Assembly (NCBI GenBank): GCA_000934665.2
Contig: KZ538387.1
Location: 1-64,000, forward strand
From: Catajapyx aquilonaris
Lineage: Eukaryota
DNA: 64,000 nt
Direction of reading: 5' to 3'
Shown here in pieces: positions 1 to 64,000 of this stretch. Positions within the stretch are counted from its first letter, which is position 1. Every line of letters begins with the position of its first letter. A program made the position numbers and the translations under genes. The notes under the pieces were generated by a model, which was given only the letters and a program-made list of their open reading frames with translations, did no database searches and was not told the DNA's origin.

Positions 1-330
1 CGTGGAACTCAGTCAGACCAAGCGATCCCCACCGTTTTTGACCCTCCTATGCAATTAGAGGTGCCACCGTGAAGTTGGCACCGCCAGGTTATTTTTTAAA
101 ATAAAAAATTAACGAGATTGGAACAAATTGATCTGGCGGTGGAACAACGTGGAACTCACTCAGAACAAGCGATCCGCAATGTTTTTTGTGCCAAATATGT
201 CATTGGCGGTGCCGGCCGTGAACTTGGCACCGCCTATTTATTTTTTAAATAAAAAGTTTCCGTGATTGGAACAAATTGATCTGGCGGTGGAACAATGTGG
301 AACTCACTTGGAACAATTAGACCACATCAC
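1..330. repeat. Tandem satellite, ~148-bp unit (about 2.2 copies, continues off the left edge)
   Basis: The motif (c/t)gtggaactca recurs at 1, 148 and 296; gattggaacaaattgatctggcggtggaacaa recurs at ~116 and ~264. Confidence 0.8.
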
Positions 331-1257
331 TAAACAGGTAATTCCGACGACTGGCGGTGCCAACTTCACGGACGTTTACGACAACTATGCCTGGATATTG
401 GTTTCTGATTATCTCTGTTCCCAAGAAGCAGAACACATCTTCCTTGTTTTCGTCAACTTTCAGAAAATCCGCCCAACATTTAGGAACTTTGTCCCCAGGT
501 GTAATTGTGTAAAACGGCGTCTGCTCCCTTTCCCTCTTTTTTGCCTGGTGAAACTGCGAATGTGAGTGGAAGATTTCTCAGCGTACTGGGAAAACGTGTC
601 CGCTAGATTTCACAAAAAGATTTTGCGGCAGCGTCAAGCGGCAAACGCGTCGTAGTGCAGTTCACATAAAATTTTTGCCGCGTGTCGGAGTTTGTCGCGC
701 GACAAATATCCCTCACTGCAAGAACAGGTCAGCCAGAATTTGTCGTGCGTTGAATATGACGGATCCGATGTACATTCGCATGTTTTTGGAAAGAAGGAAT
801 GGACTGGGAAAGGAAGCAGAACTCTATTAATACCTATGTTGGTAAATCGACATGCGTCATGACATGCAAGATAATAGGCCAGAATTTGTAGTCCCGCATC
901 ATAGTATCTCTCTTAAAATATTTATCCTAAATGGAAATCCGTACAGGGCAAGTGGGCAATTTTTGGTCACTAGACTCAAGGTTGAAGAGGAAAACATCAT
1001 TACCATATCAATGTCACCTAAGTTAACATATAAATCGACGGGAATCGTGTAGAACTACATTTAATATTCTGCGGTATGAAAATCCATCATGACTCTTCTG
1101 TTTCGGGCATCCTTGATGCTGTGGTGATGACTCACCTAGCACAAAATTGGGCATGCAACGTGATTATTTGTGCCTTGTTAATTTTTTGAATATTACTGAG
1201 TTACATTATACCATTGTTAGCGAAGATTATCGACACAAAAATGTTTTGGGCAATTTA

Positions 1258-1295
1258 TATAAAAAGGTATGGGAATCAATAGCAGAGGATCAGTC
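1258..1295 (+). promoter_or_regulatory. Candidate TATA box plus Inr core promoter of the IR gene
   Basis: TATAAAA at 1258-1264 and TCAGTC (arthropod Inr-like) at 1290-1295, just upstream of ATG 1301. Confidence 0.4.
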
Positions 1296-1300
1296 GAGCC

Positions 1301-3241
1301 ATGGAGAGAGAAGTGGTTGTAGTGTGTCTGTCCATCTTGGCCTGCTGTGCATATGGTCAAGTCCAGGTCAGGTCCTCTACATCTGTTGGGTCGGAGGAAG
1401 AGGAACTGGCGTCATCATTGGTGAGTGATGTCCATCGGGAGAGAGGGGATGGATGTCTCTTGGTGTTGTGCGGAGAGTGGACGCTGTTTCCTTCTTCACT
1501 GAACCGGCTGATCAACAATGGATCGGAGGAAGTGGCGATGGTGAGGTGGGACGGTACACCAGTGGACGCCAGTGGACTGTACTGGTTCTCCTGGCTGCAC
1601 AGACCGGGGGCCAGGAGACTGGGCCTCTGTGTCACCTTCCTCTTCGCCTTCGGGACACTGGACACCTTGTCTCCTCTGGTGGTCCACGCGGCCACTCTTC
1701 ACCTCATGGACACCGGAAGGGACAGGTTCATATTCTGGCCCAGGGACGGAGGTCTGGACACAGTCTTGATGCATCCCACTGCCCAACTGATGCTCTTTCA
1801 GGTCGGGATCAAGTATGACGAGGAGTCTCACTCACTGCAGGTTATGGCAAACTGTCACTATTGCGATCATGGTCATCCAAAAGTGGTGCATGTAACTCAA
1901 TACAAAAAGGATGACCATATACCGGAGTTGTTCACTGATTATTCTACCTATCTGCATGGAAAGGTAATTAATGGTACAGCACCGATTGATATGTTCAAGG
2001 GAGAGCTGCAATTCTTGTTAGACAATTCACTGCCAGTGTTTGGTGTTTTCATATTCCTACTTTTGACTAGTGATGCACTGAATTTTGATTGGAACCTAGC
2101 AGGTGATCAGTTAGATGATGGTGTGGTTCCTGACACTTTGATGCCCGATGGTAATTACACAGGTCAAACTGGTGAAATTATCCATGGAAGGTCGGAGATA
2201 GGCCTCATACCTTTAACCTTGATTAGTTCAGTAGTGCAGGTTATATCACCTGTCTTTTATTCACAGGTGACATTTACCACCAGGACATCGAGACCTAGTT
2301 ACTCTTGGAATTCTGTCTTTATGCCTTACACTCCTGAAATGTGGGTTTTAATATTGCTGGCCACTCTAATCGGAAGTGTCGTCCTTTTCGCATTGCTAAA
2401 AACAGAGAGCACTTTCCGCCGTCCCTTTCCAGACAAGGGACCGTCCTATTCCCTTTTCCTCTACTCAGCCAGATACCTGTTTTCCACCTTGATCGAGGAA
2501 AACCCCAACACCATCCCTCGAGGTGACCCATCTCGAATATTCATATCCTTCTGGTGGATATATTCCCTGGTCATAATCATCGGATACGAAGCATTATACT
2601 TCGGATTCTTAGCGTCTCCACTGCAGGAGGATTTGCCTGACTCGTATCAAGAACTCAACATTAAGCGTAACCAGTGGGAATGGGGAACTATGGGAATGGC
2701 GAAGCATTACTTCGCAGGTATTTTCTCCAATAATGATTTGGAATACTTTAAACCAATTGTTCAGTATATGATAGATCAACCCGATTTCACTACCTGTATT
2801 CGAAAATCTATAAATGAGAATTTTGCCTGTATATTTCCAGAGAACATTTTGCTTGCAATGGGGTCCCAATATGTAGACAAATCCGGAAATATGCCAGTGG
2901 TTGTTGCTAAAAATGCAGCTATATTAGTATTGAGTGGATATGTTTTGGGCAAACACAGCAAGTTGGGACCAGTTCTTGACAGAATGACTCTTTATTATAT
3001 TGATTCAGGTCTGATGGCTTATTATGAAAAGTATCTGGAGTACACCTGTCTTCTGATGGGATTAAAGGAAGCGAGAAAACTGGACAGATCGTACCAGAAA
3101 TCAATGTCATTGAATTTTGATCAGCTGAGGGGAGTGATGTGTTTTCTTGTCATATGTTCCTGGGGGTGTGGAATTATATTGTTCACTGGAGAAGTTTTTC
3201 ATATGAAAAATGTGAAAAATGTGATGTACCACCAGTCATAA
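1301..3241 (+). CDS. Divergent ionotropic receptor (IR; variant iGluR chemoreceptor), intronless, 646 aa
   Basis: Signal peptide; S1-like GQTGEIIHGRSEIGL; pre-M1/M1 SVFMPYTPEMWVLIL; RIFISFWWIYSLVIIIGYEALYFGFLASP segment; S2-like YIDSGLM; C-terminal TM. Confidence 0.88.
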   Translation: MEREVVVVCLSILACCAYGQVQVRSSTSVGSEEEELASSLVSDVHRERGDGCLLVLCGEWTLFPSSLNRLINNGSEEVAMVRWDGTPVDASGLYWFSWLHRPGARRLGLCVTFLFAFGTLDTLSPLVVHAATLHLMDTGRDRFIFWPRDGGLDTVLMHPTAQLMLFQVGIKYDEESHSLQVMANCHYCDHGHPKVVHVTQYKKDDHIPELFTDYSTYLHGKVINGTAPIDMFKGELQFLLDNSLPVFGVFIFLLLTSDALNFDWNLAGDQLDDGVVPDTLMPDGNYTGQTGEIIHGRSEIGLIPLTLISSVVQVISPVFYSQVTFTTRTSRPSYSWNSVFMPYTPEMWVLILLATLIGSVVLFALLKTESTFRRPFPDKGPSYSLFLYSARYLFSTLIEENPNTIPRGDPSRIFISFWWIYSLVIIIGYEALYFGFLASPLQEDLPDSYQELNIKRNQWEWGTMGMAKHYFAGIFSNNDLEYFKPIVQYMIDQPDFTTCIRKSINENFACIFPENILLAMGSQYVDKSGNMPVVVAKNAAILVLSGYVLGKHSKLGPVLDRMTLYYIDSGLMAYYEKYLEYTCLLMGLKEARKLDRSYQKSMSLNFDQLRGVMCFLVICSWGCGIILFTGEVFHMKNVKNVMYHQS

Positions 3242-3764
3242 AATAACCTTTGTAATCACCATAGTTAATTGAATGTTGTAGTGAACAGTGGAAAATAAAG
3301 GCATGTGTTTGATGGGTGCAAGCCTGAGCCTCTCGAACTGAATTTCTGTAAAACCATAAATATGGACTACCAGAATGCCGCTACATTGACATTCTGATAT
3401 GAGGAAAAATCTCTTAATTCAGGAATGATAATATGGTTATGGGTCAGAAAAATTATGAATAAAGATGACTTTTTCACCATCGCATAGTGTTCAGAAAAAT
3501 GTGCAGAACCATATACCCAAAGTTCCACCCAATTGGTGCTGGGAAACCGGCCGCCATATTTCCAAGATTTCTGCCATATTTTGGATTATTTAGACTTATC
3601 TCGTAAACGGCTGTGTGAATGTGAATTTATGACGAGTATACCAAATGAAAGAATGTACGAGGCATTCCACGTCAAGTGTGACACCCCTCCTTATCAGGCC
3701 CTTATCAGTGGGGCTTGACGTCGGCTTATTTCTGCCTCTAAGGCTCAACACCGACGCCAGGGGG

Positions 3765-3870
3765 TGGTCCTCCTCCTGGAAATTTGGCCACTCTGGGGAT
3801 CTTTAACGTGCACTCGCGCAATGTCACAAACACACGGGACCGACTGCTTTACTTCCTCTTCGAAGGAAAG
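3765..3870 (-). mobile_element. SINE fragment with a Deu/Nin-like (tick Ruka-like) central domain
   Basis: Minus strand reads tccttcgaagaggaagtaaagcagtcggtcccgtgt...gcacgttaaagatccccagagtggccaaatttcc. This resembles the GCACGTTAAAGAWCCC core as I recall it; not searched. Confidence 0.5.
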
Positions 3871-4654
3871 CCTATACTCTCACTTTCCTACCAAACCCCT
3901 CCTGACAAAATCTTTTCGATCAAAACCGAGTATGTTGTGGTACCTGCGTGTGTCTGAGCAAGGAACTCGTTTTATTCGTCCTTGCGACGCGTTGTTGCAT
4001 AACTACAGGGTGTCAAATGTGCCCATTTTCGAGCATTTTTGCTCTTTTTCGTGGTCACTGTGATGGTCATATATCTCCTAGAATGTCAGCCAAATCTCAC
4101 ATATGATAGGTGCATCTGAAATGAATTTTTGCTCTCTATAAGATGGTCATGCTCATTTTTAAGAAATCCGAAAATTTAAAATTAAATATATATGGATTTT
4201 CATATTGATCAATAACACTGTTCTGCAAAAAAAAAAAAAAAACCTTTCTTTCGCTCTTTTGAAAACTTTTATGTGCTCTTTATAGATTTTGGGGTGCTGA
4301 ATCCGAATACAGCAACAGATTTGCTCTATCATGTACAGTTTTTGAGATATATCGTTTTAAAAGTTTGGACGGTTTACTAGGGGTATTTCCGAATCAAGTG
4401 GGCCTAAATGTTGCTAGACCGCCTCGGATTTTGGTGACAATAATCCCAGATGTACTAGTCTATTCCTTAACCCTGCCTATAAATATTCAGCCATATTGCT
4501 CAATACTACGATGAGGGGGGAAAATCGCAAACATCTGGAAATGGCTAAAAATGAGGCCTTTTTTGGAGAATTTTTTTCGGTTAGTGGAAGTGGTCAAAAC
4601 CCAATGAAAATATATATCAAAAGAAAGGGAAACACCAGGAAAATGCGCCCATGG

Positions 4655-4910
4655 AATTGAATCGGTTTTAGGAAAAAGGATGTAAGTCACAAAATTGCGA
4701 TTTTCAGGTTAATCGTCGATGGTATGGTACAACGCAAGGGGCATCTTTTGGTATAGGAACGATGTCAGTCAGGCCAGCCATGCACGAATAGCAGCATGTT
4801 CTCATATCATGATTCTTGAAATAACGCCCTAAGTCAGTGACAGTTTTTTGTCATTCTCCAAAAGTTGTATTTTTGTGACTTACATCCTTTTTCCTAAAAC
4901 CGATTCAATT
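4655..4910. mobile_element. 40-bp perfect inverted-repeat pair (DNA-transposon/MITE remnant)
   Basis: aattgaatcggttttaggaaaaaggatgtaagtcacaaaa at 4655-4694 and its exact reverse complement at 4871-4910. Confidence 0.65.
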
Positions 4911-5332
4911 AGTTTTCCTCTAAAATGTAAAAAATAAATTTTTATAGCATTTCATTGGTCACTTGCTCAGTCACATGCCCAAGAATATATTGTGATCTGA
5001 ACAATATATTAATGATGTATTTGCGTTACATCAGTCATATTTGGTGACACTAGTTGTGACCGATATAAGGTTCAGTATGTTAAGTTTGAGGACTGGGTCA
5101 TGCATGGTTCAGGGCTAGCCGCTTCCTTCCTTCCCTATCCTTGGAGGTTGAAAGGCAATGCTGGGCCAACCTCCCTAATATAAATTAATTCAGTGTACCT
5201 ATGTGTACAGACTGTATGGTCGCCCAGCTGTATTGTTGTACAAACATTGGGTAGGCTCGGTTCGCCACCTTGAATCACATGCATCATTGGAACCACAGAT
5301 AGGAGCCGTATTTTCAAACTGCACACCCTTAA

Positions 5333-6125
5333 CCCTTTGACGAGTTTTTGGCAGGTTTTTGGGCCGCTTCTTCTCTTTTTTTTGTCCAAAATGCGACGTA
5401 GGAGTGATATATATTAATGAATAACAACTTCGCACCAGAATTAAATTCGTGTTGGTCCTTTTTGGTTATAAAATCCCGGGAAATAATTAATTTACAGGGT
5501 GTTTCGGAAATAAACTTTTTAGAATCGTCCGGCTCTCAGAAAGTCGATAGGCCTAACAAGTTTACCTAGTCAGTCAGTCACTATACATTGTTCTTACGGT
5601 TACATAATATTACCACAACACTGTACAGTGTTGGACATTAATCGAGGCATTCGAGGCCCTGGTGGCTAGCGACATTTTCCGAATCGGCAGAAGAAGGAAC
5701 CGAAGATAAGCATTCTGCAAGCCAGGCGAGCAAGATTCCTTCTTCTGCCGCTTCCGAAAATGTCGCTAGCATTATGCCTCGATATATGTCCAATACTGTA
5801 GGTACTATGATAAACTCCCAAGTGTCCAGACTTTACGGGCTCCCTGTACTGAGGGATCATGTTCATATAAACGATCACGTGGGAGCAACGTGACCTTGGC
5901 ATATACGACTCACCTTGGCGGGAACAGAGGGGGGGGGGGNGCGGGGGGGGGGGGGAATCTGGGGTTGCTATGGTAGTTGAGTCACCATCCAAGAGATGGC
6001 AGGAGCATATTGAACCGGGTTTGGCACCGCAAAGTTCGCCTTCTCTATGCACATCCTCGCGCACCAAATTCAAAAACCCTCAGGACATCACGATAATAAT
6101 TATGATGTACTTAGCCGTCAAAGGG
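5333..6125. mobile_element. Non-autonomous piggyBac-like element
   Basis: TTAA|CCCTTTGACG ... CGTCAAAGGG|TTAA; TTAA at 5329-5332 and 6126-6129. Confidence 0.7.
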
Positions 6126-6194
6126 TTAATATAAGAAGGGGGGAGGGGAGTATGATGCGGATAATTGTTGGATGAGCATCATTAAGAACATGCC

Positions 6195-6286
6195 CTACAC
6201 CGCAGGCCTAGAAAGGCGCGAGCGAAGCGAGTGGTTTTCTAGGCCTGCGCCCTAGGAAGATGCGAGCGGAGCGAGGGTTTTCCTAG
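6195..6286 (+). mobile_element. Helitron-like 3' end remnant
   Basis: GC-rich gcgagcg hairpin repeats ending ttttcctag|t; similar to the end of the 57507-57729 element. Confidence 0.45.
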
Positions 6287-6332
6287 TACAAGCGTTTCAA
6301 ATGGGTGCTTCTGATAACTTTATGTGGTTCAC

Positions 6333-6611
6333 TACCGAAGCAGGTTGGCATAGTGGATAAGGCGTCCGACTGCTAATCGGGAGGTCCTGGGTTCGAATCC
6401 CGGGGCCGGCAACTCTGACCGTGGTTTTCTGTGGTTTCCCACGGTCCTTCCAGGAAAATTCCGGAGTTGCTTCCGTAATTAATAGGCCGCAGCCGCTTCC
6501 TTCCGTCCCTATCCTATCCCAAAGAGCACAGTAAAATGAAAGCAAAGAGTTCCTGGCAAAACAAACTTCCCCCCTAAAGAGCCGATGGCTGATAACGGGG
6601 TATGAATTATT
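6333..6611 (+). mobile_element. tRNA-derived SINE, family S2, full length
   Basis: A box tggcatagtgg, gactgctaatc loop, B box ggttcgaatcc; 18-bp TSD taactttatgtggttcac at 6315-6332 and 6612-6629. Confidence 0.85.
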
Positions 6612-7455
6612 TAACTTTATGTGGTTCACCTTTTTAGTATGCCTCTTAAATAGGTTTTTATTATTACCATGGTAGACTGATAGAATAAAAAATTCTCATG
6701 ATGAGCAGAATAAATTTTTACCGCAACAAAATTTGAATAATTTTATTGCTAATGGAGGTGACTACATTTACGGTACGCGTATTGCTACTAAAATCTCATT
6801 ATATTCAGTTATTTATGCATATTGTACGACACTGGATAGTACAAAATTGGTCGGGCATATGAACGAATATGTGACACTCTGACGAATGAGAGTGAATGGC
6901 ATTGTGGAAGGCACTTTCGAGTTATATAAAGACTATAAAAGACATGTCTATCTTTTCCGATCTGTAAATGCCATACACCTGTGAATATTAATCGTCTGTG
7001 TGCTCGAGGTCATTAAAACCATTTGTCATTACTGGAGTATACCGTACAGAATTGTGGGAAGGTTTAACGACAGCACATATTATTCAATGGGTGTCTTTAC
7101 CCCGCCCTGTAACATAGAAAAGAGTTGTGCCAAGAGTTGAATGAGGCTTGATTTATGCGGCAATTCACTCAACCCAAACATCTCCACCCATCTTTGATCG
7201 ATTGTGACAACCATTGCTACCATAGTGGACCATCATTAAGAAGGCGTCACTATAAATATTTAATGAACAGTCTACACACATGGCATCAATCCCACCCCCA
7301 TGCATCAGCACAATAAGTGTTTTGTTAAATCCAATATCAAAAACCCAGAACCAGCATGTCACTGTGCTGTTAATAATGTCTTCGATTATATGTCGCCTGT
7401 TGGGTGACCTCTGCGCTGCACATTTCCTGCAGTTTGTCTCGCAATAGTCCCAGCC

Positions 7456-8822
7456 ATGCTAACCGGTCCTAAACTGGTTGCAAAGAGTGCGTGGCAGATA
7501 GACGATAGTAATAGGCTGCAATGGGCATTCAGGCCAATCGCATTGTTGTCCACCGCCAGTGGCTTGATGCCTCTGAGGTGGACAGGCAGAAGACACCGGT
7601 TCCTCAAGTTGTATCAAAACTGGCCGGCCATACTACATATGTCCATCGTGGTCATATTGGGCTCCATGTGTTTCCTCCACGTACCGAAAGAGATTGAGTA
7701 CCTTCCGACATTCACCACCACAGAGATATACAATGAGGCGGTCATGTACGCAGCAGAACTAGTTTGTCCACTAATCACATTCATTTTAATGCAGATTAAG
7801 ATGAGCAGAATTAGCAGAATCGTGGATCAAATAGCTGCTACTGAGCAGGATATTGAGTGTGTCCGGATCAACCAAAGACTTCGAACCTGGTCGTGTGTGT
7901 TAGTGGCCAGTGCGGTAGTTGTACCAGCTGTTGCCGTACTTAGCTGGATATCTGCGTTTGTCCAGGACGAATTTAATATCGGGAACATCTACTTCTTCTT
8001 CCTGATTGGACATGGAAACTTGTTGCTGCACGTTCCGTTATTGCAGGTAGTGTTCTTTTCGGTGGCGATTAGACACAGGTTCTCTGTAGTGAATACGGCC
8101 ATACACTCCTGCAGTGTGAGGACACAATGCAAGGGACATCGGAACATTCGAATGTCGTGCAAGACATTCATTGCTCTCTACAGAGTCACGCAGCATGTGA
8201 GCGAAGTGTACGGGCCTGTCATTGTTGTTAGATACATTGCTTTTTTCTTGGACCTGATAGCCACCCTGTACCATTGGGCTTTCTTTGCGGTCAGAGGCTT
8301 GGACGTGTTTGACATTGTGACGAACTTGATGTACATTTGTGTTCAAGGTATTACGTTGGTGGTGTTCACTTTGACCCTGGGAGGAATACCAGTTGAGGTA
8401 AGTTGCACCTTGAAGGCTGGTATATACACTCCAGTTAACAACATCTCTTTCTGGTATAAGTCCAAAAGGAGCTTGGACGACCTCCTGTTCATCCGCACTT
8501 CATCTGACACGGATGTCAATCGAAACCACGTAAGTGACAGGGGTTCTATCATTATTAACTCATATATGCGCAATGTCCATTGTCTCTTACTTAGGTGGAC
8601 ACAATGGTTCAACTGATGCTGGGACCTCCCATTCAAATCACGGCCTCCAACTTCTTCTCACTCAATCGTGGACTGATCACCTCAGTAAGTTACGACATAT
8701 TAGCTGATGTTGCATGGAAAACGTGTGTATATATACTGTACTTGCAGATTTTGGGAACCATAATCACTTACTTCACCATACTGGCGCAATTTAGAGCAGC
8801 TGAGGAAAGACGTGCTGCCTGA
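7456..8822 (+). CDS. Gustatory receptor (7TM chemoreceptor); exons 7456-8397, 8461-8529, 8595-8684, 8748-8822
   Basis: Multiple TM segments; three phase-0 GT-AG introns at the 3' end (typical GR layout); ITASNFFSLNRGLITS followed by the TM7 signature ILGTIITYFTILAQF (TYhhhhhQF). Confidence 0.9.
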
Positions 8823-9241
8823 ATTATTCCAGGACTGCACAATAATACTGTCATAGTAGCTGCTGGCAATCTTGGAGGCACTGGTGGTTTTCCCCCCAGC
8901 TCCTGCTCACCCAATAGAATATTGTGCAACCCCTGCTCCTCTCCCCTCCTCCCACTAAGGGGGGCCCCAGAAGAGGCTGGGAAAAAGAGACTCCCCTCCC
9001 TCGTGCTTCCTCAGTAGCCACGGAGCCAGCAGGGCATTAACAGTGTAGCTACTCAGAGTGTTCCTATCAGAGTGTGTTCAACTAGATGAATACAAGAATT
9101 CCCGGAACTCTTGTGTCTTATTTACAACCACCTACTACAACAAATACCAAACAACATAGTTGTTCACGTGAAATTTATGTATCAGTACCCCTAGTCTAGT
9201 TACATGAATTATTGAGTTGCATAATTCATGCTGCATCCTTC

Positions 9242-9958
9242 TCAGTCAACACTCTCCTCGTCGTAACTCCCAACCGAATCTGTATCCTCTTCGCTGGCAG
9301 ATGAAGTCTCACTACCACTGACCTCTTGCAGCCTACTTTGTGCTCTGATTAGGGCTGTGGCTAGAGATATGGTCACCGCCCGGTTCACGAGTTGCTCCAG
9401 AAGGCCCCTACACCATTTAGCATCCACGCAGTCCATCGCCTTCCTCAGAACTGTCTCCAAGACATCATCAAATGACTCACCCTCAGCAAGGGACACCGCT
9501 TTGTCAGCGAGATCCCCCAACATTTCTCGCACCATCTGCTTCTTAGCCCGCTTCTTCAATGCTGCCACAAGCTTCCTCTGCTTTCTTTCCAGCACCTGAA
9601 ATGGAACCATTGGCAAGTTATACCATTGTTTAAAAAACAGACTTGGTGGCACACGCACCTTTCTTTTCTGTGCGTCGACGAGTTCCTTGACCTCCAGGAA
9701 TTCGATCTTGTCACGGTTCTGCCTGAGCTTGAGCTTAGCGTTGATCCTCCATCTGAGAATCCAGTGGGCCAGGTAGCGTAAGGGGTCACGGGGTCGCCTC
9801 TCACACATCTCGGCCAGGGCCAGCTTCAGAGGGAGGCCCAGGCGGTTGTGCAGAAGGGCCGTGGACACCTCCATTTCTGGGCGAGGGGGCGTCGGAGGGG
9901 CCTTGGCTCGCTTCTTGGATGCCTTGGACAAATTCTGGAGGGGCAGAGGAGGAGCCAT
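9242..9958 (-). CDS. Dpy-30 motif protein (DYDC-like); probable in-frame intron 9596-9658
   Basis: LHNRLGLPLKLALAEMCERRPRDPLRYLAHWILRW fits the Dpy-30 dimerisation motif; coiled coil and acidic tail follow; 63-nt GT-AG intron. Confidence 0.75.
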   Translation of the reverse strand: MAPPLPLQNLSKASKKRAKAPPTPPRPEMEVSTALLHNRLGLPLKLALAEMCERRPRDPLRYLAHWILRWRINAKLKLRQNRDKIEFLEVKELVDAQKRKVRVPPSLFFKQWYNLPMVPFQVLERKQRKLVAALKKRAKKQMVREMLGDLADKAVSLAEGESFDDVLETVLRKAMDCVDAKWCRGLLEQLVNRAVTISLATALIRAQSRLQEVSGSETSSASEEDTDSVGSYDEESVD

Positions 9959-10350
9959 GGTCGTCGGAAGGTGTTGAACAGCTTAGTAGTATTTCAATGT
10001 GACAGAATGTTGACAACGACGCTTGGCAACGGGAGGATGTCAACGGTTACCTCGAAGTCATCGCTACGACCGGTGCAATATTTGCATCCAGAGTGATTTG
10101 CATCGGCATACCGCATACGGATATTGTTGTGTGACATGGGTAACACACGGTGCTAAAATGCACTACCACATCAGGGGTGAAATACAATGTGAGTAGCTTA
10201 ATATCGCCAACTTAACCTATTCACATGAAACATCGGGTAATACAGCTCGGTATTTTTGGGGAAATTTCGAAAGACCAGAAAGCGGGAAGAAAAGAGGAAA
10301 ACACGTAATATTGCATTGCAGGGGTGATGTGTATGTTAAATGTTGCTTAA

Positions 10351-10476
10351 CCCTGTAATGCCCACTGTGTCATATTTGGCACACCATTTTGTGCAATTTT
10401 TGCAATTTTTATATTTTTTGTAAGTGCCAAATTGCACTAAATGGTGTGCCAGATATGACCCAAGGGCATTACAGGG
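10351..10476. mobile_element. piggyBac-type MITE
   Basis: TTAA|CCCTGTAATGCCC...GGGCATTACAGGG|TTAA with a ~38-bp imperfect TIR. Confidence 0.8.
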
Positions 10477-10483
10477 TTAACAT

Positions 10484-10757
10484 CAGTGTGTCTCATTTTT
10501 TTTCGTTGGCGACCACAAAAAGTCGTCCCGTGAAATTCACGACCTCCTAGATGTTCACATTTTGATCCCGAACATGAAAAGACAGGTAAACAGTGAAATG
10601 AAAATCATTGATAACTATTGTAGAGTATCGGAGTTGTTCTGTAACTTACCTTTATGTGCCTAATTTTCGAGAGATAGAATCATTTTGTGTAGATCAATTT
10701 TTGCCCTCACTCGCGACCCCATATTTGGGGTCACGACCCACAGTTTGGGAAGCACTG
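10484..10757. mobile_element. hAT (Charlie-like) MITE
   Basis: Ends cagtgtgtctca ... gggtcacgacccacagtttgggaagcactg; flanks nttaacat/attaacat form a 7/8-matching 8-bp TSD. Confidence 0.6.
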
Positions 10758-10782
10758 ATTAACATGCTTATACCGTTTCTGG

Positions 10783-11271
10783 TATTATTTAATTCAGATA
10801 TTGACAAGTAGCAGCAAATAGGTCTTTTTCAGGACTGAAACGGAATCCGGCCAAGGATAATGCATGGTCAAGCAGCTTTGAATTGCTCGTAGTTTTATAA
10901 TCACTCCCAAGTAAAATGACACAAGTAACATGCAAAACAAATGGGCGCCATCTATCACATTGGGTGCGGAATGGGTGATCCAGAGCATCTAAACTCAGCC
11001 AAGTCTTTACTTTTGCCTTCAACTTACCAATACAAATCTGTTTATCTGCTTCGATATCCTGATTACTTTGTACATGATTATATTGGCAAAAATGCTGCTT
11101 CACTTTTCTACTGGGGGTAAGCATTTGTCAATGGAACTCGTAGGATGACATCGTCATTTATTGTGGCGTGCTACTCGATAATATTTTTTTGCTTATATCT
11201 TGACCGTATACCACTTCAATCCTGAAAACATCAGATGTACTGCTACTTGCCAATATCTGAATTAAATAATA
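10783..11271. mobile_element. MITE with 32-bp TIRs
   Basis: tattatttaattcagatattgacaagtagcag (10783-10814) vs ctgctacttgccaatatctgaattaaataata (11240-11271), one mismatch. Confidence 0.65.
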
Positions 11272-12378
11272 GCCCCATATAGCCCTATGCATGATAAGTA
11301 ACATTTAACATAGCCTATACATCACCCATACAAAGCAATTACGTGTTTTCCTATTTTCTTACCACTTTCTGGTCTTTCGAAATTTCCCCAAAAATGGCCA
11401 AGCTGCATTACCCGATGTTTCATGTGAATAGCTTAAGTTGGCGAAATTAAGCCACTCACATTGTATTTCACGCCTGATGTGGTAGTGCGTTCTAGCACCG
11501 TGTGTTACTCATGTCACACATTAATATCCGCATGCCGATGCAAATATTGAACCGGTTGTCGTGACGATCATAAAGATATGCGACAATGATCGCAATGCCA
11601 GCGATCATGGTGTATCAGTAGTCTACCCCTCTTGCTTACGTGACATCTTTACAAGTGAGACATTTTCACCTGTCCGCTGTTTGAAGTGCGATAATGCATG
11701 GCATTAAGTTTAGTGGCAGCGGACAAAACCTGTTGTTACTTATTCTTCAATGAAATGTGACAGTGGAGCTGATACATGTTGGTTGCACAGTATCGGTCCC
11801 ATTCGAGGTCCCATTATAATTCCGAATGGTCAGCCTCTGGAGATGGTGATGGTGTTGTGACACTTTCCTGCCATTTGGAATGAAGGCAGAGGTGTGATTT
11901 TGTGATGATCAGTAATTATAAAGGTTATATTTGTTCAGCGCGGACATAACTGCAACGAGTCTTGAGCAATAATCTTGTCAATTCAAGGCACGGCGCTTCA
12001 AGACTACATGACCCGACCTCGCTTTCACCTCTCAAGCAGGCATTAATCGGGTCTGGTTTGGGAAGGCGGAGTTTGTCCGCATGTGTTGCGGGGAGGCCCT
12101 TGACAGTCAGGATGAAAATTTCCATGTAGAGTTGTGCCATTCCTTCTGAGCGGTACTGTACCTCTCCAAGGAAAACTTTAGTAAAAGGCGAAAGATTTAC
12201 ATGAATATTGAAGAGGAACCAGAGTATGAGTTGTTGGCATTTGTGGTTGGTTGGTTGGTTACCCAGTTGGCCTGAAGAAGTCTTCAGGAGACAGGCAGAA
12301 TTTCAGTCATATGGGAAGATGGTGGCGCCCAGTTGTGTGCTGTCAAGTGTAGAGCGCTTCAGATCTCTTAGTACAGTA

Positions 12379-13214
12379 CAGGGGTATTCAACTAGTTTCT
12401 GAAAAGGTCCAGTATTTACCTTCCCTGGGCCATTGAAGGTCCGGACCACTATGGATTTTATATGGTACCACAGGGTTCATATTCGAAAATATAAACATGT
12501 GCAGCAAGGGTAAAAGGGCCTATCAAGACATTGTCGCCCTTTATGATGTCCTGTACAGGGGCATAGGCAGAAGAATTTCGGAGGGGGACCCATTTCGTAA
12601 GCACAAGGTGAACAAGCTGTAAAGGGCGGGGAATGAGCCCGCCGCAGGCGAAATTTTTGGGGGGTTGAAGGTCACATGCGCTTAGGTGAGATGTGGGAGA
12701 TTTGAATAGGTGTGTATTTGATAAAATTGGTAGCACTTTTTCCAAAAAAAATCATGAATGAGTAATTTATCATGCTATTTCAAACTGTCCTGTATATATT
12801 TTTTTTTTGCCTGTACCCCATTATCGGACCTTGGGCCCTTATTAGGGGAGTGGTATACCACTATTTTTTGGGAACCATATAATATATATATGTTAATTGT
12901 TCCAAGGTAAGTATAGGAGGGGATGTGCAAAGTGCAAGTGCGCTGTCGTTAATTGGTCATTTTGTGAACTCCCCCGGGTGGCTTAGTCTATCGGAAATTG
13001 CCACCCGAAACGAAGCCAGAGATGGCCCAACTCTGCACGAAAGAAGGTGGGAACCCCGGGTGGGGATTGAACCCGGGACCTTAACTTCCGTGGGCGCGCG
13101 TGTTACCGCGGCGCCACTCCGTCTCCCTACTACTGTCCTGTATATTGTCGTGATCTGGACAAAATTGCGTCGCGGTCCGGATCCGGACAGCGGTCCGCCA
13201 GTTGAATATCCCTG
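12379..13214. mobile_element. hAT-like non-autonomous element containing a nested SINE
   Basis: TIR caggggtattcaact / agttgaatatccctg (14/15); 8-bp TSD gtacagta / gtatagta. Confidence 0.7.
12798..13131 (-). mobile_element. tRNA-derived SINE, family S1, full length
   Basis: Head gggagacggagtggcgccgcggt...ggttcaatcc (A and B boxes); A-rich tail; 14-bp TSD actgtcctgtatat at 12784-12797 and 13132-13145. Confidence 0.85.
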
Positions 13215-13239
13215 GTATAGTATTTATTTATGCACTTAG

Positions 13240-13549
13240 CTGCGGTAACGTATGCGCCCAAGGATGTGAAGGTCCCGGGTTCGATCCCAGCCCGGGAACA
13301 CCCCCTTCATCTCGTGCAGAGTTCAGGGTCATCTCTGGCTTCGTCTGGGGTGGTATTTCCAATAGACTAAACCACCCGGGGGAGTTCACTAAAAATGGCC
13401 ACATAATGACATTGCACTGCACCTTGCACATCCCCTCCTGTCATCCTGCCCGTGGGCCCGGGCGTTACGTATAAAGGCTACAATGTACACGACATAATAA
13501 AAATAAAGGTCCGTGCTATATACCTCTGATGAGGTCAGCACTATACCGG

Positions 13550-13616
<67 letters not shown>

Positions 13617-13620
13617 TATT
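13240..13620 (+). mobile_element. SINE S1 variant with (ATT)n microsatellite tail (13550-13620)
   Basis: gcggtaacg...ggttcgatcc head; body homologous to 12912-13127; ends in >20 ATT repeats. Confidence 0.8.
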
Positions 13621-13920
13621 ATATTTCTTTATGTACTTGCTATTTTTTTGCATCAGAGTAACACAATTTGGCCACTGCAATGCTTCCAACATTCGTCCCT
13701 GTAACTGGAAAGCTCCAAACACCACAGAAAATATCATAACTTGCACAAATGTGAATGGGTGAAAACTAAATCATGCACACTGCCCAGGGCAATAGAATGG
13801 CTTCCTTCATCTGATATAATGTATTTTTATTCATCACTGACCCAAAGTTCTCCGCAGCATATAACAGTCTTCTCTCCCTTTCATTTGCATCACAACCACT
13901 CGATCACAACGGTACCTCTA

Positions 13921-15343
13921 TTAGCTTTGGAAAATGGATGGTGCATATGATGGATTGTTCCATTCTTTGGATATGACTCCATTGACAAAGTGTTCACTGC
14001 ATATACGTGCATCTCTTGTCGGTTCCCAGGGTGAACCATCGGGGCTGAAATGAATAAGTTTTTTTTAAACACATTTCCACTACCAACATGCATGCAACTG
14101 CTGATGGCATAAAAAATATTGGACCCCTAGCAATCAAATGGAACACAAATTTTCATTGAATTAAAGAATTTCTTCCAGCATGGATTTTGTGGTGTATCAT
14201 GATCACTTCTGTTGGAATTTATTCCGAATAAATTAAGATGAAAAAGCCAAACTCAGTAGTTACATAGCTAGTGAAAACCTGCTGTTGGAAGGTGTGAACT
14301 TTGCATTTGAAATGGCCCCAGAATTTTATTTGTATGCTTATGAAAATGGTAGATGATGGTCAATTTTTGAGTCCTACACTGTTCACTAACAATGTTTAAT
14401 TTTGACAAAATAAACAAATTAACGTAAGCATGATTACCCACTGTGAAATCCTATTTGCAGTGTTACCACAGTGTTCAACCAGCATTAACAGAGTGGAAAA
14501 CGAAACGATCATCATTTTGTTCTCGTGCAACAATAGCAGAAAACAAAGTTCTTTTTGTTGACACTCTTTACTCATATTGTTGTGTGACGACGACGTCAGA
14601 TCGTCGTTTCTTTTTCTGCACAGTATTAAACATCACTGTCAGTAAACAGTCTGCAACTCAACATAATTGGGCAATATCTGCCATTGTCATAAAAATTAAA
14701 ATTCTGCCATGTTTCTACTGTATCTCTTTCCATGGCCATGTGAAATGCTAAGAAGAAACCAATTATTATTGTAGGTACTCATGTGTTTGCATGGCCTATA
14801 CACCATGAGCTGGCTGGCAAGACCAATCTTGTTTCGTCACATGGTGCATAAAATCAATTAGGAGCAGCTCCGATATCCCCACTGCTATGAATGTACAAGT
14901 AATTCAAGCTGCCTACCCTGCCAATGCAATGATGCTGAATTGAAAAAACAATCTGAAAATTTGCGAAATAATCCTCAAAATTGTAATTTTTGACTTGCAA
15001 AATATCCCTTCAGATAAATGTTTCAATACTAGAACCCTGTACATCAATTTAAGCCTGTAATCTGGTCACCCTGGGTACCTTATCCATGAGTTCCTACATT
15101 CATGTATCAAATATGTTGCAACAAACAAGTTCACCATGTGCGTAATCGAATAACATTAAGAGCAGCTTGCTTACTTTGTCCTGTCAAGTGCTGCAATCCA
15201 CTGTTTTCTCTGATGAATATAACATTGGTGCACAGGAAATGGATAAAATCTCGTCCCAGCTGGAGCGTTTTTGGAGGTGTTTGAACAGCCAATGACGATG
15301 CAACATTTATGGCCTGGCGCTCTGGTCCTTTTCTTTGCTACGG
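13921..15343 (-). CDS. THAP (C2CH) domain, exons 15343-15175 and 14044-13921; 5' exon not fixed
   Basis: Spliced product (A)VAKKRTRAPGHKCCIVIGCSNTSKNAPAGTRFYPFP...RKQWIAALDRTN|PDGSPWEPTRDARICSEHFVNG...PSYAPSIFQS*. All THAP signature residues are present; the phase-2 donor (15174) and acceptor (14045) match. Confidence 0.85.
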
Positions 15344-16560
15344 CTGAGGAGGAAAAGAGAATCACATAATCGTGGCTAAACACTGTGCTGCTCAAGTAGA
15401 AGAAATAAAATCACATTTCAGCCATCACATGTCCCCACAGTTGTTTGACTTGAAAAATAATCATAGTTTTCACAGCACCTGCCTGTAAAACACTGCTTCT
15501 GGACAAAATAAGCCAAAACACATCATCATAGACATTGCACGTCATGACTAAAATCATCAAGCATGGAAAACTGAATCCATGTAGCTGTTTCTGCTTCTGC
15601 TGTAAAAATATATTAATAACAAGATATGTTTATCAATTCAATATCACACATCATATTGTAACACATTTTATGGCTTCTAATAACTAATACATCAATATAT
15701 TCAAATGCAGGTACAGTATCACTAAATCAGTGATTTCAAACGCCCACAATGTCCCACCTTATAGACTACACTGTGTATCATTATGGGGCATATTTTAATT
15801 TCACGTGTTTATGACAGACATAATAAAGTAGAGAAAGTTCTCATTACACATAAACATAATAAGCAATAATAATATATTATAAGCAGATATGCCTTCCTTC
15901 CCATGAACCGATAAAATGCTCCTGTCACAGACCTCACTATTCCATGCCTACCCCTTTCAGGATCCACAGTAACTCTACAATGAGCTGTCTTTGTAATTTT
16001 ATTTCTGGGAGCAGTATTAAAATCAATTAATAACATGGTCCAACCACTTGTTCCGTTTCCGGGCTCATTGCAATATTTGCCCAGTGATTTACACAGCAGC
16101 TATTCATGGCTGATACTGATGAGGGAATAGGACTCAAAACTACAGCACATTCGTCTTAATTTTATGGCACAAAAAAATCACGCACTTTTCGCAGGTAAAA
16201 TATATAGACAACACCCTGCTCAATATTGGTGAACCTGGCCTTGTATACTAACAGTACGATACAGCCACCAGATGCGTGTTTTCTATACTTAATGTGATCA
16301 ACGCCATTTTTATCGGCAAGCTGCTCTATGTGGGGTAATATGGTACAAGTCCACCGACACTGATTATTTCCAAGCACTGATAAAATTTCAAAAACAGTTG
16401 CCTCTGACTAACAAAACCTCTTCCCAAATGTATTTAAAACATCAATTTTTCTCGCCACTGACTATAACTGTCATATTCTCTGATTACGCAAATCCTTATA
16501 ACATGCACTCCAATAATTTATTTGCATCATGACAAACTGATGGATGTGAAAAGGCAGCCA

Positions 16561-17798
16561 TTATTTCTTATTGTGCGATTTTGTGTGCGCATTCAAAGCA
16601 GAACTGGTGTGATATGCTTTGTCACATAAATGACAGTTGTAAGGTTTCTCCCCAGTGTGCACTCTTTTATGCACAGTCAAAGCACTACGAGCGTAAAATG
16701 ACTTGCTGCAGGTGTCACACGTGAAAGGCTTTTCTCCACTATGAATCCTTGCATGATAATCTAATGCACTGGAAGACGCATACGAGTTGCTGCACAACCT
16801 GCAAGTGTAAGGCTTTTCTCCCGTATGTGTCCTAGTGTGATAATTTAGAGCACCAAGTGAAGCATATGACTTGTTGCAAAGTTTGCATGTGTAAGGCTTT
16901 TCTCCGGTGTGCGTAATTGTGTGCATACGTAAAGAAGTGCTGGTAGAAAATGACTTGTCACATAATTTACAAGCAAAAGGCTTTTCACCTGTATGAGTTC
17001 TTGCGTGCTTTTGTAGGTTACAGGTGTTAGCAAAGGGCTTGTTGCACCACTTACAGTTATAAGGCTTTTCTCCCGTGTGTGTTAAGATGTGCTGGTTCAG
17101 ATGGCTGTTCTTAGAAAATGACTTGTTGCATGTTTTGCATACGAAAGGCCTTTCACCAGTGTGGAGCTTCTTGTGCGCAGTCAGGCTGCTTGGGCAGGAA
17201 AATGACTTGCGGCACAAGTCGCACTCGAATGCTGCCTGGGTGGCATGGATCTTCCTATGCTGCTCTAAGTAACTGCGAGAGGAGTATGACTTGCCGCACA
17301 ATTCGCAACAGAGCAAGTCGATGGAACTCTGCACCTTATGAACGTGAATGGGGTCCTCTGGAATGATGCGGCTGAATTCAAATCTACTATCTAGCGACGT
17401 ATCTGGTTGCGCCACTAGACCGCACTCGCTTGCTTCTTCTCGGCACAGTTGCCTCAAGTCCTCCGTCACAGATAGTGTCTCACCCTCCGCCTCTTTCTTT
17501 ACTCGTAGGAATAACAGGTCATCTGAAAATTAAATTCAGCTCAAACAATAATTGACATCTGAACCTTGACCTCACCTAAATTTGCCAGGGGGTCGGTTGT
17601 GTCATGTTGTTGGCACGGTGCTGGCATCGTAATCATTTCTTCCTCCTTCAATTTCAGTGGCACGCTACACCCTTGGAGGGCACCCAGCATCAACGGTCCT
17701 TCCGGATTCAGTTGTGCCGCACACCTATCTTCCATCTTCACTGGCATGGCCATCCACTCCTCTTCCTTGTTCTCCTCCTTCACTTGCACCCAGGCCAT
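16561..17798 (-). CDS. C2H2 zinc-finger protein, 9 tandem fingers; exons 17798-17576 and 17522-16561 (start could be 17855)
   Basis: Nine CxxC...HxxxH fingers, most with TGEKP(Y/F) linkers; acidic VKEE-rich N-terminal exon joined in frame by phase-1 intron 17575-17523. Confidence 0.88.
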
Positions 17799-18776
17799 TC
17801 CGGCTTCTGGAAATGAAATTGAGCTAAAACGAGGAACTACGGTGCGGTGTTGCATGAAGTTCTCTCCGGCCTTAGCGCTTGTTCACTTGCCTCATCCGAT
17901 CTGATGGTCCTTGGGCAGATGAGGTGACCCTGACCAGGCTGCAGGGGCTGACCTCCAGTGGGCAAGGGCAGGTGGGCACACCTGGAAGGCTCACTAAAAC
18001 AACAAGCAAAGGGTCACCATCGAGCGTGCTACTGACATCGTCTCAATCGCCATCGGGCCGGAGAGAAGCCATGCCAGGTGCAACGTGCGGTTTATTTGAA
18101 TTACCTATGACGTTATAATTATAATTATAATGTTTAATATCCTAATTAATAATATTTTTATTTATTTATTTTATATATTTATTGTTCCCCGTGAGACCCT
18201 TACGGGAGCTATGGGGGGTGGTACACCACTATTTTTCCGCAATTTTCTAAGTTAACTCAAAGTTATATAAACGTTTAAAAAATAGATCTGCGCAGATTAA
18301 GTATTTCATTGGACAATAAACTCTCACTTGAAAATTACCTTCAATAAAAATATAGCTACATATCCCCACTCTAACGACGCTGCATGCTTTATTTTGTACA
18401 AGTTTTATGGCTTACTCATACAATTACATAATGGGGACAGCTCGGGGGCCAGGGTGTATGACTGACTGTTTACTCTCGTGCCATGGTCAAGGTTGCGTCA
18501 TTCTTCATCCTGTACTCAGGTATGTAACACGCTACATTATTACAGACGTGTTCGTATAGTTTTAACCATAAATATTAATATATATGGTTTTAACATAGTT
18601 GCACATTTCTGGCTCCCAGCCTAACTGACCTCATTTTTAAAATATGGCACACACGTAACATATGACATTCCGAAGAGTCTTGATCAGAACTTTCAATGTC
18701 AATTATGCAACTATCTGATTCAAAATGCGCCGCACTTTTGGCTCTTCAATACACTTTTCATAGCAGATTTGTCAAG

Positions 18777-20965
18777 ATGATTGCTGAAATAGTGCTGTTC
18801 GTGATTGTGTTCATCCTGACCTACGCAATCACTAAGAGAGGGTTCCAATCTGGCAAATACCCTCCAGGTAAGCCATAACATCAATTACTAGTCCATAATT
18901 ATAGTACTACGAAATTTTTTGCAGGACCTCTGGGCCTTCCTATAGTGGGATACGTCCCATTTTTGGGTATAGCACCACATAAGACTTTTGTCCAACTGGC
19001 CAAAAAATATGGAGACATATTTAGTGTCAACCTAGGAATGACCAGGTATGACAATATAAATTGTTAAACTACAAGTGACTCACTCTGTTGACATTACAGC
19101 TACGTAGTAATCGGTAAAGTTGATCAAATAAAAGAAGCTTGCAAAAGACCAGAGTTCCAAGGACGCCCAATTTTGGATTTCCATAGGATATGGGCTGGAG
19201 CTGGAACTGACCAACTTCATGGTAAGTTGCAACATGTTTGTTGGTTGACATTTGATTGTTACGGATATTGACAGGAATCGTATTCAATGATGGTGAGGGG
19301 TGGGCAGAGCAGCGTCGATTCACTGTGCGACACCTGAGAAACTTTGGTTTTGGTAAATCCAGTATGGAAGACCTGATTTTACATGAAGTCACTCTCCTTC
19401 TGAATTCACTCAAGTAAGTGATATAATATGCACAGCTCACAGTGTCCTTCAATATCATTATGTAATCGACAGTACAACGCAATAAATCAACATATCATTC
19501 TTCTCAGGACCAAGATATCTCAGCCTGTTGAAGTGTCTGAACTATTCTCGATCGCTGTTGTGAACTCTATATGGACACTGATCAGCGGAAAAAGCTTCAG
19601 TCACGATGACCCCTTTCTTAGTGACCTGGTGGTGGAACTGGAGAAGTCAGTTCTCTATAATATCGTCTAATTGTTGACTTACTAATAGCCTATTTCCCCT
19701 CTAGGAATGTCGCCGAAGTGAACCCTGCTGTCATATATTTTGAACGTTTTGCCAAAATGTTTCCAAATATGTTGGGTCGAACTAGATTAACAACTGCCGT
19801 TGAAAAACTACGCAAATTGTGCACGGTAAGTGTGGAACAGTCTCACTGATCATCTCATGAAACAATGCTCACTGATACAGGAGGAAGCTGCATCTCACAA
19901 GATTGATTTCGACCCAGACAATCCGCCAAGAGACTTTACTGATGCTTATCTGAAGGAAATGAAGGACGCCAACAATAATTCGTCTTCATTTTACGGCAAA
20001 AAAGGAGGTAAGTGTCATCCGGATGTATCCGCTGAAGATAGGGCTTTATCCGCAAGGAAGAAAGGTTCGGTTAGGGCCGGTTGCGGGGACCACCTTTGCT
20101 TGACAAACTGACATTATTATGTCGACAGATATGTCCCTCGTGACAACAATGATGGACCTGTTTGGTGCTGGGTTCGAAACAACCAGTACTGCACTCACTT
20201 GGAGTTGTCTGTATCTGGCTTATTACCCCAAGGTTCAAGCAAAGGTTCAGAAGGAGCTGGACGACGTGAGTGGACGTGAAAGACTTCCAAATGCATCTGA
20301 CAAGTAAGAAAGTCTTGTTGTATGACCTTCGTTCTGCGCATGCGCAACGGGAAGAAGCAGCGCCTCGGGTGGCTGGGAGGAGGAACTAAACAGTGATTAC
20401 TTTTTAGGCTGGTTTATTTGGAAGCTACAATCCAAGAAGTTCTACGATCATCCGGTATGGTGCCACTGATGGTTCACCACAGAGTCACGGAAGACACAGG
20501 TGAGAATCTTGCTGAAGTAGCCTGCTAAACATCTGACAAATTCGGTATTTCCGCCAGAGTTTCATGGATACAGACTCCCCAAAGACACGAACATCATGTT
20601 CAATTCATACCAAGCAACACGTGATCCTAGTTATTGGGACGAACCTGAGGAGTTTAGTCCTGAAAGATTCGTTGGACCGGACGGAAACTTCAAGAGCAAC
20701 GAAGCTTTTCTCATGTTTGGATCAGGTATGTATACACATGATGAGTGTTGTCGATTTGTTAATAATTTAATTTGTATTTGCAGGGAGGAGGGTCTGCATT
20801 GGTGAAGGATTTGCACGTTTGGAGGCCAAGCTGTTCCTGGGTTCCATTTTGCAAAAGTTCAACCTGGCACTGGAACCAGGGCCTAAACCATCTTTGGAAC
20901 CACGTTCTCCTGGAATCACCATTCATCCTAATGAATTCCGACTTGTTATCACCGAACGTACTTAA
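18777..20965 (+). CDS. Cytochrome P450, CYP2 clan (copy 1), 11 exons
   Basis: TM anchor plus YPPGPLGLP; WAEQRRF; I-helix DLFGAGFETTS; EVLR; FSPERF; heme FGSGRRVCIG. Confidence 0.92.
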
Positions 20966-21481
20966 CTCACAGTGTTGACCATTTGTGAAAAATGTCCATC
21001 TAATACAAATTAAATATTCATTAAGTCGTGCTAAATGCAATGTATGCAGTGTGCACATACTAACTTGTAGGCTACTCAAATTTTCGAATAAAAATATTGG
21101 TTACGCCACTAGCAAGATTGTTATTGTCTGTTTTATGGGCATTATTATCCATCCTGTAAGCTGTAGGATGTGACCTTCAGTGTTCTTGTAACACAAAATG
21201 ACTGATAATATTTAGTTGGCATCAGTTATATCAGCCTCAGTTATATACATTTTGCTCTATACAGTTCAAGTGCTCATTAAATTTTTTTGGAACATTAATG
21301 ACATATGTAGGACTTACAGGATGAGTGAAAGTGATTCATTCCGTGTAAAAAAGTGACCTTTATCGTGGATGAGTTGGTTGCGTAACATACACAACAAGTT
21401 TGGCCTTCATGATACGTAGCATTATATTGAGCTTAGGGTCTGTGAAGCAAGTGCTTACATGGAATAGAGCTAGGGTCAATC

Positions 21482-23539
21482 ATGATAGTGGAAATAGTTT
21501 TGTTTGTAACTGTGCTTATCTTGACATCTATGTTGTTTCGGAAATTCGGGGATTCCAGTAACTTTCCTCCAGGTCAGTACCGTAATTTTATGATTGGTTT
21601 TATGCTAAAATAATTATTTACAGGTCCAACAGGCATTCCAATATTAGGATATGTTCTGTTTTTGGGAAACGAACCTCAAAAGACCCTGGCTAAATTGTCT
21701 AAAAAATATGGAGATATTTTCAGCGCTAATATGGGACCTAACAGGTGAAATTATTTATTTAAAAATTTCGACATTAAAATACAAATCACATTATCTCATG
21801 TGCAGATGTGTATTTGTTGGCAAACCAGTTCACATTAAGGAGATAAGCAAGAGGCCTCAATTTCAAGGTCGTCCTAATCTCGACTATTTCAAGCTATGGG
21901 CAGGACATGAACAAACTCACGGTACATGTACAGAGTCATAATTATTATGTTCATGTATTAATTAAACTATTTTTAACAGGAATACTTTTTAACGAAGGAG
22001 ACAATTGGGCAGAGCAACGTCATTTTAGTGTCCCTCAACTACGTAACCTTGGTTTTGGTAAATCTAGCATGGAGGACATTATTTGTCATGAAGTCTCTCA
22101 ACTACTGGACTCTCTCAAGTATGTATCACCATTTAATTGTCTTAATCTGTTAATTTAAACAAATTAAATTTCAGATCCAAAATGTCTGAACCTGTGGAAG
22201 TAAGTGAATTATTCAAAATTGCTGTTCTGAATTCCATATGGACTTTGGTGGCCGGAAAGAGCTACAAACATAATGACCAATTTCTAAAAGAGCTGGTGAA
22301 GCTATTGGAAAAGTATTTACCGTGTTTTACACATTTCATAGATTAATAGATTAATAGATTATTCTCTTAAAGTGATGTGGTGGACACGAACTTTTTGGCC
22401 CTGTTTATCCCTGCTCTCAGTCGCATGTTTCCGAAACTTATGGGACGGAACAAGATAATTAATGCTCTTAACAAGCTCAGGAATTTAATCAAGGTAAATT
22501 AATGTCATACATTTTTAATAAAAAATTATAATAATGTTCGTTGTAGAAAGAAGTGGAAGCTCACAAGGTAGAATTGGATGCAGACAATCCTAGAGATTTT
22601 ACAGATGTTTACCTAAAGAAAATGAAGGAAACGACAGACATAAAATTGTCATTTTATGGAACAAAAGGAGGTAAATAATGCGGAAGAGCAAACACGGAAA
22701 AATTAATTATCTTTATTTATTTTTTAAATAAACAGATCATTCGATAGTAACGACAATGATGGATCTTTTTGGCGCCGGATTTGAAACAACAAGCACAGCC
22801 CTAACATGGGCTTGTTTGTACCTGTCGTATTATCCGCGTGTCCAGACGAAACTTCAAAGCGAATTGGATAATGTGATTGGTCGAGAGAGACTTCCAACTA
22901 CATCTGACAGGTTCAGTTGATTTCATCATATCAATAAATGCATATATATTGAAGTATAATCTGTGTCTTTAGGTTGGTGTATTTGGAAGCCACGGTACAG
23001 GAAGTCCTTCGGTTTTCGGCAATGGTACCGCTGCTGCCGATACACAGGATGATTGAGGAGACAGGTCTGTGGATGGTCTGCTCAACATCAATAGTTTAAT
23101 TCTTTTAAAATTTTATCGATACAGAGTTTCACGGATTCAGACTTCCAAAAGGCACATGGGTGATAGGCAATGCTTATCAAGCCTCACGTGATCCAGAATA
23201 TTGGGAAGAACCAGAGGAATTTCGGCCAGAAAGATTCATAGGTCCAGATGGTTCTATCAAAAGCAACGAAGCATTCCTCATGTTTGGAACAGGTACTTTA
23301 CATTTCATGGAGATTGTTACGAATATGCATTGTTTATTTCACTTTCAGGAAATCGGAAGTGCATTGGGGAAGCCCTGGCTCGTCTTGAGATCAAACTCTT
23401 CCTAGGGTCGATCCTGCAAATGTTTAACCTATCATTAGAACCAGGACCTATGCCATCGTTGGAAGCACGTTCTCCTGGAATCACTATTCATCCTCATCCA
23501 TTCAAACTCATTTTAAGCATGCGAGATCCTTCTGAATAA
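21482..23539 (+). CDS. Cytochrome P450, CYP2 clan (copy 2), 11 exons
   Basis: FPPGPTGIP; WAEQRHF; DLFGAGFETTS; EVLR; FRPERF; FGTGNRKCIG; intron positions match copy 1. Confidence 0.9.
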
Positions 23540-23722
23540 TATTTGTAACCAAATATTGTTTCTTAATCTTTTAACATACAATCATGTAACTGATCTGAAC
23601 CAATGCCTCTGACTAGGGCAAAAAATGTCAAATAAAGTGGCTATATTGACTGATTATGTTAGCGAAGATAAGATGACGGAAAGTGTTTTTCGCAAAGGAG
23701 GTAGTATCAGTGTAGAGCAAAA

Positions 23723-26700
23723 ATGATAGTTGAACTGCTGTTATTTTGCTCGGTTCTTATTCTTGGATTCATCTACTTGAATAACCAGCGACCGGAACGG
23801 TTTCCTCCAGGTAATGCTTCTTAACTATTTCATTCGGTTTGGAATAACAATGGGAATAAAATTTGTTATCATGCTGTCTCATAGAGCCCGTCTATAATGC
23901 ATCAGATCTATACTATAGTACAGCAAATCTCTCCATAATGGCAAAATATATTCACAGACAATCCTAATGTAAACAGGACATAATTTACATAATTAAAATT
24001 TCTTCCAGGCCAGAGTTCATTTATTTCTGTACAGTACTGTATCTAGACTGCATCAGGACATTAATGTCATGAGCAGGTCATGAGGGTGCAGTGGTCCTTT
24101 GATATTGAGTTCACGCGATAAAGTTATCTCGAGTTTTTCGCAATGTCTGTCTGCAGCATAGAATTGCCCAGGATTGTCCTATATAATTATCTCGTATATG
24201 ACACGACAGTAGGAAATTATGTACTTGCATGAGTGCATGACCCGTTTTACTACAGGAATGTGATAGCATTTTTGCTGAAAGTGATGGTTGTTCCATAAAG
24301 ACTATAGTCTAAAAGTATGGAACTACTGCAAATTTAAAATTAATTAAAATTAATTAAAATTTTAAAAATCAATTAGCCAATTAAAAATTAATTAAAGTTT
24401 TAAAAATTAATTAAAAATGAAGTAAAAATGAAGTAAAAATTGATTAAAAATTGATTAAAAATTAAAAATTAATTATATGCCTATATGAAGTAAAAATTGA
24501 TTAAAAAGTGATTAAAAATTAATTATATGCCTATATGAAGTAAAAATTGATTAAAAAGTGATTAAAAATTAAAAATTAATTTAAAAATTTAAGAAGAATT
24601 TAAAAAATTAAAAAAGAATTTAAACTTTTTAAAAATCAATTAAAAATTAAAAAGTAATTTAAAAATTTAAAAAGAATTTAAATTTGTTTCAATCAATTAA
24701 AAATTAAAAAGTAGTTAAAAATTAAAACAGTAATTAAAAATGAAAAAGTATATATATTTTTTTTGCATTACCCCATTGGGAGTTACATTTCCTTTAGGGG
24801 GGTGGAAATACCACCATTTGGGTGGAACCGGTATACTAAGATAGTATTTAGTGTGTTCCAAGGGTAGGTAAGAGGGGATGTGCAAAGTGCGTGTGCAATG
24901 TCGTTGATGTGCCGTTTTTTGTGAACTCCCCCGGGTGGCATATGTGAAAGGATCGCCACCCGAAACGAAGCCAGAGACGGTCTCACTCTGCACGAAAGAA
25001 GGTGGGAACCCTGGGTGGGGATTGAACCCGGGACCTTAACTTCCGTGGGCGCACGCGTTACCGCGGCGCCACTCCGTCTCCCTTGTGAAAAAGTAATTAA
25101 AAAATTAGAAAAAATTGAAATTTTTAAAAAGCAATTAAAAATTAAAAAGTCATCAAAAATTAAAACAGTAATTAAGAAATTAAAAAGTAATTTAAAAATT
25201 AAAAATTAATTTTAAAAAATTAAAAGTTTATTTAAAAAATTAATTTAGAAAATTAATTTAAAGGTAATTAAAATTAAACATTTTCTCTGCAATTAGACCC
25301 GAATTTGAATACGAACAAAGTAACGTGAATATTTGCCTCCGTGTATACACGCAATTTGTAACCATTCATGGCATCATTTTTAGGGCCATGGGGACTTCCT
25401 CTCGTCGGCTACAATCCATTCTTGGGAAAGCACCCATACAAAACCTTCATCAAGTTGGGGAAAAAGTATGGTGGCGTCTTCAGTGTACCACTTGGTACTA
25501 AAAAGTAAGTACCGGTATGCATATTAAGGGCATCGTCCTCGTTATTTTTTAAAAAAATGTGTTGTTGATGCAGGGTGGTGATCCTAAACGACGCTAAAGC
25601 CATCAGAGCTGCATGGAAAGATCCGGTTTTTAATGGCCGTCCTAAGTCTGACATGGACACGGTCTGGGGTGGAGATGGGACAGATTTTGTCCACGGAATC
25701 ATCTTCAGCGAAGGACCATATTGGATGGAGCAACGACGATTCACATTACGGAATCTGAGAGATCTCGGATTTGGTAAGCAGGGTATGGAAACCATCATCC
25801 AAAATGAGGTAGGGACACATTATTCTAAAGGACTTCAACAGTTTTATCACTTGTCATTTTTTTCAGATTCAAATCCTGTGCCAGACTTTGGATGGAAAAG
25901 CAGGGCAATCAGTTAACATGTACCATTTCTTTGACCTGGCTGTCATTAACGGCCTATGGACCATAGTAACTTCAAATCGGTTTGACCAAGGAGATGAAAA
26001 GCTGAAAAATCTGATTGAAAATATTATGCAGTAAGTATTGTGACATGGATTCAAGAAGTCCAATATTATTTCTTTTCTCTTTTAGTACTTTTATGGGTGA
26101 CCCCATCACAGGACTTCGGTACAACTGCGATATCCTGATGAAGTGGTTTCCCAACCTGATGGGATGGCCTGGAATAGTAAAGTCTGTTGGTAAAATTCTG
26201 AGCTACAGCTCCGACATCATCAAAGAACATAAGGACAATTTCATAGAAGGTTCTCCAAGGGATTTCACAGACATTTTTCTCGAGGAAATGAAACGAACTA
26301 CTGATCCTAATTCGAGTTTCTATGGAGAGACAGGAGGTATGGTAGTGTTATAGTATGACACTGTAAATTATTGACCAGTCCGTTTTCAGACAGGTCACTG
26401 AAAATCACATTGCTGGACTTATTTTTGGGTGGAAGCGAAACTACTGGAACTACTCTCATGTGGTTTGTGCTACTCATGGCTACACATCCAGAGAAGCAAA
26501 GAAAGTTGCAAGAGGAGGTGGATCACGTTGCTGGCACAGATGAAAGATCTCCTCCAGGTCTTCATCTCAAAAAGGAGTATGTATAATTCATGTATCACAT
26601 AGACAATAAGTTAAGTAACTTCTACCTAAAATATATATAAATAAACCCGTTTGTGAGTCTGTCTGTCTGTCTGTCTTTCCGTCTGTCCGCCTGCCAACCG

Positions 26701-27546
26701 TCATCTGCCTGCCATCTGTGCTCCACCGCCAGGACGGAAGAGGAGGGAGGTGTTGGGAGTTGACTTCAAATGGCAGGCAAATGATGGTTGCCGTTATACA
26801 GGCGGGAGAGGTTGAAGGTGTTGGAGTAGCAGGACCACAGATGGCATTAGCGGCCGGACACACAGAAAGACAGACAGTTGACGGGGCTACTGGCAGTTGT
26901 TTTCCCTTCATTCATATCTTTCCGGGCAACGCCGGGTGCCGCAGCTAGTAATAACCTCTTAAATTATTTCAGAATGCGTTACACTGAGGCTGTAATCAAC
27001 GAAGTCCTGCGTTACTCCGCTTTTGCCGTCACAGGAGTGATTCATTGCACTACTGAAGACATAGGTTATCAACATCTCCGATCATTACTTGCATGTCTTA
27101 CTTCGGGTGCCTTAATATTGTGCTTATTTGACAGAATTCATGGGATACCATATTCCGAAAAGGACATCTGTAATATCCAACTTGTATTGTGCCTTGCATG
27201 ACCCCAAATATTGGGACAATCCGGAAGAATTTACACCAGAGAGGTTCATGGGCGAGGTGGATCAGGCCAAGACTAATCCTGCCTTCATCATGTTTGGTTA
27301 TGGTCAGTTCAGAATAATGTTTGAATTGGACAACACACATTTAGAACGACGCACTTTGCAGGGAAGAGAGTGTGCCTAGGAGAAGTCCTGGCTCGTGCTC
27401 AGCTCTTTTTGTTCTGCACTGCCCTGATGCAGAGGTTCACTTTCTCTGTGATACCAGATGACCCTCCTTCCTTGGAGGTGTCTGGCGTAGGAGTCGTGTC
27501 ATATCTGCACCCTTTTAGCCTCATGGTCACTCGTCGTCACCAATGA
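23723..27546 (+). CDS. Cytochrome P450, CYP2 clan (copy 3, distinct subfamily), ~9 exons
   Basis: [47 protein letters not shown]; long intron 1 (23811-25383). Confidence 0.88.
24330..25280. repeat. AT-rich low-complexity (aattaaaa-like) tract interrupted by a SINE
   Basis: Degenerate aattaaaaatt repeats at 24330-24745 and 25090-25280. Confidence 0.8.
24751..25085 (-). mobile_element. SINE S1, full length
   Basis: Near-identical to 12798-13131; 10-bp TSD tgaaaaagta at 24741-24750 and 25086-25095. Confidence 0.85.
26621..26948 (+). mobile_element. Non-autonomous Helitron family H1 in a P450 intron
   Basis: (GTCT)n near the 5' end, 3' hairpin ccgggcaacgccgggtg and CTAG|T; near-identical copy at 56127-56439; partial copy at 28505-28640. 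Confidence 0.8.
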
Positions 27547-28029
27547 AGCAGGGATTACAAGCCTTTTCATGTATTCTAATATCCATCGTGTCCTCCTCCA
27601 GGTGGTCCTCCTGCCACTAGTTGTTGTAGAGTTAAATCACTTTAAGTCAAGCTGATATCTCAATAAAATAAAAAAGAACGCCTGAATCCTTGAATACCTC
27701 ATGGTCCTCTTCTTGCACTAAAACTGCTTCGGTTTTTCTTACCTATAGCTTTGTCATGTAATATGGCCTTGTGATTGGTCTAAAACAGTCCAATCAGCAT
27801 AATTATACATTACAGTACCGTGCAGCTTGACCTTGAACATTGTTAATCTCACATTCATCAGCCTGACTGTGAGTTTGATTCAGAGAGATAAATAATATCA
27901 GACATTATTCTACAGCCCTAATAATGGATAAGCAGGTGGACATCAAAGATGGGCCGCCGCACTTTCTTCACACTGAAGCAATGCTTCTTACTATATGGCA
28001 AAAAATGTCAAATGAAGTGGCTCTATTAA

Positions 28030-29374
28030 GCGTAGATTCCTCCGGCTCCAGGTAACTATTTTTGAAAATATCTCACTAGTTTTGAGTAACAATGGGGAGA
28101 AAAATGCTTTATTTCGGCATCGTGTGTATAGGTGATATAACAAAGGAAGTATGAACAGTGATATGCAAGTTTGCGCGATAAGCATCTTGAGTTATGTGCA
28201 ATGTCCACTTAGAGATTCCCTTTTAGGTAACCTGCATGACCAGTTATCATGACAATGCAACTTATGACATTTTCCATCAAGGTTAACTTCGGCATTGTCA
28301 ATTTTTCTTCAGGGCCATGGGGACTTCCTTTGGTTGGCTTCAATCCATTCTTGGGAGAGAATCCATACAAATCCTTCATCAAGTTGGGGAAAAAATATGG
28401 TAACGTCTTCAGTGTACCAATAGGTACAAAAAAGTGAGTACATTTTAATCAGGACATTGTTGTTGACATATAAAAATGTGTTGTTGATGCAGTGTGGTCT
28501 TAATTAAAGAAAGGCCGTGTCGGAAGGACGGGAGAGGTTGGAGGTGTAGGAGGCGGGCCACAGATGTCGGTCGAATGACGATGACGGTTGGCGTTCCAGG
28601 CGGACAGACAGACAGATCACAAACGGCTTTATTTATATAAATTATACATATTATGATTCCGCGGAATCTATCGTGTCGCAATTTGCCCTATCCTTTTACA
28701 GAAAGGTCACTGAAGAATATGCTCATGTTTCTGGGTGGAACTGAAACTACTGGAACTACTCTTTTATGGTTTGTGTTGCTCATGGCAACACATCCAGAAA
28801 AGCAAAAGACGTTGCAAGAGGAGGTATATCGTGTTTCTGAAAAGATGATCCCCTAAGAGGCCCAAGGAGGCCTAGCACGGGGTATCCATTATTATTATTA
28901 TATATATATATTATTATATATCGTGTTTCTGGCACTGATAAAAGATATACTCCAGGTCTTCATCTCAAAAAGGAGTACGTGGTATAATGCATGTAGTACT
29001 GTGTCGAATTGATTTCTACCTCTCCCACCAAGAATTACAGTCCATTAGATGGTTACGGAATGCCTTACACTGAGGCTGTAATCAACGAAGTCCTGCTTCG
29101 TTACTCTGCTTTTGCAGTCTCAGGACCTCTTCGCTGCACCACTGAAGAGACAGATCGTTATCTATTTTTTTGGTCACACATTGTCAGATGTCTCACACTA
29201 GTGCTTTTTCACCTAGAATTTATGGAGTACCACATTCCAAAAAATACAACGGTCATAGTCAACTTGTACTACGCCTTGCATGACCCTCGATATTGGGACA
29301 ATCCGGAAGAATTTATATGGGCGAAGTGGACCACACCAAGACTAATCCTGCCTTCATCAACAACCTGTCATTAG
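28030..29374 (+). pseudogene. Decayed P450 pseudogene, paralog of copy 3
   Basis: Retains [10 protein letters not shown] exon, FLGGTETTGT and EVL-LR; middle exons missing; transposon insertions in exons; frameshift after PEEF; no heme exon. Confidence 0.85.
28840..28916 (+). mobile_element. 5'-truncated retroposon tail inserted in a pseudogene exon
   Basis: 15-bp TSD tatatcgtgtttctg at 28825-28839 and 28917-28931; ccccta...cacggggtatcc(att)n tail. Confidence 0.75.
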
Positions 29375-29999
29375 CAGTCCAAATAAAGAACGTTCTAAGC
29401 TGATTTCTGTATCACTGATTTTGTTTACCAGTATAGTATGAAAATGTGGGCATGTTAAATGTGAGGTATAAAAAATCATCAGAAGTGGTCAAGGTTAAAT
29501 ATATTGCATATACTGCACATGCATTTGAAATTACTCTTCCAATGTTTATGACGAAATAAGTGTATTCTCATGTACTGCGTCTGGCTGAAGGTGATTTATA
29601 AGACATATTACGTGATCATACTAATGAGTGTGTATACACAAGATCCCTTAAGCAAAAAAACATACCGGTATGTAATATTTCAGCGCCACTGCATTTATCT
29701 GCATGATAACAATATTAATTACAGACAGATATACATTATGTTTAATTTTTATAACTTTGTACGTTATACTCGTATATAATTATAGGCATGCATGTATCAC
29801 GCCGTAAAATTAAGAAGCATTTGCATCCTATGTAATTTATCGGCTACTCCAACAAAAAGTATCCTTGAAACCGTCCAATCAGCGCACACGACCTTTGCTC
29901 TAACTCTCTCCATTCTGGCATATGTAAAGAGAGTCACTCGACTGACCTCTACGCACTGGAGAGTTGTTACAGAAGGAAAGTGCAAGTGCAGAGAGAATA

Positions 30000-32086
30000 A
30001 TGATAGTGGAAGTGCTTGTGTTCATTGTTGTCCTATTGCTTACTGTCAGCGTATGGCAAAAATGGTCCCATACAACAGAGAAGTTTCCACCAGGTAAATT
30101 TACACTTTAAATATTTTAAACTCATTATAAAAGCTGGCACATTGAACTTTCAGGCCCAATGGGTCTACCTATTTTGGGCTACCTTCCATTTTTGGGTCGT
30201 GAGCCCCACAAGACCTTGGCAAACCTGTCCAAGAAGTATGGTGACATATTCAGCATCTACTTAGGATCCACAAGGTCAGTCGTCATCAAATCATTAATAT
30301 ATTGTAGATATGCACATAATTATTTAATTAAATTTTAGAGCCGTGGTGTTGAACAAAGTTGAGCATATTAGAGAGGCTGGAAAACGGGACGACTTTTCCG
30401 GACGTCCCGAGTTGGAATTCAATATCATGTGGGGCGGAGGAGGGACGGACAAAGTGCATGGTATGACACACAATCGACAGGTACCGTCAGTTGTCACATG
30501 CTTTGTCAATTGGCAGGGATCATATTCAACGAAGGAGATGACTGGTTGGAGCAAAGGCGGTTCACACTAAGACATCTGAGGGACCTTGGGTTCGGAAGGA
30601 AGACAATGGAAGACCTCATATTGCATGAGGTGCAACAATTGATCGGAAAGCTAGAGTATGTTATCACTATTTAGTTTTAAATTAATTTATTAAATTTTGC
30701 ACGATTTTGCAGAAGCAATATTAATGAGCCAGTGGCTGTTGATAAGCTGTTTGAGATAAGTGTGATCAATGCTCTCTGGACACTGGTAGCAGGGGATGGT
30801 TTCAAGACTGAAGACACGGATTTGATCGACACCATAGAGAAAATGACTAGGTAAGTGCAATGCCATCTGACATGCACAGTGTGTGTAATAGTGTTGGTAC
30901 AAAATAGGCATATCACAGAAGCAAACACGACCGGACTGGTGTATTTCTTTCCTCGATTTTCTCGCTTGTTTCCGTTCATCTCTGGCTGGACCGAGTTCGA
31001 AGAAGCTATTGTTAAAGTGCGGAAATTGTGTACAGTAAGTGGCTTGTGCTGCACATAACATTACTGTAGGAAATGGTTGCTAGACCATTAAAACCATGGA
31101 TTGTTATACTTCAGGATGTGATCAACAAACACCGCAAACGCTCGTTCGATCCTGAACACCCAGAGGACTTTATAGAAATATTTATGAAAATGATGCAGGA
31201 AACAAAGGACAAAAATTCTTCATTCTACGGCTCGAAAGGAGGTGATGATTTTATTCATGAAACAATGTCTGTGATGACAATAATAATATTTTGACTTTTC
31301 AGATATTTCAATTCTGGCGACAGTAATGGATCTGTTTGGTGCTGGAGTGGAAACGACCAGTTCTGGGATGTCATGGGCCATATTGTTCATCTCTTATTTT
31401 CCACGTGTCCAGAAGAAGCTTCAAGAAGAACTAGATACTGTTGTTGGTCGACATAGAACTCCATCGTTGACAGACAAGTACGTATTATACACTTCTGAAA
31501 GTGTATATAATATAATGTCGCAATTTTTTTATTCAGGCTGCCATACTTGGAGGCAACAATTCAGGAAGTCATTCGATTCAGCGGAATGGTTCCATTGTTG
31601 CTTCAACATCGAGTGACTAAAGACGCAGGTGAGACATTTGATATTTCACATATAGAGGTGTCATATAATGTGGTTCAGAGTTCCAGGGATACCTGATCCC
31701 CAATGGTACTTTGGTGATCCTAAATGCTGACAAGGCTGCTCATGATCCTGATCACTGGGACAAACCAGAGGAGTTCATGCCAGAGAGGTTCATCGGACCT
31801 GATGGATCACTAATAAGCAACGATGCTTTTCTCATATTTGGTGTCGGTATGTCCCACACGGATAATGTCGCCAGCAAAATATTATTTATGGTTCATTTTA
31901 GGCAAACGAGTGTGCATTGGTGAGCGTCTAGCCCGAAGTGAGATGTTCCTATTCCTCAGCTGCATCTTGCAAAAGTTCAGCCTGACTTTGCAGTCTGAAC
32001 CTAAGCCTACTCTGAAGCCTCGATCACCTGGAATCGTGCTACATCCTTCTCCATTCCTGCTCAAGCTGGCTCACAGAGACGTGTAA
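30000..32086 (+). CDS. Cytochrome P450, CYP2 clan (copy 4), 11 exons
   Basis: [47 protein letters not shown]. Confidence 0.92.
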
Positions 32087-33564
32087 AATAATTAGCAGAA
32101 AAATATTTACCGACCTCTTATCGCACTCATTGAAGTTATGTGACAATACATAAAACCTTGAGTGTAATCTTATACAGAATCTGCTTTTTACCTTCGTAAT
32201 GAAAGAAAATCTGTCGTATATCAGAGAAACATGTTCCACTAATCCCAATAAAAAAGTAACAATAAAGTGACCTGTAATCCCATCAGTGACAATATTACCA
32301 GCCATCTTTTTGTGCATGTCTTAATATGATCAGGTAATAATGTATGACTTCCAAAACTATACGTAATGCAAGAGGAATTTTTTGATGCAATAATTATCAA
32401 GCATTATGTAACGACACTTGGGGNNNNNNNNNNGGGGGGGACGATGACACAATGCTACAGATTTATTAGACATTGCTGATACTCAAGACCTTGTTGAGCT
32501 TCATGGACTGGATGAGTTTGTCCGATTAACCTTATTAAAACCCTTTCCTCGCTGGACTCGTATAAAATTGGTCATGTTAAGTAAATTAGTTACACTCACG
32601 GCATATTTCCAAGATGGGGTTTACCATCAGTTTAAGTAAATAAGACTTTAAATTAGATTATTAAATGTGGTAGATCCGTTATTAGGGGGCACGGCAGTGC
32701 CCCCGCCAAGTTCTCGCCGCACTGCCGGACCACCTTTACCCGACACAACTCGCGTCATTTTGACCCCCTCGAATCTTCGCACTGGTGAACATAGGTGGCT
32801 TCAAAAATTTCTTTGGGTAGATAAAAATCGATTAAAAATAATGCCCCCTTACCTCCATGTTCATATCTCTTTTCATTTCCGACTTAAAAAATCCTACAAA
32901 CTCCCAAAACGGCCATAATATGACACTCACTGACTCACTGATCATCAAAATTATACGGAACTTACAGTGGTCCTAGAATGATGAAATTTGGTATGCTGGT
33001 AGATGTCAAACAAACATCAGAATAAATCTGAAAATGGCACTTTTTTGAGTCTAAATGCGCAAAAAAAATTATTTTCACGAAGTCTGCTGCTGCTTTACCA
33101 GATGCGGCATTTTTACCACGGATTACTTTTTACTTTGAATTTCCATCAGTTATGCTGGTGCTCCTCCTGCATTCCCCACGTTCTCATCTCCTCACCCCAT
33201 CCCTTCTCCCCCCTGCATACCGCTGGCCAACGACGTAGCCAGCCCCCCCCCCCTCCCCCAATCTTGTGGATTAAAAAAACCATGTCAAGGAAATTACTAA
33301 TTCATGATTTGGGGGGGTGGGAAGTGCTACCAATTTCATCTAATACACACCCATTCAAATCTCCAATATTCACCTAAGCTCGTGTGACCTTCGTCAACTC
33401 GAAAAAATTTCGCCTGCGGCGGACCTCCCCCCCCCGAACTGAATTCCTGACTACGTCACTGCCGCTAGCTATCTGAAGCTGCGATTGCATTCCATACAAA
33501 TACAAATATTTCATACAAATACAACTACAAATTCCTAATTACCTAAAATACAAAATAATACAAA

Positions 33565-33870
33565 TACAAAATTCGAGGTCATCAACAGCCTATGTGTACA
33601 GGGAATTTGTGTGGCGTATGCCATTACCATACAGAGGACAGAGCCAAGGCCTGAGTCTCACTAATGCACTCATCGATATGGGTTCCTCACTTCCTCTGTC
33701 TTCTCGTGCGGTCAAACCTACGTGACTCTTTCCAGAGTTAAAAGTCTCAACGGAGTGCATCTCATCACAATGCCTCCTTTACTAACATCAAGGCTCAAGA
33801 GTCAGCTATTCTGGAGAACGATAGATTGAGATCTATTTACCGACCAGATTTATCCATACTCAAAAGAATG
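33565..33870 (+). pseudogene. Frameshifted PIF1-type helicase C-terminus of a Helitron/Helentron RepHel
   Basis: Conceptual translation across frameshifts: ICVAYAITI..SQGLSLTNALIDMGSS..FSCGQTYVTLSRVKSLNGVHLI..IKAQESAILENDRLRSIYRPDL (SF1B motifs V and VI). Confidence 0.8.
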
Positions 33871-34134
33871 GGCTATGCGATCCGGTGTAGCAGATGTCCA
33901 ATTCGCACAACCAGAACAGAAAAAAGGAAGCGTAATATGAGAAAGCAGAAGAAAATCATACCTATTCAGAGGAAAAGATAGAGTTTTACATACTTTCGCA
34001 AATAACCTACACATTTTGCTCTAAGTTATTCATTCCCTTATTTGGAATATTTAAAGGACCATTGCTTCCTCGACCAACCGTAGGGGGCTCCCCGAGCTTC
34101 CTTATAATCTATACACTTCTGCCTACAAAATGAG

Positions 34135-34579
34135 GTGAGATCCCACCAAAAACTTTTCTGTAAAAAAAGGCCAAGTTCTCCTAACTGCTTGGCCGTCAAA
34201 AGTGGTGAGATCTGAAATACGGCCAAGTTCAACGTCGTAGTCAATTACTGGCATTCTCAAATATTCTTCAACCTAAACCACTAAGTTTGTTTTTCATGGT
34301 CGACCTTAGGTTTAATCGTCAAAAAATTTTAATGGAATTTCTCTTGCGGCAACTTGGTCATTGCTCATGTCCGAGGTATTGTTGAATTCTACAACTGTTT
34401 CAATGTTTTAAGAGCAATGGAAAAATAAAGTTAGTGGTTTAGGTTGAAGAAGTTGAGAATGCCAGTAATTGACGACGACGTTGAACTTGGCCGTATTTCA
34501 GATCTCACCACTTTTGACGGCCAAGCAGTCAGGAGAACTTGGCCTTTTTTACAGAAAGGTTTTTGGTGGGATATCTCAC
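34135..34579. mobile_element. MITE with ~150-bp TIRs
   Basis: 34135-34290 is the reverse complement of 34427-34579; the ORF track shows the same peptide on both strands. Confidence 0.8.
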
Positions 34580-35024
34580 TACCGGAGCATACGTGATCGA
34601 TCTACAGTACGGTACGTAAAAGGAATTATTTTGCATAATTTAAATATAAATTGTTCAGAAACATTTACAAAAATCTGGTATGATTTTGGGTAAAATATGC
34701 CACAATGAGGAAAATAAACGCGTAATAATTATAACAATACTTTTACCACAGCCACTGCATTTATCTGCATTCATTACTCAAGGATTTCAACTTTTGAAAG
34801 ATTTACAATCCCATTATTTTCAGGCTAGCAACTCTATGACTATTATTATTGCAGGCTTGTAAAGCAATTCGAGTCGCAGTAAAATAGTAGTGCACTCTTT
34901 CCTAGTTTATCGGTCACTTCAAAATAATAATATCATTTTATCCAGCCCATCAACAAACTGCTTGAAATCTCTCTGTACTGGCATAAGTAAAAACCTAGTT
35001 AGTGCATTAGTGCAAGTTGCAATA

Positions 35025-37077
35025 ATGATAGTGGAAGTGCTTGTGTTCATTGCTGTGCTGTTGCTTCATGCAATCACATGGCAAAAATGGAGTGATACAC
35101 CAGAGGAGTTTCCACCAGGTAAATTGCACTTTATATATTTTAAACTTATTATAAAAGCTGGCACATTTAACTTTCAGGCCCAATGGGTCTACCTATTTTG
35201 GGCTACCTTCCATTTCTGGGTCGTGAGCCCCACAAGACCTTGACAAACCTGTCCAAGAAGTATGGTGACATATTCAGCATTTACTTAGGAACCACAAGGT
35301 CAGTCGTCATCAAATCATAAATTGTAGATATGCACATATTTAATAAAATTTTAGAGCCGTGGTGTTGAACAAGGTTGAGCATATTAGAGAGGCTGGAAAA
35401 CGGGACGACTTTTCCGGACGTCCCGAGTTGGAGTTCAATATCATGTGGGGCGGAGGAGGGACGGACAAAGTGCATGGTACGACACACAATGGACAGGTAC
35501 CGTCAGTTGTCACATGCTTTGTCAATTGGCAGGGATCATATTCAACGAAGGAGATGACTGGTCGGAGCTAAGGCGGTTCACACTGAGACATCTGAGGGAC
35601 CTTGGGTTCGGAAGGAAGACAATGGAAGACCTCATATTGCATGAGGTGCAACAATTGATCGGAAAGCTAGAGTATGTCATCACTATTTAGTATTAGTATT
35701 AGTTAAATTTTTCGCGACTTTTCAGAAGCAATATTAATGAGCCAGTGGCTGTTGAAAAGCTGTTCGAGGTAAGTGTGATCAATGCTCTTTGGACACTGAT
35801 AGCAGGAGATGGTTTCAAGACTGAAGATACGGATTTGATCGAAACCATAGAGAAAATGACTAGGTAAGTGCAATGCCATCTGACATGCACAGTGTGTGTA
35901 ATAGTGTTGGTACAAAATAGGCATGTCACAGAAGCAAACACGACCGGACTGGTGTACTTCTTTCCTCGATTTTCTCGTCTGTTTCCGTTCCTGTCTGGCT
36001 GGACCGAGTTCGAAAATGCAATTGTTAAAGTGCGGAACCTATGCATAGTAAGTATCTTGTGCTGTATAATATTGATTGCACTATAAATTTGTTTAACTTC
36101 AGGATGTGATCAACAAACATCGCAAACGCTCGTTCGATCCTGAACACCCCCATGACTTTATCGAAATATTTATGAAAATGATGCAGGAAACAAATGACAA
36201 AAATTCGTCATTCTACGGCTCGAAAGGAGGTCATGTACCCTGTTTAATGAAGCCTATCACAACAATAATAGTGTTTTGAATTTTTCAGATGTTTCAATTC
36301 TGTCGACAGTAATGGATCTATTTGGTGCTGGAGTTGAAACGACCAGTTCTGGGATGTCATGGTCCGTCATGTTCATAGCTTATTTTCCACATGTCCAGAA
36401 GAAAATTCATGAGGAACTAGACTCTGTTGTAGGTCGACACAGAACTCCGTCGTTGACAGACAAGTATGTTTTATACACTTCCGAAAGTGCGTATAATGTA
36501 ATGTCACAATTTTTCTTTCAGGCTGCCATACTTGGAGGCAACAATTCAGGAAGTCATTCGATTCAGTGGTATGGTTCCATTGTTGCTTCATCACAGGGTG
36601 ACTAGAGACGCAGGTGAGGCATTAATGTGATGTTTCACATATAGGTGTTATATGATGTGGTTTAGAGTTCCAGGGATACCATATCCCTAGTGGTACTTTG
36701 GTGGTACTGAATGCGTACAATGCAGCTCATGACCCTAATCACTGGGACAAACCAGAGGAGTTCATGCCAGAGAGGTTCATCGGACCTGATGGATCACTAA
36801 TAAGCAACGATGCTTTTCTCATATTTGGTGTCGGTATGTCCCACACCGATATTGTTATGATTCAAGAAATATTACCTGGTTTGTTTCCGCAGGTAAAAGA
36901 GTGTGCATTGGTGAGCGTCTGGCCCGAAGTGAGATGTTCCTATTCCTCAGCTGCATCTTGCAAAAGTTCAGCCTGACTTTGCAGTCTGAACCTAAACCAA
37001 CTCTGAAGCCTAGATCACCTGGAACCGTGCTGCATCCTTCTCCATTCCTGCTCAAGCTGGCTCACAGAGACGTGTAA
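35025..37077 (+). CDS. Cytochrome P450, CYP2 clan (copy 5), recent duplicate of copies 4 and 6
   Basis: Same motifs and near-identical introns; WSELRRF; FGVGKRVCIG. Confidence 0.92.
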
Positions 37078-38070
37078 AATAATTAGCAGCAAAATATTTA
37101 CCGACCTCTTATCGCACTCATTGACGTTATGTGACAATACATAGAACCTTGAGTGTACTCCTATACAGAATCTGCTTTTTTACTTTCGTAATGAAAGAAA
37201 ATCTGTCGTATATCAGAGAACCATGTTCACTAATCCCAATAAAAAGTAACAATAAAGTGACTTGTAATCCTATCAGTGAAAATACTACTGCACCCTCTTT
37301 TTGTGCGGCATGTCTTAATATGATCAGGTATGATTGTATGACTTCCAAAACTATATACGTAATGCAAGAGGAATTTTTTGATGCAATAATTATTATCAAG
37401 AATAATGGGGGGGGGGGGAGGACAATACTACAGATATACTGTTACTCAAGACCTTGTTGACCTTCATGGACTGGATGAGTTTGTCCGATTAACCTTATTA
37501 AAACCTTCTCCTCGCTGACTAGTATAAAATTGGTCATGTTAAGTATTAGTTACACTCACGGCATATTCCCAAGATGGGGTTACCTTCAGCTAATAAGACT
37601 TTAAATTATATAATTAAATATGGTAGATCCCATGTATCTCACTGTCGGAGCATAAGTGGTCGATCTATGTAAAAATAATTCTTTTGCATTTAAAAAAATA
37701 AATAATATTGTTCAGAAGCATTTAGAAAAATTGGGTGTTATTTTGGGTAAATATGTCACAATGAGGAAAATAAACGCATAATAATTATAACAATACTTTT
37801 ACCACTGGCATTCATAACTCAAGGATTTCAACTTTTGAAAGATTTACAATCCCATTATTTTCTGGCTAGCAACTTCATGACTATTATTATTGCAGGCTTG
37901 TAAAACCATTCGAGTCGCAGTAATAGTAGTGCACTCTTTCCTAATAATTTATCGGCCACTTCAAGATAACAATATCATTATTTTTATCCAGCCAATCAAC
38001 TTACTGATTGAAATCTCTCTGTACTGGCATAAGTAAAAGCCTAGTTAGTGCATTAGTGCAAGTTGCAATC

Positions 38071-40118
38071 ATGATTGTGGAAGTGCTTGTGTTCATTGTT
38101 GTGCTGTTGCTTACTGCAAGCATATGGCAAAAATGGTCTCATACAACAGAGAAGTTTCCACCAGGTAAATTACACTTTAAATATTTTTAACTTATTATAA
38201 AAACTGTCACATTGAACTTTCAGGTCCATTGGGTCTACCTATTTTGGGCTACCTTCCATTTCTGGGTCGTGAGCCCCACAAAACCTTGACAAACCTGTCC
38301 AAGAAGTATGGTGACATATTCAGCATCTACTTAGGATCCACAAGGTCAGTCTTTATCTGATCATTAATTGCAGATATGAACATATTTAATTAAATTTTAG
38401 AGCCGTGGTGTTGAACAAAGTTGAGCATATTAGAGAGGCTGGAAAACGGGACGACTTTTCCGGACGTCCCGAGTTGGATTTCAATATCATGTGGGGCGGA
38501 GGAGGGACGGACAAAGTGCATGGTACGACACACAATGGACAGGTACCGTCAGTTGTCACATGCTTTGTCAATTGGCAGGGATCATATTCAACGAAGGAGA
38601 TGACTGGTCGGAGCTAAGGCGGTTCACACTGAGACATCTGAGGGACCTTGGGTTCGGAAGGAAAACAATGGAAGACCTCATATTGCATGAGGTGCAACAA
38701 TTGATCGGAAAGCTAGAGTATGTCATCACTATTTAGTTTCTTATAAATTCTTATAAATTTTGCACGATTTTTCAGAAGCAATATTAATGAGCCAGTGGCT
38801 GTTGAAAAGCTGTTCGAGATAAGTGTGATCAATGCTCTTTGGACACTGATAGCAGGAGATGGTTTCAAGACTGAAGATACGGATTTGATCGACACCATAG
38901 AGAAAATGACTAGGTAAGTGCAATGTCATCTGACATGCACAGTGTGTGTAATAAGTGTTGGTACAAAATAGGCATGTCGCAGAAGCAAACACGACCGGAC
39001 TGGTGTACTTCTTTCCTCGATTTTCTCGTCTGTTTCCGTTCATCTCTGGCTGGAACGAGTTCGAAAATGCAATTGTTAAAGTGCGGAACCTGTGCTTAGT
39101 AAGTAGCTTGTGCTGTATAATAATGATGGCTCTATAAATTTGTTTAACTTCAGGATGTGATCAACAAACATCGCAAACGCTCGTTCGATCCTGAACACCC
39201 CGATGACTTTATCGAAATATTTATGAAAATGATGCAGGAAACAAATGACAAGAATTCGTCATTCTACGGCTCGAAAGGAGGTCATGTACCCTGTTTAATG
39301 AAGCCTATCACAACAATAATAGTGTTTTGAATTTTCAGATGTTTCAATTCTGTCGACAGTAATGGATCTATTTGGTGCTGGAGTTGAAACGACCAGTTCT
39401 GGGATGTCATGGTCCGTCATGTTCATAGCTTATTTTCCACATGTCCAGAAGAAAATTCATGAGGAACTAGACTCTGTTGTAGGTCGACACAGAACTCCGT
39501 CGTTGACAGACAAGTATGTTTTATACACTGAAAGTGTGTATAATGTAATGTTGCAATATTCTTTTCAGGCTGCCATACTTGGAAGCAACAATTCAGGAAG
39601 TTATTCGATTCAGTGGTATGGTTCCATTGTTGCTTCATCACAAGGTGACTAGAGACGCAGGTGAGGCATTAATGTGATGTTTCACATATAGGTGTTATAT
39701 GATATGGTTTAGAGTTCCAGGGATACCATATCCCTAATGGTACTTTGGTGGTACTGAATGCGTACAATGCAGCTCATGACCCTAATCACTGGGACAAACC
39801 AGAGGAGTTCATGCCAGAGAGGTTCATCGGACCTGATGGATCACTAATAAGCAACGATGCTTTTCTCATATTTGGTGTCGGTATGTCCCACACCGATATT
39901 GTTATGATTCAAGAAATATTACCTGGTTTGTTTCCGCAGGTAAACGAGTCTGCATTGGTGAGCGTCTGGCCCGAAGTGAGATGTTCCTATTCCTCAGCTG
40001 CATCTTGCAAAAGTTCAGCCTGACTTTGCAGTCTGAACCTAAGCCTACTCTGAAGCCTCGATCACCTGGAATCGTGCTTCATCCTTCTCCATTCCTGCTC
40101 AAGCTGGCTCACAGATAA
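38071..40118 (+). CDS. Cytochrome P450, CYP2 clan (copy 6)
   Basis: Near-identical to copy 5; ends KLAHR*. Confidence 0.92.
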
Positions 40119-40395
40119 TATTAAAATAACAGTGACACTTACAAACAAATTAACAAGGGCAACTCAGAATTTTCTCAATAACATTGTGACAAAATAATGC
40201 AGCATGCGTAAACAACAATAATCAGCTGCATAAATATTCACTAACCTGCAGTAATCCTTAAAATTATGTGACAATTGAACACTGTAAGCAATAAATGGTG
40301 AACCTGTAAGAAATTCCAAAATATATTTATTGGTAACAAATTTAACAATAAAATATATTTCTCCAATGCCATGTCTTCCAATTCGTCGAAGAAGC

Positions 40396-41107
40396 TTATC
40401 CTGTCACCATCTGAGCCAGTTCAGGCATCGATTTAGCCATTTCCCTCAGAGACATGACAAATGCAGGAACGCACTTGATGGCTTTCAGAAACACCAAGCA
40501 ATTGACTCTTGCTATATCACGAACACTTCCAGCTGAAATTGTTACAACATGACCCAAATGTTCAGTTTCGGAGACACACTTAAGACACACTTAATACTAA
40601 TACACTCACCATTATCAAGAGCGCAGGTTATGAAATCTGACAGACCAGAAACAGCCTCTCCAATTTGACATACACCTCTGGCACCTAAAAGAATCTTGTC
40701 CAATTGCTCATTTGGGACAGGCATTCCAGCCTATAAAGGGGGAGTCAGTATGGTAACACTATTGGTCAAATTTGGCCTACTCACCCCTGCGAAGATTCCG
40801 TTAAAGAAAGACTTGAAGAAACACTGAAAATAATCATGGAGTGTAATGACACCATATTTATTATCAGTATTAAGTGCATACCTGAGGACTAAATGGCATG
40901 TTAGCCTTCATGGCCATAAATCCAGCTTTTCCCACATTCAAAGGGTCTACTAATTTACACTGTAATCATTAATGACACATGAATTACAATTTGCATATTT
41001 GATTGTAATTATCACTAGTTTCCTACCACTGAATTCTCGTCCCCCGCTTGTTGACTTTCATGGAATAAAGCTGCCAGAACACCAAAGTATATAACCGAAA
41101 TCTTCAT
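40396..41107 (-). CDS. Uncharacterised secreted 6-Cys protein, paralog A (151 aa); exons 41107-41027, 40959-40882, 40823-40785, 40730-40610, 40532-40396
   Basis: MKISVIYFGVLAALFHESQQAGDENSV|CKLVDPLNVGKAGFMAMKANMPFSPQ|CFFKSFFNGIFAG|AGMPVPNEQLDKILLGARGVCQIGEAVSGLSDFITCALDN|AGSVRDIARVNCLVFLKAIKCVPAFVMSLREMAKSMPELAQMVTG*; all introns GT-AG. Confidence 0.85.
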
Positions 41108-42286
41108 GGTTGAAGAGAACTAAGAGTAGTCTGGTACCGATGACTTTCTTTTATAAACTCACTTTTATTAAAGGTGTTGCGTACCTTGCTGAAGATATTA
41201 TATTTACAGCTGATATTATTTTCTGCATTGTTCTACGCTCCGGACATGAATAAAATTTACGAGTGTTTTTATAGATCAGGTTGGAGAATAGGTGGCTGAA
41301 ATTTTTATTGCAACCTATGTTACCATTCAATATGACGTATGGTGACCAATGATAATATTCTTTTCTTCATACAAACAATTCAAGAAAACTTGTAGAGAGA
41401 GAGATGGATTGGCATGTAAGTCACTTTGCTTAAAACCTGTAGTAAATTTCTGACGTAATCATTAGGAAAATATCATAGAGCCCTATTTTATTGTCCATAA
41501 AGAAGCTGTGATTTTATATCTAGTTTATCAACTGTAAAGTTATACAGACCTTGTCATAAAACGATGGTTCTTGCCACTGTAGTTCTTGCCCTGCAGTAAG
41601 AATGATCAATTGTTTTACTTGACATCTGGATTTCATTTTTAATATAAAGGAGGAGTCAGGCATGTCTAGATGTATACAAATTATACAGAAACATTTTCTG
41701 TGTTTGCATCAATATCGACGTGTGAAATCAAATTAATATGAAAGATGAATTCACTAAGAGTCATTGTCTCAGAAGTTACTAAAATTTGGAATATAAAATT
41801 TTACTGTCACATATTTGTTCATTTTTAAATGACTGCTAGGGTATTATTACCTGCTGTAGAGTAATTGAAATATAGTTACCACATTTCTCTGCAATTCCTT
41901 CTGCTTCCATGAAATCCCAGAGTCCATATCGTTGCCAGTAAAGTAGTTCATAGAAGCTCATCAAGTTTTCAAGTAACATGATGATCGTACGGTATGTCAG
42001 AAAATTATCAACGTGTCAACGTGTCAAACTAAGAAAAAGAAATCTGAAATGAAGTAGAGGCCTACTTTAGAATACCGATGAAATAATTAGGGACGATTTC
42101 TATTCTTATTATTGAAAAAAAATATTCATGAAAATGTCTAATGAACAGAGTTCAACATCAGGGAACGTTCAAGTGAGTTCAGGCAGGAATTATTTTTTAT
42201 TTCATCCAGACATCAATATGCACACAATTTGTTCAAAACATTCTTGTCGATCCTGATGAGTTGCAATCTTCTCCAGGTGATAATAA

Positions 42287-43149
42287 TCAGCCCGTAAGGA
42301 GACTCGCAGTCTCAGGAAGAGCCTTGGCAAATTCCTTCAATGCCCTAAGGAATGACGGAACACATTTCACTGCCTTCCAAAATACCAGGCAGCTCGCTTT
42401 CTTAAGATCAACATCACCAGCTGTAAACAATGCCCATATGATCAGTTATATATATAAAAATTAAAGCAACAATTAAGGTGCACCTACATGTGTTCAGAGC
42501 ACATCCCAGGAATTCTCCAAAGCCTGAGATAGCTTCTTGAACTTCGCAGACACCTCTAAGTCCGTTAATCAAGCTCGAAACCTTTTTAACTGGCCCTTCG
42601 AACTCAAGCGCTGACTGTAATCCAGTAATGCACATTAATTAGGATGGTTTATGTTGGCATTTAAAAATTCACACCAGCTAGATTCACTTACTGATTCCAT
42701 TAATCCAATAAGAAATGTCCGGAAGAAACACTGCAAAATTAATATTAATACTATATTAATTTTTATAGCTAAATTAAGCAAAAAATCAAAATCTTGTTGT
42801 AACAATGCAGAGCCTACCTACATTTTTAATTTCAATTTTAGCAATACATGTTTAATGTGAAATGCGGATAAATACGTGAGGTTTCCATGGCATTGTTGCC
42901 TTCATGGTAGAAAGACCAAGCTTCACGATGGCTAGAGGCGATAGCAGTTTGCACTGAAATGAGAATAATAATAATAATTCAAATTGTCATCAACTGACAA
43001 CTATAGAAGATTGATAAATTAGTAGTTAATATTTCGCTAAGCATTTCTGTGTGTGTTCTTACCACGGAATTTTCCCCAACACCATGACTAGTGCGAATTT
43101 GTCCTAAAATGAACACCACACCCAGGGAGAGAAATAATGGTGTCTTCAT
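42287..43149 (-). CDS. 6-Cys family paralog B (154 aa); exons 43149-43063, 42953-42876, 42730-42692, 42614-42488, 42420-42287
   Basis: MKTPLFLSLGVVFILGQIRTSHGVGENSV|CKLLSPLAIVKLGLSTMKATMPWKPH|CFFRTFLIGLMES|SALEFEGPVKKVSSLINGLRGVCEVQEAISGFGEFLGCALNT|SGDVDLKKASCLVFWKAVKCVPSFLRALKEFAKALPETASLLTG*. Confidence 0.87.
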
Positions 43150-43309
43150 GGCTACAGCGCAGAATAGATACTGGGCTGTAAAACTTGCACCGACCTGTAT
43201 TTATCAACTCGCCATTTGCGCATTTGCATTGCAATACACCTCCTTTCTTAGTAGTTTTACACTCGAACGTTTGGTATCCTAATAGAAAATGTATTCACAC
43301 ATGTCAAAA

Positions 43310-43540
43310 GTTATTATTTTGGGAGAATCGGCGCTCCATTAGGGGGGGGGGGGTGGAATACCACCATTGGATGGGGCCAAGGACAAGGAAGCGGCTGTGG
43401 CCTATTATACGGAAACGATCCCGGAATTGTCCTGGGGGAAAACCACGGTCAGGATCGACGTCCCCGTGACTCGAACCCAAGACCTCCCGATTAGCAGTCG
43501 GGCTCCTTAACCACCACACCAACTTACGTCGTACTTCGGT
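43310..43540 (-). mobile_element. SINE S2 copy
   Basis: ccgaag...gactgctaatcgggaggtcttgggttcgagtc head; body homologous to 6333-6611. Confidence 0.75.
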
Positions 43541-44030
43541 CACACATGTCAATAGTTGAATAGTGAATTTGTGCGGATTTAATATTTGTGCAGAAATATT
43601 TTTATACTTTTAATCGGAAATTGATAATTTAAGTGGAAGTTGAGCCCTACTTTAACTACTAAAATATGAAGAAAGATAAATCAAATCTACTTCCACTGAA
43701 ATTAATTAAAACAATTATTATTTCCTTACACTCATGGACGTGATTTCCAATTTATTGTTTCTCCATTTTAATCGCAATTTCTAATAAAAATTATAGAATT
43801 TTCCTCCCAATAATTTTCATATCAACCCAGATCATCCTGTGAAGTTGCTTTACTTAATCGTGACTATGTGGTATATTATATTGAAGGCTTCAAAAGTTGA
43901 TCGTTAAAATAATAATGATTATATGGAGAGTAAAAAAATGCAGAATATAAGAAAAATGGTCAGGTTTCTCTTCCACTTAAAAAATGACCTCAAGATGTCT
44001 CGTCTCGAGGAAAAAATCTTAACCTTTGCC

Positions 44031-44172
44031 CAAGGGGTTAGCAACTCCCTGGAACCGGTGTATACACTGGCTGAGGAAGCGGGTGGAACCGGGTGGAACC
44101 GGATGGAACCGGATGGAACCTCCCGGTTCCAGGATCTGGTGTACACTTTTTTGGGGAGTTGCTAACCCCTTG
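44031..44172. mobile_element. Small MITE-like element with internal 10-bp ggaaccgg(a/g)t repeats
   Basis: caaggggttagcaactccc ... gggagttgctaaccccttg. Confidence 0.6.
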
Positions 44173-44503
44173 CCTTTGGCCTTTATTTTTACATTGTTCA
44201 CAACCCCCTCTGTAATCTCTGGCTATAGTCGATGTCAGTTGGGATGATTGCCCATAGACGGTCAAGGTGTCGGAATGTCTATTGTAATCTCACATAAATA
44301 TATTGGCTCAAATATAATTTCATTTTTAAACACCTCTGAATTTTGTCAAATGAGTAAAGGAAACATGTTACATAATAATGGCGATTTGGCATTTATTATT
44401 TTGCCAAATAATCTCTTGAGCAGACTCCAATTACTGATATCATTCAGAACCGATTTTATTTCGGAAAGGAATAAGTACACATGATTCGAAGCATTCTTGC
44501 AGA

Positions 44504-45916
44504 TCAATCATCTTTTCTAAGGATATCTTGAGTAATTCCAATGATAGCGTCAGGAAGAGTCCGGAGAAATTCCTTAACAGCTCTAACAAAACTTGGGACG
44601 CACTTCGCAGCCTTCCAAAATACCAGGCAGCTCGCACCCTTAAGGTCAACTGTACTAGCTGCAACATAAATCATAAGATCAATTGTGATAATAAGGTAAC
44701 AATATTAAGGTGTACGTACCTGAGTCCAGGGCGCAGTCCAGGAATTCATTAAACCCTGAAATCGCCTCTTCCGCTTCGCATATATCTCTAAGTGCGTTTA
44801 TGAAGTCTCCCATTTTCATAAAGCTTTGGAGCTCCGTCGTTGACTGCAATCAAGTATCAAGTTAATTATGGACGGGCTTTATGTTCATGTGTAAACCTTT
44901 CACACCAGTTAGCTTCACTTACTGATGTAAATAGTCCATCGAAGAATAACCGGAAGAAACACTGAAAGATAACCTCCATATTAATATCATATTTGCTGTA
45001 GGATTATAAAGTATGGCCACTTTCTCAGAAAGGGAAGTGACGTGTGATGACGCCTTATGAAACGTCGTCATCACACGTCACGTCCATACTTTACTGGGCA
45101 GGAGAAGATTGTCGTCTACGCATAGACGACAATCCCAGTGAGCTTCAAGTATCCCATCCGATCGTGCCTCTGATTGGTGCTTTATGAAACGTCATCATAC
45201 GTCATTTCTGGAAGTGGTCATACTTTATACAAGTAAGGTTAAAACTAGGGTATTGAGCATTTTCCGTCTGTCATTTTTTGAGGAGTAAATGTGTGAAGTT
45301 TGAGTATATGTGACGCAAGACCTACACTTTAAAACAATATTGTACCAATACATGCTTAATATGAAATCCGGATAAGTACGTGAGGTTTCCAGGGCAGTGT
45401 TGTCTTCACGGTATCCATAGCAAGCTTCGCAATGAACATGGGCGACATTACTTTGCACTGAAACGAAAAGAATATAATATAATGCAAGCTTTATTATGTA
45501 CTTTTGAACCAAAATTGGTCCAAAATTGCAGAAAATAAATACGAGCCTACATACTATCTGTCAATGTGCAATGGTCTATAAACCCAGCTACAGTTACGAG
45601 GAAAATACGTCATGAGAACAAGTGCCATTATATTGGATACTAGCATTAAAATATTTAATTATATATAATATAATGATAATGGATACCTGTTCAGGCTCTG
45701 ACTTGAGAAATTGCGATAAGAAATGAATAAGCACACCAGGGTCGTAGTGCAATGTAACATTTACTGATAAATTACAGCACAATTAACGAAACACTGTTAT
45801 TCATTAGGATTTTGCAACTAATATGACCTTACCGTTGAAAGTTCCCTTCCCATACATGTGTGAATTTGCCCTAACGTTATGAGCACACCCAGGGAGAGAA
45901 TTAACTGTGTCTTCAT
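44504..45916 (-). CDS. 6-Cys family paralog C; exons 45916-45833, 45457-45380, 44961-44923, 44843-44720, 44658-44504
   Basis: MKTQLILSLGVLITLGQIHTCMGRELST|CKVMSPMFIAKLAMDTVKTTLPWKPH|CFFRLFFDGLFTS|STTELQSFMKMGDFINALRDICEAEEAISGFNEFLDCALDS|ASTVDLKGASCLVFWKAAKCVPSFVRAVKEFLRTLPDAIIGITQDILRKDD*. Confidence 0.87.
45005..45229. mobile_element. MITE in intron 2 of paralog C
   Basis: tataaagtatggccactt ... aagtggtcatactttata, with internal hairpins. Confidence 0.65.
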
Positions 45917-46124
45917 AGTTGCAGTGCTAGACTGATACTGGACTGTAGATACTGCACCGACAAGTACTTATAAACTCGCAAAGCCTGTGTATGCAAATGG
46001 TTACCTATACCTAGAGTAATACACTTACAACGTGATGATACTACGCTGTAAGGTGTAATTCTACAGTAATATACTGTATAAAGAAAAACTCTACTACTTT
46101 AAGAGGAAGAAATAATTTATTTAA

Positions 46125-46243
46125 CCTCCTGAGACTCCTGGTACAGTATACTGTACCTTTGTTTTTTCCAGCACCTTCTGACTAACTCAAACGCGTAAAA
46201 AACACACAAATGTACAGTATACTGTACCAGGAGTCTCAGGAGG
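46125..46243. mobile_element. piggyBac-type MITE
   Basis: TTAA| perfect 32-bp TIR cctcctgagactcctggtacagtatactgtac ... |TTAA. Confidence 0.85.
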
Positions 46244-46905
46244 TTAACAAACTACCTACCACTAATAATTATTGTTCTCAAAACCGCGCACCTTAATAAT
46301 AATCATCATTTGAGTACTCTTAGCAATGTATGGACAAAATTGTGACATTGCATCAAGGAATTTTCTCGTGTGAACACTCATGCCAGGAGTTTCATCTAAT
46401 TGGTAATGTTTAGTGAGGCTTCATGAATAAGCATGTTTTGAAAGTTTGGTAAATAACAATTAATGTAACAATTGAAATTAAAGTTGGTGCCACTTACTCT
46501 CTAATATTGATATTTGGGGATGTTCATGGCCTTGTTTCTTAGTAAGTTTCATTAGTATGACCTCCCTTGCACAGAGAGAATGTTACTCGCTACGCTTCGA
46601 CCCCCCCTGCGCGCCTTCGGCCCTTGGCATCCCCGTCCGTTGGCACTACATTCGGGATTGGTGCGAGATCTCCTCCGTTAGGGCCTTTTTATGATTCAGA
46701 ACCAGATTTTTATTAGGAAAAACCGTGGACTCAAGAAATCCAAATCCAAATTGACTTCTTTCAACATGGGCCTCCCAAAACTGAAAACCACAGTCAAGAA
46801 ATAATATATTCCAATCAATTGTGACGATTTTATTTCTTCCGGAAATTATTATGTACAGAGTCAGTAGAAGTTCAGGCGTTGCAATCTTCTGTTGGGGATT
46901 GGTAA

Positions 46906-47679
46906 TCAGCCGAATAGGCCTGAAGCAGTCTGAGGAATAGACTTGGCAAAGGATTTTATCGCTCTAATAAATTGGGGCAAGCACTTCACAGCCTTCAAAA
47001 ATACAAGGCATCTCGCACTCTTGAAATCAACATCACCAGCTGTAAACGACAACCCCATCACATTATCAGAAATATTCATTGTAACAATTGCGATGTACAT
47101 ACATGTTTGTAATACACATGAGAGGAATTCTCCAAAACCAGCAACCGATTCTTGCAATTCACAGATAGTTCTAAGTGCGTATATCAAGCCCGAAAGTGAA
47201 TTCCCTTGGAAGTCATGCGTTCCCTGCAATCCAGAAAGACAGATTAATTATGGATATCGTCTTAGTTTCTTATTACAATATTTTGTTCGATACTTGCAAA
47301 TACCATGTTCAAACTTTCGGTTCACTTACTGCTTCATATATTCCAACGAAAAATCTCCGGAAGAAACACTGGAAATATTAACTTGTGTTAATATCCTGTA
47401 ACGTAACATTAATTAGATATGCACAACAGGATAAATACGTGGGGACTCCATGGGAAAGATGCCTTCATGGCACTCATACCAATCTTCATGATGGCAACTG
47501 GTGTTAAAATTTTGCACTGAAATTAGTAATTTTAATTTATTGAAAGCCTAATGCTACTGCTAGTATAGTAGTCTAATAATAAAAATCCTTACCGCTGAAT
47601 TTTCCCCAGCACCCTGACAAGTGTGAATCTTCCCTAACGATATGATAACACCCAGAGAAAGAATGAACGGCATCTTCAT
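46906..47679 (-). CDS. 6-Cys family paralog D; exons 47679-47593, 47516-47439, 47368-47330, 47223-47103, 47039-46906
   Basis: MKMPFILSLGVIISLGKIHTCQGAGENSA|CKILTPVAIMKIGMSAMKASFPWSPH|CFFRRFFVGIYEA|GTHDFQGNSLSGLIYALRTICELQESVAGFGEFLSCVLQT|SGDVDFKSARCLVFLKAVKCLPQFIRAIKSFAKSIPQTASGLFG*. Confidence 0.87.
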
Positions 47680-48137
47680 GGCTGCAGTGTCAGATACATA
47701 CTGAAGTAAATCGCTCATACAATGACCTATATTTATAATCTCGCAAGTCTTGAACAGTTGTATCGAGAAATTCTCAGAAGGTTTTACACCATACTGTTTA
47801 GTACCCTTGTTATTGCAATGCTTGTTGTTGTAAACATGTTGGTGTGTAATTCAATAATTGTAGAACTATGGAATAATTATCTTGTCTTCAAAGAGTGTGA
47901 TAGGTCGATACAAAATGTACCGCACAGTGCTGCAGGCATTTCTAGCAACAAAAGGACTGCCACATGCGCATTATTTAATGCTCATGACCTAGTCTTTGTC
48001 ATATTTGGCTCAAGTGATAGACAGCCCGCATTTTATATGCAGCGCAAAGCCATAAATTTTTATAGCATTCTACAAGATATACAGTACAGTATAAAACTAT
48101 TCACTGAGTTGTATTGTGACGTAAATACTTAATATTG

Positions 48138-48286
48138 TCGAGTTTATAAGAGTATAAGTCGGTGATGTATCTACGTCAGTAGGCTATCTATCCGACATTG
48201 GAAACACGAAGACACCATATGGTATCTCTTGATTTTAGGCCTCTCATACTATCCATAGTCATCGTTCTGAGGAAAATTCGGCGTAA
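48138..48286 (+). pseudogene. Relic promoter and exon 1 of a plus-strand 6-Cys paralog (ATG>ACG at 48206)
   Basis: cgagtttataag...tggaaacACGAAGACACCATAT...gaggaaaattcggcgtaa mirrors paralog G exon 1 (tggaaccATGAAGACACCATAT...ggggaagattcggcg|gtaa). Confidence 0.7.
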
Positions 48287-48304
48287 TTTTAAATATATAT
48301 TGAA

Positions 48305-48565
48305 CTAGCAGGATACCCGGCGTAGCTCGGCAACTGAACAGGGATTGTTTATACCAAAATGCGGATTATTAGAACAGGGGGACAATGTCCCAAAGTCCTT
48401 TCCGTCTCCTGTGGCCAAGGATGACGTCGGAGGTCAATTCCAATGTCCTTAAAACCTTCCCAGTAAAAAACTACCCCTAGTGATACCCCTGGGGCATATG
48501 TGGAGGCCTCCGTATGGATCTGATGAGGTCATAACAGGACAGACAGACAGATATACGTCGAGAAC
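48305..48565 (-). mobile_element. Non-autonomous Helitron family H2 (5'-truncated)
   Basis: Minus strand ends ccgagctacgccgggtatcctgCTAG|T with (TGTC)n; near-identical to 58538-58803. Confidence 0.75.
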
Positions 48566-48894
48566 CGACATACCGTAGTAACAGGGAAGCAGTGGAACTG
48601 TTAGGATTTTGGTCTAACCAATCGATGAGTTTGTTTCAATGTTTCTGGCCTTTCTTGTAGAGTAATCTTCATTTGTAAATATATCCAGGGATAATTAGTA
48701 AAATTGTAGAAATGCAGCTGACAAATGCAGGAACAATATTTAAGTAAGTTTGCTAAATTGCAGCTTGGGGTACTCCCGACAGGTGGCGTTGGTCACATTC
48801 TGAAAAATTCTGAAAGAGTTCTTCCAGCCAAAATACATAGTGGACTACTCAGATGAAGATTTTATTTCTTCAGCAACATATACACATTATTTTA

Positions 48895-49229
48895 GCACTT
48901 GTATCGTCCTAATTTGGGCATCTGGCACGGTACCTTTATTTGCTTAAGATGTACAAGCTTTTACAGGTGGTCCTTTTCCGTATCGCCCGGGTACCACGAG
49001 CGAAGGTGGGATGAATAGGAGGGGATGTGCAATGTGCAATGCAATGTCTGAACTTGGTCATTTTGTGAACTCCCCCCGGGTGGCTTAGTCTGTCGGAGAT
49101 TGCCACCCGAAATGAAGCCAGAGATGGCCCAACTCTGCACGGATAAAGGTGGGAACCCCGGGTGGGGATTGAACCCGGGACCTTAATATCCGTGGGCACG
49201 CGCGTTACCGCGGCGCCACTTCATCTCCC
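48895..49229 (-). mobile_element. SINE S1 variant inserted in the last coding exon of paralog E
   Basis: Head gggagatgaagtggcgccgcggtaacg...ggttcaatcc; tail resembles the 13240 copy. Confidence 0.82.
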
Positions 49230-50188
49230 TAACACACTAGTTAAAGCATCAGGAAAAGTCACAAGAAATTCCTTAGTCGCTTTGAGTAAATGCGGCACAC
49301 ACTTCGCAGCTCTCCAAAACACAAAGCATCCAGACTTCTCAATTTCAACATGACCAGCTGTAACAAGAACCTAGGTTTTAAAACCAGTTTGACAATTGAC
49401 TCGAAATGTACCTACCTGTGTGTAGGGTGCACTCCACGAATTCTTTAAAACCCGTAAGAGATTCCTGCGCTTCGCAGAGGCTTCCAAGTGCGTCAAAGAA
49501 GCCCCCGACAGTAGCTACTTTGAATTTGTACGATGACTGCAAACCAATAATTCATGTTAGTTAGTAAGCTCAATTAGGCTTCTAATTGAACATTACATCA
49601 GATAGTTCAATACTTGTAAATACCAACATTCAAACGTGAGCTTCACTTACTGCGTCATGTAACCCAAGAAGAAATTCCCGGATGAAGCACTGGAAAATTA
49701 ACTTACATCAATAACAAAATAATGGAGTTAACTTAAACATACTGTATTCATTAAAAATTTTAATTATTTTCTAATATTACAACTTGACATAAATTTACAG
49801 TAGTTTTGGCAACACCAATTGCAATACTTTAAACCAATATCAAAAAATACGAAAGACGCGTATTATGTTAAATATCAGATAAATACGTGAGCTCTAAAGG
49901 GCAGGCTGGCCTTCAATGCTCGAGTAGCAGTATGCACGAGGGCTATGGGCGATAAAAATTTGCACTGAAATGAGGAATATGAGAGTATAATATAACAACA
50001 ACATCAACATTAGAGGAAAAAAAAACATTGGTCTTCTAATGACTTCTGGTGACATTTTGTCAATAACAGGTCATAACCTACTGACATTATCATATCCTTA
50101 CCACGGAATGTTCTCCGTCGCCCTGACAAGTGCGAAATTCCCCTAAAGTTATGAGCACTCCTAGGGAGAGAAATAACGGTGACTTCAT
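49221..50188 (-). CDS. 6-Cys family paralog E; exons 50188-50102, 49964-49887, 49689-49651, 49536-49416, 49357-49221
   Basis: MKSPLFLSLGVLITLGEFRTCQGDGEHSV|CKFLSPIALVHTATRALKASLPFRAH|CFIREFLLGLHDA|SSYKFKVATVGGFFDALGSLCEAQESLTGFKEFVECTLHT|AGHVEIEKSGCFVFWRAAKCVPHLLKATKEFLVTFPDALTSVLGR* (last codons SINE-derived). Confidence 0.83.
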
Positions 50189-50515
50189 GGTTTCAAAGCT
50201 GGGCTGATACTGAGCCGCAGATACTGAGACGACATATACTTATAAACTCGCTTTTCCTTTTCCATTTGAATATAGAAACGCACCTAAGTAAATGTCAACA
50301 TTGTCAAGTTATAAGCCTACAGATGTGGTCACCGATGCACAAAATGCGCTTCAAAAAATGTTTTAAAATTTTACAAAAATCATAACTTCCATATGCATTG
50401 TTCGAATATTCATGACGTAGTCTTTGTCATATTTTTCTCAAGAGATATTTTATGCAGCAAAAAGCAGGAAATTTTACTGCCATAACAGACGCGCTGCAAT
50501 ATAAAACTGTTCATA

Positions 50516-50621
50516 TGAACTTTATAGGTACAAAAGGGAAGCGCTACATTGGGGGACCCAACATGGTCGCCGGTGGCCATGTTGTGTAGCGCTTGGAACC
50601 CTTTTGTACCTATAAAGTTCA
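50516..50621. mobile_element. Palindromic mini-element; an S2 SINE head follows at ~50660-50735 (minus)
   Basis: tgaactttataggtacaaaaggg...cccttttgtacctataaagttca. Confidence 0.6.
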
Positions 50622-51197
50622 GGGTAGTCCGGTGGGGTCGCCACATATCAGTGCAGTGAAAGGCCCCGGGATTTGATCCCAGGACCTCCCGATTAGCAGT
50701 CTGACACCATATCCCCTACTCCAAACTGCTTCGGTCTTAGCCCTACTATAATACACTGTAAGTTCTGTAATATTTTATAACGTCTGTGATATACGGGGTG
50801 TTCCCTGTAATTCGGGACACACTTCTAGGGGTAATAAAGGGGACCAAGACAAGCATTTTTGACAAAGGAACCCGTGTCCGGAAACTCCATCTAGAGGGGG
50901 TTCATATACAAGGAACGGGTGCGCTCAGACGCGTCAGGCGAGAGGCGCTAGGCGAGCGGACTGTTTTCTTGATAGATGGCGCCCCCACAGTGTTGCAGGT
51001 ATTTCTGGCAACATAAAGACTGCCACATGCGTATTATTTAATGTTCATGACCTAGTCTTTGTCATATGTCGCTCAAGTGATAGACAGCCCGCATTTAATA
51101 TGCAGCGCCAAGCTATTAATTGTTTTACTAGCATACCATAAGATTTACAGTATAAAACTATTCACTGAGTTGTATTGTGATGCATATACTTGAGATT

Positions 51198-51294
51198 GGC
51201 GAGTTTATACGTAGAAGTCGGTAATGTATCTACGTCAGTAGGCTATCTATCCGACATTGGAAACACGAAGACACCATATATGGTCTCTCTTGGG
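51198..51294 (+). pseudogene. Second relic promoter and exon 1 of a plus-strand 6-Cys paralog (ACG at 51265)
   Basis: ggcgagtttata...tggaaacACGAAGACACCATATATGGTCTCTCTTGGG; near-identical to the 48138 relic. Confidence 0.65.
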
Positions 51295-51559
51295 CAATTA
51301 GGATTTCGGTCTAACCAGCCGATTAGTCGTTTGTTTCAATGCTGTTGACAAATTCAGGAACAATATTTAATTAAGTTGTGGGGTACTCCCGACAGGTGGC
51401 GTTGGTTACATTCTGAAAAATTCTGAAAGAGTTCTTCCAGCCAAAATACATTGTGGACTGCTCAGATGAAGAGTTTATTATTTTCCTTTCCTTATCAACA
51501 TGTAGTCTACACTTTATTGGAGTACATGTAGAACATCATCATCTCTTTCTTGTGTTTTC

Positions 51560-52431
51560 TCATTCGCCCCTCACAATATCGCCCGCAATACCAGTCACAG
51601 CTTCAGGAAGAGTTAAAAGAAATTCCTTAACCGCAGTGACGAAATGAGGCACACACTTCGTAGCTCTCCAAAACGCGAAGCATCCAACAGCATCAATATC
51701 AATATTAGAAGCTGTAACATGAACCTAGGCTTTAAAACCAGTTTGACAATTGACGCAAAATGTACCTACATGTGGACATGACGCAATTCGTGAATTCTTT
51801 AAAACCAGTAAGAGATTCTTCTGCTTCGCAGATGTCTCTAATTGCGTTTAAGAAGGCCCCGACAGTTTGTTCAGCTATTTTAACTTCTTGCGATGCCTGA
51901 AAACCATCAATAATGCATGTTAGTTAGTAAGCTCAATTAGGCTTCGGATGGAACATTCCATGCAAATAACCAACATTCAAACGTGAGCTTCACTTACTGC
52001 TTTATATAACCCAGTAAGTACTTCCTGGACGAAACACTGGAAAGCATAAATTTACAGTAGTTTTAGCAACAATATTCGAACGATGTGTATTAGGTTAAAA
52101 TATCTGATAAATACGTGAGCTTTCCAGGGCAGGGTGGCCTTCATTGCCTTGGCAGCAATTTGCACGATGGCTGCGGGCGATAACATTTTGCACTGAAATA
52201 AAGAATATGAATAATTCATTGAGAGTATAATAAAAACATAATCAACAACATTAGAGGGGGGGAAAACATTGATCTTCTAATGACTTCTGGTGACATTTGA
52301 CAATAACAGGTCATAACCTACTGACATTATATCCTTACCACGGAATTTTCCCCCTCGACATCGCCCTGACAAGTGCGAATTTCCCCTAAAGTTATGAGCA
52401 CTCCTAGGGAGAGAAATAACTGTGACTTCAT
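51560..52431 (-). CDS. 6-Cys family paralog F; exons 52431-52339, 52192-52115, 52036-51998, 51896-51770, 51711-51560
   Basis: MKSQLFLSLGVLITLGEIRTCQGDVEGENSV|CKMLSPAAIVQIAAKAMKATLPWKAH|CFVQEVLTGLYKA|ASQEVKIAEQTVGAFLNAIRDICEAEESLTGFKEFTNCVMST|SSNIDIDAVGCFAFWRATKCVPHFVTAVKEFLLTLPEAVTGIAGDIVRGE*. Confidence 0.87.
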
Positions 52432-52852
52432 GGTTTCAAAGCTGGGCTGATACTGAGCTGCAGATACTGAAACGACATACTCATAAACTCGCTTTTCCTA
52501 TACCATTTCCATACATAAACACGCCTAAATAAATTATCAACATGATAGGATTATAAGCCTACAAGTAAAAGTGTATAAAATTCGCTGAAAAATGTTTTAA
52601 AATAATTCTACAAAAATTATATTCATTGTTTTAATATTCATGCCCTACTCTTTGTCATATTTTTCTCAAGTGATAGAAACCCCGCATTATATGGAGCAAA
52701 AAAAGCAATAAATTTTACTAGCATACTACAAGCGCTACAATATAAAACTGTTCAGTGAAGGTGCATTGTGATGCAAATGCTTAAGATTGGCGAGTTTATA
52801 AGTATAGGTCGATCTAGTATCACAACTTCAGTATCTAGCCCACACTGGAACC
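52432..52852. promoter_or_regulatory. Divergent (bidirectional) promoter region between paralogs F and G
   Basis: 421 bp between the ATGs; GCGAGTTTAT(A/G)AG followed by TCAGT in both orientations (plus 52790-52832; minus ~52452-52492). Confidence 0.6.
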
Positions 52853-54344
52853 ATGAAGACACCATATATTCTGTCTCTGGGTGTGTTCTTTATTTTAGGG
52901 CAAATTCGTACTAGTCAGGGTGCTGGGGAAGATTCGGCGGTAAGGACACAACATTGATTAGTAAAATAAGTAGTGTCTTAATTAATGATAATTTGTTATG
53001 AAATGCATACTACAGCTAGTGAAAATTCAATAGTTAAATGTCACTGCATTGATACCTTTAAATTCCTCAGATATTATTTTACGCAACACTAAGTTATCAC
53101 TGATTACATTAGTACTCATTTTTATTGATCAAAATTATTAATATTGTAATGCTGTTGTCATTATCCAAAGTCATTTATTCTGCGTCTTGTGACATATTTG
53201 CTACGTGATTCTCTATAAAATATGAAGTATTGTGCTGCTTATTACGATGATTAGTCTATTTACTTATCTCAATGAATTACAATTCCTAATTTCAGTGCAA
53301 AGTTTTATCGCCCGTTGCCATAGTGAAGATTGGTTTACGTACCCTTAAGCAGACTATGCCCTGGAAACCACACGTATTTATCCTTATTTCTTATTAATAA
53401 TGCAGTATTTTCAGTACAGTCATTAGTGCTTAAAAATTAGACAGATGGTGCTCTAGTAAAGGTCAGGGAGCATATACTACATAAGAGGCGCAAACTTCTG
53501 TCGGCGCCTTTGATGTTCGTGTCTCTCTGTTTGGGGCCGTCGCCAAGGCTGGAGGCCATTTTGAAGTGTGGGGAACGCCAACGAGGTATAAATAGGGTAC
53601 AGGCAAAAATATGGTCCGCCATCTTTGATGGTTTTGGCGGCCATGGCAAGAACACGCGCGAATCAAAGATGGCGGGCCCTATTTTTGCCTGTACCCTATT
53701 TATACCTCGTTGGCGTTCCCCACACTTCAAAATGGCCGCCAGCCTTGGCAACGCCCCCAAACAGAGAGTTATGTAGTATTATGCTCCCTGGTACAGTACT
53801 GACAGGTGATGACATCAACTCACGGCTCTAAGTCAATTCATAATAAATCAAATTTAATTTAACTGAAAACAATGTTACAGCAACTAAGTCATTAATGTGA
53901 CGATAATCTTGCAGTGTTTCTTCCGGACGTTCCTCATATCAGTGTTTGAAACTGTAAGTGAATGAATATAATCTGTAATATAAGTGTAGCGCAACATGCT
54001 GAGTACATTACTGAATTTCAGTCAACATATGAGTTCAAAATGTCGGAAAAGCTTGGGAGCTTAATAAAAGGACTTAGAGGTATGTGCGAAGTTAATGAAG
54101 CGGTCTCGGGCTTTGGAGAATTCCTGCAATGCGCCATGAACACAGGTAGGTACACCCAAAATTGTTGTTTGGACATCTCAGATGATGATATTGTACGGTT
54201 AATGTTACAGCTGGAGAGAAGTCTCTTGCCAAGTCGAGCTGCTTGGTATTTTGGAGGGCAGTGAAGTGTGTGCCCCAATTCATTAAAGCGCTTAAGGAAT
54301 TTGCTAAGGCTCTTCCTGAGACTGTTAGTCTCATGAGGGGCTGA
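52853..54344 (+). CDS. 6-Cys family paralog G; exons 52853-52939, 53296-53373, 53915-53953, 54022-54145, 54211-54344
   Basis: MKTPYILSLGVFFILGQIRTSQGAGEDSA|CKVLSPVAIVKIGLRTLKQTMPWKPH|CFFRTFLISVFET|STYEFKMSEKLGSLIKGLRGMCEVNEAVSGFGEFLQCAMNT|AGEKSLAKSSCLVFWRAVKCVPQFIKALKEFAKALPETVSLMRG*. Confidence 0.87.
53464..53790. mobile_element. Largely palindromic MITE (hAT-like CAGGG ends) in intron 2 of paralog G
   Basis: cagggagcatatactacataa ... ttatgtagtattatgctccctg; ~110-bp internal arms (53525-53628 vs 53662-53768). Confidence 0.8.
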
Positions 54345-54619
54345 TTGTGTCTTTTTTATGCCAAGATCAAAGTGCACCAACTGAACTTCAAAAGTGTCCT
54401 AAATAATGTGTACATATTGTGTCCGGAAGAAATAAAAGTCGTACCTGACGGAAATTCATCTGGATGCTGGACTCTGATCATGAGTGTGTCATTAACCTTT
54501 TGAATAATTTCTGAATTAAACAATATAAATATTTTGTAAATACTGTTGCTGAATTATTCCAAAATAATAGTTGAACCAGTTGACTTTAATTTACAATGAC
54601 CTTGAAAATAGCTCTTATC

Positions 54620-54810
54620 CGCACCGGGTTCGATCCCCGCCCGGGAGTTCCCTTTCACCTGCGTCAGGAGGGACTCTGACACGCACCTGGCAACCTAACC
54701 TGGCACATGGCCCTTTTTTTCGACATTGCACTTGTACCTGCGTCTCCTAAGTACCCTCCCCCCCCCCTCTGGCTCTAACACGGGGTAATGCAAAATAATA
54801 ATAATAATAA
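54620..54810 (+). mobile_element. Diverged SINE S1-like copy
   Basis: ccgggttcgatcccc B box; ccccc...cacggggtaatgc(aat)n tail. Confidence 0.55.
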
Positions 54811-55649
54811 ATTTTAAACGGACAATAACAATAATTCTTTTCGAACTTAAAAGTTATCCCCGGTTTAATGCTTTGGTGATCGATGTTGCTTAGGTTTACT
54901 ACATTATCTTTGCGATACCCCAACTATTGTCATTTACAATGCTATTATTTGAGAGGTTACGTAACCCTTGATTGTGACGCATTGTATATATACAATAGGA
55001 CCAATTATGGTCCCTGACTTTTGACCTGGCATAAAACAGAAATGGTCACGCCGAGACGAAAAGTTAGTTGTGCATTTTCTAAGTGGCTAATTCAAGTGAT
55101 AGTTCTTAAAAATATATGGCAAGTACTAGTAGTTTGGATAGTAGTAATTCGCTCAACATCATTAAATATAAGCTCACCATTTCCAAAGAAATATAAATCC
55201 TAATTTACAAGCCTTGAACCTCATTGAGACTGATTAGACCAATTATGAGGTCTGATTCAGGTCAGCCATTTTAACCGCTTAAAATGCGTGTTACTAAAAC
55301 GCGTTTAAGAATGTAAAAATTTCTTATCATAAATAAGATCTTATTTATTATAAGAAATTTGCCTCCATCGATGGAGGCAAATCTATGGGGAATGTCACTT
55401 CTGGGCTATAGGTCAGAAGTGACCTTCCCCTACATTTATTTCCCATAGCAAAGGTGGCCATATCAGCTAGCTAATATTGTTTCAGATAAAGATTATTATG
55501 TAAGAAAAAACATTACACCATCTGGCATTGCTTATCACTACGACCTTGAATAATTGCATCCACTTCTGACCAATCAAGGCATTTGAAGTTGCATACTGAG
55601 TGTCACCAGAAGTTATTTGTTTGTCAGGAGGATCGACCAAGCTGCAAAA

Positions 55650-58319
55650 ATGATCCGAGAGTTATTAATATGTTTTATAGCGATATTAGTTGCATTTGAA
55701 TATTACCGGCGTAAAATGCGAAGTGGGAAGTATCCTCCAGGTAAGTAGCATCATACTTTAAAATACATTGTGTTACATGCTACAATGTTGTATAGGACCA
55801 ATGGGAATTCCTATCCTTGGCTACTTGCCATTTCTGGGTTCCAACACTTTTCTTGGTATGGGAAAACTCACCAAACAATATGGAGACATCTACAGCATGA
55901 GTTTTGGACCTTTGAGGTAAGATATTTATTTTCATAAGCATAACTTGAAGTTTACAAATATATTTTGCAGATGTGTGGTATTAAACAGCATAAGTCTCAT
56001 TCGTGAAGCAAGCAAACGAACCGAATTCAGTGGTCGGCCTTCATTTCATATGGCCAAAATGTGGTCAAGTAGAGGCAGCAATGACCACGCTTATGGTAAA
56101 AAAAATTGTGACATGGTAGAGTATTATCTATATAAATAAAGCCGTTTGTGAGTCTGTCTGTCTTTCTGTCTGTCTGTCCGCCTGCCAACCGTCATTTGCC
56201 TGCCATCTGTGCTCCACCCCCAGGCCGGGAGAGGATGGAGGTTTTGGGGGTTGACTACAGATGGCAGGCAAATGACGGTTGCCGTTATACTGGCGGGACA
56301 GGTTGAAGGTGTTGGAGTAGCAGGACCACAGATGGCATTGGTGGACGGACACACAGAAAGACAGACAGTTGACGGGGCTACTGGCAGGTGTTTTCCCTTC
56401 ATTCATTTCTTCCCGGGCAACGCCGGGTGCCGCAGCTAGTACCGGTAATCAATAAAGAAATTAATAAATTGCAGGTCTTTTGTTTAATGAGGGTGAAGAA
56501 TGGAAGGAGCAACGTCGTTTTACCCTTAGGATGCTCAGAGACTATGGATTTGGAAAGAAATCTATGGAAAATCTAATCCAAGATGAGATCCATGAATTAC
56601 TGGATATCCTCAGGTAAATAAGCTTGAATCGTATGAGTATGATTTTTTTTACAAATATTTTATTTATTTATTTTAAAGAACAAAGAAAGAGGGGCAGTTG
56701 GTTTCACCTGAACATCTGTTCGAAATATCTGTGGTGAACTCACTATGGACAATCATATCTGGAGTCAGGTATTCTCCTGATGACCCACGACTGAAGACAT
56801 TGGTGGAAAGGCTTAGCAGGTAATACGAATAAAATACAGGTGTTAACCATCATACTGATCATGGGAAAATCCATATCTGATATTTCTATATAGAAAGTAT
56901 AATATTAAAGGATATTTCAGAGATTTTGTAACAGTCGGAGCACAGGGGATGCCATTTTACTTTCCAACCATTTCAAAATGGTTCCCAAACTTTTCTGGAT
57001 ACAACAAACTAAGCAGAGCCATCGAGGGAATAGCAGAGCTTGTTAAGGTCAGCATTCATATTGCTACACAAAATTCTAGAAATTTTAAATTACTAACAAC
57101 GTTGTTACAGAGCGAAATTTCAAATCACAAGAAGGATTATTCACCTAGCGGCCTTCGAGACTTTATGGACGCATATTTGAAAGAAATAGAAGATACTAAG
57201 AATCCCAATTCGTCGTTTTATCAAGAAACTGGAGGTAAATTAATCTTAGTTCATTGAAATTCAATCATTAATTGCTGTCGATTGTACTCATAGAATTGTC
57301 CTTGATAACCACTCTGATTGACCTATTCGGAGGAGGAACAGAGACAACCACGACTGCCCTGACCTGGGCTTGTCTCTATCTGGCAGCATTCCCAGAAGTG
57401 CAGAAGAAGATCCATAAAGAGATGGACGATGTCCTTGGAAGAAATCATCTACCACAATTAGCAGACAAAGAACGGTACGGTACATCTCACAAATGGTAGC
57501 CTAACATCTATAATATTAAAATCCTTGCGGGAGTTGGCCGAGCCCTCTGATTGGTCCGCCACATATTGTTACCGCCACCTCCCCATTTGCCCGCGTTCTA
57601 CTCATGCGCAATGGGGTGTAAACAACTCCTCTGTTGGGTTACCGGGGAAACTGTCCATTCCCCGGCGATATGGTGCGCCGAATAGGTACCCCAGGCCGTA
57701 GGCCTAGAAAAGAGCGAGCGTTTTCCTAGTAAAATAATTATTTTCTCTCTTTACAAGCCTTCCTTACTTCGAAGCCTACACGCAGGAGACATTTCGACTG
57801 TCAGGACTTGCACCAGTGTTAGTGTTCCACAAGACAATAGAAGACACAGGTAAATTCTTGTGAAATGTCAACATCTGACATTGTTAACAAGTTTTGCAGA
57901 GTTTCAGGGGTATGAGATTCCAAAAGACACGACGGTCATTATGAACGCCTGGTATGTCATGCATGATCCGAAGAACTGGGAACGACCTAATGAGTTTTAT
58001 CCGGAGCATTTTCTGGCCCCTGATGGATCCTTCAGGAACCGCGACGCTTTTATCTTATTCGGAACAGGTCAGCTACTGCTAGAAACAGTGTTAACAATAT
58101 ATTGTTACATTGCAATCATTTATTGTAGGAAAGAGGGTGTGCCCTGCTGAGACTCTGGCTCGAACTAGTTTCTTCCTATTTCTGACCAGCATTTTGCAAG
58201 AATTCACATTGGAATTTCCTCCTGGAGAAAAACCCTCTTTGGATTTTGCTAGTCCTGGATTTACGTTGCGACCACATCACTACAATGTGAAGTTTTGCAA
58301 GAGATCCAGCTCCTCATAG
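55650..58319 (+). CDS. Cytochrome P450, CYP2 clan (copy 7), 11 exons
   Basis: YPPGPMGIP; WKEQRRF; DLFGGGTETTT; ETFR; FYPEHF; FGTGKRVCPAE. Confidence 0.9.
56127..56439 (+). mobile_element. Non-autonomous Helitron H1 in intron 3 of P450 copy 7
   Basis: A|TC...(GTCT)n...hairpin...CTAG|T with no TSD. Confidence 0.85.
57507..57729 (+). mobile_element. Non-autonomous Helitron family H3 in a P450 intron
   Basis: A|TCTATAATATTAAA...gcgagcgttttcCTAG|T. Confidence 0.7.
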
Positions 58320-58537
58320 ACCAAACTTGATTCTGATATTCACTTATCCTGGTTCAGTCTAATCTAAACCAACAGTGTCAGAGTTCATATAGGGAGAAAG
58401 GAGAAACCCAAAAAGGATATGTTTCTGAGACTGGCTTTTGATGTGATCATAATTCTTCAAAATGAGAAATATCTCCAAGTCTATACGTATTGAGATTAAT
58501 AAAATCTCTTGGTTCTCACTGTACGTTTATCATTAAA

Positions 58538-58803
58538 CTAGCAGGATACCCGGCGTTGCTCGGCAACTGAACAGGGGTTGTTTATACCAAATTAGAACAG
58601 GGGGCCAATGTCCCAAAGTCCTTTCCGCCTCCTGTGGCCAAGGATGACCTCGGAGGTCAATTCCAATGTGCTTAAAACCTTCCCAGTAAAAAACTACCCC
58701 TAATGATACCCCTGGGGCATATGTCGGGGCCTCCGTATGGATTTGCATAGCGGATAACAGGACAGACAGACAGAGAGACATACGTCGAGAAATATGTATT
58801 AGA
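58538..58803 (-). mobile_element. Non-autonomous Helitron H2, full length
   Basis: Minus strand: A|TCTAATAC...(TGTC)n...ccgagcaacgccgggtatcctgCTAG|T. Confidence 0.8.
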
Positions 58804-59634
58804 TAATTATAACTTCCCAATACACTATGCAACAGGATATTTGTCCATGGAAATTTATTGCTATTTCCCTGTTCCTTAGGTCATTCGTAATTCATAATGA
58901 CCATTCAACTTTGATTTGTTTTTGACCTCGGGGAAGTCAAAAAACCAAAATCCTCAAATGCAGCATTTTTTCCCAATAAAGTGGGACTCAATGCTGCTAG
59001 ACCATTACTAGACCATCTCGGACAACATGAATGGTCATTATGATTACGGGTGACCTAAGGAACATGAATGTGACGATGAATTTACATGGACAAAAAAGAG
59101 TCAAATTTTGTTGCAGTGTTATCAAGGACTGTCTTAACATTTGATAATTATGGAGATACATAACCAATAAGTACTCCAAGGACAATGATGACTTGACTGC
59201 AAGATGAAGGGCATGACCAAGGAAATTTAACGATACATAATCACTCAAGTATCTCTCACATCGTAGCTTGGAAAAAGGCTGCGTACAATCAGTTGGTGAC
59301 TTGACTATTTGCTCAATCAACAATATATTTATATGAAATCATGCATCATTCGTGCAAAGTCATGTGAGGCATCAACAACACACAGTTTCTAATTATTAAA
59401 TATAACTTCCCATTATCAAGGGCGGTCTTAACCTTTGATATGAAGATGCATAATCAGTGGGCACTTCAAGGACAATGATCACTTAAATGCAAGATGAAGT
59501 GCGTGACCAATCAAATCTAACGATAAAAAATATTATTACGCAAGTATATCTCACATCGTAACATGGAAAAAAGGCTTGGTACAAATCAGTTGGTGTCTTG
59601 ACTATTTGCTAAGTGAACGCAAAATTTTAGCAAG

Positions 59635-61778
59635 ATGATCCGCGAATTGTTGATGTGCGTTTTCGCTCTTTTGATCGCCTTTGAATATTTCCGGAGAAAA
59701 CAGCAACACAGCGGGAAGTATCCTCCCGGTAAGTAGTATGCTAATGATCTTTGATAATGTGAAGTAGGCTACAATTTTACTACAAATTGTTTGTAGGCCC
59801 AACAGGAATTCCCATCCTTGGCTACCTGCCATTCCTGGGTTCGAACCCATTTTTGGGAATGGGAAAACTCACTAAGAAGTATGGAGACATATACAGCATG
59901 AGTTTCGGGCCTTTGAAGTAAGGTATTTTTATTTATTAACACTTTTAAATATTTACGAGTGTCTTTTGCAGATGTGTGGTATTAAACAGCATAAGTCTCA
60001 TTCGTGAGGCTAGCAAGCGAAACGAGTTCAGTGGTCGGCCTTCATTTGAAATGTCCAAAATTTGGGCAGGTCGAGGCACTGAACATGCGCACGGTAAATA
60101 TTCAATTACTAGTTGATAAAATTATGAATTATTTTCTAATAAGAAATATGATATATTGCAGGAATAATATTTTCTGAAGGTGAAGAGTGGAAGGAGCAAC
60201 GTAGATTTACACTTAGAATGCTCAGAGACTTTGGGTTTGGCAGGAAATCTATGGAGAATATGATCCAAGATGAGGTTCACGAACTGATGGAAACTCTAAG
60301 GCAAGACATCTCTTGATTTATAATAGGCTATGTGATTCTAAATATATTTTACAGAAATAAGAAGGAAGGCCAACTGGTTACACCCGAGCATCTGTTCGAA
60401 ATATCTGTGGTGAACTCCCTGTGGACAATTGTGTCTGGGATCAGGTATGCACCTGATGACCCAAGACTGAACGTATTGGTGGAGAAGCTCAGCAGGTAAG
60501 CCAAACATATAGCCTACTGATAATAATTGTGTCGGAACTCAATCAACAATGCTCCATATTCATTTCAGGGATTTTGTGACAGTAGGAGCACAAGGGATGC
60601 CATTTTACCTGCCAACTCTGTCAAAAATGTTCCCAGATTTATCCGGATATAACAAACTGCGGAAAGCTCTCGGAGGGATTGAAGATTTTGCGAAGGTCAG
60701 TGCAGGATCTCGATCAATTTTTGCTGGTGGTATGTGACATTGACCTGATTATCAATATGACTGTGCTACAGGTGGAGATTTCAAATCACAGGAAAGACTA
60801 TTCACCCAGCAGCCCTCGTGACTTCATGGACATGTACATGAAGGAAATAGAAAACACGAATGATCCCAATTCGTCTTTTTATCGAGAAAAAGGGGGTAAG
60901 ACAAGAAAATACTTGTCATTGTTGATTCTATGTGTATTCGCTTGTATTTTGCAGAATTATCCTTCCAATCTACACTCATTGACCTCTTTGGAGCTGGGAC
61001 TGAAACATCAACAACTGCCCTGTCATGGGCATGTCTCTACCTGGCCACACATCCAGAGGTGCAAAAGAAAATCCACAAAGAAATGGACGAGGTAATTGGA
61101 AGGAACCAACTGCCACAATTAGCAGACAAGGAACGGTAATAATTGAGCTGTAATGTCATTTAAAATATATTCTAATTATTTCTTATCACCAGCCTGCCAT
61201 ACTTCGACGCAGTGACTCACGAGACCTTTCGATTGTCAGCCCTAGTACCCTTGTTGGTGTTTCATAAAGCAACGGAAGACACTGGTAAAAACATCAATGT
61301 TACATATTTAAAATGAAATTGATATCGGAACTTTGACTTGCAGAGTTGCAAGGTTATGAGATTCCAAAAGACACAACAGTCCTCATGAACGCTTGGTATG
61401 TCATGCACGATCCGAGGAACTGGGAAAGACCTAATGAGTTTTATCCAGAGCATTTTCTGGCTCCTGATGGATCCTTCAAGAACCACGAGGCTTTCATTTT
61501 ATTTGGAACCGGTGAGATTTTTTTCATTCTAGTTAAGAAACATAGCAGTAATTTGCAGTAACACTACTATTCATTTATCAATATTTGCAGGAAAGAGAGT
61601 ATGCTTGGGAGAAAATTTAGCAAGGCTGACCTTCTTCTTGTTCTTGTCCAACATATTACACGAATTCACTATTGAGTTACCTCCAGGAGAAAAACCGGCT
61701 CTCAATTTTACAAGCCCCGGATTCACTCTACGTCCACACCCTTTCAATATCAAGTTCTGTAAGAGGTTTCGCCAATAG
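59635..61778 (+). CDS. Cytochrome P450, CYP2 clan (copy 8), 11 exons, one GC-AG intron
   Basis: YPPGPTGIP; WKEQRRF; DLFGAGTETST; ETFR; FYPEHF; FGTGKRVCLG. Confidence 0.9.
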
Positions 61779-62207
61779 GATCATCCCAAAGTCTGTATAA
61801 GAATAAACAATATCAGTCTATTCAACAGGGACGTTTTGCCTCAATATTTTATGAAATCATGCATCATTCGTGCAAAGTGATGTGATGCATCAACAACACC
61901 CACAGGCACGCTACCTTGGTAATTTCACGTCATTACCTAAGTTCCTTATTGCAACATATTATCATCACCTTATCTTGTAAAAATTTTATATCATTGCGGA
62001 TATTTATCATAGATGTCACTACTGTCTATTGTGGATAAAACGCACTAAACGATCTAATCTAGACAGATATCAGTCATATCACTATTTGCACTCTTCTTTT
62101 AATCTTGAGATGCATTATCCCTGCAACATGCCAGTGAGTGACTTAAAGAGCAGTAACTATGACTGTATACTGGGTTTCACATTTAACTACTCTTGACAAT
62201 TTATCAG

Positions 62208-62280
62208 CCTGCCATACTTTGAAGTGGTGACTCATGAGATCTTGAGGTTCTCAACACTTACTAAAAATGTCTTCCAGTAT
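62208..62280 (+). pseudogene. Isolated P450 K-helix relic exon
   Basis: atcag|c LPYFEVVTHEILRFSTLTKNVF, homologous to the copy 8 exon LPYFDAVTHETFRLS. Confidence 0.65.
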
Positions 62281-62858
62281 CAAATGAGATCCGGATATTT
62301 TAATCTCGAAGTTCATTATCCAGTCAGTAAATATCAATTTCAAGGTGTATGTACAGTAGATATCAGGCCAAAATTTCTCTCGTTATTTGTATGTCGTTAG
62401 GTTAAGTTGTATAATGTTGTCGCTCCGTTACACTGCTGCATACGAGTGGGAGGTCACATGTGAGAGGCACAGGTTATCTTCAGGAGGGGGAAGGTGGGTG
62501 GTGAGGAAGGACCGGTATTACTTATTGGGCATTATACGCATCGGTCATTGTCTCATCTGATATGGAATATCACACTAAAACTGTCTTCTCCGCATCAAGC
62601 TGAGGTCAACACCTTTTTAATCTTGAGGTGAATTGTCCAACAAGTACAGTACATATCAATTGCCTGCAACATGAAGTGCGTGACTTAAGATATCAACCCA
62701 TAAATAATTTTCGCCAATCTTCCTTATCATAAACACTCAAAAATTTTAGGTGTTCACACGGTGCGTTTCTTCTCACTCTTCACAGCGATACACATTTTCA
62801 GGTCTTTCACACCTGATTTTAGTGAGTAATCCTACATAGTAATGATTTGCTAGGCAAA

Positions 62859-64000
62859 ATGATACGCGAATTGTTGCTATGCATTTTTGCAATATTCATC
62901 GCCTTTCAATACTTTCGGAGGAAACAACACAGCAATGGGAAATATCCACCAGGTGAGTAGTATGCTAATGATCTTCGTGAAGTACAATTTACTACAAATT
63001 GTTTGTATAGGCCCAACAGGGATTCCAATCCTTGGCTACCTGCCATTCCTGGGTTCGAACCCATTTTTGGGAATGGGACAACTCACTAAGAAGTATGGAG
63101 ACATATACAGCATGAGTTTCGGGTCTTTGAAGTAAGGTAATTTTATTTATTAATACGTTTAAATATTTACGAGTGTCTTTTGCAGATGTGTGGTATTAAA
63201 CAGCATAAGTCTCATTCGTGAAGCTAGCAAGCGAAACGAGTTCAGCGGTCGGCCTTCTTTTGAAATGGCCAAAATGTGGGCAGGTCGAGGCACTGATCAC
63301 GCGCACGGTAAATATTCAGTTAGTTGATAAAATGATTAATTATTTTCTAATATGATAATATTTCAGGTGTGATATTTTCTGAAGGTGAAGAGTGGAAGGA
63401 GCAACGTAGATTTACACTTAGAATGCTCAGAGACTTTGGGTTTGGCAGGAAATCTATGGAAAATTTGGTTCAAGATGAGGTCCACGAACTGATGGAAACT
63501 CTAAGGCAACACATTTCCTGATTAATAATAAGCTCTCATGTAATATTCATTAATTTATTTCGCAGAAAAAAGAAGGAAGGTCAACTTGTGTCACCTGAGC
63601 ACTTGTTCGAGATATCTGTGGTGAACTCCCTATGGACAATTGTGTCTGGGGTCAGGTATGCACCTGATGACCCAAGACTGAACGTATTGGTGGAGAAACT
63701 CAGCAGGTCAGCCAAAAAATACACTGATGATAATATTGTGCCATGGATCTATTAACAATGAGAAAGCTTCATAAATCATAATCATTTCAGAGATTTTGCA
63801 ACAGTTGGAGCACAAGGTATGCCCTTTTACCTGCCAAATTTGTCCAAAATGTTCCCAAATATCTCCGGATACAACACGTTGTATAAGGCTGTGCAGGGGA
63901 TCACCGAGTTTGTGCAGGTCAATACGCAGATTGTGATAGGTGATTTGATACTTACAATATGTGCTACATACAGGTGGAGATTTCAAATCACAGGAAGGAT
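62859..64000 (+). CDS. Cytochrome P450, CYP2 clan (copy 9), truncated by window end
   Basis: Close paralog of copy 8: YPPGPTGIP, WKEQRRF, same introns. Confidence 0.88.

Follow-up and report, generated by a model that had tools for sequence, protein, structure and literature searches.

Gene models and architecture of the array

Within an arthropod P450 gene cluster lies an array of seven adjoining, intact five-exon genes (A to G), which we recovered by splice-site modelling between 40396 and 54344, the outer ends being the stop codons of genes A and G, respectively (Table 1). All coordinates are positions within the window, i.e., the whole 64-kb stretch of DNA that was analysed. A sequence-only reading of this DNA had proposed seven intact five-exon paralogs with intron phases 0,0,0,1, and our models reproduce them to the exact position; its strand layout had to be corrected, with A to F on the minus strand but G, head-to-head with F, on the plus.

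Scanning both strands of the window for exon 2 (pattern AG/TGY plus 75 nt/GT, stop codons disallowed) gave 11 matches, seven of them mutually similar exon-2 sequences, and the 39-nt version of the scan gave 20, including seven exon-3 sequences adjoining the former. Exons 1, 4 and 5 were located in every copy. Exons 1 to 5 measure 81-93, 78, 39, 121-127 and 134-155 nt, so that the constant lengths claimed earlier for exons 2 and 3, each opening with a Cys codon, hold in all seven genes. The introns (28/28 GT-AG, with pyrimidine-rich acceptors) span 54-541 nt, and the spliced coding sequences of 456-489 nt are in frame throughout, encoding proteins of 151-162 aa. Because the exons are short, automated annotation easily misses such genes. 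No further copies were found in the window by tblastn; one match, at 818-624, is interrupted by a stop codon and was taken as chance.

In the paralog tree, gene A forms a long branch as the most divergent copy and E and F are sisters, while B and G share 71% amino acid identity. Gene C has enlarged introns 1 (375 nt) and 2 (418 nt), the latter with a short inverted repeat; intron 2 of gene G (541 nt) carries an inverted repeat with 107-nt arms (53523-53768). Intron 4 of gene D (63 nt) is open in frame, making exons 4-5 of this gene the sole contiguous two-exon query (window:46909-47223:-).

In the upstream P450 flank, four marker exons are found repeatedly, at 19.2-21.0k, 21.9-23.5k, 25.7-27.5k, 30.5-32.1k, 35.5-37.1k and 38.5-40.1k, with the fragment at 29.2k. 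Downstream they recur at 56.4-58.3k, at 60.1-61.8k and from 63.3k onward, where the window ends.

Table 1. Positions of the array genes, their promoter motifs, the relics and the P450 flanks in the window.
Feature	Position	Strand	Details
Upstream flank, six P450 genes and one fragment	19268..40118	+	Pfam p450 on exons
Gene A, 151 aa	40396..41107	-	exons 41107-41027, 40959-40882, 40823-40785, 40730-40610, 40532-40396; GT-AG
Gene B, 154 aa	42287..43149	-	exons 43149-43063, 42953-42876, 42730-42692, 42614-42488, 42420-42287
Promoter motif, gene B	43197-43212		
Gene C, 159 aa	44504..45916	-	exons 45916-45833, 45457-45380, 44961-44923, 44843-44720, 44658-44504
Promoter motif, gene C	45964-45979		
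Gene D, 152 aa	46906..47679	-	exons 47679-47593, 47516-47439, 47368-47330, 47223-47103, 47039-46906
Promoter motif, gene D	47729-47744		
Relic 2	48110..48290	+	aligns to G promoter and exon 1; ATG to ACG, frame broken
Promoter motif, relic 2	48138-48153		3 mismatches
Gene E, 153 aa	49221..50188	-	exons 50188-50102, 49964-49887, 49689-49651, 49536-49416, 49357-49221
Promoter motif, gene E	50236-50251		exact match
Relic 1	51171..51295	+	aligns to G promoter and exon 1; start ATG to ACG
Promoter motif, relic 1	51199-51214		2 mismatches
Gene F, 162 aa	51560..52431	-	exons 52431-52339, 52192-52115, 52036-51998, 51896-51770, 51711-51560
Promoter motif, gene F	52477-52492		
Promoter motif, gene G	52790-52805		exact match
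Gene G, 153 aa	52853..54344	+	exons 52853-52939, 53296-53373, 53915-53953, 54022-54145, 54211-54344
Downstream flank, at least three P450 genes	56468..63518	+	Pfam p450

Promoters, poly(A) signals and relics

Genes B to G have a common motif, the TATA element GCGAGTTTATAAGTAT about 55 nt 5' of the ATG, followed about 30 nt on by the initiator-like TCAGTATC. With up to three mismatches it matches nine times (0.6 expected; none of 100 shuffles reaches nine): six matches precede genes B to G, two lie in relics, and one, in intron 4 of gene A, is due to chance. Upstream of gene A, we found the TATA-like TTTATAAAAG, a weaker TATA than that of B to G. Poly(A) signals follow all seven genes, 41-86 nt past the stop in six of them (in gene A an AATAAA at 64 nt) and 280 nt past it in E. 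Since reading frames, all 28 introns, the promoters and the poly(A) signals are intact, the seven copies are, judged by their sequence, real genes built for expression. Two non-coding relics inside the array each comprise remnants of a G-like promoter, 5'UTR and exon 1; they are 91.5% identical to each other (205/224 aligned nt).

Protein features

Exon 1 is signal-peptide-like by heuristic assessment in all seven genes: residue 2 is K, the hydrophobic core spans 10 residues (mean Kyte-Doolittle 2.5-2.9), and the cleavage site is preceded by small residues. The mature part lacks a transmembrane stretch (highest Kyte-Doolittle mean over 19 residues 0.99-1.65), in agreement with the secretion proposed earlier. 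The mature proteins comprise about 128-138 aa (13.8-15.3 kDa), show no propeptide or dibasic processing site, and are hydrophobic and amphipathic (GRAVY +0.20 to +0.43), with pI values from 5.2 to 9.3, two copies being acidic (5.2 and 5.4).

Each mature protein contains exactly six cysteines, spaced C1-X25-C2-X32/33/34-C3-X14-C4-X14(15 in A)-C5-X8-C6. The six invariant cysteines of the sequence-only reading thus stand, whereas its C2-C3 spacing needed widening to include the X33 of C and G. Among 127 ungapped columns of the mature region 21 are invariant, six of them cysteines. Four copies (C, D, E and F) have a seventh cysteine, located in the signal peptide around position -3 relative to the predicted cleavage site.

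Helical propensity, also claimed before, is weakly indicated for the mature protein: hydrophobic moments favour a 100-degree period, and a low-confidence AlphaFold model (mean pLDDT 45.4) of gene D exons 4-5, i.e., the C-terminal two thirds with four of the six cysteines, is all-helical with four helices. The only PDB matches of the last segment were designed amphipathic coiled coils.

Sequence evolution of the paralogs

The paralogs share 30-71% amino acid identity with unchanged cysteines. Pairwise dN/dS is 0.19-0.67 in 18 of the 21 pairs, two pairs are saturated, and the older pairs (0.34-0.66) are under moderate constraint. In E and F, the youngest pair, the mature-coding exons differ at 85 of 374 sites (22.7%) and the introns at 34 of 365 (9.3%), a 2.4-fold greater divergence in the exons (Fisher p = 7e-7). 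Exon 1, encoding the signal peptide, is 94% identical, and the co-duplicated relics match each other at 91.5%. Mature dN/dS of this pair is about 1.35, the excess of dN over dS being non-significant by itself (bootstrap share 0.869). The E/F pattern indicates diversifying selection rather than decay, because divergence is higher in the exons than in the introns, opposite to what decay would produce.

Comparison with known families

Insect OBPs (PBP_GOBP, PF01395) share with the array a signal peptide, a mature protein of about 14 kDa, six conserved cysteines, helical propensity and the tandem arrays in which OBP genes typically lie; the classic OBP fold has six helices, an internal cavity and C1-C3, C2-C5, C4-C6 pairing. 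Set against the patterns in Table 2 of PMC2808328, C1-X25-C2 falls within OBP ranges and C5-X8-C6 is exact in all seven copies. They differ from the tabulated C2-X3-C3-X21-46-C4-X7-28-C5, whose X3 is invariant in all order-level patterns there, in having 32-34 residues between C2 and C3 throughout, and so lack the defining C2-X3-C3; positive GRAVY and a dN/dS of 0.34-1.35 are likewise above OBP-typical values. For Drosophila OBPs, PMC2258175 gives a mean dN/dS of 0.153, which refers to orthologs, whereas the array values refer to paralogs. CSPs (Pfam OS-D) are also small secreted helical arthropod carriers, yet their four-cysteine spacing (C1-X6-8-C2-X18-19-C3-X2-C4 in the same table) is absent from every copy. 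The published patterns therefore bear out the earlier distinction of the array from both classic OBPs and CSPs.

Outside insects, chelicerate and myriapod OBP-like proteins such as Varroa VdesOBP1, for which a crystal structure exists, resemble the array as small secreted helical proteins with a non-insect six-cysteine pattern; in mites the cysteine pairing is described as different, too (PMC8222343). Detection of OBP-like proteins by Pfam is borderline (PMC5381604), and their tandem expansions are large in some lineages, with 21 genes in a centipede (PMC5952958). By description only, the array can be likened to the CCPs of spiders and scorpions, which these two sources present as lineage-restricted, fast-evolving, small secreted proposed carriers with a conserved cysteine pattern and without a usable structural template, their accounts naming CCPs solely from spiders and a scorpion. 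In mode of evolution only, the array also parallels Conus toxin genes (PMC3862624) and mussel MgCRP-I peptides (PMC4558851), in which a conserved signal region and introns accompany a variable cysteine-framed mature part, and the rodent ABP/ESP/MUP pheromone proteins, cysteine-framed, secreted and under accelerated evolution (PMC3477143). Like the array, these families combine an invariant cysteine frame, rapidly changing residues within it and a conserved signal region and introns with tandem birth-and-death, but they are unrelated and mostly much shorter.

Homology searches used single exons or the gene D exon 4-5 read-through (105 aa) as queries. PF01395 was not reported for 14 exon-4/5 and 10 exon-1/2 pieces at E up to 10, nor for the read-through at E up to 1, and neither the exon fragments nor the read-through matched any Pfam family. 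In PDB, searches with the read-through and with profiles of exons 4 and 5 found no OBP or OBP-like chains, mite OBP entries included, at E up to 10. These fragment queries, a weak test, gave no toxin or antimicrobial family in Pfam or PDB. Neither did they match the saposin family in either database; saposin-like proteins have a six-cysteine helical lipid-binding domain. The ML domain (NPC2), a beta-sandwich fold, had no Pfam match with the fragments, and the low-confidence partial D model is all-helical. Large protein libraries returned zero matches for array fragments; this silence is uninformative on arthropod relatives, because a P450 exon and an ionotropic-receptor ORF from the same window, as controls, also drew nothing.

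Proposed function and alternatives

Our best reading, put forward tentatively, is that the array encodes OBP-like secreted binding proteins, helical, hydrophobic and braced by disulfides, with a distinct specificity for each paralog. Removal of the signal peptide would release a mature protein of about 14 kDa, in which the six invariant cysteines may form three disulfides bracing a compact, mostly alpha-helical and rather hydrophobic domain. Small hydrophobic molecules or lipids would be bound at a surface or in a pocket lined by the variable residues that separate the cysteines. In function the family might resemble the soluble carriers known from arthropods, with specificity differing among paralogs. 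The array itself probably grew by local segmental duplication with one inversion and birth and death of copies. Such a carrier-like build is supported by the mature size, the six cysteines, the OBP-range C1-X25-C2 and C5-X8-C6 spacings, GRAVY, the helices predicted at low confidence and the designed coiled coils matched by the last segment; fragment-level searches gave zero supporting homolog, domain or structural match for a carrier fold.

Conserved signal peptides and introns with a fast-changing mature part are as classic a signature of toxins and antimicrobial peptides as of carriers. The main rival, somewhat unlikely in our view, holds that these are salivary, venom-like, antimicrobial or membrane-active effector or defence proteins, perhaps acting in a saposin-like manner on other organisms, with an arms race rather than ligand range driving diversification. 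The E/F contrast between mature exons, introns and signal-peptide exon (6% difference in the latter), the mature dN/dS of this pair, the gene layout shared with Conus toxins and MgCRP-I (PMC3862624; PMC4558851), the hydrophobic, amphipathic mature proteins with pI up to 9.3 and the strong TATA-plus-initiator promoter common to B to G all fit it. With about 130 residues, however, the mature proteins exceed the usual size of cysteine-rich toxins or antimicrobial peptides, and the missing propeptide and dibasic site, the two acidic copies, the moderate constraint on older pairs and the lack of toxin or antimicrobial similarity in the fragment-level searches speak against it. That the copies are decaying duplicates or unreal genes is largely refuted and most improbable. 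The sequence-only reading had named a dN/dS near 1 among paralogs as an argument against functional genes, and E/F, not significantly different from 1, formally falls there; two dead relics show, moreover, that copies do die in the array. Yet decay predicts equal divergence of exons and introns, the reading frames, splice sites, cysteines and promoters of all seven genes are intact, and the real relics look otherwise, having lost the ATG and, in one case, the frame.

It is unlikely, too, that the array truly belongs, as a far-diverged offshoot, to the insect OBP or arthropod OBP-like superfamily, having lost the classic C3 and gained a new cysteine between C3 and C5. Signal peptide, size, six cysteines, the two matching spacings and the tandem arrangement would suit such an origin, as would the non-insect pattern and different pairing in mites and the position of OBP-like proteins at the Pfam detection edge; the absent C2-X3-C3, PF01395 unreported for 24 single-exon pieces and the read-through, and the fragment queries without OBP chains in PDB argue against it. 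Functional coupling to the P450 cluster, whereby the array proteins would carry substrates or products in a co-regulated detoxification or semiochemical module, appears improbable. Position between at least six upstream and at least three downstream P450 genes and the hydrophobic mature proteins speak for it, but six of the seven array genes lie on the strand opposite to all P450 genes, the nine promoter-motif matches all fall within 40.5-52.8 kb and never near a P450 gene, P450s are intracellular membrane enzymes whereas the array proteins are secreted, and chance interleaving of unrelated tandem families is common.

A bolder and rather doubtful proposal is an undescribed arthropod family of secreted proteins, possibly with a new disulfide-braced helical fold, that would bind hydrophobic ligands or lipids and evolve under diversifying selection. 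It would carry or neutralise hydrophobic molecules as an independent analogue of OBPs, perhaps recruited beside a CYP2-like detoxification cluster.

It is through soluble carrier and effector families that arthropods deal with odours, pheromones, lipids, toxins and microbes; outside insects these families are poorly catalogued. Given its fixed cysteine frame, its unusual spacing and the indications of diversifying selection, the array is a promising candidate for a binding or defence family specific to its lineage. If relatives are truly absent at full length, the few known arthropod carrier folds would gain a new scaffold; if the array belongs to the OBP-like superfamily, it would illustrate the extent of drift possible in the OBP cysteine frame.

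Gene Models and Cysteine Frame

Both strands of the window were scanned for 78-nt open stretches that begin with a Cys codon and are bounded by an acceptor AG and a donor GT. The scan gave 11 matches, seven of which were clearly related to one another; of these, the match at 53.3 kb is on the plus strand, and the minus strand carries the six at 40.9, 42.9, 45.4, 47.5, 49.9, and 52.1 kb. In a 39-nt version, 7 of 20 matches adjoined these related exon-2 sequences. Each of the seven copies, named A to G, has one ATG-initiated, signal-peptide-like exon upstream, closing at a phase-0 donor; downstream, exon 4 closes in phase 1 and exon 5 is terminal. The assembled coding sequences comprise 456–489 nt and encode proteins of 151–162 amino acids, with exon lengths of 81–93, 78, 39, 121–127, and 134–155 nt. 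All 28 introns, between 54 and 541 nt long, are bounded by GT...AG. The sequence-only reading of seven intact five-exon paralogs was borne out, including the constant lengths of exons 2 and 3 and their opening Cys codons in every copy. The ends of the array (40396 and 54344) are the stop codons of A and of G, a plus-strand gene arranged head-to-head with F. A putative eighth copy at 818-624 was rejected, as it contains an internal stop codon and matches F alone. By every sequence criterion available, A to G are real genes.

The six cysteines follow the pattern C1-X25-C2-X32/33/34-C3-X14-C4-X14(15)-C5-X8-C6. The two C2–C3 spacings proposed earlier, X32 and X34, are both present, but X33 also occurs. 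Only 21 of the 127 ungapped columns of the mature region are invariant in the alignment of A to G, six of them being the cysteines. Four of the seven copies (C, D, E, and F) carry one more Cys, close to the site where the signal peptide is predicted to be cleaved.

Divergence and Selection

In the paralog tree, A with its long branch is followed by B and G, then by D, and then by C with the pair E/F. The highest similarity, 71% amino-acid identity, is that between B and G, even though these two genes stand at opposite ends of the array and are encoded on different strands. Nei-Gojobori dN/dS ratios of the mature region ranged from 0.19 to 0.67 in 18 of 21 pairs and were undefined due to saturation in two; for E/F, the youngest pair, the ratio was above 1, namely 1.42 in the all-pair comparison and 1.35 (dS 0.241, dN 0.325) when the signal part (dS 0.059, dN 0.038) was split off. 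The bootstrap share with dN > dS was 0.869, which is not significant alone.

The comparison of introns and exons is limited to E/F, being uninformative for the other pairs because the aligner gives identities of 0.57–0.85 even on shuffled sequence. For E/F, 34 of 365 aligned intron sites differ (9.3%) vs. 85 of 374 sites in exons 2–5 (22.7%; Fisher p = 7e-7). Identity is 94% in exon 1 and 88% over the 100 nt preceding it. Together with the 91.5% identity (over 224 aligned nt) of two co-duplicated relics, dead G-like remnants in the D-E and E-F spacers, the intron value puts the neutral divergence of the E/F unit at about 9%, and the mature-coding exons thus changed about 2.4 times faster than neutral, while every cysteine was kept. 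Decay would give equal divergence of exons and introns, and gene conversion cannot yield an alternating exon/intron pattern; with both set aside, the excess in exons is best read as diversifying selection on the mature protein. A dN/dS near 1 among paralogs had been proposed as an argument against functional genes; the E/F ratio of 1.35 is indeed not significantly above 1, but the exon excess over introns opposes decay.

Promoters, Relics, and Genomic Surroundings

Six of the seven genes, B to G, share the motif GCGAGTTTATAAGTAT about 55 nt 5' of the ATG, with a TCAGTATC element about 30 nt further downstream, a distance that fits a TATA box and an initiator and leaves about 20 nt for the 5'UTR. 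In copy A, a weaker TATA is retained. Allowing up to three mismatches, nine matches to the promoter motif were found in the window (0.6 expected; none of 100 shuffles reached nine): six before B to G, one each in the D-E and the E-F spacer, both in plus-strand orientation, and one at the intron-4 donor of A, which was taken as chance. The spacer matches belong to the relics, in both of which the start codon has changed from ATG to ACG. The two relics show that E and F arose by duplication of a unit of about 3 kb already carrying the dead copy. Poly(A) signals lie 41–86 nt past the stop in six genes and 280 nt past it in E. Moreover, a ATGCAAAT / TTGTGATGCAA-type element, which we presume to resemble octamer or C/EBP-type sites, is situated about 20–40 nt 5' of the TATA motif in B, C, and G as well as in the two relics (e.g., 43213-43245 and 52760-52789) and could point to tissue-specific control.

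The array is flanked on both sides by P450 exons, as shown by Pfam, with heme-region motifs that we take to be CYP2-like; a C2H2 zinc-finger ORF lies upstream of the P450 cluster. The receptor families represented among the upstream ORFs point to an arthropod or a similar protostome. Three of the P450 genes are very recent duplicates, the last two being 97–100% identical to each other in marker exons and 85–97% to the third. The inverted repeats in introns account for part of the intron enlargement in C and G. Other ORFs of the window contain translated motifs like those of the SINE-like element.

Features of the window around and within the array
Feature	Position	Strand	Basis or remark
Ionotropic-receptor-like ORF, intronless, 646 aa	1301-3238	+	Pfam Lig_chan
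tRNA-derived SINE-like element, related copies	43340-43545, 6336-6502, 50664-50724		
Rfam tRNA match	6340-6411		within one SINE-like copy
Gustatory-receptor-like ORF, intronless, 402 aa	7408-8613	+	Pfam 7tm_7
U5 spliceosomal RNA	12151-12222	-	44.7 bits vs. gathering score 40; model positions 6-75 of 117, may be partial
Six P450 genes and one fragment	19.2-40.1 kb, upstream of array	+	marker exons
Recent P450 duplicates	30492-32077, 35508-37068, 38554-40115	+	
Assembly gap	32424		10 N
MITE-like inverted repeat, short	45033-45085		within C intron 2
MITE-like inverted repeat, 47-nt arms	46121-46247		C-D spacer
Relic of G-like copy	48001-48290	+	promoter, 5'UTR, part of exon 1 kept; frame broken
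Relic of G-like copy	51064-51295	+	promoter, 5'UTR, part of exon 1 kept; frame broken
MITE-like inverted repeat, 107-nt arms	53523-53768		within G intron 2
At least three P450 genes	56.4 kb to window end, downstream of array	+	marker exons

Homology Searches

Queries were single-exon pieces, exon profiles, or the D read-through (exon 4, in-frame intron 4, and exon 5 of D). Pfam gave no credible match for 14 exon-4/5 pieces, 10 exon-1/2 pieces, and the D read-through, the best one, Ku_PK_bind (E = 0.013), falling short of its own cutoff. Exon 5 of B found no homologue in a large protein library, and the protein atlas searches returned nothing usable. A phmmer search of the D read-through against 1.84 billion representatives resulted in a single match (P0001, E = 2e-4), which is spurious, because it aligns to the intron-derived residues 42–71 and, on the side of the match, belongs to a repeat in an FHA/PIN protein. 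Sequence and exon-profile searches of the PDB remained at chance level (carboxypeptidase, E = 0.9; NusA, E about 0.1), with matches to designed coiled coils for the last amphipathic segment. The one locus from a metagenome scan with the exon-5 profile (L001, a bacterial contig with 67% GC, 16 residues matched) was regarded as chance. Since control queries with the 646-aa ionotropic-receptor ORF and a P450 I-helix exon of the window were also blank in the library, arthropod proteins are evidently out of its reach, and, the queries being fragments, the absence of matches cannot be read as novelty. No family with this cysteine spacing surfaced in a non-exhaustive literature search.

Protein Properties and Relationship to Known Families

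Exon 1 of all copies encodes a lysine as the second residue, a hydrophobic core of 10 residues averaging 2.5–2.9 on the Kyte-Doolittle scale, and small residues preceding the likely cleavage site; according to PMC1626468, the intron phase over-represented at signal-peptide cleavage sites is phase 1. The mature proteins (about 13.8–15.3 kDa, pI 5.2 to 9.3) have GRAVY values of +0.20 to +0.43, unusually hydrophobic for soluble proteins, contain no hydrophobic stretch of transmembrane length, and reveal hydrophobic moments favouring a helical period. The D read-through, with its 63-nt intron 4 the only contiguous two-exon translation in the window, was folded without alignment into four helices at a mean pLDDT of 45.4, a hint of helical propensity only. 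In MAFFT alignments of exons 4 and 5 of all copies, exon-4 peptides twice ended up against the part of exon 5 that encodes the C-terminal helix and did not align to exon 4 of D; either an artefact of the tool or a faint resemblance between two amphipathic helices within the protein may be behind this.

In their size, signal peptide, C1–C2 spacing, and C5-X8-C6, the proteins agree with odorant-binding proteins (OBPs), but they lack C2-X3-C3, which is present in all published OBP patterns of PMC2808328, Table 2; for chemosensory proteins (CSPs), the same table lists a tight four-cysteine arrangement. Against these patterns, the earlier distinction of A to G from classic OBPs and CSPs stood up. 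With C2-X3-C3, a defining feature, absent, true membership of the OBP superfamily seems unlikely. The average omega of 0.153 described for Drosophila OBP orthologs (PMC2258175) is lower than the dN/dS of A to G, though a comparison of orthologs with paralogs is not equivalent. The evolutionary mode of the array resembles that of cysteine-framed toxin and antimicrobial families, as far as described in PMC3862624 and PMC4558851, and a secreted effector or defence role is the main rival reading, though the less likely one. A functional link to the neighbouring P450s, suggested by position only and disfavoured by strand and by the distribution of the promoter motif, is quite improbable.

Six-cysteine helical carriers of a non-insect pattern and with different disulfide pairing are described for mites as OBP-like proteins (PMC8222343), and the candidate carrier proteins of spiders, in the accounts of PMC5381604 and PMC5952958, are an earlier example of a family that is confined to a lineage, evolves fast, and has no structural template. 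We tentatively favour, though at less than even confidence, that A to G are secreted, disulfide-braced, hydrophobic helical binding proteins, which would work like OBP-type carriers.
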